Source of the DNA: Dendrobates tinctorius
Taxonomy: Eukaryota
Reading direction: 5' to 3'
Assembly (NCBI RefSeq): GCF_039654945.1
Contig: NW_027361743.1
Location: 9,238,001 to 9,302,000 of the forward strand
DNA: 64,000 nt
In this document: piece by piece, positions 1-64,000 of the stretch
How the letters are laid out: each line of letters starts with the position of its first letter
Numbering within the stretch: position 1 is the stretch's first letter
Made by a program: the position numbers and the translations under genes
The notes under the pieces: generated by a model
Told to the model about the DNA's origin: nothing
Seen by the model: the letters and a program-made list of their open reading frames with translations, nothing else
Database searches by the model: none

Positions 1-439
1 ACCAAGTGAGGATGGTAGGGATCACTGAATGATATTTTAGGAGAAGCATGGCTATCAATTTAAAGCTGTCTATATTTCCTGATCAGAGAACATTTATTCT
101 TGGTCTAGGATGGAGAGGACAGACATTTTGCCTGAACTTCAGTTGACAGCAGAGATCGCTTTACATCAGTCACTTGAAGGCAATAGACTGGATCTAGGAT
201 CCATCTTTCCGGCTCTTACAAGAGTTGCCTAGGAGTGTTCTGCAGGGAGAAGGAGGTGGTGGTGGTAACTACCGCAGATGGTGTACACTAACAATTATAC
301 GTTGGACTTACTCATCCTGAACACTAATGTGATCATAAATTAAGCAGGAGAAGGCGAAATTTGCCCATCCTTTGATACCCTTATATACTAGCTTTTCCAG
401 ATGGACAGACATTGATGCATGTTATATAGCAACACTCAC

Positions 440-536
440 AGGTTCTTTCTGGGCACGTCATCTCCTTTCTCACAGTTACTTTCTTTTCACCACTATTTCT
501 TGTGGTGAATCCGAGGGTCAATACATAATCAGTGTA
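440..536 (-). CDS. ZP4: ZP4/ZPB-like, coding exon 3 (end of ZP-N1); the gene continues beyond the left edge of the window
   Basis: Poly-T tract and ctttag acceptor, GTGAGT donor. Encodes YTDYVLTLGFTTRNSGEKKVTVRKEMTCPERT, resembling ZP4 DSHYIM...LLKCP. Phase 0 to 1. Confidence 0.8.
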
Positions 537-793
537 CTAAAGTGGAGAAAAAAAAAAAACAAAAAATTTACACTTGATGCCAGTAACTACCAAGACATCC
601 AACATTGAGGAAAGAGCAGTGCAAATAGCCCGAAGCAAGGCCATCTAATAATGCCATAGGTAATGTTCTCCCTACAGCTCGGTTTTGCCTTGATACAAGT
701 CCCAGCTTTAGCTTTCTGGCTCCATATGAAACTGAAGACACTTGGGAACCCATGATGGCTGCATAATGCCAGAGCACCACTTTATACGCTTAC

Positions 794-915
794 TTTTGGA
801 GAGATGTAGCAACCATCATAAGATGACCCAATGATCACAGAGCCATCGCTTCTCCTGTTCACCCAAATGCCGCAAGATGAATTATTTCTCAGAAGCTCCA
901 TTTTTCCATCTTTAT
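794..915 (-). CDS. ZP4: ZP4/ZPB-like, coding exon 2 (ZP-N1)
   Basis: Acceptor tttttcag and donor GTAAGC. Encodes (N)KDGKMELLRNNSSCGIWVNRRSDGSVIIGSSYDGCYISPK, resembling ZP4 LQNDSDCGTW...ATYSSCYV. Phase 1 to 0. Confidence 0.85.
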
Positions 916-1864
916 CTGAAAAACAGGGCATGGGTGAGCAAGAATAATCAGCACTCCACCAAGTGCCAGTGGTGTAGGTATATTGAATACATTCGCTGGA
1001 TGCAAACGCAGCCTTAGTACGAGAGGGGCCATGACATCTACTGCACGCACTGCTAGAAAGGCTTTGCACACAGGTGACTCAATGTGCCATTTTGTGCAGC
1101 TCCAAACCATCTGGTCACAAATGCTTGCATGTAGTCCAGAAGAAGAAAACCCCCACTCATTCACTATGGGACCACAATTCAGTTTCCACATCAAATTGAT
1201 AAATACCATTGGCTGATTCACAGGACTAAAGGCCAGCACCAACATAAGTAGTCAAAAAGCCTACCAGCATCCCCAAAGACTCAAGCTTAGTAGTCACAAA
1301 TGTCTTCTCCCCAGACAGTAGGAGTTCTACAGGGCTCTGGTCCAGAAGCCACAGACTACCAACATTGCCTCTGGAGCTAGGGCTTACAAATACTCTTATG
1401 CACAAGCCAGTCAGCATCACTGACTACTGTGCCCACCCCATCAATTATATGGCATTTATAGAAATATGCTCACCCCACCACCTCATCCTAAATATGTATA
1501 TAAATCTGTCCAACTAGCAATGGGTCATTCCTGACCAATAAGTCACAGACGGCTCCCTTAGTTATCAATGGTAGCCAGCACCCAAGTGAGCCATTTACAT
1601 TCTCAGAATGGCTCTCAATGAAGGAGAGAGGGTAAAACATACGACAAGGTCAAGGACACCAGAAGCCTACTTACTCTCCCTAGACAATGCTTTGATTCTA
1701 CCACACCATGCATGTGTTCATTAAATAAGAGCTCACTCTTTGGCAAGCAGAGCTAGGTGGTCCAGCTGCCCATGACTACAAAAGACTGAGCAGGCTCTTG
1801 GGGTCAGCATAAGTTGGTTGATCATAGGCCAATAACCATCATAAGGGATATTTTTAACACTTAC

Positions 1865-2027
1865 TTAAAATCTTCATCTTGTGGTCACCCTTCAGACTCA
1901 GTGGCACAACAATCTGCATGCTCTCCACCCCACATTGTATCTGTGGTGTCTCCTGCAGGCCATGGCTACTGTCCAAGCCCAACCATAGCAGCCAGCACAC
2001 TAGCCCCACCAGCCTTAACCACACCAT
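1865..2027 (-). CDS. ZP4: ZP4/ZPB-like zona pellucida (egg envelope) glycoprotein, coding exon 1 (signal peptide + start of ZP-N1)
   Basis: Manual translation of the minus strand: MVWLRLVGLVCWLLWLGLDSSHGLQETPQIQCGVESMQIVVPLSLKGDHKMKIL plus 1 nt, then GTAAGT donor at 1864-1859. Hydrophobic signal peptide and CG-x-x-S-M-Q motif resemble ZP4 exon 1; phase 1 matches the next exon. Confidence 0.8.
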
Positions 2028-2063
2028 CCTGAACCACTGACCACACCTAGCACCAGGAGCACC

Positions 2064-2089
2064 TATATAGTAATGTGATTGGCCACCTG
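2064..2089 (-). promoter_or_regulatory. Putative ZP4-like core promoter: TATA, CCAAT and E-box
   Basis: TATATA at 2064-2069, CCAAT (ATTGG at 2078-2082) and CACCTG/CAGGTG E-box at 2084-2089, all within ~65 bp upstream of the ATG at 2027. Confidence 0.55.
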
Positions 2090-2353
2090 GGCAGCTTTAA
2101 GTAACCCATTCATAGGCCCTGAGTCATCACATTGGGAAAATTCATTAGTGCGCTTGCACCTTTTTTTTTTGTCTAGTTTTTGATGTTTTTCATTTGCACC
2201 TTAGGCTACATTTCCATGATGAGTTTTTGGTGGATTTTTTGCGCTATGTGTTAAAAAAAAAAAAAAATCAAGTAACTTATTTCACTTAATGAGTGCAGAA
2301 AATCTGCAACATCAAAAAACTCACTCAAATCTCATTGAGAAAACGTAGCTTAA

Positions 2354-2609
2354 GGCTGGAGTCACACACAACGAATAAAAAATCGGTCCCATTTTAACGG
2401 TCCGAAATCGCACAAAGGTATCTTAACCAGTGATGCGTTTTTGATGCAATTTTTCTTCAGTGATGCGATTTTAATCGCATGTAAGCATCCTTTTGACATC
2501 AGTCTGGCGAGATTTTCTCGCTGGATAGCAAAATGGACATATAATGGAGCCCAATGACAGGTTTCCCCACACAAACGAATTAATAGATCTAGACACACAT
2601 ATATATTTT

Positions 2610-2640
<31 letters not shown>

Positions 2641-3588
2641 TTTATACATGTCATAGAGACACATTTATACATATATTTGACATTCATACAGGTCATCATA
2701 GCAGAATAGCAGCAGAAACATTTGCCGGCTTTTGTATAATTATTCTCCTGCCCGACATGAAATGACACATGGTTTACATATAGTTAACCATTTCATTTCA
2801 TGTTTTTTTTGGTATGTCTATCACTATTAATTAGATGAGTGTTTGTGGGTAAAATTATGGAGTTGTAGGGGTTTATTTAAGGGGTTAATTCGTTGTATTA
2901 AATTGCAGGGACTCCTGCTGACGTCACTGAGGCTGCAGGGAGTCCCCGTAATTTAATACAACGAATTAACCCCTTAAATTAACCCCTTCAACTCCATAAT
3001 TTTACCCACAAACACTCATCTAATTAATAGTGATAGGCATACCAAAAAAAACATGAAATGAAATGGTTAACTATATGTAAACCATGTGTCATTTCATGTC
3101 GGGCAGGAGAATAATTATACAAAAGCCGGCAAATGTTTCTGCTGCTATTCTGCTATGATGACCTGTATGAATGTCAAATATATGTATAAATGTGTCTCTA
3201 TGACATGTATAAAATATATATATATATACATACATATATTGTGTCTAGATATATTCATTCTTTCTTTATTTAACCGGTCTCTGTGATTTTACTGTATTGG
3301 AAGAATTGCCGGCTTTTGCTAAAGGAGACCGGGTGTGATTTAATCGCAACTCACACATTGGGTCCGTTTTTAGTCCCATTTTTTCTCACCCTCATAGACT
3401 TGTATTGTCGAATCCGATCCGAAAATCGGTGACATCGCAGCATGCTGCGATTGTCTCGGTCAGAGGATCGGATGCGATAAAAAATCGCATGATGTGAGCT
3501 GCCCCATAGAATAACATGGGTTCGAATGCAATGCGATTTTTTTATTGCATTGCATTCGTCCGTTTTATTCGCCAGTGTGACCCCGGCC
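2354..3588. mobile_element. PIF/Harbinger-type non-autonomous element containing a 660-bp palindrome
   Basis: TIRs GGCTGGAGTCACAC / GTGTGACCCCGGCC with TAA duplicated on both sides (2351-53, 3589-91). Confidence 0.75.
2587..3250. repeat. Near-perfect long inverted repeat (~330-bp arms)
   Basis: ATCTAGACAC...GTGTCTAGAT ends; arms match almost base for base, with a ~16-nt spacer near 2919-2934. Confidence 0.95.
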
Positions 3589-5023
3589 TAATTCTTTTTA
3601 TTTTTAACTTTTTTGCAGATCCCCATCATGGGCAGGGTTTGGGGTTTCCAGCTGATGCATCAGTTTTCTTTTTAATGTTCTCCATTCCTCCGACCCCTGT
3701 TGATTGATTTTATGTACATCTGAACTTTATTATTGAAATATTTGCGACATTTTAGTGCATTGTACGACCAAAAAAAGCCACAGAACAGGTTGAATACAAA
3801 AAGAAAGAGTATTTTATTTGTGCTCAAAATTCATTTTGGAGAATGCGATGCAAAAAAACGTAGAGGAATACTACAAGACAGCAATAAATTGACTTACAAA
3901 AACCTGCAATGATGAATCGGGACGATTAATTTCGCGCTTAACATTTTTTTTTACTTTATAAGCTTCACATGTTCTGCCAAAACCTCTGCAAAATTTGACA
4001 TAAAATGGCTAAAGAGACAAGCTGTAGCATATTTCCACAAAAATAAAGAAATCAGTCTGATAAAATGCTGCATGTGGTTCATTAATTTTGCTCAACGTCA
4101 AAAATTCTAAATGTTGTCTTTTTTCCTTTTTGAGCCTTTTCTAAAGCAAAAAGTCACATGTTCTGCTAAAATATGGGCAGGCGTGCATAAAATGACTCCA
4201 GGAGGGTACAAAAAATGCTTAGAAGAATGAGCAGGCTTATTTCTATGCAAAAACGACTTGTGATTCATCCGTTCAAGCTTCTGAGCTCCATTTACACGCT
4301 CAGGCATTCAAAAGTCACTAAGCGTTTAAAAGAAGTAACGTCCGTTCTTCCGTTGTTTACTACTAGGAAAACGCTCAAAACTTCCAATACAAGTCAATGG
4401 GAAGGCTAAAAAAGTTGCTCGGAATATTCCCGGCATTTTTTTTTTTTTTTTGCAAGTTTTGTGAAGCATTTCTGGAGCAAAAAAAAAACAAAAACAAAAC
4501 GCTGGCATTATCTATATTGGATAATAAAGTTCAAAATAAGTCTGATAAATGCTGTACAAAAACAGCTGAAAAATACTGAAAAAACATTCATAAAAAATGG
4601 CAGAAAAAAATGCCAGAAAAACTCTCAGAAACTAACAAAGGATGTGTTCACATTAAATTTTTTTGAGCAGAAACTTTCCAAAAATCTTCTTCAAAAACTG
4701 TGTATTTGGCATAGATTTTAACTAAAGTTGCGTATTCCGAGAGTTTTAGAAGCAGCTTTCGGGAAGGATTTTGCAGAGTTTTCACTCCAAAAACTCTTGA
4801 ACAAGGAACTTCTGATGCAAAAACTCAGCAAAAACACTCAGTGGGAACACACCCATATGCATTTTCTTCCTGTAGGATCCACCTCTGGGCTTTGACAAAA
4901 AAAAATTGCATTCAAATTGGAGTGATGCTTTTTAAAAATAAATAAATAAATAAAATGATTCTATTCACATCATTTTTTTAGGCAGGGCCATATGGAGGAT
5001 GGCTTTAAAAAAAATCATCCTAA

Positions 5024-5173
5024 GGCTGGGATCACACATGCGAGAAACACGGCCGAGTCTCGCATGTTAATATCAATACATGGAGCTGCACGCTCCGCTC
5101 CCGAGTGCCGGCGGCAGTGCCGGGCATTAACATGCGAGACTCGGCCGTGTTTCTCGCATGTGTGGTCCCAGCT
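5024..5173. mobile_element. Palindromic Harbinger-type MITE
   Basis: GGCTGGGATCACAC...GTGTGGTCCCAGCT, TAA TSD, largely self-complementary. Confidence 0.8.
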
Positions 5174-6927
5174 TAAGTCGCCTTAGAAATTCACTGGCCG
5201 GATTTATCATTTGCAGTTTTTGTACATCACTTTTCTTTTCTGACTTTTTGGGTTTTCACTGAAAAAAAAATTGTGCCAATTCCAATTGATTTTCACTTCA
5301 TCCTTTCAAGATGCGCATTTTTTATGCACCTTTTTTTAAAGTCTAGTTTATTGGTGTTCACTTGTTTATATACATATATATACTAAAAGGAGGCCTGATA
5401 CTATCGCATCGGGAGGGCACAGTGCTCTGCATGAGGGATTTCCGTTACAGAGAGATATACTCATCTTCCGATGGCCCCCGATCTCCTCTCCACGCTCCCG
5501 GCATCTTCCAGTCCCAGTAATGCTTAGCGTGAAGGACAGGAGATGATGTCACTCTCGCGAGAGCGCGACGTCATCAGCGGTCTTTCGCGCAAAGCATTAC
5601 TGGGACCGGAAGATGCTGGGAGCGTGGTGAGAGGAGAGAAAGCGTCTGGGGGCCGTCGGAAGGTGAGTATATCACTATTTTTTATTTTAATCCTATTTTT
5701 TACAGGTTTATGGTACCCAGGGCATGGAGGAGAGTCTTCTGACCCTGGGTACCATCCGCACATTGAGCGCTGCGCCGGTTATCTCCTGGCTGCATCGCCG
5801 CTGACCTCCACGCGGCAGGAGATGACCCATGGCAACTCCCGCCGCAGATCTCCCAACGGTAGCGGTGGCGTGCGTCGTTCGAATGCCGCGCCAATTCGCG
5901 GGCGGACTGCGCCTGTCGCTAATTGGTCGAGGCCGGCCGGGCGCGACCAATCAGCGACGCGGGATTTCCGTTACAGACAGACAGAATTAGACGAAATAAA
6001 AAAAATGCACTTTATTTATGTTTTCACCGTTTTTGTCACCTTTTTAGCTCAAAAAGTCACATTTTGCACTTACATTTTGCAAAACTCACAGAAAAACTTT
6101 AGAATCACCCTGGGGGCGGCAGAGCACCGGAGTACATTTGCCCAAAAATGTGACTTTTTAAAAAGTTCAGGGGTTAGTAATGGAGAGGTGTCTATCAGAC
6201 ACCCACATTACTAACCCAGTGATTAAAAATAAAAACACACACCCACAGAAAAAAAAATAGTTTATTTTAAAAACACTCTGCCACACCTTTTTGACCAATT
6301 TAACAAAAAAACAAATTAAAAAAAAAACCATGAATATCCAAAGTAGTCCTGGGAATCCAAAGTAGTCCAGAAATGGGAATCTGAAAGACATAAAAATAGA
6401 GAATTAAATAAAGACAAGAAACACTCCCTTATTCACCAGTTTATTATTAAAAATGATGTTCTCACGACGTCCATCAATTCAGTACTGCAACCTATGGAGC
6501 GTCTTTCTGATAATGACGCTTCATATGTCACTGCCCATCATGTCTCACGCTTGATGACATCAGTAATTCAGTAACCCATGCTTGCAGTATTGGATCAGAG
6601 ATGCAGGCTCCTGCATGACCCGGCAGCTCTGAGCAGCGGTAACTTCTGCAACTACATCACTCATCAAGTCCATGGAGTTTTATGGAGGCGACTCTCTGTT
6701 TTACCTTGGCTGGTTATGAAAAAAATAGGAGGGATCACAGGTCATTTTTAAAAAAAATGTTGTATTCAATTGGTTTAATAAGGCTAAACATCCTTTAGTG
6801 CCACATAAAAGACACTAAAGGGTGTTAGATAATTATATGTAGGAGGATTGTAACATTAAATATCTACAGGATAGCTATCTATTTCATCTATCTATATCAT
6901 CTATCTGTATATAAGATTGCTCTATTA

Positions 6928-7122
6928 GGCCGGGATCACACACAGCGAGATACGGCCGAGTCTCGCAGGTTAAAACCAAGCTCTGGCGCCGGCACTCCGG
7001 AGCGGAGCGTGCAGCCGCACAGAAATACATGGAGCTGCACTCTCCGCTCCAGAGTGCCGGTGCCAGAGCTTGGTTTTAACCTGCGAGACTCGGCTGTATC
7101 TCGCTGTAGTGTGACTCCGGCC
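6928..7122. mobile_element. Palindromic Harbinger-type MITE
   Basis: GGCCGGGATCACAC...GTGTGACTCCGGCC, TTA TSD. Confidence 0.85.
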
Positions 7123-7315
7123 TTAGTTTGTAAACTAGCTTTAAATTACATGGAGAATTACTGCATGTAAAAGATGATGTAAATAACGCATTGCATACGG
7201 ATGTCATACTGATGCTACTTGACAAAAATCGCATTGTGCTTGCATGACACGTGTCCAATTTTTTTGGATCAACATTTGACCGATTTTTTTATACTCTAGT
7301 GTGATTCCAGCCTTA

Positions 7316-7466
7316 GGCCGGGGTCACACTTGTGAGTGTGATGCGAGAAACTCATGCGTGTCTCTCGCATCAATACCCGGCGCTGCTGCCAGCACTCGGG
7401 ACCGGAGTGTGCAGCTGCATTTCTATGTGAGTTTCTCGCATCACACTCGTAAGTGTAACCCTGGCC
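7316..7466. mobile_element. Harbinger-type MITE
   Basis: GGCCGGGGTCACAC...GTGTAACCCTGGCC, TTA TSD; same family as 20280-20485. Confidence 0.8.
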
Positions 7467-7538
7467 TTAGTGCGAGTGCAATGTGATTTTTTTTATCACA
7501 TTGCAGTTTGCGTATTTATACCTTAACCGAAACCTTTA

Positions 7539-7873
7539 GGGTGTGTGCACACGTTGTGGATTCTGCTGCGGATTTGGCCCTGCGGTGCGGTGTACAGTGC
7601 CATTATAGGCAATGCAAAATGAAAAACGCAGTGCCCACGGTGCGGAATTTTCCGCGCGGATTTGCTGCTGTTTTAAGTCCGCAGCATGTCACTTCTTTGT
7701 GTGGATTCCGCAACGGTTTGGCACCTGCTCCATGACAGGTATCAAACCTCAGGCTAATCCAGAGAAAATCCGCAGATAAACCTCAGGTCTTTTGACTTGT
7801 GGATTTACCTGCGGATTTAGACAAATCCGTGCGGAAAATTCCGCAGCAGAATCCGCAACGTGTGCACACACCC
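7539..7873. mobile_element. Harbinger-type MITE (TGCGG-rich family)
   Basis: GGGTGTGTGCACACGTTG...CAACGTGTGCACACACCC TIRs flanked by TTA/TAA; related copies at 28858, 36123 and 36521. Confidence 0.8.
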
Positions 7874-7875
7874 TA

Positions 7876-10800
7876 ACCCTCCAAGCCTGTTTTCACCTTC
7901 AAGACCAGGCCAAATTTTACAATTCTGACCAGTGTAAGTTTATGTAGCAATAACTAACTTGCACACTTCAACTGATCCCACTGATTCTGACCATGTTTTT
8001 ATGTGATATATTGTACTTCATGATAGTAGTAAAATTGTTTGTTATGACTAGGGTTTACTTGTGAAAAAATCCGAAATTTGTTGAAAATTTGGCAAATTTT
8101 GCGATTTTCAAACTTTTAATTTTTATGCCCTTAAACCACAGAGTTATGTCACACAAAATAGTTGAAACGTAATTTTTTTTTTTTGTTAGAAAGTTAGAAG
8201 GGTTAAAATTTGGCCAGCGATTTCTAATTTTTCCAACAAAATTTACAAAACCATTTTCTTTAGGGATCACATCACATTTGATGTGACTTTGAGGGGTCTA
8301 TATGACAGAAAATACCTAAAAGTGACACGATTCTAAAAACTGCACCCCTAAAAGTCCTCAAACCCACATTCAAGAGGTTTATTAACCTCTCAGGTGCTTC
8401 ACAAGTGTCAAGGGAATGTGGAAGGAAAAAATTAACATTTAACTTTTTTTCAGAAATTTTTTTACTTTAGACCCAATTCTTTTTGTTTTCACAAGGATAA
8501 CAGGAGACAATGGACCCAAAATATGTTGTTCAATTTCTCCTGAGAATGCTGACATTACAAATGTGTGGGAAAACTACTCTTTGGCTGCATGGCAGGGCTC
8601 GGAAGGGAAGGAGCACCGCTTGACTTTTTGAATGCAAAATTGGTAGGAATTGAGATTGGGTGCCATGTCGCGTTTGGAGAGCCCCTGATGTGCCTAAACA
8701 GTGGAAACCCCCTCCAGTGACTCCATTTTGGAAACATAAAGGGATGTATCTAGATGTGTGGTGAGCACCTTGAACTCCAGGTTCTTCACAGAAGTTTATA
8801 AAGTTGAGCCATGCAAATAAAGAATCTCTTAGTACACTGATACCCCATATGTGGTTGAAAACTACTTTTGAGGCACCATGCAATAATATAATAACAATAA
8901 TAAATTTTATTTTTATAGCGCTGACATATTCCACAGCACTTTACATTTCAGAGGGGATTTGTACAGACAATAGACATTACAGCATAACAATAATCACATA
9001 CAGTAGATTATAACAAATACCAAGAGGAATGAGGGCCCTGCTCGCAAGCTTACAGTCTATGAGGAAAGAGGTAGACACGAAAGGTGGGTGGTAACAGTTG
9101 CCCTGATTGTATGGACCAGCCATAATGTTAAGTGTGTGACAGTACAGACACAGAGGGCTAATGGATGCATAAAGCATGTGGGAACATGATGTGGGAAATC
9201 TGGTTATGGTAAAACTTTTGGCTGTGCCACACAGGGATAGATTAGGTTAATGTGTTGAGGCGGTAGGCCAGTCTGAATAAATGTGTTTTCAGGGCACGCT
9301 TAAAATTGTGGGGATTGGGTACTAATCGTATTGACCTGGGAAGTGCATTCCAAAGAATTGGCGCAGCACGTGTATAGTCTTGGAGACGGGAGTGGAGGTT
9401 CTGATTATTGAGGATACTAACCTCAGGTCATCAGCAGAACGGAGGGCGCGGGTAGGGTGGTATACTGAAACAAGGGAGGAGATGTAGGGTGGTGCTGAGC
9501 CATGGAGGGCTTTGTGGGTGAGGGTAATAAGTTTATACTGAATTCTGGAGTGGATGGGTAGCCAGTGTAATGACTGGCACAAGGTAGAGGCATTGGTGTA
9601 ACGATTGGTGAGGAATATGATCCTGGCTGCAGCATTCAAGACAGATTGGAGGGGGGAGAGTTTGGTAAGAGGGAGACCGATTAGAAGAGAGTTACAATAG
9701 CCGAGACGAGAATGAATAAGAGAAACAGTAAGACTTTTTGCAGAGTCAAAAGTAAGAAAAGGTCGAATTCTAGAAATGTTTTTGAGGTGCAGATGACAAG
9801 AACGAGCCATTGATCGAGTGTGGGGGGCAAAGGAAAGCTCGGAATCAAGTATGACCCCAAGACAGCGGGCCTGTTGCTGGGGAGTAATAGTGGAGCCACA
9901 CACAGAAATAGCAATGTCGGGTATAGGTACATTAGTAGAGGGAGGAAACACCAGGAGTTCAGTCTTTGACAGGTTCAGTTTCAGATATAGTGAGGACATG
10001 ATGTTAGACACAGCGTTTAGACAATCGCCGGTGTTTTCTAGAAAGGCTGGCGTGATGTCAGGAGAAGAAGCGTATAATTGGGTGTCATCAGCATAGAGAT
10101 GGTACTGGAAACCAAATCTAATGATTGTTTGACCAATAGGGGCAGTGTACAAGGAGAAGAGGAGAGGGCCTAGAACTGATCCTTGGGGGACCCCAACAGT
10201 AAGGGGAAGGTGAGAGGAGGAGGAACCGGCAAAAGATACAGTAAAGGAGCGGTCGGAGAGATAGGAGGAGAACCAGGAGAGAACGGTGTCCTTGAGGCCA
10301 ATGGAGCCGAGCATAGTGAGGAGGAGCTGATGATCCACAGTGTCGAATGCTGCAGAGAGATCCAAGAGAATTAGCATGGAGTAATGACCATTTGATTTAG
10401 CTGTTAGCAGATCATTAGAGACTTTAGTGAGGGCAGTTTCAGTGGAGTGTAAAGAGTGGAAACCGGATTGGAGAGGGTCGAGAACAGAGTTTTCTGAGAG
10501 ATAGCGGATAGCGGATGCAATGCTCAGAAGGGAAGAAATATTGGAGTTCAGATTTTGCTGGAATGGTTTCCAGGTGCTATGTCACATTGGCAGAGCTCCT
10601 GAGGTGTTAGAACAGGAGAACCCACCATAAGTGACATAATTTTACAAACTACACCTCTCAATGAACTCATCTTGGGGTGCAGTGAGTATGTTGACACCAC
10701 ATGTGCTTCACAGAAATTTATACCATTGGGCGGTGAAGAAAGAATAATAACATTCTTGCCACTAAAATGTTGTTTTAGCCCAGAATGTTTAATTTTCCTA

Positions 10801-11880
10801 AGGGCTAATAGGAAAAGTTTGTTGTTCAATTTCTCCTGAGTGAGCCAATACTCTACATGTAAGTAACTACTTTTGAGGCACAGTGCAAAACTCAGAAGGG
10901 AAGAAGCGCCGTAATTCAGTGCAGATTTTACTGTTATGGTTTGCAGGTACTATGACCCACACGGAGAGCCCCTGAGGTGCCAGAACAGCAGATCCCCCCA
11001 TAAGTGACCCCATTTTACAAACTACACCTCTCAATGAATTTATCGAAGAGTGCAGTGATCATATTGACACCACAGGTGTGTCACAGAATTTTATACCATT
11101 GGGCAGTGAAGAAATAACAATTAAATATTTACAACAAAAACTTAGTTTTAGCCCCAGATTTTACATTTTCACACAGGAAAATTGTTAAAAATTGCACCAA
11201 AATTTGTCAGACAATTTCTGCTGAAGGTGGCAATACCCCATATGTGGCTGTAGAGTACTGCTCAGCCACACGGCGAGACTCAAGAGGTATGGAGTGCCAT
11301 TTGCCTCCTGAAGTGCAGATTTTCCTAGAATAGTTTGCAGAATCCATATAAGTGCTATAAGAGCAGAATACCCCTCAAGTGACCCCATTTTGGATATTGT
11401 ACCCCATTAAGAATTTATCTACAGGTGTAGTGACAATTTTGACTCCATAGGAGTTTTCCAGAAACAAGCAAAAGTAGATGTTACCGAGTGAAAATTGCAA
11501 ATATGCTATTGTAGTGCCCAGTACGTTGTAGTGCCCAGTATGTTATGTCCAGCTCTTGCTTCTGGAGACATGCACAGATAAATTAACGGGGTTCTCATTG
11601 CTACAGAAATGCCAAACATGAGTACGCTAAATGTGGGGCTTGGAAGGGAGGGGGGCATTTGGATTTGGGAGTGCAAAATTTGCTGGGCATATATTGGGGG
11701 CGAGGAGCCATTCAGCTTTTCCAGAGCCTTTGTGCTACCAATATGGAAGCCCCCTGTTTCCGTTAACAGATGATGGACCTGAGTGGGGGACTTGCTTTTT
11801 TCATGGATTGAGTTTTTTTATTGGGAACACTTTACATAAAGTTTGGGATCACATTTATCCGGCACGCTATGCTGACCTCT
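7876..11880. mobile_element. Large non-autonomous DNA transposon (probably piggyBac-derived) with internal ~370-bp repeats, interrupted by an L2
   Basis: Recurring GTGACCCCATTTT...ACTACACC motif near 8720, 10630, 11000 and 11380; sequence is collinear across the L2 insertion. Family assignment and ends are approximate. Confidence 0.5.
8885..10514 (-). mobile_element. 5'-truncated L2-clade LINE with RT ORF 9322-10377
   Basis: RT motifs [30 protein letters not shown] and LHWLP; L2-type 3' tail ending in (TTA)-like repeats; 7-bp TSD ATGCAAT (8878-84, 10515-21); frameshift near the C-terminus. Confidence 0.92.
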
Positions 11881-13589
11881 TCCGTCTAAATTTCTGAATG
11901 CTGTGATTCAGATGAACCCCCAAGGGTTCTTTTCACTATAATGAGGCAGTACAGTTCCTCTGGACTCCATCTGGCTTCTGTTCAGCTTTGTCCTTCTTTT
12001 CATAGGTGCACAAAACTGTGGCGGACCGCACATTTATTTCTTGCCTAAAAAGACGGACGCAGGTCAGACAGTGTCCACAGTGCCTCCACCTGCTTTATTA
12101 TGGGGAATCTTCCGCAGGGGCTTCTGTCTGAATCACGTATTTCAGAGATTTACACGAAAACTCCGGTGCAAGCGCTCACCATAGAGTGCAGGATAACAAA
12201 AAAAACACGCTTTTATTCCAAAAAATAGCTACATGCGATGGTAGAAGCAGGACCTGTCGTGACCAGATGAAGGAAACCGTGACTTTCCGAAATGCGTTTG
12301 ATCCTTCTGGGTCATTTTTACTATCCATATCCACTCGTAGCCAGCAGTCAGCTCTGGTCACATGATCTCCCGCATCACGCCAGGTGCTGCTTCTACCATC
12401 GCATGTAGCAAGGACACAGTATCTGACCGCGGCCACCGGGATTCTCTTACTGACAGCTGCGCACACCGACGCCTTGAATGCAACGGAGAACCAACTCTCC
12501 TATCTTCTACTATAATCCTGCGAAGGTAACCTGTAACACGCAGGCCCTTGGACGGGCCATCCATGTTGCTCGGGAGGAACTGCCACCGGCCGGGGCAGTT
12601 TTCCTCAGACTTTAGGAGTGACTTATATCCTAGCACTCCACTCTGAGAATTCCTACCTGTCAGCACACAGGATCAAGGACTATTTAAGGACTATATTTGC
12701 CGCAGTGGTATTACATTTATGCAATATTTATTTATTGTCTGCTACCAAAACATTAACCTACCACTTATTACAGGTATTCTGCAGACAAGCTGGCTGAACG
12801 ATCTCTGCCACTAATTAACCCATTCTTTTTCTGACCTCTTCCTCTTCGGTGTTGCCTCATAAAACCCCCCTTATATTTAGCCTTTTTTACCATCCTAAGT
12901 TGGGCTAAGTGCAACTATCACAGTGGGCATAGTGCAATTCTATTTTCCTTTGTGTATATACATATTTGTATTCTCATCATCTATGGTCTAATAATAATAT
13001 TTTTCAATACATTGGCATTATTCATTATTGAGAAGTTTTATGTGCGCAAATCTTATTTTTTTAATTTACATTTTTTGACAAACCTGTGGTTTTTTGTTTA
13101 GTTTCGCTGCACTTTTTACCTTACTCCAGCGCCGCTGAAATTTATAATATTATTTGAACTCATATTTGTAGGTGTTGCCCTGTTTCTGTTGTCTGCAGGA
13201 CCAGAGGGGGTGACCTAATGGGCCTAGTCCTTTATAGCAGCCCTCTATCATTTTTTTATCACAATGATTAAGGCGGCACGACCGATGAAACGCGTATGCA
13301 CTTTAAGCCTGTGACTGTCACTGGTAAGAATTACCCGTGTTTTTGTGTCTCTGGATATAAAGATGGATTTTGGACTTATGTGCTTTTAATGAAAATGGAA
13401 TAAAAGTTGTTTTTTATGGATATCACCCGCGCTGGACTTCTGCTTCACCATCAACAAGCTTCTTACACCTCTCAACTGGAATTTTCGACCACTCTCCTTT
13501 TGCAAACCGCTCCAGGTCTCTCATATTTGAATATATCTTCCCCTAACAGCAATTTTAAGATGTCCCCACAGGTAATCAATTGGATTTAG

Positions 13590-14129
<540 letters not shown>

Positions 14130-15522
14130 TATAATAAATTACACCAGGAAGTGGGTGGGATGGGGGAGACGTGAGTGCATTTGTGGGAGGATTTAGCGAC
14201 TTGAAACAAAAGTTTATAAAAATCACACATTTCTAATTATCTGCTGGTGTAACCATGATGTTGATCACCTAATGCACAAGCCAACAGCTGCTGCCTTGAT
14301 AGTGGATGGAGACAGAACGTTCATACTACACATCTTCCTTCCCCATACAGGCTTTAGTGCTGGGCTAGTAAACGAGCGCCGATTGCCTGGTAAATAGCCC
14401 CCTTTACGACCAGGCTACCATTTTTCATTTTAGTGTTTTTGTTTCTTCCTCCAAGAGCCATACCCTTTCTTTCAGGATGAGATGTATCCTCTTTGAATTA
14501 AACCATTCATTTTACCGTATAATGTAATGAAAAAAAAAATTCTAATTTTCTAAAACGGCGTAAATGATGGAAAAAAACAAAACTTGCCAGAATGCCATTT
14601 TACTACATTTAATGTGTGGTAAAAACGACCTAGGAACAGGACTCTAGGTCAGCACGATTATGGCGATACCAAAGTTTTAAAAGTTTTTTTTTTTTTTTTT
14701 ACTAGATAAAAAAAAAAGACCCACAACATAACTTAACTCCCAGACCAATGCCTGCACTTTGTATCCCAGTGGTAAGGTGATATTGTTATGTCACGAGACA
14801 GCTGCAGCCAATCACCGACCTATGATCGTCTGCAGCTCTCGCTCTTTCATCTGCCGAAACTGTAGAGGTTGCAGTAGCCATGTGACAGTGTCTTGATCCA
14901 GAGTATAGAAATGGCGCTGGTGCAGAAGGTGAGGACACTTTTTTTTGTTCTTTTGGTCTTTACGTGGACAACCCCTTCAATTTTTTTTAGTCCCCCTAGA
15001 GGACTTGTACTTTTCAGCAATACAAAGGTAATGCAGTATTTAGTAAAACTGACACGGTATTAAGAAACCGAACCAAGGTGGCAGCAATAAGGGGCCCCGG
15101 CCACCAGGGCAACCCACTAGCGCAGTAAGACCGCTTCGAGGGGATAGGCGATTGGCACCAGTACACACACAAGATAACTACTTAAATGCCGCTATCAGCT
15201 GCTCTAAATGGTTAAACAGCAGTGATCAGGGCTAGCTCCATACACGTCTATCATGTCAGGGGTCACAGGTCCATAACCGGCCTTAAAGGATATGTAAAAT
15301 AAAGTTATTGTAAACACAACATCTGCAAGATCTCCGAACTTAGAGCTTTACCCTGTGTTATAGGGAGTGACATTGCTGCATCCATGTAACTTCGGGCTGT
15401 ACATGGCCACCTAAGGTTCACTGCATCATCCTTCCCTCACTATAGGTACACGACATGCAGAGCAGCGGACACGTACACATCTGCACCACATAAGCAAATC
15501 TGATGTTTATCGCTGCCGGAAG

Positions 15523-15966
15523 TTAAGTCCAATAATCTGCAACCTCAAACAGGTAGTGGTAGATGTCGGTGCGCCGGGCGATCTCGTACGCAGTCTCTCC
15601 GAGCTTGTTGGTCAGTTGAGGTTTCACGTAGCGATTCATGAGGAGAAGCTCCAGCAGCTGCCGGCTGTCTCTGTTGGCGGCAGCCAAGTGCAGCGGCGTT
15701 AGCGAGCCCTTAGTCTGTGCGTTGATGTCTGCCCCGTGCTGAAGAAGGAAGGAGGCCACGGCCGGGTTATTCCACTTGCAGGCGCTGTGCAGCGGCGTCC
15801 ATCCGTCTAAGGTCACTGCGCAGAGGTTTGCCTCCTTGGCGATCAGCTCCCGCACGATCGACAGGTGACCGTTGTACGAGGCCCTGTGCAGGGGGGTGTA
15901 ATCATCTTCATCAGTGACATTCACCAGATCCGGGCTGATGGAAAGGATTCTCTGAATGGTGTCCAG
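15523..15966 (-). CDS. ANKRD49: Ankyrin repeat domain-containing protein 49, last coding exon
   Basis: ttcttcttacag acceptor; LDTIQRILS...TPLHRASYNGH...GWTPLHSACKWNN...TPLHLAAANRDS...IYHYLFEVADYWT*, matching vertebrate ANKRD49. Confidence 0.96.
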   Translation of the reverse strand: MDTIQRILSISPDLVNVTDEDDYTPLHRASYNGHLSIVRELIAKEANLCAVTLDGWTPLHSACKWNNPAVASFLLQHGADINAQTKGSLTPLHLAAANRDSRQLLELLLMNRYVKPQLTNKLGETAYEIARRTDIYHYLFEVADYWT

Positions 15967-16187
15967 CTGTAAGAAGAAAATAACCAGTGAGAAAACTGGG
16001 AAAAATAAAAAAAACAATGCACTCAGCACGTCAACATTCTCATAATAATGGAGAAAACTACAGATCAACTGTGGTCCCACGGCCAGTGCCCGCTCCGATC
16101 AGCAGAACAAGACGTTACCTACTTGGTGATGTCCCAGTGGTCGAATCATCACTGATCAATAAGTTATCAGCCATCCTAGAGCATATA

Positions 16188-17227
16188 CCGTACTTTTCAG
16201 ATTATAAGATGCACTTTTTTCCTCCAAAAATGTGGAGTAAAATGGGGGGTGCGTCTTATAGTCTGGATGTGTAGGCTGTGCTGAGGAGGTAGGGGAGCGG
16301 TTTTGGCGGAGGAGCAGCTGCTGCTGCTGCTAACTCCGGTGCCCACTGGTAAAGAGAAATGTATATTCACTGCATTCCACGCCCATGGGCATGGAGGGCA
16401 ATGAATATTCATTTCTCTTTAATGGCATCCTGATATGATTGGCCCCCTCCCCCATTCTGGTATGCATAGCCCCTTCAGAAAACAATAAAAAACCCCAACC
16501 ATTACACTTACCTTCCCGGCGCTCCTTCGCAGCGTCCTGCTCCAATGACAGCAGCTGCTTTATGCTTGTAAGCAGCGCATGGCAGGGACGTCATGCGCTG
16601 CTTGCAAGCCCAAGGGCAGCTGCCGGAATACTCAATACTCTGCACGTCGGGACTGTATGCGCGCAAAGCATTGAGTATTCATTGTTCTCTAGCGAGCAGT
16701 GTCAGCCGCAGCCTTCCTGCAGCTGCCGGCGGTCACATGTGCCAATACTTAAGAGAAATGAATATTCATGAAATGAGGTGAATATTCATTTCTCTTAAGT
16801 ATCGGCACATGTGACCGCCGGCAGCTGTAGGAAGTCTCCGGCTGACACTGTGCTCGCTAGAGAACAATGAATACTCAGTGCTTTGCGTGCATACAGTCCC
16901 TGCGTGCAGAGTACTGAGTATTCTGGCAGCTGCCCTGCGGCTTATAATCAGCACATGACGTCCCTGCCATGCGCTGCTTACAAGCATAAAGCAGTTGCTG
17001 GCAATGAACAGTGAGGGAGCACCAGGAAGGTAAGTGTAATTTTTTTTTTTTTTATGTTTTCTGATGGGGCCATGCATACCAGGATGGGGATGGAGGCCAA
17101 TCATACGACAGGATGGGACCATGTGTATGAGGATCGGAGATATTATGTACAGCATTGATCATATTTTTGCTTCCCCTTAATCTCCTCCTCTAAAACCTAG
17201 GTGCGTGTTATGGTCCGAAAAATACGT
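16188..17227. mobile_element. Tc2/pogo-like non-autonomous element with a long internal inverted repeat
   Basis: TA-CCGTACTTTTCAGATTATAAGATGCAC ... GTGCGTGTTATGGTCCGAAAAATACG ends; internal arms ~16501-16768 and ~16780-17040. Confidence 0.7.
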
Positions 17228-17301
17228 TAAGTGGTGGTGTCACCTCCTGAGCCCACCCCAAACATGTGGAACTGATGGTGGAGGTACGGTCATATCATAT
17301 T

Positions 17302-17562
17302 GGGCGGCACGGTGGCTCAGTGATCAGCACTGCAGCGCTGGGGTCCTGGGTTCAAATCCCACCAAGGACAACATCTGCAAGGAGTTTGTATGTTCTCCCC
17401 GTGTTTGCGTGGGTTTCCTCCGGGTTCTCCGGTTTCCTCCCACATTCCAAAGACATACTGATAGGGAATCTAGATTGTGAGCCCCATTGGGGACAGTGAT
17501 GATCATGTCTATAAAGCGCTGTGGAATTAATGCCGCTATATAACTGAGTAAAATAAATAAAT
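17302..17562 (+). mobile_element. tRNA-derived V-SINE with L2-like tail
   Basis: A box TGGCTCAGTG, B box GGTTCAAATCC, V-domain core GTTCTCCCCGTGTTTGCGTGGGTTTCCTCCGG, tail AAAGCGCTGTGGAA...AATAAATAAA. Confidence 0.85.
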
Positions 17563-17671
17563 ATGACAGGAAGGGGTTAAGTTGCGTTAAAACATTGCAT
17601 CAATGAATCTTTGATCAGCTACTGGGGGTTATATCCCAACCTGATCTTACTGCTCCATTGTGTGAACTTAC

Positions 17672-17968
17672 TCTGTTATTTTCTGCAGCAAAAAGCATTA
17701 ACTCTTTGGGGTTGTCCTTCAGAGCCTCCTCCTGACTCTGGTACCAATCCTCGCTCTTCTCCTCCTCGTCATCTTCTGACTCCCCCGGCCATAGACTCTG
17801 GGTCCCGGTAGGAATCAGGTGGCGGTGGGTTTCCAGTAGATCCAGTTGATTAAAGTCATCTGGAAAGTAGTCGAGTTTTTCTTGCAGATCAGTTTCGTCC
17901 TCTGTAGCAGTGTCGCCTGCGCCATTGTCCTGGGAGAAAGCGGCGTCCGTCTCCTGTAACGTCGTCAT
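17672..17968 (-). CDS. ANKRD49: ANKRD49, first coding exon
   Basis: gtcttccag acceptor followed immediately by ATG; MTTLQETD...FNQLDLLETHRHLIPTGTQSLW...WYQSQE...LFAAENNR then GTAAGT; phase 0 join to 15966 gives 246 aa. Confidence 0.93.
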
Positions 17969-18759
17969 CTGGAAGACACAAGACATCATGGCATGGCGCA
18001 AGAGGAAGCAAAAGGCGGGTGCGGCGCCACAAAAAGGGCGACACCAGCGGTCACAGGACCCCAGTGGTCAATACTGTGCTTTAGGACTGGCTTTCAGGGT
18101 GTTCGCATGTTTTTATGTCATCGTTGTTGGGGGGTGTTTTAGGTTTCTAGATGTTTTCTACCGATTAATTGGGGATTTTTATAGGAAGTCTTTATATTTC
18201 TGTGCAGATATCCCCCAGTCCCTCCTCCTCCCCTGGAGCGATTTTACCTGGGTCTCACATTTTCACAATATTTTCGTGCTGCAAAAAATTCATGAAGCGG
18301 GCCTGACATTTTGATAAAAATCTATAAAATTAACCCCCCCCCAAAGAATGACAAATTGGGTCCCCACTAATACTGGTAGCAGAGACCACCCCGAAGACGC
18401 GCTCCACTGCGGGTCACACGGCAGGACCGCTTTACGGTGCGACCAGCCTCTAACAGCAGCAACTGGAGCTACTCCACCTCCTGTCGCTGCTGTCTGGCCA
18501 CAGGTTAACCCCTGAAATGCTGCCACTAATCTCTGACAGCACCAATGTCCCAGTGGGGTCTGCCTAGGACCCTCCTTCCCGCCCCGCAGCCCCTGCTCTA
18601 TGGCCGGATACAGCGGTCTGCACTCACCTGTCACTGCCACAACTCCCAGTCTGCAGAGACTCCCTGCAGTAACCTGTTGGCTCCACGTCACCCCTCCCAC
18701 AATAACACCTGCTATCGATGCCTGTGCCCGGACCGCGGTCATGGACCACCCCTCCTCAC

Positions 18760-19030
18760 CTTATACACAGTGCAGTAACCCTTTTCCTTAGGATGTGATG
18801 ATGATGATAATAAACTACACTTCCCAGCAGCCTTTGCGCTTCACACGTCAGCCTCCTGCGCCCTCCGCCACACTGAGCAGTAGTTTTCGCGTCTCCAGTA
18901 AGGCGCCACACTGGTGTAGTCCTCAGGGATACCGCCGCGCACGGAATGCTGGGACTTGTAGTATTGGCGGCAGCTCCCAGCATGCACTGCACACGTGTTC
19001 CCGGGATTTTGCAGTGAGAGAGTCAGTGAG
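18760..19030. promoter_or_regulatory. ANKRD49/MRE11 bidirectional promoter with ZNF143 (Staf) sites and probable non-coding first exons
   Basis: CpG-rich. ACTACACTTCCCAGCAGCC (18814-32), reverse ACTACAAGTCCCAGCATTCC (18943-62), CTCCCAGCATGCACTGC (18974-90), CCAAT, E-box CACGTG (18992-97), TTTTCGCG. Candidate donors: minus AAG|GTGAG at 18760/18759 and plus GAG|GTGGGT at 19030/19031. Confidence 0.75.
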
Positions 19031-19239
19031 GTGGGTCTTGCGGTAGAGCCGGGTGTAGTGGCTGTGCGTGCTGGGACATGTGGGCACAGGCAGTGTGGCG
19101 CAGAGTGAGGTCAGCACCGTGGTGTGTCATGTCACAGCATGGCCAGGGTAATGCTGACGGGTCAGTGCTGGAGGCACGGGTGTGTGCTGCACTGTTACAC
19201 ACCCCAATAAGCCGTGTGTTATCTGCGAGAGTTACTGCT

Positions 19240-20000
19240 CTTATCTGCAGCAGGTTCCCCATTACAGCGTCACCTGCAGGTTCCCCCATAACAGTGTCAT
19301 CCACTGGTCCCACATAAGAGTGTTCTCAGGTCCCCCATAACACAGGGTTCTTCACGGTAAGAGCAGTGAGGCTCTGGAATTCTCTTCCTGAGGAAGTGGT
19401 GATGGTCAACTCACTGAATGAATGTAAGAAAGGAATGGATGCTTTTCTTGTGAGTAACAGTATAGAAGGTTACGAATAACAGAATATTATAGGTAGATGG
19501 TTGATCCAGCTTAGGGGAAGGGATTTTTTTCCCTATGGAGAAAATTGGCGTCTACTCTGTGGGTTTTTTGCCTTCCCCAGGATCAACAATGCAGAACAGC
19601 TGCAATAAAATTGCCTGAACTAGATGGACATAAGGTCTTCCTTCAGCCTTCAAAACTATGTCACCCACAGATCCCCATAAGTGTTATCTGCAGATCCCCA
19701 TAACAGAGCATCACCCACAGATCCCCCATAACGGCGTCACACACTGATCCCCCCCATAACGGCGTCACACACTGATCCCCCCCATAACGGCGTCACACAC
19801 TGATCTCCCGTAACAGCATCACCCTCAGATCCCCAAAAAGAGTGTTATCTGAATATCCCCATAACAATGTCATCCACAGATCCCCTGTAACAGCATCACC
19901 CACAGATCCCCCATAACAGCGTCACCCACTGGTCCCCCATAACCATGTCATCCACAGATCCCCTGTAGCAGCATCACCCACAGATCCCCCATAACAGCGT
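19240..20000. repeat. ~27-bp minisatellite (CCCCATAACAGCGTCACCCACAGAT) interrupted by a CR1-like 3' fragment (~19345-19660); resumes at ~21560-21660
   Basis: Repeated units are directly visible; the insert carries TTCTTCACGGTAAGAGCAGTGAGGCTCTGGAATTCTCTTCC, typical of CR1 3' ends. Confidence 0.75.
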
Positions 20001-20279
20001 ACAGATTATGAAGGATAAGTGGTATATAGGATTAAGTCAGAATTCACAGAAAATAAATCCCATAAGACATCCTCGAGATAACTTGGTTAAGACCTTTGGT
20101 AGAGAACTTGAGGAGATGCTGATAGAGGCACCTGATGACGGACTTATTTCTAAAAAATGAAATTGAATATAAGAATCCTAAATACTTTATGACATCTATA
20201 TTTTATTCTCTTCCAAAAATACTTAAAGGACTTAAGCCCCTAAACGGTCCTCCCTTTGTATTTGGTATTAATTCTCTAA

Positions 20280-20485
20280 GGACGGGGGTCACACTTGCGT
20301 GTGCAATGCGAGAAACTCGCCTCAATACCGGGCACTGCCGCCGGCGGTTCGAACCGGAGTGTTCAGCTTCGTAGAAAGACATGCAGCTGCACACTCCCAT
20401 CCCGAGTGCTGGCGGCAGTGCCCGGTATTGAGGCGAGAGACTCGCGCAGGTTTCTCGCATTGCACTCGCAAGTGTGACCCCGGCC
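20280..20485. mobile_element. Harbinger-type MITE inserted in the Penelope RT
   Basis: GG..GGGGTCACACTTGCG...CGCAAGTGTGACCCCGGCC, TAA TSD. Confidence 0.8.
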
Positions 20486-21168
20486 TAACACAAAATTATA
20501 ACGTGTGCCTTTATAGAGTTCTCAGAAGATGTGTCACAGCATTGCCGTCCTATGAGAGACACCTCCGGCTTGCTGCACTATATAGTAGTATTCCCCATGA
20601 ATCAGGCATTAAGGTAGCTGAATATTTCCTAAGCTCCAGAGATACCATTGTGTTTCTTATAATACTTTTATTAGGCAGTTTGCCCTACCACAATTATTTT
20701 GCCTCTAATGGCAAACTGTACCACCAGGTCAGGGGTACCGCTCTGGGCATTCACTGCGCCCCCACCTATGCAAATTTGTTCCTGGGTTGTTGGGAAGATA
20801 CCATCATTTTTGGGGAGGATACCGTACCATGCTGGAGCCCGCAGATATTATTCTGGGGACGCTACATTGATGACATTTTTGTTCTAAGGTCCGGTAGCAA
20901 GACCTCTTTTGATACAGTTATCAGAGATATCAATAATAACACACTGAACTTTACAATCACATCTGAAATTAATCATAAGCAGCATTAATTTTCTGAACAC
21001 AACTATCATGAGAGATCATACGGGGCAACTCATGACTAGTACCTTTCGTAAACCCACCTCAACAAATGACCTGTTACACTGTAACAGCCGCCATCCCCTT
21101 AGCCTAAAACAAGGAATCCCAAAAGGGCAGCATTACTGCAAGAGAAGGAACTGCTCCATGGACACTAC

Positions 21169-21461
21169 TAGTGATGAGCGAGTATACTCGTTGCTCGGGT
21201 GTCCTCCGAGTATTTTGGCGTGCTCGGAGATTTAGTGTTTGTCAACGCAGCTGCATTATTTGCGGCTGCTAGACTGGCTGTGAATACAAGTGGATATTGC
21301 CTGTTTGTTAGGAATTTCACACATGTATTCAGACTGTCTAGCAGCTGCAAATCATGTAGCTGTGTTGACAAACACTAAATCTCCGAGCACGCCAAAATAC
21401 TTGGAAATCACCCGAGCATGTTCGGGAAAACCAGAGCAACGAGTATACTCGCTCATCACTA
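21169..21461. mobile_element. hAT-type MITE
   Basis: Perfect TIR TAGTGATGAGCGAGTATACTCG and 8-bp TSD GACACTAC (21161-68, 21462-69). Confidence 0.9.
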
Positions 21462-22163
21462 GACACTACCTTTTTTTCACAATCCGGTCAATGAAGGGAT
21501 AGGTTCTTGGAGAGGGGATACCAATTTAGTACGCTAAACTCTGCCTTCAAGGATATTGTGTCACTCGCAGATCCAACATAACAAAACGTCATCCGCAGAT
21601 CCTCCATAACAGAGCTTTATTTGCAGATCCCCCACAAAAGGTCCCCGATAACAGATTGTCATTGACACCCTTCATGCTTTTCGTGGGGGGGAGGGAAGTG
21701 GTCATTGACTGTCCCTGCCAGACACGGAGCACAGTCGTCTGCAGAGATGTCTCATGCATGATTTTCTAGCAGGTGATTTCACAACATTCCGTATTTAAAA
21801 TGAAAAAGGTGGAATTGCCCGGTGTCACCCACTGTGTTATCCAGTCACCGAGGGAGTGACCCGCGATCCGCCAGCTACTGCTGCTCAGACAGTCGTGTGA
21901 TCTGCTCCCCACCTCTGTAATATAGGACTCGATCTTGCTTTGCTTGCTCTTTCTTAGTTCTGGAGGGTGCACTTTACATCAGTGTAGAGCTGTAATTTTT
22001 CCTTCTTCACTGCATATTGTTTATGAGGCACAAGATGGCATTTATGCTGGAGAAGACAATAACACTGAAACATGATGAATCTTTCTATTTCTCCTACAGG
22101 GTTTGGGCAATTTGCATATTACATCTGAGAATTATAATATCCAGACTAAATTAACGTATAGAC

Positions 22164-22186
22164 ATGAGCTCCTCTGGTAACAGTGT
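22164..22186 (+). CDS. MRE11: MRE11 double-strand break repair nuclease, first coding exon (exon starts at 22100 with 5' UTR)
   Basis: ctcctacag acceptor at 22099; ATG AGC TCC TCT GGT AAC AGT GT|GTAAGT gives MSSSGNSV, phase 2 matching exon 30651. Confidence 0.85.
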
Positions 22187-22319
22187 GTAAGTAGTCTTAT
22201 TTATTCATTTATATATTATATTGTCAACTATTAAAATGACCCATATGTACAGGTATATAACTACTATAATACTGCCCCTATGTACAAGAATATAAATAAT
22301 ACTGCTACTATGTATAAGA

Positions 22320-22545
22320 TTAATCTAGTTTCCTTCTATGATGGAATCACTGACTGGGTGGATCAGGGAAATATGGTAGGTATAGTATATCTCAACTTCA
22401 AGCAAAGCATTTGATAAAGTATCTCATACTATTCTTATCGAAAAAATGACCAAGTATGGGATTTACAAGGCTATGGTTAGGTGGATTCATAACTGGCTCA
22501 GTGATCGTACTCAAAAGAGTGGTAATAATTGGTTGCAGATCCAGC
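22320..22545 (+). mobile_element. CR1 LINE RT fragment
   Basis: Reads NLVSFYDGITDWVDQGN...KAFDKVSH (frameshifted). Confidence 0.7.
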
Positions 22546-22597
22546 TTTTTATCTGTTGGGAGTGTTTACCCCTCCTGTTGTGTACTCTCTACTCTTA

Positions 22598-23372
22598 GGC
22601 TTTGTGCACACGTTGCGGAATTGCCGCTGAAATTTCTGAGGGAATTCCGCAACTCCCTGACGCGGTAAATACGCTAGAATTCCGCATGCGTAATTCCCGC
22701 ATATGCGGAAAACTGATTGACAGGTTGGCCCCACTCTTCAAACATAGTGTTTGACTAGCGTGACCAACTTTTTACTATTGAGGCTGCTTATTCGGCATCA
22801 GTAGTAAAATGATATAATGTTAAAAATAATTAAAAAAAAAATAAAAAATGGTGTTTTTCCTCACCTTCCGGCGTCCCACGCAGCCTTCCCGATCCTTGCA
22901 ATGCTCCCGGCAAGTCCCTTTCCCAGCAATGCCTTGCGACAATTACCTTTGATGATGTAGTGGTCTTGCGAGACTGCGACTTCTTCAAAGGTTTTTGTCG
23001 CAAGGCATCACTGGGAATGGAAGTTGCCGGGAGCATCGCTAAGCCTGGGGACGCTCAGTGGAACACCGGAAGGTGAGAATAGCACCATTTTTTATAGTAA
23101 TATTTTTTTTAATAGGGATATGGTACCCAGGACCTGGAGGAGAGTCTCCTCCCCTCCAGACCCTGGGTACCATCCACACATTTTCCGCTTACTTGCGTAT
23201 TTTTCCGCGATGCGATTTTGCCGCGGAAAAATACGCAGCATTTGCACAGCATGTGTGGAATGCCATTGAATACAATGGGCTGCTTATTTTATGCATTTTC
23301 GCAGCGTTTACTTGAAGAAACGCGGCAAAAATGCATAAAATCTGCGGGAATTCCGGACGTGTGCACACAGCC
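22598..23372. mobile_element. Harbinger-type MITE
   Basis: GGCTTTGTGCACACGT...ACGTGTGCACACAGCC, TTA TSD; internal hairpin module shared with 52022-52877. Confidence 0.8.
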
Positions 23373-23751
23373 TTAATGTTATACTGTTTAGCTCGGGGTT
23401 CACAAGGGCCACACAGGGCGAGCCTTTTTTGAGCGGGGGCGTCAATTTGCGTTCAAGCTATGGTGCCAATCTCCGCATCAAGGCAGGGTTGTCCACAGTG
23501 AGAGATCAGGGTGATTAATAGATTTGGTTTGTACCTATATTTTTCTTGTCCTTTGACTGACATCTTTTTATGTACCAAGATCTATTTTCCTACGCATAAT
23601 ACAGCCAGTGGTTTTTGTGCCCGGTTGAATATATTATTGCGCTTAATATTTTTGGATTTTAATATATTTAATAAAAGTTAATTTTTAGGGTATTAGTTTT
23701 TTTGATAAGCCTTCCTTCACTAATCCCACTTATATTTAATTTTCAAAAGTC

Positions 23752-24118
23752 CTTAGCTTGCAAAAAAGAAGACTAAGAGGAGACTTAATTGCTGTCTACA
23801 AATATCTGAAGGGCTGTCACATTGTAGAGGGATCATCCGTATTCTCATTTTCACATGGAAACACAAGAAGCAATGGAATGAAACTGAAAGGGAGGAGACA
23901 CTGATTAGATATTAGAAAAAACTTTTTGACAGTGAGGATGATCAATGAGTGGAACAGGCTGCCACGAGAGGTGGTGAGTTCTCCTTGAATGGAAGTCTTC
24001 ATACAATGGCTGGACAGACATCAGTCTGAGATGGTTTAGTGAGTCCTGCATTGAGCAGGGGGTTGGACATGATGACCCTGGGGTTTCCTTCCAACTCTAA
24101 CACTGTATGATTCTATGA
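23752..24118 (+). mobile_element. CR1 LINE 3' end
   Basis: RRLRGDLIAVYKYLKG coding remnant and CCTTCCAACTCTAA...ATGATTCTATGA terminal repeat. Confidence 0.85.
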
Positions 24119-26427
24119 AGACTATAATGACTACAATACCATCTCCTATGCACTAATTGTTTTTCTTTCACATTTACCGCAATTTTCCAGCAGAGGGCGC
24201 ATAGAGAACGAAGTAAAGCTACTGGTAACTTGGGCAAAGTTTGGTTTGTTCTTTTTTCTCTGCTAGTGACATTATATCTTTCTCTTCCATGACATTTAGG
24301 AAAAAGAGGGGGTAGCTGGTGCCAGGTATCCATGTTCTGTGTTTTTATGTTCAAGGAATTAGTTTTTTTTTTAATTTTTGCTCAAAGGGGTAAATAAAAA
24401 TGACTTCTTAATTTTTCATTTTTCTCCTTCTCCCATGACGGCACCATGGCGAGAGGGGATACCCCCTTCAAGGACAGAAAACCTACAGATAAAAAGGGTG
24501 GTACCTCTCTCCCGCATCAGTTGGTTTCTTGTCCTTGCCAGGGAACCTACAGTCGGCGTACCTGTAAAGTAGAAGAGAGGAACCGTCATGAGATGCCAGG
24601 CCCAGCCAGACTGATTCAGGCAGTGGGAGTTCCCTGCCTTGGCTGGCGCGGTGTCCTGAGGTGCCATCGCTGGGGTCAGTGGACCTTTAGGGTGTGTGAG
24701 GAGAGGCAGCAGAGAAGATGAATCATCGCTGTGGATGTGCTGCCCCTCCTTGGATCCTAACCGCCTGTTGCAGGCTGCCCGGGCCTGTGCTGGTGAGAAG
24801 TGCGCACCAAAACTACTGGGTTACAGTGTGCATGCGGCACGCCCCTATTACTGGGAATCCGGTTGGTGCATGCGCGCGTCCTCTTCCGGTGCAGTGAGTG
24901 CGTGTGTCCCTATGGGAAGGGCATGGGCATCCAGGCAGAATTATGTAATTAAAAAAAAAAATAGGATGCCGGACATGAATCAGCCAAAGGAGTTCCTGAG
25001 GTACAGACGGGGGAGGGAGGAGTGGCAGGTGCTTATTTACCGCCAGAAAGCACTAGGAGAGTGCTTCTGATAGAGCTCTGGCAGTCTTCCCTCCAGTCAT
25101 GAGCAAACAGGAGCACCAGTAGGTAGCGACAGCTAAAGAAAAAACGGGCGAGACATCAAGAGAACCCTTCCCATCTTCACAACGTGGTAACAGTGGAAGT
25201 GGGCGTTCTGGCCGATCGTCCCAGTGCAACTTGGACTCCAGTGTGGCGTCCCAAGAGAGAACCCATCTACAAGAATGGTTCCTCCTCCTAACCCGGGAAG
25301 CAAAAGTGCGGGCAAGACCAAACAAACACAGGACTTGTGGGAGTTAGCCACTACGTGGGAAAAAAGACTCTGCAGCTCTTGTACAGAGCAAACAATCTGT
25401 GAAGAAACCCCATAGTTTGCCTCAGAGCTTAGATCCATAATAAAGTCACAGGTAGAGGATATCTTTAGGTCCCTTCAGGGTAAGGGGAAAAAACAGTGAA
25501 AGTCCAGGAACAGGTCCCCTGAGTCCGGGTCTAGCAGTTTAGAGATGAAGAGGGGGACTCGGATACGTTCGATTCATCATCTTCATCCGGGTCAGAGGCG
25601 GTCGTAGCAGTTTCCCTTTATAGGAAACAGCCTTGTTAAAGTAGTCAGGGCCACCATTCGGCTGGTAGACCCTCTTCCAAAAAGACCAGTTCAGGACATA
25701 ATGTTCTGCAGACTAGATAAAAAAAAGAGAAGATCTTTCCCTCTTAAGATATTTCCCTCTTAATGAGAAAATCCTGTCCCTAATTAGAAAAGAGTGGAAA
25801 AAAACAGAAAAAAGACCTTTTATCCCTAAAGAGGAAGTATCCGTTTGATGACCCGACATGTTCATTCTGGGTGAAGGTGCCAAAATTAGACTTGGCAATT
25901 GCTAAGGCTTCCAAAAAAATTTCCCTTACCTTTTGAGGACAGTGGGGTATTGAAGGATCCCATAGGCAAAAAAAAGTGGATACCTTCCTGAAGGGTTCAT
26001 GGCAGAGGTGTAGCTAGAGTTTTGGTTCAGGGGGGCGAAACTTCTGAGTGGGCCCCTAACTAGGTAACTTTGATTACAACTCGATGACGCACCCTAATAG
26101 TGGATGTAGGAGATGACTGCGCTGTTACTGAAAATAATCCCTATATAAAGACCAATATTGATATTACCGCCATATGGTCAGTGGTAAATACCAGTCCTAC
26201 AAAACATATAAGTGATTACTGCACAGTTATAGTTGGTGTCTTACCGCTGACGATCTTTCTGATGTAATCGTTCACTTTTCACGTCTTTTCCATCTGGCCC
26301 AGACCGACATGACAACTCCTCCAGCCAGGACTCTGCTACAGAGAATACAACAACGACATGTTTCACTTCTCATATTCCAGCTCCATTACCATGTATCCCC
26401 AACCTGCACAAACTCTTCATCCTGCTA

Positions 26428-27052
26428 ATACCCCAATCCTGAGCCGCTGCTGCCGTATGTGTCCCTATTACTGCACCTGATACCCCAATGCTGAGCCGCT
26501 GCTGCCGTATGTGTCCCTATTACTGCACCTGATACCCCAATGCTGAACCGCTGCTGCCGCATGTGTCCCTATTACTGCACTGGATACCCCAATACTGAGC
26601 CGCTGCTGCCATATGTGTCCCTATTACTGCACCTGATACCCCAATACTGAGCCGCTGCTGCAGTATGTATCCCTATTACTGCACCTGATACTCCAATGCT
26701 GAGCCGCAGCTGCTGCATCTGTCACTATTACTGCTCCTTATACCCCAATACTGAGCCACTGCTGCTGTATGTGTCCCTATTACTGCACTTAATACCCCAA
26801 TGCTGAGCCGCTGCTGCCGCATGTGTCCCTATTACTGCACTGGATACCCCAATACTGAGCCGCTGCTGCCGTATGTGTCCCTATTACTGCACTTGATACC
26901 CCAATGCTGAGCCGCTGCTGCCGCATGTGTCCCTATTACTGCACCTGATACCCCAATACTGAGCCGCTGCCATATGTGTCCCTATTACTGCACTTGATAC
27001 CCCAATGCTGAGCCTCTGCTGCCGTATGTGTCCCTATTACTGCCCCTGATAC
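26428..27052. repeat. 52-bp tandem repeat, ~12 copies
   Basis: Unit GATACCCCAATGCTGAGCCGCTGCTGCCGTATGTGTCCCTATTACTGCACCT. Confidence 0.95.
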
Positions 27053-27058
27053 CCCCTA

Positions 27059-27610
27059 TACACACACGGCTCCGCACCGTACACCTTGTACACACGCTGC
27101 TCTGTTCCGTACACCTTGTACACATGCAGCTCTGCTCCGTACACCTTGTACACACCTGGCTCCACTCTGTGCACTTGTACTCACGCGGCTCTGCTCCGTA
27201 CACGCTGTACACACGCGGCTCCGCTCCGTACACCTTGTACTGCTCCGTACACCTTGTACACACCTTGCTCCGCTTTGTACACCTTGTACACACCTGGCTC
27301 CGCTCTGTACACCTTGTACACACACGGCTCTGCTCCACACCCCCGTACACACGCGGCTCCGCTCCATGCATCTCGTACACATACGGCTCCGCTCCGTACA
27401 CCTTGCACACACGGCTCCCCTCCGTACACCCTGCACACACACGGCTCTGCTCCGTACACCCCATACACACACGGCTCTGCTCTGTACACCCCATACACAC
27501 GCGGCTCCGCTCCTCTGTACACCTCATACATGCATATCTCTGCTCCGTACACCTTCTACACACACGGTTCCGCTCTGTACACCTCATACACACACAGCTC
27601 TGCTACATCC
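27059..27610. repeat. ~30-bp tandem repeat
   Basis: Unit ~ACACACACGGCTCTGCTCCGTACACCTTGT; source of several low-complexity ORFs. Confidence 0.9.
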
Positions 27611-28857
27611 ACCCTGTAAAACCCCTCCTGACCCCACACAGAAACTACTTCACCTCATCCAGCACCATGACAACCAGCACAGCAGAGTCCTGCAGCCACT
27701 GAAGCCCCTGATCATGTGACCCCCCTGACTCCGCCCCTCCTGTGACCTCATCACAGGTTCTGTGCGCACGGAATAGTCCAGGACGACATTGCTGGCTGTG
27801 AGGTGGGGGCCCCCCACCACCCTCTCGGGCCCATAGCGGCTGGGCGGCAGAGTAGGGAGATTGATTCTCCCTGCTCTGCCGCAGAATGTAACTGTATGGG
27901 CGTGCTGTGCACGCCCATACAGTTACAGTAGCGTAGCTCGGTGGGCCCTCTCAGAGCCCGGGGCCACCGCCCCCTCTCTCCCCCGGTAGCTACGCTATTG
28001 GTTCATGGGAAGACGCCGGGGGTGGGTGGGAAGGGGGGATTAAAACCTGCGGTAGCTGACACTTGTACGGCCAGATCACTGCTTGTCTTGATAGACCAGA
28101 TGGAATCACAGCTAAGAGAAAAAACATCTAGGGACGCTATACGAGACTTCATCTCAGTAATGAAAGGGGCAGCTGCTTTCTTGGCTGATGCATCGGCGGA
28201 CTCAGTCAGGCTGGCAGTCAGATCAGCAGTTTTTTCTAATGCAGCGCTGCGAGCCCTCTGGCTTAATTGTTGGCCAGGAGATCTCCAAACAAAGTCAAGA
28301 TTATGCTCCTTTCCCTTTTAAAGCTAATTCTTATTCGGGCCTACGTATGATATTCTGGATAAAAGCGGGGATAATAAAAAAACACTTCCCTGCCCTGTCT
28401 TCTCCAATATCTCTTATAGGAAATCCTTTCGGAGTAGGAAATTTATCCGAAGGAAGCCCCCAGGAACCAGGATAAGTGGGAGGATAGAAGGAGAAAAAAA
28501 CAAAAGTTTTTTCTTCAACAGGGTTTTCCCAAAGGGGGGGGGGGTTATTTTTTTTTCTCCTGGCCTGAGAAAGAATAGCCAAAAGCTCTTGGAACTTAGA
28601 CCTAATGAAATGAGGTCTAAAGTTTCAATTCCAATCAACTCCCCAACCAAATTTTGTATTGACTCCCCAGATAACCTCAAACGAAGAGCAACTAGCCTTA
28701 GAGCAGGAGGTTCTTGGCCTGATAGAGAAAGAAGTCCTTCAAGAGGTCCCTTACCAGGAAAAAGGCGAAGGATTCTACTCTCTTTTTGAGGGAAAAAAAC
28801 AGATGGAACCTTCAGTACAATCAATCATAAATCTAAAGAAACTGAACAAGTTATTGA

Positions 28858-29145
28858 GGCTATAGTTTTTTGGGTGTGCGGATTTTGGAGAGAAAACCGC
28901 AGGTAAATCCGCAGGACAAAAGTCCTGCGGTTTATCTGCAGTTTTGCCTGTGGTTTTACACCTCATAATGGATGAAGTGTAAAACTGCAGCGTTTCTGCA
29001 CCAAACAATTTACATGCTGTGGTTTGTAAACCGCAGCAAAACCGCGCGGAAAAATCCGCAGCATGTGCACTGCGTTTTTTTTTTTTTCCATTAAAAATAA
29101 ATGTACTGTACAACGCAGCAGATTTCACTACGTGTGCACATACCC
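28858..29145. mobile_element. Harbinger-type MITE splitting the DIRS RT
   Basis: TGA duplicated at 28855-57 and 29146-48; TGCGG-rich; ends in GTGTGCACATACCC. Confidence 0.7.
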
Positions 29146-29483
29146 TGAAGGTTCAAACTATCAAAATGTAAACAATAAAAACATCTGTAAAAATGTTGTT
29201 TCCGGACTGTTTCATGACTGTTCTGGACGTAAAGAACGCCTGCTATCACATCCCTATCCACAGAGACTATCAGACATTCCTCAGGGTAGCAGTCCCGATA
29301 AAAGGGGTAGTAAAGCACGGCCCTCCCAATCGGTCTAGCCATAGCTCCATGGGTGTTCACCAAGATCGTGGCAGAGGTAATGGCACACTTGAGAGGGGAC
29401 AAGATATCCTAATTGTCCCATACCTTGACAATTTTCTGATAATAGGCAACTCCTTCCAGCATTGCAAGAACCAACTAGAGAAA

Positions 29484-29860
29484 GGGTACCGTTACACATA
29501 GTGATGCACCAGCGATCCCGACAACGATATGGATCGCTGGTGCATCGCTAAGTGGTCGCTAGTGAGCTGCCACACAGGCAGATCTCACCAGCGACATCGC
29601 TGGGGTCGCTACTTACCTGTCAGACGCGGAGATCCTGACGTCCTCCCGCCCGCGTCCACGCGTCGCTCGTCGGCGCCGCTGGAATCGCCCGACGAGAAAT
29701 GATCCAGGAGCTTCTCGCGCGACCAGTGATGAGCAGCGGGGGAGCCGGTCGGAGGTAAGTATCACATGTAGCGATATTGATAGCAATATCGCTGCTACGT
29801 CACAAAATCGGTGACTTTACAGCGATACTGCTAGCGATATCGCAGTGTGTAACTGGGGCT
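29484..29860. mobile_element. Harbinger-type MITE (CAGCGA-rich family) in the DIRS RT
   Basis: GGGTACCGTTACACA...TGTGTAACTGGGGCT; the RT reading frame resumes after it; related to 35278-35915. Confidence 0.7.
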
Positions 29861-29998
29861 AAAGTCATGGATTCCTTGACAAACTTAGGCTGGCTTTTCA
29901 ATCTAAAGAAATCCAAAACCGTGTTGAACCAAGTGCAGGAATATCTGGGTATCATATTAGATTAAAAAAATCAGGAGTGTCGCCTCCTGGCAGAGAAA

Positions 29999-30219
29999 GT
30001 TCAAGTCCCACCAAGGACAACATCTGAAAGGAGTTTTTATTTTCTCCCCGTGTTTGCGTGGGTTTCCTCCGGGTTCTCCGGTTTCCTCCCACATTCTAAA
30101 GACATAACTGATAGGGAATCTAGATTGTGAGCCCCATCGGGGACAGTGATGATAATGTGTGCAAACTGTAAAGCGCTGCGGAAAAAGTTAGCTCTATATA
30201 AAAATAATCCTTATTATTA
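29999..30219 (+). mobile_element. 5'-truncated V-SINE
   Basis: Close match to 17350-17560 from the B box onward. Confidence 0.85.
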
Positions 30220-30650
30220 ATCCAGAAATGTCAGTGGCTGGATGAAAGATGCAAGAGTCTGTCTGGATTCCAGAAACTCACTCAGCTTTTATACGCACAC
30301 ACTGATTACAAGGAAACAGGTCACAGGTGAGGATTTTGCCTTTAGTAGCCAGTCAAACCCATTTTGTGTAAACTTTTGATCAGGGTCATTTGGATGTTTT
30401 GGGTTGTCATTATGATTTAAAAAGAGAAAACACAGTAGTTTGACAATAAATGGCTTCACCCAACCACTAACCATGAATGGAGAAAAAGTTTTGTTGCAAA
30501 AATTCTGCCAGGGTGTGTAAACTTTTAAGCACAACTGTATGTCTCCTACTCAGCAGTGGTCTGTGATATACACGGACTATTGGTTATATATGACCGCGCT
30601 GGTGACAATTTCGCCGTCTCTCATTGTTCTCACCTCTTTTTTACTCTCAG

Positions 30651-30783
30651 CGATGACGAGGACACGTTTAAGATCCTTGTGGCGACGGACATTCACCTCG
30701 GTTACATGGAAAAAGACGCCGTGAGAGGAAACGACAGTTTTGTGACTTTCGATGAGATACTGCGGTTCGCTCAGGATAATGAA
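30651..30783 (+). CDS. MRE11: MRE11 coding exon 2 (phosphoesterase motif I, DIHLG)
   Basis: ttactctcag acceptor; [44 protein letters not shown]; GTAAGT donor; 133 nt. Confidence 0.97.
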
Positions 30784-31289
30784 GTAAGTGTTGGGTAATT
30801 GGCTTTTCTTATGAATGGGACCCCCGCGGAGAAGCCGTCTCTCCTGTCACTGCTGTCAGCCATTATTGCTTTAGATAAAGAGAAGAGAGTCTGATACTCC
30901 AAGAACACAAGTGGCTCTCGCTTCATTATCTGTATAACGAGCTGTGATCCCGGCTGCCCGGACTAGCGAGTGGGAAGGATGTGAGACGGGAGATCATTTG
31001 ATTTTAGGTTGAAAATCCTCTTCTCATTCATTTCCTAATGTCTCAATGTACCGCGACGTAACAATACAACAGATGGAGTCTGAAATACTCATATGATAGA
31101 GTCTGATCATGGCTCTGCACAAGCAGCGGTAGAGGGATAATATCGGCGGGGCGAGTGTCTCTAAAGGTGGGGACTGGGCAATGACTTGATCTTTGGGACT
31201 TGGCATTAGCGTGGAAACATCCTGCAACTTAATTATGGTCACCAGGGCTGTCTCTTGTAAACATATGTTAAGGTATATGCCATAAGGGC

Positions 31290-31675
31290 GAGGGGTGCTG
31301 CATTTATGGGGTCAGATGAGCTGGGGTGCTGCAGTTATGGGGTCAGATTGGTTTGGGTGCTGCAGTTATGGTGTCAGATGACATGGGGTGTTTCAGTTAT
31401 GTGGTTAGATTGGAATGGATGCTGCAGTTATGTGGTCAGATGGGTTGAGTGCTGCATTTATGGGGTCGGGTCACATGGGCTGGGGTGTTGCATTTATGGG
31501 GTCAGATGGGCTGGGGTGCTGAAGTTATGGAGTTAGATGGGCTGGAGATGCTGCAGTTCTGGAGTCTTAGCTGGGGATGCTGCAGTTCTGGAGTCTTAGC
31601 TGGGGATGCTGCAGTTCTGGGGTCTTAGCTGGGGATGCTGCAGTACTGGGGTCTTTTCATCTGGGGATGCTGCTG
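31290..31675. repeat. ~30/28-bp minisatellite
   Basis: Unit ~CTGGGGTGCTGCAGTTATGGGGTCAGATGG. Confidence 0.85.
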
Positions 31676-32333
31676 TATCCCTGATGTGTAGTGGGTTGGT
31701 ATATACTGTGTGTTCCTGATGTGTAGTGGGTTGGTATTTGTACTCCTGGTGTGTAGTGGGTTGTATTTGTATCCCTGGTGTGTAGTGGGTTAGTATTTAT
31801 GTTCCTGGTGTGTGGTTTGTTGGTATTTGTACCGCTCGTGTGTAGTGGGTTGATATTTGTATCCCTGGTGTGTAGTAGGTTGGTATTTATACCCCTGGTG
31901 TTTAGTGGGTTGGTATTTATATTTCCTGTTGTGTAGTAGGTTAGTATTTATGTTCCTGGTGTGTAGTGGGTTGTATTTGTATCCCTGCTGTGTAGTGGGT
32001 TGTATTTGTATCCCTGCTATGTAGTGGGATAGTATTTATGTTCTTGGTGTGTAGTGGGTTGTATTTGTATCTCTGGTGTGTAGTGGGTTGTATTTTTATC
32101 TCTGGTGTGTAGTGGGTTGTATTTGTATCCCTGCTGTGTAGTGGGATAGTATTTATGTTCCTGGTGTGTAGTGGGATAGTAATTGTATCCCTGCTGTGTA
32201 GTGGGATAGTATTTATGTTCCTGGTGTGTAGTGGGTTAGTATTTATGTTCCTAGTGTGTAGTGGGTTGTATTTGTATCTCTGGGGTGTAGTGGGTTGTAT
32301 TTGTATCCCTGGTGTGTAGTGGGATAGTATTTA

Positions 32334-34009
32334 CAGCCATATGTTAAAGTTTGGGCACCCCTATTAATGTTAACCTTTTTTCTTTATAACAATTTTGGTT
32401 TTTGCAACAGCTATTTCAGTTTCATATATCTAATAACTGATGGACTCAGTAATATTTCTGGATTCAAATGAGGTTTATTGTACTAACAGAAAATGTGCAA
32501 TCTGCATTTAAACAAAATTTGACTGGTGCAAAAGTATGGGCACCCTTATCATTTTCTTGCTTTGAACACTCCTAACTACTTTTTACTGACTTCCTGAAGC
32601 ACTATATTGGTTTTGTAACCTCATTGAGCTTTGAACTTCATAGCCAGGTGTATCAAATCATGAGAAAAGGTATTTAAGGTGGCCACTTGCAAGTAGTTCT
32701 CCTATTTGATTCTCCTATGAAGAGTGGCATCATGGGCTCCTCAAAACAACTGTCAAATGATCTGAAAACAAAGATTATTCAACATAGCTTGTCAGGGGAA
32801 GGATACAAAAAGTTGTCTCAGAGATTTAACCTGTCAGTTTCCACTGTGGGGAACATAGTTAGGAAATGGAAGAACACAGGCACAGTTCTTGTTAAGCCCA
32901 GAAGTGGCAGGCCAAGAAAAATATCAGAAAGGCAGAGAAGAAGAATGGTGAGAACAGTCAAGGACAATCCACAGACCACCTCCAAAGACCTGCAGCATCA
33001 TCTTGCTGCAGATGGTGTCACTGTGCATCGGTCAACAATACAGCGCACTTTGCACCGGTCAACAATACAGCGCACTTTGCACAAGGAGAAGCTGTATGGG
33101 AGAGTGATGCGAAAGAAGCCGTTTCTGCAAGCACGCCACAAACAGAGTCGCCTGAGGTATGCAAAAGCACATTGGGACAAGCCAGTTACATTTTGGAAGA
33201 AGGTCCTGTGGACTGATGAAACAAAGATTGAGTTGTTTGGTCATACAAAAAGGCGTTATGCATGGAGGCTAGAAAACACAGCATTCCAAGAAAAACACTT
33301 GCTACCCACAGTAAAATTTGGTGGAGGTTCCATCATGCTTTGGGGCTGTGTGGCCAATGCTGGCACCAGGAATCTTGTTAAAGTTGAGGGTCGCATGGAT
33401 TCAACTCAGTATCAGCAGATTCTTGACAATAATGTGCAAGAATCAGTGACAAAGTTGAAGTTACGCAGGGGATGGATATTTCAGCAAGACAATGATCCAA
33501 AACACCGCTCCAAATCTACTCAGGCATTCATGCAGAGGAACAATTACAATGCTCTGGAATGGCCATCCCAGTCCCCAGACCTGAATATCATTGAACATCT
33601 GTGGGATGATTTGAAGCGGGCTGTCCATGCTCGGCGACCATCAAACTTAACTGAACTGGAATTGTTTTATAAACAGGAATGGTCACAAATACCTTCATCC
33701 AGGATCCAGGAACTCATTAATAGCTACAGGAAGCGACTAGAGGCTGTTATTTTTGCAAAAGGAGGATCTACGAAATATTAATGTCACTTTTATGTTGAGA
33801 TGCCCATACTTTTGCACCGGTCAAATTTTGTTTAAATGCAGATTGCACATTTTCTGTTAGTACAATAAACCTCATTTGAATCCAGAAATATAACTGAGTC
33901 CATCAGTTATTAGATATATGAAACTGAAATAGCTGTTGCAAAAACCAAAATTGTTATAAAGAAAAAAGGTTAACATTAATAGGGGTGCCCAAACTTTAAC
34001 ATATGACTG
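32334..34009 (+). mobile_element. Full-length Tc1 (IR/DR type) transposon
   Basis: TA TSD; ~210-bp near-identical TIRs (CAG(C/T)CATATGTTAAAGTTTGGGCACCCC...) with an inner direct repeat AAAGTATGGGCA. Confidence 0.96.
32732..33781 (+). CDS. Tc1 transposase (DD34E), 349 aa, uninterrupted
   Basis: Paired-like HTH, GRPRK, WTDETK, FQQDNDPKH and SPDLNIIE with 34 residues between the second D and E; likely start MGSSKQLS at 32732. Confidence 0.93.
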   Translation: MGSSKQLSNDLKTKIIQHSLSGEGYKKLSQRFNLSVSTVGNIVRKWKNTGTVLVKPRSGRPRKISERQRRRMVRTVKDNPQTTSKDLQHHLAADGVTVHRSTIQRTLHRSTIQRTLHKEKLYGRVMRKKPFLQARHKQSRLRYAKAHWDKPVTFWKKVLWTDETKIELFGHTKRRYAWRLENTAFQEKHLLPTVKFGGGSIMLWGCVANAGTRNLVKVEGRMDSTQYQQILDNNVQESVTKLKLRRGWIFQQDNDPKHRSKSTQAFMQRNNYNALEWPSQSPDLNIIEHLWDDLKRAVHARRPSNLTELELFYKQEWSQIPSSRIQELINSYRKRLEAVIFAKGGSTKY

Positions 34010-35277
34010 TATGTTCCTGGTGTGTAGTGGGATATTATTTGTATCCCTGGTGTGTAGTGGGATAGTATTTATGTTCCTGGTGTGTAGTGGGTTGTATTTG
34101 TATCTCTGGTGTGTAGTGGTTTGCACCCCATTTTATAGAATATGATGCAAAAAAAAATAAAACTTAATGAATACCACAAGTCAAAAAAAAGCGATTTAGA
34201 GAAAAAAAAATCCCATTTGATGACTTGAGCCCATTGATTTCACCGTGTAATGCTCTGAAAATAGGCAAAATAATTCCACAAAAAGCGATATGGTGAAAAA
34301 CACAAGTCATCGTTGGGTTCTTGATGCTCTGTATAATTACAATACCAAACTTACATCTTTCTTCCTTTGTTTTTTATTTTTTTAGATTTTAGTGATTAAA
34401 AAATTCTGGTTTGTGTCACCATTTTCGGGAATCCTTAAGTTATTTTAGTTCTGTTTCTCTGTTGATGGAGCTGGGTAAGGGCTTTTTTTTTTTTTTTTTT
34501 GCACAGCGAGCTGTAGTTTTTATTGTAACATTTTGGAGTACATATAATGTTTTGATCACATTTTGATTTTGTATTTATCTTTTTTCCGTACTTCATTTGC
34601 CAGTGCTGGACTTGGACTGAATTTCAACCAGGCCCATGCTGCCCCTCCATCCCCGTACACTCACTTCCCCACTTGGGGGTCTCTATTACAAATATTACCC
34701 TTCCTGACATTGCAGGAAATCAAGATTAGCTGCCAGACCAATTTTACCACTATATAAGGTGAAATAAAACTGCCACACTATGACTTGATAATAGTACCAT
34801 ATAGTGTCAGAATATTGCCATCATACTGATCCTAAAGGGGCTTCTCAACCCTGAGCACATTTTCAGCAGGCCGCGCAGCTTGTTGGGCCCTATCAGTGTG
34901 TAATATACACACCATTAGGATTTGGTTTCTCTTGCAAGATACAGTAGTCATGTGTCTGCCTGTATGCGATTTGTATACTTATGGTCACATGACGACTAGA
35001 TTATCAGTCACTCCGCTCACTGTTCTTTTGTGGTTGGTACGTGACGCATGCATATCACGTGTGGCAACCACTGGAACTGGTAACCAAACGTGATTCATAA
35101 TGGTGTGTATATTGCACACTGTTAAGATCCGGCAAGCTGTATGGCATGTCAAAAATTTATTTTAGGGGAGGATAATCTGTTTAGCAAACATGACTGTACA
35201 CAGACCTGTATTGGCATCAGTACTGTAATAAATAATACCGCCAGACCATAACCAAATAATACCAACGTATACAGTAA

Positions 35278-35915
35278 AGCTGGAGTCACACATAGCGACT
35301 TAACAGCGATCCCGACAACTATATCAATGTGTCAGGATCGCTGGTAAGTCGCTATTTGATCGCTGGTGAGCTGTCACACAGACAGCTTCACCAGTGATTA
35401 GGACGCCAAGGTGAGGAGCGAGCCCAGGGAGCAGCGGACAAGTGTGCCTGCTGTTCCAGTCCTCCACCAGCAGAGGGCGCGCCTGCATCCCCAGCCTCTC
35501 CTGGCGGCGTCCTGCTGCCTCCTGGTCCCCAGTGTGCGGTGGCGGCAGGTACACATTCCGCGGGCTCCTGGTCCCCAGCGTGAGGCGGCGGCGGCGGCAC
35601 CCGTAACTCGCTGGTAACTAACGTACACATCGGGTATCCAAGGGACGCCCGTCCCTTGGATACCCGATGTGTACGTTAGTTACCAGCTGATCGCTGGTCT
35701 CCCGCCTGTCACACGCAGCGATGCGTGCTGGCCAGCGGGAGATCAGTGACGAAAAAAATGTCCAGAGGTTTCTTGAAGCGATCAGCGATACCGGCAGGGG
35801 GCCGGTCGCTGATCGGTCACACACAGCGGTCTCGCTGGTGAGATTGCTGTTGTGTCACAAAACTTGTGACTCAGCAGCGATCTCGCTAGCGAGATTGCTG
35901 TGTGTGACGGGGCCC
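35278..35915. mobile_element. Harbinger-type MITE with a perfect internal hairpin (~35612-35685)
   Basis: AGCTGGAGTCACAC...GTGTGACGGGGCCC, TAA TSD. Confidence 0.75.
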
Positions 35916-36122
35916 TAAGGTGGTGCAAAGGGAGGGGATTATGATAAAGGAGATACAAGAGGCATCTTATTATATTTCTCCCTATTTTGCCTCCTTATTA
36001 TAAATCTCCCACAAAAGCAACCTTAGCCTGCCTGTGTAAGTGGTGGCGCAGGGAGCCAATGGCTTACTGCTCAGCTACAGTCGTTCACCTTTTCCTCTTC
36101 CACACATCTTGCTAGATCTTAA

Positions 36123-36493
36123 GGCTATGTGCACACGTTGCGGATTCTGCTGCGGATCCGCAGCAGTTTCTGGTGCATTGTACAGTAGCATTAAAGTAAA
36201 GGCAAAATGAAAGACGCTGTGCACATGCTGCATTTTTTTCCGCGCAGATTTGCTGCGGATTCAAAACTGCAGCATATCAATTCTTTTGTGCAGATCCTCT
36301 GCGTTTTGACACCTGCTCCATTATAGGAATCTGCAGGTGTCAAAACGCAGATGAAATCCGCACAAAAACTGCAGAAAATCCGCAGTAAATCTGCACTAAA
36401 TCCGCAGGTAAAATGCAGGTCATTTTACCTGCGGATTCAGCAAAATCTACGCAGAAAATTCCACAGCAGGATCCGCAATGTGTGCACATACCC
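36123..36493. mobile_element. Harbinger-type MITE
   Basis: GGCTATGTGCACAC...GTGTGCACATACCC, TAA TSD. Confidence 0.85.
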
Positions 36494-36520
36494 TAAAGGT
36501 GTGCAATATACACACCATTA

Positions 36521-36866
36521 GGGTATGTGCATACGGTGCGGATTCAGCTGCAGATCCCCAGCGGATTTTCCACTGCGGATCCGCTGCAGATCCGCAAGCA
36601 ATGTACAGTACAATGCTAATCAATGGATTGTAAAAACCGCAGTGCACACGCTGCAGATTTTTCCGTGTGGATTAGCTGTGGTTTTAAATCCGCAGCATGT
36701 CAATTCTTTCTGCGGATTCCGCAGCGGTTTGACACCTGTTCCATTGTACAGGTGTCAAATCTCAGGGGAAAACCGCAGGTAAAACGTAGGTCATTTTACC
36801 TGCGTATTTACCTGCAAATCCGCGCAGAGAAATCCGCAGCACAATCTGCGCCGTGTGCACTCACCC
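36521..36866. mobile_element. Harbinger-type MITE
   Basis: GGGTATGTGCATACGG...CCGTGTGCACTCACCC, TTA TSD. Confidence 0.8.
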
Positions 36867-39811
36867 TTACGATTCAGGTTTGGTTACCAGTTCCAGTATG
36901 ATATGCATGTGTCACGTACCGACCACAAAAGAACAGTGAGCGGAGTGACTGATAATCTAGTTGTCATGTGACCATAAGTATACAAATCGCATACAGGCAG
37001 ACACATGACTACTGTATCTGGCAAGAGAAACCAAATCCTAATGGTGTGTATATTACACACTGATAGGGCCCAACAAGCTGCGCGGCCTGCTGAAAATGTG
37101 CTCAGGGGTGAGAAGCCCCTTTGGGATCAGTATGATGGCAATATTCTGTCACTATATGGTGCTATTATGAAGTCACAGTGTGGCAGTATTATTTCACCTT
37201 ATATAGTGGTGAAATCAGTAAATCTTATACACAAACACACACATATATATCTAATGATGTCTCCTGTGAATCCCAGCCTATGACAAGCAATGGAAAGGTT
37301 AAATTGTTTTTCGCAGGCCTCAGGGCTTACATATGTGGCCTTAATTCTAATTAATGGCTACGAGGCTTGTAGCGGCACAGTCGCCTGTACTTAGGACTCA
37401 GGGTTATTTCCTGTTTGGAGAGTGATATGTTCCCGATCTCTGCACCTTTGCTCGTTGCCATGTACATATGTCTTACAAAGCTTTTAGTGTCATCTTTCAC
37501 ATCTTGCATCTTCACTGTGATGAATCTTAATGGACTCTTGTAATGTCCGATGAAGATGAAGCCTCCCGCCTGAGGAGGTCACGCTTTATATTCTGCCTCC
37601 ACTTGTCAGACCCCTCGAGCAGAGCTCGGTGATGTATCTAAGGGCCCCATGTAGTGTCTGCATTAGGCCGTTGCATTTACAGGGAAACATTTTTCCTTAA
37701 GATGTTATGATCCGTCATCTACGGCATTTTTTTTCTGGACCGTCTCCTCCCCTGTGTTTTTTTTTTTTATGAAAAATTCTCTCTGTGATTTACAAGCTTT
37801 TTATTCAGTTTTTCTGGGTTTATTTTCATGTTTTTTATCAAAACTACTAGGCCTCGTTTCGTCTATGTTGCCCATAGCAACCAATCACAGCTCAGCTTTC
37901 ATTTTGTAAACAGGGCTAGAAAAAAGAAAGTTGCGCTGTGATTGGTTGTTATGGGCAATAGACACAAGTTTCTATTTTAAGCCAATTTAATGCTCTTTAT
38001 ACAGGGGAGGAAACCCCTTTGTAAGGGTGAATTGTGAATTGGCGTCCTGTCGACCTGAGGCTGGTGTCTCCGTGGCGTTAGCCCTGGAAAGCTTTGAAGC
38101 CTATGGTTGAGCTTCACAGGCATACCAAGATGGCAATGAAGGGAACTTTTAAACTGTGTGCCCACAGCAGTTTCAGAAACGCTTAAAAAACGCTAATAAA
38201 ATGTATCCCCATGCAATCGGATTCCGCAGTTGCTGTGCCCATGCTGCAGATTTTTCCGCTGAGGAATCGCATGACGATAAATCCGCAGCATGTCCATTAT
38301 TTCTGCGGAATTGTGGCGATTCCGTCGCCATAGGATTGCATTGAAACGCTCACTTTACGCATGTGGCTATGCCCACCATGCGTGAAGTGAGCGCTTCATG
38401 TGCGGATGGTACCCAGGGTCTGGAGGAGAGGAGACTACATGCCCTGGGTACCATAATCCTGTTAAAAATAATAATAAAAAAAAAAATATATACTTACTAT
38501 TCCTGTAAAAAATAGAATTAAAATAAAAAATAGGGTCAGCCCCCGGAATCCTCCCAACCCTCATGGCACTGCCGGCAACTTCATCAGAGGTCATTAGCGC
38601 AATGCATCCCTGGGAACGGAAGTTGCCACCAGCGCCGATGAGGGCTCCAGGGGCGAAAGAGGGTAAGTATATCCCTATATTTTAATATTTTTTTTTTTTT
38701 ATTACTTTTAACATTCTGTCTTTTACTATTGATGCTGCATAGGCATCAGCCCGGACTACCTCTTCATGTTCAATTGGTGCCAGTGACCCCCAGCGCTGAT
38801 TGTGCGCCGTTGTCACGTGTCACCACAATCTCACTGGAGCCCTGGGACCGCTAGTGCTGACGCCGCTGAACGGTGACAGTAGGTGAGTATAGGCTTTATT
38901 AATTTTTGAGGGCCAAACGTATTAATCAAGAAGTAGTTGTCCTAATAGTGGACAACCCCTTTAAGCATATGAAATGCTGCTCGATGGGGATAAAATCTGG
39001 TGATTTTTTTTCATTTTCTTTTTTCCCTTTCCATGTTTAAAGAGCTACAACTTATTTCTCCCTCACTATATCTGTATCAGAGCTTGTTTTTTGCTGGAGG
39101 AGTTGTTCTTTTGAATGACACCATTCATTTTACCACAGTGTACTGGAAAATGAGAAAAAAAATTCCAAGTAAGATGAACTTGCAAAAAAGTTCAATTCCA
39201 CAATAGTTTTTTTTAAAATTAATTTATCATGTTCCAGGTCATTACGATTACGCAGATACCAAACATGTATATATTTTTTTTTAAGTGGTGAAAAAAATAC
39301 TGAAATTTGTAAGAAACATATTTTTTGCTTTTGTCGTTATTTTCTGAGATCCTTAACGTTCTTACTTTTGGGATCTGGGGCTGCGTGAGGACTTACTTTT
39401 TGCGCCCTGAGCTGACTTTTTCATCAATACTATTTTGGGATAGATACGATGTTTTGATCGCCTCTTATTACATTTTATTGCAATGTTGCGATTGTAAAAA
39501 AAAACACGTAATTCTGGAATTTTTTGTTACTCGTTACAACACTTTCCTATTGAATTAATTTACTTTGTATTTTGATAGATCAGACATTTCTGAACTTAGC
39601 GATACGAAATATGTGTATGTTTTAGTTTATTTTTTATTGTTTTATTTTCAATGGGGCAAAGGGGGTATGATTTGAACGTTTGTTTATTTTTTTCAATATT
39701 ATTATTTTGTTTCCTTTGCACTGTATTTAATAGTCCTCTTAGGGGACTTGAAGCTGCAGTCATCGGATTGCGTGTGCTATACATAGCAGTGCATCAGCAC
39801 TTCTATGTATA

Positions 39812-40431
39812 AAGGAGCAACCGGAAAAACAGTGCATAGACATCCAAGATAAATAGAAATCACATAAATCTTTTACAGACACAGATAAAAGTTGGCATGA
39901 CAGGAGTGACACAAGGTAAGCGCACAGAGGTACATAGCATCCCTACGGTATATCAATATGGTAAAATGTATCTCTATATATAATGTACACAGGCCGACCA
40001 GTCATAACAGCGTAAAGGGTAAAGTCACCAGACCGTCGGGCAACCCAAAAAGGGGTACAGAAAATCAAAATACAGACATAGTACTCATACCTAAACGGGA
40101 CACTAGACCACTGGCGCAAGGAAAACAGCCCAACGTACGTTTCGGAAGCAAAACCGCTTCCTTCCTCAGGGGGTGTGAGGGACTGGGGACTTGTGTCACT
40201 CCTGTCATGCCAACTTTTATCTGTGTCTGTAATAAAGATTTATGGGATTTCTATTTATCTTGGATGTCTATGCACTGTTTTTCCGGTTGCTCCTTTATAT
40301 ATTATAGTCAGTGTATCCTATTTTTGAACTGTGTTGGGCTTAAAAAACATGATTATTTGGATTTTTACTAAATTGAATCTAAACCATATATACCTACTTT
40401 TTAGCCCTATGCACTGTCAATATTGTTGCTT
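39812..40431 (-). mobile_element. Short non-coding Penelope-like / retrozyme-like element with inverted ends and a hammerhead motif
   Basis: 13-bp TSD ACTTCTATGTATA (39799-811, 40432-444); ~108-bp inverted arms at 39808-39915 and 40190-40299; hammerhead motif at 40125-40176. Confidence 0.8.
40125..40176 (-). ncRNA. Minimal type I hammerhead ribozyme motif
   Basis: Minus strand: ACACCCC-CUGAGGA-A-GGAAGC-GGUUUU-GCUUCC-GAAA-CGUACG-UU-GGGCUGU. Intact core, 6-bp stem II, palindromic stem III, stem I with 6 of 7 pairs. Confidence 0.75.
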
Positions 40432-40742
40432 ACTTCTATGTATAGCAGAAATCACAATCTCCTATGAGTACAGGGACACAATGACAGGCACGGGGGTCAT
40501 CAGCAAACCGCTGATTATCAGGACAACCCACCAGTGCTCAGCGTTCACGTATCAGGTAGGTCGATGGCAGCGTGGAATGACCCGCACCCTGCCGTGCCTG
40601 TTGAATAGATTTAATAGGTTGACAGTCGCAGGCGGAGTTTTCATGGGCCGGAGAAAGATGTGGGCTTAGCGTGCGAGCCCGCATCAAAGGTAGGGACATG
40701 ATGTATGACGTAAATGTACATCATATGTTGTGAAGGGGTTAA

Positions 40743-41700
40743 AAAACTTGTGATTTGTTTTCACAGTATGTTTTGGGTCATTGTCCATCTGTACTGTGAA
40801 GCCGCCTTGCTGTATTTGGTTGAATCTTGCCCTGTACAATTCTTGATTCATCTGGCTGCTTCTGTTGAGTCACACCATCAGTAAACACTAGTGACCCAGT
40901 GCCATTGGAAGCCATGCATGCCCGTCGCATTACACCGCCTCCACCATGTGTTACAGAGGATTTGATGTGCTTTGGATCATGAGCCATTCCAAGAATTCTC
41001 CATATTTTCTTCTTCCCATTATTCTGGTACAGGTTGATATTAGTTTTATCTGTCCATAGAACGCTTTTCCTGAACTGGCTGGCTTTTCTATTTTTATGGC
41101 TGATCAATGGTTTTCACCTTGCTGTGAACCCTCTGTATTTGCTCTCATGAAGTCTTCTCTTTATGGTAGACTTAGATACTGAAACAACTACTTTCTGGAG
41201 AGTGTTCTTCACTTGGATGAATAATGTGAAGGGTTTTTCTTCACCATGGAAAGGATTCTGCATTCTTCCACCACTGTTGTCTTCTGTGGACGTCCAGAGC
41301 TGTTTGAGTTCCCTAGCTCACCAGAGCGAAATTTTTTTTTTGCGGAATGTACCAAACTGTTCATTTTGCCATTCCTAACATTTATGTTATGTCTCTGATG
41401 GATTGCTTCTATTTTTTCAGCCTGATGATGGTCTGTTTCTCTTCCATTGAGAGCTTCTTTGACCGCATGTTGTGGGTTCACAGCAGCAGCTTTCAAGCAC
41501 ATGTGCCACACCTGGAATCAGCCCTATCTGCTTAATTGATGGTGGATTAATGCAACAAAATCCCATGCAGCCCATCAAAGGCTTTTTAGATATGTCCAAT
41601 CTTCACTTTAAGCCCATATTGATTGTTATTGATTTGAATATGTTTTGGTGGACAGTTAAAATGCCAAAACTAGTGTCACTGTTGAAATATTTCTGGACCT
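40743..41700 (-). mobile_element. Decayed Tc1-like transposase
   Basis: Fragmented ORFs with GRPQKTT...ILSMVKKNP, VLWTDKTNINLYQN and HGGGGVM..ACMASNGTGSLVF. Confidence 0.8.
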
Positions 41701-43449
41701 AACCTTTTCATTGAATCTTATCTATGGAGTTACATAGGACTGCAGGTAACTATCTACATTATCTGTGCTCAGAGAGTTATCTCTGTGTTATCTGTCATGT
41801 TATATTTTAGGATATTGGAGGGAGGTGGGGAAGCGTTCTGAGTCCCTGATCTTCTCCGTCCCTGCTCCCATCCCACGATTGCTATGCACTGAGCTGACAA
41901 GGAGAAGCGTCTTTATTGCACCCCGCACCTTTCTCCATCTCAACTGGTGGCAATGTCGGATTGGGATGGCGGGGGCCCACCAGTAACCAACGCCTGGGTC
42001 CCTCTTTTCAACTACATGCAAATGTGACATTATCCTCAATAAAAAAATGTATATAACAATGGACTAGATAGTTTGTTACATGACTAAGATGCCACCTTTG
42101 TACATAGTGAATCAATATATTGTGCCAAGTACTGCTCAGATAAGAAGATGATGTTCTACAGGGGCCCACCGGAGAATTCTCCTGTCCTCCTGTGGGCCAG
42201 TCCAAGCCTGGTCACATTAATTAGATTTTGGAAAACTTCTCGTTTGGCAACCTGCAAGAAACATATCTGTAGCTACGTCGTCCTCGCCTTGTTGCTCAGA
42301 TTTTTTGCCATATACGCAGCTATTGACAACTCAATTAGGCTCAGAGAAGAACGAGGCAAACCTGATTTTAGAGAGGTAAAAAGACAACCGGTGAGAAAGG
42401 GAATAAACACTAGTACAGGTGGCATATAGATGGCACGCGCAATGGACGCTTTCTTCTCTGATTTCTCTGGATTGTCCGTTTCATCCCCAAAGTAAAAAGC
42501 ACAAACTAATTTACTTTTCTTTTTACTCTCGTTTAATTGCGTTTTCAGCTGCGCAGCAATTTCATGGGACTTTTTATTGAATATAAATAAGTATTTTCCG
42601 TCCTGTAATTATAGCCACTTTCCGTCCCGAGCGCGAGACGAGGAGATGAATAGATGAGGCTTGTTTGTATTGCATTGTGCGAAAATTACCTACGGTATTA
42701 GTTTTTTCTTTCTTGTTCCTCCCGCATTGCTTACCTAATCACAGAGGTTTCTTTGACCTACTGTGACTTTCCAAAAAGCTGTGCACATTAATATTTCATC
42801 TGAGAACCTCTTGCGGTGTGTGTGTAATTTAACTTGCTGGATTCTGTCAGCAAATCTAGCGGCCTGAAGATTCCGTCTATCAGATTTTCACACTTTTATG
42901 TATTAGATGATGAGATTTTGCTGTGATTTTTTTTCATTGCCTTTGGTGGACGCAGCATGGAGTAACTTTTTTCTTACTTTAAAGGAAACCTGCCAGCTTG
43001 CCCAGGTCCCCCAAGGATTCATCATGTATTACTATGGAGTGCCATATCTAACAAGCGCTTTTTATTGACCCACACCACCTCTGCCCCCCTGGACACGTAT
43101 GCTGCGCCCGGCTTACTGCACGCTGTCGGGGATGCAGAGATTTGCAAAGATCTAGCAGTGACACCGCTCTTGCACATCTTGTTACTCGCACCCACAGAGG
43201 CGTGATAACATAATTAATGGGATGACAACTTTGGGGAAATAATGCCCCCACAATTAGTTATTCACAAATTAACATATCGCCGCCAAAGTTATAAAATAGT
43301 TTTTGCAATATGCAGTAATCCTAGACAATAAAAAGTGCCTGTTGGGTACAGTATTCACATAGTAATAAATACCGTACATGGGGGGCAGTTTGAGGGACCC
43401 GGGGCAAGATGAAAGTCTGCAAATCACTTAATTTACAAACTTTGTTGTC

Positions 43450-43915
43450 TTACCTCCTCCTCCTGTACAATGACTGATAACCCCTCTATATACAGTACAT
43501 AACACAGGATCCACCATTCACAATAGGTGATGTCACAGCTCACCTCCTCCTGTACAATGACTGATAACACCTCTGTTTATAGTATATAACATAGGATCCA
43601 CCATTCACAATAGGTGCTGTCACAGCTCACCACCTCCTCCTGTACAATGACTGATAACACCTATATATACAGTAGATAACACAGGATTCACAATTCGCAA
43701 TAGGTGATGTCACAGCTCACCTCCTCCTCCTCTTGTACAATGACTAATAAGACCTCTATATACAGTAGATAACCCAGGATCCACCATTCACAATAGGTGA
43801 TGTCACAGCTCACCTCCTCCTGCTGTACAATGACTGATAACACCTTTATACACAGTATATAACATAGGATCCACCATTCACAATAAGTTTTGTCACAGCT
43901 CACCTCCTCCTCTTC
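43450..43915. repeat. ~87-93-bp tandem repeat, ~5 copies
   Basis: TGTACAATGA recurs at 43464, 43551, 43641, 43734 and 43824. Confidence 0.9.
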
Positions 43916-44177
43916 CCTCACATTGACCTTTATGAAATTAAAAAAGTACATTTACCATAAAACCTTGATTTTACCAATATGCAATCATCTGATGACACTT
44001 GGAATTTAAAGGAACTTGTCACAGTGTTTTCAATAATATAACTAAAGAAATGAACTGGAGTATAAGTTGGTGTGCATGCAGCATGTAAGCGCATGTTCAC
44101 ACTGGCCACTAAACAGACAAAACTCAACATAGAAACATAATAAGCAAATACCCTGCAGTAAATGAATAAACAGCAAT

Positions 44178-44820
44178 AGATCACAGACTGAATATGAGTC
44201 AACAGTGTGATGCAGCAGCAAAAAAAGGCAAATGCAATTCTAGGATGTATTAACAAGCATATAGTCTAGATCACGTAAAGTCATTATTGCCCTCTACTCC
44301 TCTTTGGTCAGACCTCATCTGGAATACTGTGTCCAGTTTTGGGCGCCAAATTTTAAAAAAGACATCAACAAACTGGAGCAAGTTCAGAAAAGAGCGACCA
44401 GAATGGTGACCGGTCTGCAAACCCTGTCTTATGAGGAAAGGTTGTAGGATTTGGGAATGTTTAGCTTGCAGAAGAGAAGACTGAGCTGAGACTTAATAGC
44501 TGTCTACAAATATCTCAAGGGCTGTCACATTGTAGAAGGATCAACTTTATTCTCATTTGCACAAGGAATGACTAGGAACAATGGGATGAAACTGAATGTG
44601 ATCAGACACAGATTAGATATTAGGAAAAACTTTTTGACAGAGTGATCAATGAGTGGAACAGGCTGCCATGAGAGGTGGTGAGTTCTCCTTCAATAGAAGT
44701 CTTCAAACAGAGGCTGGACAGACATCTGACTGGGATGATTTAGCGAATCCTGCTTTGAGCAGGAGGTTGGACCAGATGGCCCAGGAGGTCCCTTCCAACT
44801 CTACCATTCTATGATTCTAT
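44178..44820 (+). mobile_element. 5'-truncated CR1 LINE inserted in a foldback element (~44100-45385)
   Basis: DHRLNMSQQCDAAAKKANAILGCI...[13 protein letters not shown] remnants; CCATTCTATGATTCTAT end; flanks are inverted repeats. Confidence 0.88.
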
Positions 44821-46263
44821 TGCCTGAAAATAATAAAGGGTAGTTAGTTAACATGTTTTTTGATCCAAAAAAAGCAAAAGCCATCCGACCATGTCACGGT
44901 GACCCTAATCGGGGCGGTCCTAACCGCTAATTTTAAAGCTTTACCATTTCACAAGTGATGTGCATGTGGATAAGAACCGAACCCAAGTATTAGACACACA
45001 GCCATGGGTAACTGAATGAATTATCCAGTTAATTTCTTTAATTTTTTTTTTTGTTTGCACCCTGTGCTTACAAAGGTATAGGCCTGCCTTTTCTTTGAGC
45101 TGGGCATTATATTCATGTGGTTCCCCATGGCTGTGTGTCTGCTAGCTGGGTTCAATCCTTCTCGGCCCTTATCTACATGTATAGTCACGTGACAAATGGT
45201 AAGGTTTTAATGCTAGATTGCGGTCACCGTGACGTGGTGGGATGGCTTTTGCATTTTTTTTTATCAAAATTATGTTAACTAAGTACCCTATATTATTTTC
45301 ATGCACTATTGCTGTTTAATTTACTGCAGGGTATTTGCTTATTATGCTTCTATCTTAGGGTTTCACTTTTTAAACTAGTGGTCGGTCGTAGAGAAGGATT
45401 GGAAATAATCCCTGTGTTGTAGTAATCTGATAACCCAGAACCGGAAAATTAACCTATAAAGCTACATGCAGATTAGCCTGGAAGTGCATTGGGGGTAGGT
45501 TAATGTATACAGAGTTTATTAACACGCCCCAGTGCACTTCCAGATTAATGGCCTTGTGGCTTCAAAGCTTAAAGGGGTTGTCCACTACTAGGACAACCCA
45601 TCTTGATCTAAATATCTGGTCCCAATAAAATAACACAGCATTTACTCACCTCCCGTGCAGTCCCGTGCAGACGCCGTTCCAGCAGTGTCGACACTAGTGA
45701 TCCCGGGGCTCAAGTGCGGTTGTTGTTAGATGTGACCCCAGCCCCCGCCTCCTGTCGAATTGGACATGAAGAGGAAGTCCGGGCTGCAGCTGATCCCTGA
45801 CTTCATGTTCAATTTGACAGGAGGCGAGGACAGTAACGCTGTTCAATTTGACAGGAGGCGAGGACAGTAACGCTGTTCAATTTGACAGGAGGTGGGGACA
45901 GTGACACTGTTCAATTCGACAGGAGGTGGGGACAGTGACGCCAGTGCTGATTGGGCGCTGAGCTCACTTGTCCCAACAGCCGCACAAGAGCCCCAGGGAG
46001 AGTGAGTGCCGACAATGCGGGAACGGCGCCGGCGCCGTAGGTGAGTATAGGCTTTTTTTATTTTATAGAGGCCAAGCATGGGGTATAACAAGCAGTTTGT
46101 CCAAGTTGTTTCGATGCGCGGACACATCTGATTGCTACAATCATCCTGGTCCACTATAAAGGTGATCTGTAGGAGAGGTGTCATCCACATTTTAGGCGCA
46201 TTGGATGTGATTCTTTGGTGGGATCAGCATGATATTGTTTTTATATTCTTATTTTTTCTCTAG

Positions 46264-46424
46264 GTTGATTTTGTGCTGCTCGGGGGAGATCTATTCCACG
46301 ATAACAAACCTTCCCGAAAAACTCTACATACGTGTATGGAGCTGCTCAGGAAGTACTGCATGGGAGACCGGCCGGTCCAGTTTGAGGTCATCAGTGATCA
46401 ATCTGTGAATTTTAGCTATAGCAA
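46264..46424 (+). CDS. MRE11: MRE11 coding exon 3 (motif II, GGDLFH)
   Basis: ttttctctag acceptor; [53 protein letters not shown](K); GTAAGT donor; 161 nt. Absent from the ORF track. Confidence 0.97.
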
Positions 46425-46749
46425 GTAAGTGCTGGGCTGATAATCCTTTTTTTTTAATCAACTTAGATCATTTTATTTAGGTGTATCCATATCAATGGCC
46501 CACCCAAAAAAGTTTGCCTCATCACTGAACATAATGTTCTGTGTAAACTGAGGGTCCTGTTCCAATTTTTTTTTTTGCCCATTCTGCAAATACAGCGCGC
46601 CGATCTGGCATCAGTTGAACATCCCTTCAGCAAATATTAGCTACTCACAAATGGCACCCTTACAAAATCCAGCTACTGCAGCATCTCAACGAGGATGACA
46701 CAGATCGGCGCGTTGAATTTGCAGAATAGGCAAACCAAAAATTGAACCT

Positions 46750-47394
46750 ATACCTGATATTGAAACTGCCTTGAGTTGTTCAACTATAACTCCCAAACAG
46801 CACGCTCTCTGTCTTGGGAATCATATTTGGCACAGAACTTTCCTTCCATGCCTATAGCCAATCACTCACTTGCTCAAGTTGCCTGCATCTAAAAACATCT
46901 CTAGAATATGACCTTTTCTCACCTTTGAAATTAGAAAAGCTCTTTCTGTTGCTCCTATTCATTATAATCTGTTTTACTGCAACTCTCTAATGATCAGTCT
47001 CCCTTTAACCATACCTTCTTCTCTCCGATCCGTCCTGAATGTGGCATCCTGGATCGTATTTATGTCCAGCCCCTACACTGATGCCTCCATCTTGTGCCAG
47101 CCATTGCACTGGTGGCCCATCCGCTTCAGAGTACAATACAATCTCATCTCTCTCACTCACAAAAAAACCCTATTTATTATAATGATGGCTGGACTGTCAC
47201 GAAAAGCACTTTGTACCCTTTGTGTTCCCCTATTTCCTTATAGATTGTAAGATTTCGAGCAGGGCCTTTAGTCCTCCTGTATCTGTTGAACTATGTGTTA
47301 CTTGGAAATGCATTTATTATCTGTACATGTCCCCTGCTGAATTGTAAAGTGCTGTGGAATATGTTGGCACTATAGAAATAAAATTATTATTATT
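46750..47394 (+). mobile_element. Old L2 LINE 3' fragment
   Basis: LHWWPIRFRVQY remnant; L2 tail TGTAAAGTGCTGTGGAATATGTTGGCACTATAGAAATAAA(TTA)n. Confidence 0.75.
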
Positions 47395-48489
47395 TTTCTG
47401 TCTGCAAGAACAATCCGGCGATCAGCTGATCATCCTGGCGATCAGCTGGTTTCTCTGAAAGCAGTCTTTCAATTTTACTGCAGCGGCCACTGCTGGTGAA
47501 CTGTGGTATTACACAACACCCTTTCAAATGTATAGGTGACCATGTCATCCACAGCAGTAGACTGAGCCCTCTTTGTCATCCCGTTGACGAACATGATAGT
47601 AGGAATCTCCTTAGTTTGAGATGGCTGATAACAAAGAACAATAGATTTCCCATTGAGTAACACAATAGACTTTAAATGCTGAGAGAATCTGTGTCACTGA
47701 CCGGTGAGTCTTTATACTTGTGGTATAAATCGTTCTCGCTCGGTCAGACATCATAGGAGTCATTTAAGAGCTTAATTATATTCCCGGCGTGATGCTGGCC
47801 TGTGTAAGTAATGTATCATAATGTCAAGTCTATTATTTTTTGGTGGCGGCTGACTAATGGCGGTATATACATGAGTCACATTAACCGCTGCCGGGTGTCA
47901 CTCTGTGCCGACGCCTGCAGAATGGTGATTTATCCAATTATGGGCTGCATTTAAGGGTTTGATAACTAATGGATGGAGAAGAATGTCCTGCCTGGAAAAG
48001 CCTTCATGTCAAGTTAGTCTTAAAGAGCTTTTTCCTCAAAAGTGTAGTTACAAAATAAAGGAACAACTAAACCAAAGGAATGTATTATTTGTAATGTCAC
48101 GAAACTTTCCAAGTAACACAAATTAGACATCTGAAAAACGTCAATTTACTGATGTCATAAATAATAATAGTCTGTGTATATACCCGAGAACTGGGTATCA
48201 CTAACTTTCAAATACTATTTACAACATAAGTATAGCTCGTTGTTATCCAGAGCTGAATTCATAATTCTGCAGATTTTTGATCTCAGATTGAAGGCTTGAT
48301 GTTTGCACAGAGTTTTTGCTGATGATTTGCATTCGGGGTAGGGAAACCTAATGTATAGCCAACTGATGCAGGAAAGTATGGACTACTGAATTCTTGCGCT
48401 CCGCTACACTGGAAGGTGACCTCTACCAAAAAGCGATTGTCTGACCTCAATAGAAAAGCCGTAATATGAATACTGCATTTATACTGAGT

Positions 48490-51070
48490 TGTAATGTAAT
48501 GTGTGTGCACAGTGACTTCACTAGAAGAATAGTGAGTGCAGCTCTGGGGTATAATACAGGATGTAACTCAGGACCAGTAATGTAATGTATGTACACAGTG
48601 ACTGCACCAGCAGAATAGTCAGTGCAGCTCTGGGGTATAATACAGGATGTAACTCAGGATCAGTAATGTAATGTATGTACACAGTGACTGCACCAGCAGA
48701 ATAGTGAGTGCAGCTCTGGAGTATAATACAGGATGTAACTCAGGATCAGTAATGTAATGTATGTACACAATGACTGCACCAGCAGAATAGTGAGTGCAGC
48801 TCTGGAGTATAATACAGGATGTAACTCATGATCAGTAATGTATGTACACAGTGACGGCACCAGCAGAATAGTGAGTGCAGCTCTGGAGTATAATACAGGA
48901 TGTAACTCAGGATCAGTAATGTAATGTATGTACACAGTGACTGCACCAGCAGAATAGTGAGTGCAGCTCTGGAGTATAATACAGGATGTAACTCAGGATC
49001 AGTAATGTAATGTATGTACACAGTGACTACACCAGCAGAATAGTGAGTGCAGCTCTGGAGTATAATACAGAATGTAACTCAGGACCAGTAATGTAATGGA
49101 GGTGCACAGTGACTGCACCAGCAGAATAGTGAGTGCAGCTCTGGAGTATAATACAGGATGTAACTCAGGACCAGTAATGTAATGGAGGTGTACAGTGACT
49201 GCACCAGCAGAATAGTGAGTGCAGCTCTGGGGTATAATACAGGATGTAACTCAGGATCAGTAATGTAATGTATGTACACAGTGACTACACCAGCAGAATA
49301 GTGAGTGCAGCTCTGGAGTATAATACAGGATGTAACTCAGGACCAGTAATGTAATGGAGGTGCACAGTGACTGCACCAGCAGAATAGTGAGTGCAGCTCT
49401 GGGGTATAATACAGGATGTAACTCAGGATCAGTAATGTAATGTATGTACACAGTGACTACACCAGCAGAATAGTGAGTGCAGCTCTGGAGTATAATACAG
49501 GATGTAACTCAGGACCAGTAATGTAATGGAGGTGCACAGTGACTGCACCAGCAGAATAGTGAGTGCAGCTCTGGGGTATAATACAGGATGTAACTCAGGA
49601 TCAGTAATGTATGTACACAGTGACTGCACCAGCAGAAGAGTGAGTGCAGCTCTGGGGTATAATACAGGATGTAACTCAGGATCAGTACAGGATCAGTAAT
49701 GTATGCACACAGTGACTGCACCAGCAGAATAGTGAGTGCAGCTCTGGAGTATAATACAGGATGTAACTCAGGATCAGTAATGTAATGGAGGTGCACAGTG
49801 ACTGCACCAGCAGAATAGTGAGTGCAGCTCTGGGGTATAATACAGGATGTAACTCAGGATCAGTAATGTAATGTATGTACACAGTGACTGCTCCAGCAGA
49901 ATAGTGAGCGCAGCTCTGGGGTATAATACAGGATGTAACTCAGGATCAGTAATGTAATGTATGTACACAGTGACTGCACCAGCAGAATAGTGAGTTCAGC
50001 TCTGGAGTATAATACAGGATGTACCAACTCAGGATCAGTAATGTAATGGAGGTGCACAGTGACTGCACCAGCAGAATAATGAGTGCAGTCCTGGACTATA
50101 ATACAGGATGTAACTCAGGATCAGTAATGTAATGTATGTACACACAGTGACTGCACCAGCAGAATAGTGAGTGCAGCTCTGGGGTATAATACAGGATGTA
50201 ACTCAGGATCAGAACAGGATCAGTAATGTAATGGAGGTGCACAGTGACTGCACCAGCAGAATAATGAGTGCAGCTCTAGACTATAATACAGGATGTAACT
50301 CAGGATCAGTAATGTAATGTATGTACACACAGTGACTGCACCAGCAGAATAGTGAGTGCAGCTCTGGGGTATAAAACAGGATGTAACTCAGGATCAGTAA
50401 TGTATGTGCACAGTGACTGCAACAGCAGAATAGTGAGCGCAGCTCTGGGGTATAATACAGGATGTAACTCAGGATCAGTAATGTAATGTATGTACACAGT
50501 GACTTCACCAGCAGAATAGTGAGTGCAGCTCTGGAGTATAATACAGGATGTAACTCGGGATCAGTAATGTATTGTATGTACACAGTGACTACACCAGCAG
50601 AATAGTGAGTGCAGCTCTGAAGTATAATACAGGATGTAACTCAGGATCAGAACAGGATCAGTAATGTAATGGACGTGCACAGTGACTGCACCAGCAGAAT
50701 ATTGAGTGCAGCTCTGGAGTATAATACAGCATGTAACTCGGGATCAGTAATGTATTGTATGTACACAGTGACTACACCAGCAGAATAGTGAGTGCAGCTC
50801 TGAAGTATAATACAGGATGTAACTCAGGATCAGAACAGGATCAGTAATGTAATGGACGTGCACAGTGACTGCACCAGCAGAATATTGAGTGCAGCTCTGG
50901 AGTATAATACAGCATGTAACTCGGGATCAGTAATGTATTGTATGTACACAGTGACTACACCAGCAGAATAGTGAGTGCAGCTCTGAAGTATAATACAGGA
51001 TGTAACTCAGGATCAGAACAGGATCAGTAATGTAATGGAGGTGCACAGTGACTGCACCAGCAGAATAGTC
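48490..51070. repeat. 86-bp tandem satellite array, ~30 copies
   Basis: Unit CAGTAATGTAATGTATGTACACAGTGACTGCACCAGCAGAATAGTGAGTGCAGCTCTGGAGTATAATACAGGATGTAACTCAGGAT. Confidence 0.97.
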
Positions 51071-51228
51071 AGTATCTTTTTTAATACATTTGCAAAAATT
51101 TCTACATTTCTGTTTTTTTCAGTCAAGATGGAGTGCAGAGTGTACATTAATGAGAAAAAAATGAACTTTTTTGAATTTACCAAATGGCTGCAATGAGACA
51201 AAGAGGGAAAAGTTTAAAGTGGTCTTAA

Positions 51229-51385
51229 AGGGAATCTGTCACCCTTTTTTTCGACTATGAGCTGCCGCCACAGACATCAGGAGCTTATCTACAGTATTAC
51301 AGAATGCATTACAGAATGCTGTAGATAAGCCCCTAATGTCTGTGGCGGCAGCTCATAGTCGAAAAAAAAGGGTGACAGATTCCCT
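51229..51385. mobile_element. Kolobok/T2-family palindromic MITE inserted in a Tc1 end (51071-51408)
   Basis: TTAA TSD; AGGGAATCTGTCACC...GGTGACAGATTCCCT; almost fully self-complementary. Confidence 0.88.
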
Positions 51386-52021
51386 TTAATGCTTTCCGTA
51401 TCCACTGTATTTCATTCAATGTTATCTTTGCTCTTTCTGTGCACTCAGGGGCAGTGGCCGTTCCAAATCAGCGATTGACGGTTTGCTCTTCACGCACATT
51501 TGCAAAAGGAAAACTGTCAATCACTGACTAGGACCACTAACTGCACCCTTATGCACACAAAGAGCACATATTTCATTGCATAAAATGCACATTATACTGA
51601 ATTTTTCCCCCACAAAACTATATATCAGTCTGTTCAGCTTCTATTACACAGTGCAGGCTGATTTTTATCATTACTGATTTTCCCTGTAACTGAGGCTGGA
51701 ATATTAGTCCTAGTCACAGGGCAAATTTATCTTCAAGTAGTCCTGGCTTTGTTAACTCCTCATCCGTCCCATCATGCAGTAAGCATATGATCCATGCCTG
51801 TGGCATTTCTGATACTATATGCACCGCGATCATTCAGCATTTTGTATACTGGTAGGCAGAGTCAGCAATAAATCTTCTCTGCCTTCTCTATGGGTTGTCC
51901 AGCTCTTTCTGACAGCCGACTTTCCTTTCCTGTAACTGCGTGATCTTGCATAGCTGCTTATATTTGAAAACATCCCTCACTGATGTGATATTGATGACCT
52001 AAGTTCTGGAAAACGCCTTTA

Positions 52022-52877
52022 GGCTATGTGCACACGTAGCGTTTTAAAACGCACACTAAAAACCGGACTCCTTCCCAGAAATCGCGCGTTTTTTTCCCCG
52101 CGCGATTTCACCGCGATTCTGTTCGCGATTTTGCCACGATTTTCTCAAGCGCTTTCCAAGCGATTTGAAGCATAGTGTTTGACAAGTGTGAGCAGCTTTT
52201 TACTATTGAGGCTGCCTATGCGGCATCAATAGTAAAAGATAAAATGTTAAAAATGATAAAAAAAATAAAAAATCGGGGTATATTTACCTTCCGACGTCCC
52301 GCGCTGCCATCCCGGGCCACAGCGTTCCCAGTAATGCCTTGCGAGACCTGTGATGACGTTGGTCTCGCGTTACTATAGCGATCTCACGAGACCGCTAGAG
52401 TCACGCGAGACTACGTCATCACATGGCCTTGCCGCAATGCATTACTGGGAACGCTTAGGTCGGGAATGCAGCGCGGGACATCGGAAGGTAAATATACCCC
52501 GATTTTTTATTCTTTTTTTTACAGGGGTACGGTACCCAGGGCCTGGAGGACAGTCTCCTCTCCTCCACACCGTGGGTACCAACCGCACATGAGACGCTTA
52601 ACTTTGCACATGGTAGGCATAGCCACAGTAAGCGATTCTCATGCATTCCTATAGGTGCGGAATCGCGGCAATTCTTTGCGATTCCGCACAAAAGAATGAG
52701 CATGCTGCGATTTTTTTCTGCGATGCGTTTCCGCCTCGGAAAAAAGCGCAGCATTAGTACAGCATGTGCGGAATACCATAGGAATGCATGGGGGGCGTTT
52801 TGTACACAATTTTTAAACGTTTTCGCACCGAAAATCGCGGCAAAAACGCTTAAAAATCGCATTGTGGGCACATAGCC
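52022..52877. mobile_element. Harbinger-type MITE
   Basis: GGCTATGTGCACAC...GTGGGCACATAGCC with TTA/TAA flanks; related to 22598-23372. Confidence 0.8.
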
Positions 52878-53187
52878 TAAAAGAAATGTTCCTGAAAAAA
52901 AAAACATATGATGGCTGGGAGTCTCCACCCATTTGGCAATGGGGACCCCAAATGGTAATGAGCAGGTGTTACCATTACTCCATTTACTGTCTATAAAAGT
53001 GGTGGTCGCACAAGCTCACTACTACTCCATTCACACCGGGGACTTAAGGTCCTCCTTTCCCAGAATTTGGCCCTCCAGCGATCATGTATTTATTATCTAT
53101 CTTTTGGCTAATGTTTCTTGCAAGACAACCCCTTTAAGTTCTGTATGTCTTGTTATCTTGTTGTTAAGCCTTGTTTTCCCTCCACAG

Positions 53188-53275
53188 GTTTCCATGGGTG
53201 AATTATCAGGATGACAATCTGAACATCTCTATTCCCACATTCAGTGTCCATGGGAATCATGATGATCCGACTGGG
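53188..53275 (+). CDS. MRE11: MRE11 coding exon 4 (motif III, HGNHD)
   Basis: ttccctccacag acceptor; (K)[29 protein letters not shown]; GTAATT donor; 88 nt. Confidence 0.97.
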
Positions 53276-53695
53276 GTAATTATCCTAATGTAACAATTTA
53301 TATATTGCCATAATTTGCATACTTTTCCCTATGGGGCATTGTCTATAAGTCTCCAAGAAAAATATTCAGAATTGAGAGTCCTCAGTGGTTGATACCTTGT
53401 AATGGCTAACTGAAAAGATGGTAACACATTGCAAACTTTCCAGACTACTCAGGTCTCTTCTTCAGGCTAGACTAATACAAAATCTGAAGTATTACATATG
53501 TATACACAAGACAGCACAGAAAATAATGCAATAGATGAGACAAGTGACGTGAAGCAGCAGAACTATCATTATGGGAGAGGGATAGACATAAATATTGGAA
53601 CAGTTCATAGATAAGGAGTGTGAAAGTTTTATTGTCCTCTGATTGGGGTCTGGTTCTGTGTTGTGATGCCCCCACAAAAGGTCTTGGGGGCAAAT

Positions 53696-54726
53696 TCTTT
53701 GGAATTTACTACCCAGGTTAATACAATTAAGGCCTCTTTCACACATCAGTTTTTTAGAATCAGTCGTAATCCGTCAAAGTGTGCAAAAAACGGATCCTGC
53801 GCAGATTGTAAAAAACTGATGCACCAGATTCCGTCGCAGTAGCCGCCGTAGGAATTTTAAAGGAACAGAAAGAGAGAGAGATTTTTTTTTTTTTTGTGGC
53901 AGAATGGCTGTCGGGGTAAAATTAAAGGAATCAAAATTATTCCGGGTATAATCAGTTGTAAAAAATGGAATCCGGCGATGGATCCTGCGCCCATAGGCTT
54001 CCATTGTAGCCAGCGACGGATGGCGCTGGATCCGTCGCTGTCCGACTTTTCGACGTACACAAAAAACGTTCCTATGTCCGTTGAATCCAGCTGACGGATA
54101 CAGAATTTCCAACGGATCCGTCAAAAGACGGATGAAACGTGGCCATCCGTCGCTAATACAAGTCCATGAGAAAAAAAACTGATCCAGCAAAATCAGTTGC
54201 TGGATCCCTTTTTTTTCACAAAGCGAAGGATTGTGACTGATGGTAAAAAACTGATGTGTGAAAGAGACCTAATCCCCAATCCCCACAGTTTTAAGCGTGC
54301 CCTAAAAATGCATTTGTTCAGACTGGCCTACCGCCTCAACGCATTAACCTAAATATTCCTTTGTGGCCCATTCAAATTTTTTACCATAACCAGGCTACTC
54401 GCATCATCTTCTCACACGCTTTATGCATTTAATAGCCCTCTGTGTCTGTACTGTTACATATTTAGACTGTTAACTGGTTCATGCAGCATTACAAGGACAC
54501 CCGATTCTTACACTGTGGCTGGTCCGAACAATAAAAGCAATTGTTACCATCCACCTTCCGTGTCTCCCCCTTTTTTTTATAGATTGTAAGCTTGCGAGCA
54601 GGGCCCTCATTCCTCTTGGTATCTGTTTTGATCTGTGTTTATTGTTATGCTGTAAGGTCTATTGTCTGTAGAAGTCCCCTCTCTAATATAAAGTGCTGCG
54701 GAGTATGTTGGCACTATAGAAATAAA

Positions 54727-54762
<36 letters not shown>
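53696..54762 (+). mobile_element. L2 3' fragment, itself interrupted by a Harbinger MITE (53731-54269, TAA TSD)
   Basis: Matches the 3' end of the L2 at 8885-9360; ends in a (TTA)n tail; MITE TIR GGCCTCTTTCACACATCAG. Confidence 0.85.
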
Positions 54763-54765
<3 letters not shown>

Positions 54766-55738
54766 AATAAATTTCTTAATTGATGTTAAAAGACATAAAT
54801 CCATGCAACACATTCATTCCTGTATAGAGTGTGTCAAAGGTTGTCATGAGTTTATACTCCCAGACGCTTCTGTCTCTCTAAGACTTGAAGTTACCTTTTA
54901 ATACAAGTAACTTCATGTCCATCATGCTATGACCGGGGATACAAAAATGTTTTGCTACAGGTAGATCCTTTCTTTCTTCTCTTATTGTGTGGCGGTGAGA
55001 ATTCATCGTCTTCTCAGTTTTTGCCCTGTCTCCCCTACATACAGACCCCCAGTTGGACATTTAGTACAAATAATTAAGTACACCACATTAGATGTGATGC
55101 AGCTGAAAGCACCTGGGATCTTGTAGTCCTGATGTGAGTTGGGGATCTTTATCGTGTCCGTGGTCATTATAAATGTGCAGGTTTTACATTTTTTCTGGTT
55201 GTGAGGAAAGGTTCCTGCAGCTGTTGGAAAGGACAAGGAGCTCCTGACAATGATGCTTCTTAGATTAGGGGGCTGCCTAAAACACAGCAGTGGGGGGGTC
55301 TGGAAATATGGATTGTAATCAGGCATCTTATTGTAGTAAAGGTTGTAATTTACATGCAGCTCCCCTTAGCACTTCCAGATTTGGATTGTAGGTGACCACT
55401 AGAGGCACTCGGTTATTTTCTTCTTTAGCTTTGTAATGTAGCAGGTGATTCCTTGACATTCTGGTGGCTTTTGTAATCTGGTTTTGAATTGTTCTTGGAT
55501 GGTAGCTCTGATTCAAAGAGGTCTTTCTGAATGTGTTGCATGGATTTAAGTCTTTTTAGATCAATTAAGGAATTTGCTCTTAAGACCTTGTGGGGGCATC
55601 ACAACACATTACCAGACCCCAATCAGAGGTCAATAAAACATTCACACTCCTTATCTATGAACTGTTCCAATATTTATGGCCATAACTGTCTATCACTCTC
55701 CCATAATGATAGTTCTGCTTCACGTCAGTTGTCTTATC

Positions 55739-56754
55739 ATAGAATCGTAGAGTTGGAAGGGACCTCCTGGGCCATCTGGTCCAACCCCCTGCTCAAAGCA
55801 GGATTCGCTAAATCATCCCAGACAGATGTCTGTCCAGCCTCTGTTTGAAGACTTCTTTTGAAGGAGAACTCACCACCTCTCGTGTCAGCCTGTTCCACTC
55901 ATTGATCACTCTGTCAAAAAGTTTTTTCTAATATCTAATCTGTCTCTCCTCCCATTCAGTTTCATCCTATTGCTTCTAGTCTTTCCTTGTGCAAATGAGA
56001 ATAAAGATGATCCTTCTACAATGTGACAGCCCTTGAGATATTTGTAGACAGCTATTAAGTCTCCTCTCAGTCTTCTCTTCTGCAAGCTAAACATTCCCAA
56101 ATCCTGCAACCGTTTCTCGTAGGACATGGTTTGCAGACCGGTCACCATTCTGGTTGCTCTTTTCTGAACTTGCTCCAGTTTGTTGATGTCTTTTTTAAAA
56201 CGTGGCGCCCAAAACTGGACACAGTATTCCAGATGAGGTCTGACCAAAGAGGAGTAGAGGGCAATAATGACTTCACGTGATCTAGACTGTATGCTTCTGT
56301 TAATACATCCTAGAATTGCATTTGCCTTTTTTGCTGTTGCATCACACTGTTGACTCATATTCAGTCTGTGATCTATTAGTATACCCAAGTCTTTTTCACA
56401 TGTGCTGTTGCTTAGCCCTATTCCTCCCATTCTGTATATGCGTCTTTCATTTTTATTGCCCAGATGTAGTACTTTGCATTTTTCCCTGTTAAAAACCATT
56501 CTGTTAGTTGCTGCCCACTGCTCCAGTTTATATACAGTATATCTTTTTGAATCCCCTCTCTCTCTTCTCTAGTATTAGCTATCCCTCCTAGCTTTGTGTC
56601 ATCAGCAAATTTAATCAGTTTACCCTAAATTCCTTCATCTAAATCACTGATAAAGATGTTGAACAATACAGGGCCCAGGACAGAGCCCTGTGGTACCCCA
56701 CTTGAGACATTTTTCCAACTGGATGTGCAGCCATTTATGACCACTTTTTGGGTT
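55739..56754 (-). mobile_element. 5'-truncated CR1 LINE (RT C-terminal ORF 55906-56499)
   Basis: [30 protein letters not shown] and RRLRGDLI motifs; short TTATC duplication at both ends. Confidence 0.92.
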
Positions 56755-56822
56755 TTATCTATAGCCTTATTTCTGTACTGTGTTGTGTATAAATATATGA
56801 TTCTTCAGTTTTTGTATTAGTC

Positions 56823-56863
56823 TAGCCTGATGAAGAGACCTGAGTGGTCTCGAAAGCTTGCAA
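56823..56863 (+). ncRNA. Hammerhead-like motif in the Penelope pseudo-LTR
   Basis: CUGAUGA-A-GAGACC-UGAGU-GGUCUC-GAAA-GCUU: intact core and stem II, weak stem I; decayed mirror copy at 53431-53469 (minus). Confidence 0.55.
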
Positions 56864-57334
56864 TGTGTTACCATCTTTTCAGTTAGCCATTAAAAGGTAT
56901 CAACCACTGAGGACTCTCAATTCTACATATTCTTCTATCTATTGGCTAACACTGTACAAAGATATACATCTTTCCTGTATAAGTCTCCCCACACCAGCTT
57001 CATCTTGTCTGTAAGAACCAGTACCTCACGCCACCTTTCTCAAGTTTCCTACTGTCTGCGGTGGAGGCCAAACCCTGGTTCGCCTTCTCCATCCAAGCCC
57101 TACTTTAAGTTTCACCATCCGCCAAAAATAGAGTGCATCAAACACCTTTGCCAGGTGCTGTTCACAGTCCCTTCTCCTTGGCTCTTCCAACCATGGCACA
57201 AATGTCTCCTATGGGTGATAATGACCTATATGCTCCCCGACAAAGGAGGACGGAGAAGTCACACTGTTTGATTGAAAGTTACTGTCACCATCACCGGCTC
57301 TATCAAGTTCCACCTCCATGTCATTTCTTCACAG

Positions 57335-57476
57335 GCGGATGGACTGTGTGCACTGGATTTACTCAGTTGTGCCGGACTGGTCAACCATTTTGGCCGTTCC
57401 ACATCTGTGGAGAAAATTGACATCAGCCCGATACTATTGCAGAAAGGCCGGACAAAGATAGCCATGTATGGACTAG
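57335..57476 (+). CDS. MRE11: MRE11 coding exon 5; the gene continues beyond the window
   Basis: tttcttcacag acceptor; [47 protein letters not shown](G); GTAAGT donor; 142 nt. Confidence 0.97.
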
Positions 57477-57933
57477 GTAAGTGCTAGACATTTAGCTAAT
57501 AAAAAATGGCACCACTTCCATTTCAAAAAAGTGAAAAAATAAATAAATTTATTCCAAACCCATGTACACGACGGTACGAACCGATGATGGTAATTTCTTC
57601 CATAATGCGAATAGTGACGTAATGACTGGATGTTCAGGAACAGGTCCCTGCTGGGATCTCTAGGGATGTGAATTTCCAGAGATTTAAAACTATCTATTAA
57701 TGGTACTGGGGGAGACTGGGTAGGCATGAATCTGTGGCACCCAAGAGGGGCACACAAGTGACGTTTACCCCATTTAATAGAGATACAAAGGGCACGGTTG
57801 TCGTGTACCCTTCTGTAATGAGCAGGAGGGGGAAGAAATAATATTAACCAGTAAGACCCAAACTCCATTGGATTCTCCACTGGTGTCGGCAAGACTACAA
57901 CAGTATAATCATAGATTGAGACTGGAAGGGTAC

Positions 57934-58668
57934 TGTGGTGTAATGACCACTGTGTCCACTAGGGGGCGCTGTGTGGATGTCCCAAGAGAGAGGATGAGTG
58001 ACAGAATACGGAGTGGCCGTGGTGTGTCTCAAAGTGGGTGGCTTTGAGATGAAGGCTTGGTTATATGCTGATCAGCAGAGCTGATTTTTCGTGCCTATGT
58101 GTTAGGGAGAAGCCTTCAGGCAGCTGGAGAGATGGGCGGGTTCTAGCTGCCCACAAACCCACCCAGGGGTGTGTCTGATAACACCTATAGTAAAAAGGGT
58201 ATGTGAGTAGGTGAAGGACCTGTGATGAAGTCATAGCCATGTGACCCAGTGGGCGTGGCTACGGACCATATAACGTAGCCAGGATAGGTCACAAGGGGTG
58301 AATGCTGGGGCCAGGTTGGTCCAGTTTGGAAGGTCCCGTGAGGAGAAGGATCTCCTCACTAACAGCCTGTGGAGCGGCTGGGCGTGTGCAAGGGCGATGT
58401 GTGCCTGAGAGCTCCCTGGAGGGAACTAACATAAAACGTCCTGATAAGCCGCATAAGGAACCCTGACGGGTGAGATAACACTGGGGCTGAATATCCTGTT
58501 TAATGGACGCTATGCTGGTGATATGAAGCTGTTGTACATTGCTGCTGTGGTTTATGAGGGTGAATAAACCGCATGGACTGCTATGTTTTTATGGAAAACC
58601 TGGTGCCGGATGTGTTTTGTTCTCTGCCAAGCGAGTGATCCCCTACTAGATGACAGCGCTACCTCACA
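57934..58668. mobile_element. Solo LTR (Gypsy-like), 735 bp
   Basis: TGTGG...CTCACA termini, 4-bp TSD GTAC (57930-33, 58669-72), AATAAA at ~58563. Confidence 0.85.
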
Positions 58669-60005
58669 GTACCTAAAGATGTAGGCATGTAAAAGGGGTA
58701 CTACAATATATAACTATTTATTACAAATTTCCATTGGAAGCTCATCAGGATTTACCCCTAGCCATATCTCAGATGGTCAAGCCAATCTCATCCGCAGTAA
58801 TGTCTGCGTCTTGGGAAGCGTGATTGGTCTCATCAGACATCGGGAATTGTAAATCTGCTAGGTACTGCGTAATATCAGATTCAGAACCATTAAAGGGAAT
58901 CCGTCACTAGGTTTTTGCCATCTAATCGGTAAGCAGCATCATGTGGATACAGAGACCCTGATTGCAGCGATGTGTCACTTACTGGCTGCTTTCTGTAGTT
59001 TTGATAAAATCAGTGCTATATCAGCAGGAGATTATCACTAGAGGACTAGTGAACCTGCTACCACGTAGTCCTCCATATTCATGAGCTCTGTGACACACTC
59101 TCCCAACGCTGATTGGCTGCTTTGCTTTCTGTGTATTCTGTTCATGGGCAGAAAGCTTCCAATCAGTGATGGGGCGGAGTTATACAGAGCTCAGCATTCA
59201 GAGCACTAGTTCATCTGCAGCAGCTAAAGCTGTGATTTTATTAAATGACAGAAAGCAGCTTAGTAAGTGAGTAATTGACACATCACGATCTCCTGGCCAG
59301 GGGAGAAAGCATAAGGCACTTATAATAATCGCATATACAGAAATGACAAAGCAGTGGCTCACATCTGCTACTTTCTGAGGTAACACACATTTCCCTGCTT
59401 TATCAGAGGAGTGAGTGTTTATCCGCATCTCCAGCCCTCTCTGAGAACAAATCAGTGAGATGCAAGCTCAGCGGCTTGGAGCCCCTAGCTCACTGGCATG
59501 TTTTATGATGAGCTCAGAGGACTGGAGATGCGATAGAAACACTCCTGTGATAAAACAGGGAAATGTGTTTCCTCAGAAAGTAACAGCTGTGAGCCCCTTC
59601 TGTGTCGTCTGTATACTCATTTATCATAAGTGACTTATCCTTCCCCCAATAGCCAGAAGATGTGGTATGTGTCGACCAATGAACTGGAGCAGCTCTACGT
59701 GGTTGGACACAGCAATTACACAGCACACAACAGGGGCATACAATTATCTTGGTACAGGTACATTTTTTAACACATCCAATTGTGAAACTTATTATTGTAA
59801 GATTTTTTTTTTTAAATGTACTTTGTTCATGGGACAACCCTTTTACTTTAAAATGCCCCATACAAATGACAGTCTAGGGCAAAGCTAACAGCTGCCCAAA
59901 GGAGAATTTCTCGAGGAGCTGATGGGGATGATGACATAGTAATTAGAGTTTATCTCTGAATATATGAAAATAAAACGTCCCTGCAGATCACCCTGGCCTC
60001 TTAAC

Positions 60006-63003
60006 TGTCACTATCCAATTCTTGGAGCCGTGTCAGCTTCTGGATTAACGCATGTAAACCTTTTTTTTTTCCTTCAAGCCTTTGGCTTAAGGTTAGTTTT
60101 GCCCCCGGTGGCCACGGGTGTCATTGCATCCTAATAGTTGCTTTGGTTACCTTTTGCCCCCGGTGGCCACAAGTGTCATTGCACTTGATGTTTTCTCTGC
60201 TATGCCTTTTGCCCCCGGTGGTCACTGGGGTTATGGCAGCTTTTGGCCCCTGATCATTTGACCATTCCCTTTTCCTATATAGGGTCACATGGTCTATGAG
60301 CAGGTGTTGGTGATAGCGTCTTTTTGGGATTCCATCCACGGTGAAGGGAGCAGCTGGCTGAGGTGTGAAGCCACTGCAAAAACCTGGTGAAGTTAGCAGC
60401 TGGCTTGAAGGTTGGAGACTTTCGAAACTGGTGTTGAACTCTGTCTGCCCAGTGTCCGCAGCAGAGTGAGATGGTGAAGGTGGCAGAAGGCTCTGAGGTG
60501 TCGAGCCACTGCGAAAAGTTAATCCGGTGATGCATTCTGCTGCCTGGTGCTGCAGCAGAGCAAGATAAGTGTTTTTGGTGTTTCCCCTGTTTGTATTTTT
60601 CCCTGGTGTGTATAGTACAGTGGTGGGGCCAGTGCCTGCACCACCCAGCTCCCTAGCAAGGGATAGGTGTAGGGTGTGCTAGGGTGACAGGTATCCGGCT
60701 CTGCGACCGGTGAGGAGCCTGTATAGGGAACGTTAGGAGTGTGAGGGACACTGACTCAGGGGAGTGCAGGAGGTCTCCACATCCCCGTTCCCTATCACAG
60801 GGCCCACCGTTGTAACTGTTTCCCCTTCCCCCGTGTCTTGTTGTTTCAGTTACCGACCTGCGGGTCGTGTCACACAGGATGGGTCCTCGTGACATTATCA
60901 CCAACCTTATATTTTCTCTGGTGAGCCATGGGCCTAGTACAGTCCGGTGAGCAATTGCTGCTGGTTCTCACTGAGTAGAATGAGGAGCTGCATGGTGTGT
61001 TGGAGCAGCAGCAGCACTTATCAGGGTCTGGGGCCTCCCCTCTGGCTCAACCAGAACCACAATGTGCGGCTTTTAGCAAATATTCCCCCTAGAGTCCCTG
61101 CTGGGGAGCGGGACTTGCTCATACACGCGGACGCACCCAGGCAGGTGGGTGGTGATTTAGTCCGCGGGGCTCACGCCGAAAATTCTCTAACATCGAAGAA
61201 GCCGCCCCCTACTGGTCGTGGGGAGGAAGACGGCCAGGAAGAGTATATTTCCTTCTTCTTTCCCTTCCCAATTGCGGCTCTGGCAGATATTCCCCCTGGA
61301 GTCCCTGCTGGGGAGCGGGACTTGCTCATACTCGCGGACGCACCCAGGCAGGTGGGGGGAGTTGGTGTCCCCATGGTGCTGTCTGGGGTTCCCCGAGGTG
61401 AAGGGGTACGTCCCTGTAGTGAGCACACTGGTGATATGGTCCGTGGGGCTCACGCCGAAAATTCTTTACCATCTAAGAAGCCGCCCCCTCCTGGTCGTGT
61501 GGAGGAAGACGACCAAGGAGTGTATATTTCCTCCATATCCCTGTCCCCTTCTCCTCCAGTAGTGGCAGCAGGAGTGCTGCCAAAGAGTAGGGGCAAATCG
61601 CAACCCTCACCACAAGCTGCCCCTCTGAGTCAGAGTCCTATTAGGAGGGGGGCAGAGAGAAGAGTTTGCCTCTGAGCCTTGTGGGGGTGTGAGTGTTACG
61701 ACACGGGGGGACGCCTCTTTTGTCGGTGTTGTGAGGAGTTCACCATCTAGTGGCAAGAGAGTGAATGGCAATAAACGTTCAGGTCCGGACCTGGGTGCGT
61801 ACGTGTTTGCATGGGTGTCTGAGTTATCCTTTCTTATACCCAGGCGTAGCTTGTTCCCCAGGTCGGTGCTCTGGAGATTTGTGGTGCCTCCAGAGTATAC
61901 GTCTTCGCCTCCATCTACCCTCTCTTGCCATAACCCGGAGTGTCAGATGATGGTTGAAGTTAACTCTCATGGAACAAGGCGTCCGCACTGTAGGTGGCAT
62001 GCAGTAGTGTAATACGGTGTTGAGGGTCCAGAGGCCCCTCATTGAAGGAGGGGTACTGTCACGATCCAATTCTTGGAGCCGTGTCAGCTTCTGGATTAAC
62101 GCATGTAAACCTTTTTTTTTCCCTTCAAGCCTTTGGCTTAAGGTTAGTTTTGCCCCCGGTGGCCACGGGTGCCATTGCATCCTAATAGTTGCTTTGGTTA
62201 CCTTTTGCCCCCGGTGGCCACAAGTGTCATTGCACTTGATGTTTTCTTTGCTTTGCCTTTTGCCCCCGGTGGTCACTGGGGTTATGGCAGCTTTTGGCCC
62301 CTGATCATTTGACCATTCCCTTTTCCTATATAGGGTCACATGGTCTATGAGCAGGTGTTGGTGATAGCGTCTTTTTGGGATTCCAACCACGGTGAAGGGA
62401 GCAGCTGGCTGAGGTGTGAAGCCACTGCAGAAACCTGGTGAAGTTAGCAGCTGGCTTGAAGGTTGGAGACTGCCGAAACTGGTGTTGAACTTTGTCTGCC
62501 CGGTGTCCGCAGCAGAGTGAGATGGTGAGGGTGGCAGAAGGCTCTGAGGTGTCGAGCCACTGCGAAAAGTTAATCCGGTGATGCACTCTGCTGCCTGGTG
62601 CGGCAGCAGAGCAAGATAAGTGTTTTTGGTGTTTCCCCTGTTTGTATTTTTCCCTGGTGTGTATTAGTACAGCGGTGGGGCCAGTGCCTGCACCACCCAG
62701 CTCCCTAGCAAGGGATAGGTGTAGGGTGTGCTAGGGTGACAGGTATCCTGATCGGCGACAGGTGAGGAGCCTGTATAGGGAACGTTAGGAGTGTGAGGGA
62801 CACTGACTCAGGGGAGTGCAGGAAGTCTCCACGCCCCCGCTCCCTATCTCAGGGCCCACCGTTGTAACTGTTTCCCCTTCCCCCGTGTCTTGTTTCAGTT
62901 ACTGGCCTGCAGGTTGTGTCACACAGGACAGTTACACGTGCCAGTTTTGTTGTTTTAGTTACCGACCTGCGGGTCGTGTCACACAGGACGGGTCCTTGTG
63001 ACA
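60006..63003 (+). mobile_element. Non-autonomous LTR retrotransposon: LTRs 60006-60894 and 62057-63003, 1.16-kb internal region
   Basis: TGTCAC...GTGACA LTRs, 5-bp TSD TTAAC (60001-05, 63004-08), purine tract GAAGGAGGGG before the 3' LTR; no RT or integrase motifs inside. Confidence 0.9.
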
Positions 63004-63559
63004 TTAACATAAGAGTTTGTGGATAAGTAAGGAAACCCTTCTAGAATAGTACATGTGATAGGAGTGAGCAGACCATTAACCCCCAGGGCTTGGTTAACAA
63101 TATAACTAAATCACAGGTCAGATGCGTCTTTTGGCCACACAGTATATGAGGGTTATGTGGTCTAATCTGCCAATTTACCGGATGTGTTCCTGCGGACTGC
63201 TCAGACCTCTATCAATTCTGTGTCATGCACATCATCCAGGTAGCCGTAGATATAACCCCAAAGTGTCGTCGAACAGTATAACCATATCACCTAAACAGTT
63301 TGGACATTGCAGTATGACTCCCCCCAAGTACATTAACCCGGACAAAGCAATAGAGAGAAATATATACCAGAGAGAGGAGAAAGCCGTCCGTGGGAATAAA
63401 GGTAACTTAGAGAAAAACCCAACGGTGATGTTCAGAGGTTGTCTGAGCTTCAGACAGCGGTCGGCACAAGGTAATGTAGACTTGAGCAGTTGCTCCTTAT
63501 AGACATAGATGCTATAGAGCTACCATCAGACTGGTGGTGGACATAATGACCAAATGGTT

Positions 63560-64000
63560 CCCCGTCTCGGCCCTTCGGACTGCAGGATTGCAGCAGTTGT
63601 ATTGCCTTGGTTGGAGTCGTTAAGGAGACCGTAGATCCCTCATGAACAAACCTGAGCCGCGCCTGATACACCATCTCTGAATTTCCTCTTAACCTCCAAG
63701 TATCAGACTTTTTGTTTCTGGAGCTCAGTAGAAAAATGAAGACAATGGTATTATTGTACTTAAAGAGGTCCTTCTTCTTGGCAAAGGGGAGATCCGTGTC
63801 TCATTCCTTGGAAGTCAGTAGCCAGGCGAGAAAGGGTCTTGAGGGTGCTCCAGGAGGGGAAGACTTTGCCAATATATGGTGGGCTATCTTCACAACAAAC
63901 ATTGGAGAGAACGCCTCTCCCAGGTTAGACTTTAGCCAGGATTTCGATTTTGCCAGTTTTCCCACCTACACAGAATGGAGAGATCTGTAATTTTTATCGT
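63560..64000 (-). mobile_element. Decayed L1-clade ORF1 remnant
   Basis: Minus-strand reading FSPMFVVKIAHH...PPGAPSRPFLAWLL...FSTELQKQK..YLEVKRK...YQARLRFVHEG with stops and frameshifts. Confidence 0.65.

What the first reader, a model, noticed from the sequence alone, without database searches (positions are those of the whole stretch)
440..2027. Hidden ZP4/ZPB-like egg-coat gene next to ANKRD49
Seen: three phase-compatible exons (2027-1865, 915-794, 536-440) encode a signal peptide and an N-terminal ZP-N domain with four cysteines (QCG, SCG, GCY, TCP) and an N-glycosylation sequon (NNSS). The ORF track shows only exon 2 inside a longer ORF. Known: in mammals ZP4 lies beside RYR2, not beside ANKRD49/MRE11, and ZP1-N1 has an additional cross-linking cysteine that is absent here. 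Inference: a divergent amphibian ZP4 paralogue at a non-mammalian syntenic position, of interest for fertilisation-protein evolution.
Basis: partly seen in the sequence, partly recalled or inferred. Interest (0 to 1): 0.7.

Follow-up and report, generated by a model that had tools for sequence, protein, structure and literature searches.

The report
Frog ZP4-like egg-coat gene start
The three exons are real and form the start of an intact egg-coat (zona pellucida ZP4-type) gene of the dyeing poison frog, but public annotation already lists this gene with the same exons, so it is an ordinary known gene and not a hidden one.

Summary
Observation confirmed. Minus-strand exons 2027-1865, 915-794 and 536-440 have standard GT/AG borders and compatible phases. 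They encode a signal peptide and a four-cysteine ZP-N1 domain.

- **Family match:** exon 2 alone hits Pfam ZP1_ZP4_Ig-like above its cutoff, and its best solved structure is chicken ZP1-N1.
- **Already annotated:** all three exons are 100% identical to residues 1-127 of RefSeq XP_073439075.1, [quoted passage not shown]. The window is 100% identical to that assembly.
- **Complete gene:** the trefoil exon lies 1.14 kb beyond the window's left edge. The ZP module, furin site and transmembrane helix follow.
- **ZP4 type, not ZP1:** the domain lacks the ZP1 cross-linking cysteine and both ZP1 histidines. Trees place all sampled amphibian copies on the ZP4 side, though AU tests are marginal.
- **Synteny:** the order MRE11 / ANKRD49 / ZP4-like also occurs in Spea and Bufo, so the position is frog-wide. 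Mammalian ZP4 lies beside RYR2.

Frogs carry several old ZP4-like lineages at three or more loci, and this gene is the copy next to ANKRD49. The scan's earlier notes held nothing on this gene. Novelty: already known. Interest: low.

The parts
1865..2027 (-). Exon 1 of the ZP4-like gene. It holds the ATG, the signal peptide (about residues 1-23) and the first strands of ZP-N1, including Cys32 (codon 1934-1932). It ends in phase 1 at donor GTAAGT.
   Evidence: 100% identical to residues 1-54 of XP_073439075.1 (P0134) by tblastn. The called gene range starts at this ATG (L003 10001 = window 2027).
794..915 (-). Exon 2, the core of ZP-N1. It holds the sequons Asn65/Asn66 (886-881), Cys69 (874-872) and Cys90 (811-809).
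   Evidence: Pfam PF22821, E 2.9e-10, 41 bits. Best PDB match is chicken ZP1-N1 6GF6, E 0.0047. Residues 56-95 of P0134 are identical.
440..536 (-). Exon 3, the last strands of ZP-N1 with Cys123 (455-453). It ends in phase 1 at donor GTGAGT.
   Evidence: 100% identical to residues 96-127 of P0134. It has no Pfam or PDB hit on its own.
1..439 (-). First 439 nt of intron 3. The next exon (trefoil domain, residues 128-176) lies about 1.14 kb beyond the window's left edge.
   Evidence: All three frames of this stretch contain stop codons. Exon 4 maps to L003 13167-13312, and window position 1 equals L003 12027.
2063..2115 (-). Putative core promoter: a conserved block CTATGAATGGGTTA (2115-2102), E-box CAGGTG (2089-2084), CCAAT (2082-2078) and TATATAG (2069-2063). 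The TATA box starts 42 nt before the ATG, which implies a very short 5' UTR.
   Evidence: Read. The TATA box, the E-box and the upstream block align with Ranitomeya, two Bufo copies and partly Lithobates. Their function is inferred, not shown.
15526..17986 (-). Neighbouring gene ANKRD49, with two coding exons (17986-17663 and 15969-15526). It is on the same strand, and its 3' end is 13.5 kb upstream of the ZP4-like ATG.
   Evidence: Ankyrin Pfam hits. 97% identical to Phyllobates and Ranitomeya ANKRD49. tblastn coordinates.
30694..53270 (+). MRE11 exons, head-to-head with ANKRD49. Motif-bearing exons lie near 30.69 kb, 46.27 kb and 53.25 kb.
   Evidence: A six-frame motif scan found the DIHLGY, LGGDLFH and GNHDDP exons. 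In Spea and Mixophyes the gene beside ANKRD49 carries the Metallophos and Mre11_DNA_bind domains.

Best explanation
Window 2027-440 (minus strand) is the promoter-proximal end, exons 1-3 of about 12, of an intact ZP4-type zona pellucida gene of Dendrobates tinctorius. NCBI already models it as XP_073439075.1, 549 aa.

The precursor has this order of parts:
- signal peptide
- ZP-N1 Ig-like domain, with predicted disulfides C32-C123 and C69-C90 and one glycosylated loop at NNSS
- trefoil domain
- ZP module (ZP-N and ZP-C)
- furin site RRKR at 450-453
- transmembrane helix at 499-520

By analogy with characterised ZP subunits, the protein is probably made in the growing oocyte and trafficked as a membrane-anchored precursor. 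It would then be cut at the furin site and built through its ZP module into filaments of the vitelline envelope. The free N-terminal ZP-N1 would project from the filament.

Because ZP-N1 lacks the ZP1 cross-linking cysteine and the ZP1 histidines, it most likely acts as a ZP4-type subunit that does not form covalent cross-links.

What is shown: the gene structure, its identity to the annotated protein, the domain content and fold, and the conserved synteny. What is inferred: oocyte expression, processing and incorporation into the egg coat.
For: - **Exons and splice sites:**
- **Family match:** Pfam PF22821 on exon 2 alone, and a PDB sequence hit to chicken ZP1-N1.
- **Identity to the annotated protein:** 100% identity of the three exons to P0134 = XP_073439075.1. 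Window 1-12027 equals L003 12027-1 at 100%.
- **Complete gene:** P0134 carries ZP1_ZP4_Ig-like at 32-124, Trefoil at 137-174, ZP-N at 181-279 and ZP-C at 303-448. It also has RRKR at 450 and a transmembrane helix at 499-520. The remaining exons map downstream in the same contig.
- **Fold:** the AlphaFold2 model of residues 24-130 has pLDDT 89.6 and pTM 0.80. Its best Foldseek hits are chicken ZP1 ZP-N1 6GF6/6GF7 (E about 1e-6, TM 0.69-0.70), followed by the ZP-N domains of ZP2, uromodulin and ZP3.
- **ZP4 signature:** NxS-x-CGxW and GCY here, against NCSIC-HW and GCH in six amniote ZP1 proteins. The roles of the ZP1 residues come from PMC6626044.
- **Trees:** amniote ZP1 separates (100), and all amphibian copies fall with amniote ZP4 (SH-aLRT 98, 95).
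- **Conservation:** orthologues exist in at least 12 neobatrachian species plus Spea. The TATA and E-box promoter is conserved. The ANKRD49-ZP4-like order is shared with Bufo and Spea.
Against: - There is no expression or protein evidence here. The RefSeq model is a computed prediction.
- The tree-based assignment to ZP4 is not strong. Forcing amniote ZP1 and all amphibian rows into one clade costs only 9.2 lnL, with p-AU 0.029. Forcing ZP1 with this gene's clade alone gives p-AU 0.093.
- All trees used the quick search mode, and none included a Xenopus sequence.
- Feng et al. 2018 (PMC6262864) report a small Xenopus clade that groups with ZP1.
- Exons 1 and 3 have no Pfam or PDB hit on their own.
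Confidence: 0.9

Rival explanations
1. The gene is the frog orthologue of ZP1, the filament cross-linker, and not a ZP4-type subunit.
For: The best solved-structure match by sequence and by fold is chicken ZP1-N1, but no ZP4-N1 chain appeared among the matches in either PDB search, so ZP4 was not compared. Feng et al. 2018 describe a Xenopus clade that groups with ZP1. The AU test of this clade plus ZP1 is not rejected (p 0.093).
Against: The cross-link cysteine that defines ZP1 (chicken C66) and the histidines H71 and H91 are Asn, Ile and Tyr here. All six amniote ZP1 proteins aligned keep them. Two trees place every amphibian copy on the ZP4 side (SH-aLRT 98 and 95). ZP1 plus all amphibians as one clade gives p-AU 0.029. 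The long linker that makes the ZP1 proteins found here 609-1,227 aa is absent, since this protein is 549 aa.
Confidence: 0.07
2. The three exons are a dead 5' fragment or pseudogene left beside ANKRD49, with no working gene behind them.
For: The window ends inside intron 3, so nothing downstream can be seen in the window itself. No expression data are available.
Against: The same contig continues with all remaining exons. Together they give an uninterrupted 549-aa protein with every expected domain, a furin site and a transmembrane helix. Full-length protein models of the same clade are annotated in at least 12 other frog species, and the same exon pattern maps in Ranitomeya. The promoter block is conserved.
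Confidence: 0.02
3. The domain is an N-terminal ZP-N repeat of a ZP2- or ZPAX-type gene and not of a ZP1/ZP4-type gene.
For: ZP2 N-terminal domains are the next-best structural matches.
Against: The Pfam hit is specific to the ZP1/ZP4 Ig-like family. A trefoil domain follows directly, and only one N-terminal ZP-N is present. Every sequence relative with a ZP subunit name is named ZP4 or ZP1.
Confidence: 0.01

Closest known systems
Amniote ZP4 (ZPB), e.g. chicken ZP4 (P0041) and mammalian ZP4
   Same: The architecture is the same: signal peptide, ZP-N1, trefoil, ZP module, furin site and transmembrane helix. The ZP-N1 signature is the same: a glycosylated NxS loop followed by CGxW, then GCY, with no extra cysteine. 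The trees place the frog gene on the same side as amniote ZP4.
   Different: The Lithobates member of this gene's clade is 37-48% identical to amniote ZP4, and the ZP-N1 of this gene is about 22-29% identical. The frog gene belongs to an amphibian-only expansion, so it is a co-orthologue and not a one-to-one orthologue. It lies next to ANKRD49 and MRE11, whereas human ZP4 lies with RYR2 and CHRM3 at 1q43.
Chicken ZP1 ZP-N1 domain (PDB 6GF6/6GF7/6GF8; PMC6626044)
   Same: It is the best structural and sequence match among solved structures (TM 0.69-0.70, 27% identity). The four cysteines sit at almost the same residue numbers: 32, 69, 90 and 123 here, against 32, 69, 90 and 124 in chicken. The glycosylation sequon is in the same loop.
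   Different: It lacks C66, which makes the intermolecular disulfide, and it lacks the zinc-binding H71 and H91. It is therefore not expected to cross-link filaments covalently.
Other frog ZP4-like lineages, e.g. D. tinctorius XP_073440492 (P0139) and Rana temporaria XP_040200990 (P0090)
   Same: They have the same four-domain architecture and fall in the same amphibian clade in the trees.
   Different: They belong to different, old lineages. In Spea they sit at other loci: one tandem pair lies between a VEGFR-like and an amino-acid-permease gene, and another lies beside a CDC50-family gene. The N1 domain is only 22-28% identical.

Membership tests
ZP1/ZP4 subfamily of egg-coat ZP proteins | An N-terminal ZP-N1 (Ig-like) domain with four conserved cysteines | tested here: met
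   PF22821 on exon 2 alone scores 41 bits against a cutoff of 28, and 78 bits on the full protein. The cysteines are invariant or nearly so across 36 sequences. The AlphaFold2 model matches 6GF6.
ZP1/ZP4 subfamily of egg-coat ZP proteins | A trefoil (P-type) domain between ZP-N1 and the ZP module | tested here: met
   PF00088 at residues 137-174 of P0134, 25 bits against a cutoff of 21. The exon lies at L003 13167-13312, outside the window.
ZP1/ZP4 subfamily of egg-coat ZP proteins | A ZP module (ZP-N plus ZP-C), then a furin site and a C-terminal transmembrane helix | tested here: met
   PF23344 at 181-279 and PF00100 at 303-448. RRKR at 450-453 and a hydrophobic helix at 499-520. All of these lie outside the window, on the same contig.
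ZP1 (cross-linking subunit) | An extra cysteine in the cd loop (chicken C66, inside the NCS sequon) that forms the intermolecular disulfide, plus H71 and H91 | tested here: not met
   These positions are Asn, Ile and Tyr here (alignments; residue roles from PMC6626044).
ZP4 (orthology group) | Groups with amniote ZP4, apart from ZP1, in a phylogeny | tested here: inconclusive
   The ZP4 side is favoured, with SH-aLRT 98 and 95. The AU tests are marginal, at p 0.029 and p 0.093. All searches were in quick mode and no Xenopus sequence was included.
ZP4 (orthology group) | Shared synteny with mammalian ZP4 (RYR2-ZP4-CHRM3) | tested here: not met
   The neighbours here are ANKRD49 and MRE11, as in Spea and Bufo. 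The human arrangement is taken from PMC4705475.
Egg-coat component (functional class) | Expressed in the oocyte or ovary and present in the vitelline envelope | not testable with these tools
   No RNA-seq or proteomics data were available. The only indirect support is a conserved TATA and E-box promoter.

The most novel reading that the evidence does not exclude
Frogs may carry an old, largely undescribed expansion of ZP4 co-orthologues, with about five lineages at three or more loci. On this reading, the copy next to ANKRD49 and MRE11 heads an ancestral tandem array. Spea has a second ZP1/4 gene directly behind it. In Discoglossus, fused gene models hold four different lineages on the ANKRD49 chromosome. 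This lineage was found in every neobatrachian family that appeared in the searches here, and it may have a specialised role such as species-specific sperm binding. None of the papers my four ZP-related full-text searches returned describes the ANKRD49 linkage.
Probability: 0.5. Interest if true: 0.35.

Novelty: already known. Interest (0 to 1): 0.12.

Why it matters
For this gene, very little changes. The wider pattern is of modest use to people who study the evolution of fertilisation proteins. Frogs keep several ancient ZP4-type genes at different loci, one of them in a stable MRE11-ANKRD49-ZP4-like arrangement. No ZP1-type cross-linker signature appeared in any amphibian copy I aligned. That raises the question of how frog egg-coat filaments are cross-linked.

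Tried and rejected
- **Exons 1 and 3 alone:** neither gave a Pfam or PDB hit. They were identified only through the full-length proteins.
- **Exon 4 inside window 1-439:** rejected. The one good acceptor, near 241, gives an in-frame stop. The real exon lies 1.14 kb outside the window.
- **Joined product:** The exons were searched one at a time by reference. The full protein was handled only as the database entry P0134.
- **Bacterial promoter and terminator scan:** irrelevant to a vertebrate gene.
- **Failed look-ups:** The look-up of encoding contigs had nothing on record for Ranitomeya and Discoglossus ANKRD49. One look-up failed on a queue and was repeated.
- **Caecilian ZP4 locus:** no neighbours appeared within 10 kb, so synteny outside frogs stays open.
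- **Mixophyes:** no ZP gene lies within 10 kb after ANKRD49, although a ZP4-like gene is on a contig of identical length, probably the same chromosome.
- **Frog clade B at the mammalian ZP4 locus:** not supported. In Spea this pair lies between a VEGFR-like gene and an amino-acid-permease gene.
- **Earlier scan notes:** they held nothing on this gene.
- **Human sequence:** no contig that I took for human was fetched, saved or compared.

Full report
**1. The observation**

- Exon 1 is 2027-1865. It starts at an ATG, ends at donor GTAAGT and leaves phase 1.
- Exon 2 is 915-794. Its acceptor is TTTTTCAG and its donor is GTAAGC, and it ends in phase 0.
- Exon 3 is 536-440. A long T tract and TTTAG precede it, the donor is GTGAGT, and it leaves phase 1.

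The translations give a hydrophobic signal peptide and then a domain with four cysteines in the contexts QCG, SCG, GCY and TCP, plus the sequon NNSS. Exon 2 lies in frame inside the 95-aa ORF 782..1069. Exon 1 lies in a 57-aa ORF. This explains why an ORF track with a cutoff near the tool's default of 60 aa shows only exon 2. The window contains no N.

**2. What it is**

I never assembled or searched the joined 127-aa product.

- Exon 2 alone hits Pfam PF22821 (ZP1_ZP4_Ig-like), E 2.9e-10, 41 bits against a cutoff of 28.
- Its best solved-structure match is chicken ZP1-N1, 6GF6 (E 0.0047).
- Exons 1 and 3 gave nothing on their own.
- A search of 1.84 billion representative proteins with exon 2 gave 14 hits. 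I scanned nine of them, and all carry the ZP1/ZP4 Ig-like domain; eight of the nine come from frogs.

Using the Lithobates hit as a seed returned 236 relatives. The 90%-identity cluster of the Ranitomeya protein contains XP_073439075.1, [quoted passage not shown], 549 aa (P0134).

tblastn shows that residues 1-54, 56-95 and 96-127 of P0134 are 100% identical to the three exons. Residue 55 is the split codon. The gene's contig, GCA_039654945.1 JAYMGB010000019.1, matches window 1-12027 at 100%.

**3. The rest of the gene**

P0134 carries ZP1_ZP4_Ig-like at 32-124, Trefoil at 137-174, ZP-N at 181-279 and ZP-C at 303-448. It also has a furin site RRKR at 450-453 and a transmembrane helix at 499-520.

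Its remaining exons map downstream on the same contig. The trefoil exon starts about 1.14 kb beyond the window's left edge. Window 1-439 is therefore intron 3.

**4. Fold and subtype**

An AlphaFold2 model of residues 24-130, built from a 36-sequence alignment, is confident (pLDDT 89.6, pTM 0.80). Foldseek ranks chicken ZP1 ZP-N1 first (E about 1e-6, TM 0.69-0.70). The ZP-N domains of ZP2, uromodulin and ZP3 follow.

Nishimura et al. (PMC6626044) define the ZP1 cross-link by an extra cysteine, C66, inside an NCS sequon, and by H71 and H91. In the alignments all six amniote ZP1 proteins read NCSIC-HW and GCH. This gene, every other amphibian copy and amniote ZP4 read NxS-x-CGxW and GCY or GCF.

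**5. Phylogeny**

I built three quick-mode maximum-likelihood trees.
- The gene falls in a well-supported clade A, made of Neobatrachia, one Spea gene and the first half of a fused Discoglossus model. Support is 99-100.
- With ZP1 included, amniote ZP1 forms its own clade (100).
- Amniote ZP4 and all amphibian copies fall on the other side (SH-aLRT 98 under LG+G4, 95 under PMSF).
- The amphibian copies form one clade (96-98) with at least five frog lineages.

The tests are not decisive. Forcing ZP1 and all amphibian rows together costs 9.2 lnL, p-AU 0.029. Forcing ZP1 with clade A alone gives p-AU 0.093. No Xenopus sequence was in the trees, and Feng et al. 2018 report a Xenopus clade that groups with ZP1.

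My reading is that this gene is a ZP4 co-orthologue. That rests on the residue signature together with the trees, and I put it at about 85-90%.

**6. Synteny**

- ANKRD49 lies on the same strand, with coding exons 17986-17663 and 15969-15526. MRE11 exons lie on the plus strand at about 30.7, 46.3 and 53.3 kb.
- In Spea bombifrons the order is MRE11(-), ANKRD49(+), clade-A ZP4-like(+), then a second ZP1/4 gene, all within 25 kb.
- In Bufo bufo, ANKRD49 is followed 6 kb later by a ZP4-like gene. The ANKRD49-ZP4-like unit appears to be duplicated there.
- The other Spea lineages lie elsewhere.
- Human ZP4 lies with RYR2 and CHRM3 at 1q43 (PMC4705475).

The position is therefore non-mammalian and frog-wide. 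A full-text search found no paper that mentions ANKRD49, MRE11 and the zona pellucida together.

**7. Promoter (inferred)**

A TATA box (2069-2063) starts 42 nt before the ATG. An adjacent CCAAT box, an E-box CAGGTG (2089-2084) and an upstream block (2115-2102) are also present. The TATA box, the E-box and the upstream block align with Ranitomeya, both Bufo copies and partly Lithobates.

From my own knowledge, E-boxes bound by FIGLA and very short 5' UTRs are typical of mammalian ZP genes. That is a lead, not a test.

**8. Verdict**

The thing itself is an ordinary gene that is already annotated. What I could not test is expression. The scan's earlier notes held nothing on this gene. I fetched and compared no human contig.

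Noticed in passing
L005 (Bufo bufo LR991669.1, about 663.80 Mb) and L004 (about 663.49 Mb): Bufo bufo has three ANKRD49-like proteins and at least three clade-A ZP4-like genes on one chromosome. One ANKRD49 copy lies 6 kb before a ZP4-like gene. This looks like a segmental duplication of the ANKRD49-ZP4-like unit.
   Followed up: partly
P0001, P0143, P0144 (Discoglossus pictus) and P0142 (Pelobates cultripes): These gene models of about 1,000 aa each contain two complete ZP4-like proteins in tandem. They are probably annotation fusions of neighbouring genes. The halves of P0143 and P0144 fall in four different lineages on the ANKRD49 chromosome.
   Followed up: partly
L007, L008, L010 (Spea bombifrons): Spea has three tandem pairs of ZP1/4 genes at three loci: beside ANKRD49 and MRE11, between a VEGFR-like gene and an amino-acid-permease gene, and beside a CDC50-family gene.
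   Followed up: partly
all amphibian rows of alignment A2: No amphibian ZP1/4 copy in the alignment has the ZP1 cross-link cysteine or the two ZP1 histidines. Either frogs lack a ZP1-type cross-linker or it was not sampled here.
   Followed up: partly
window 32687-33781 (+): An uninterrupted 364-aa Tc1/mariner-type transposase ORF (the HTH_Tnp_Tc3_2, DDE_3 and Sleeping Beauty HTH domains) lies inside an MRE11 intron.
   Followed up: no
window 9322-10377 (-), 20299-20988 (+), 55906-56499 (-): ORF fragments that look retrotransposon-derived: the first two have reverse-transcriptase Pfam hits (the second only weakly), the third has none. The first lies between ANKRD49 and the ZP4-like gene and helps stretch that spacer to 13.5 kb, against 2.5-6 kb in Spea and Bufo.
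   Followed up: no
window 26500-27618: Two adjoining minisatellites, 52 bp x 10.8 copies and about 30 bp x 19 copies. They create long spurious ORFs on both strands between the ANKRD49/MRE11 promoter region and the first coding exon of MRE11.
   Followed up: partly
window 39812-40431: An earlier scan note (s1-381474) describes a 620-bp non-coding mobile element with a hammerhead ribozyme here. I did not examine it.
   Followed up: no
window 2102-2115 (-): A 14-nt block, CTATGAATGGGTTA, just upstream of the E-box is conserved between the dendrobatid, Bufo and Lithobates promoters. Which factor binds it is unknown.
   Followed up: no
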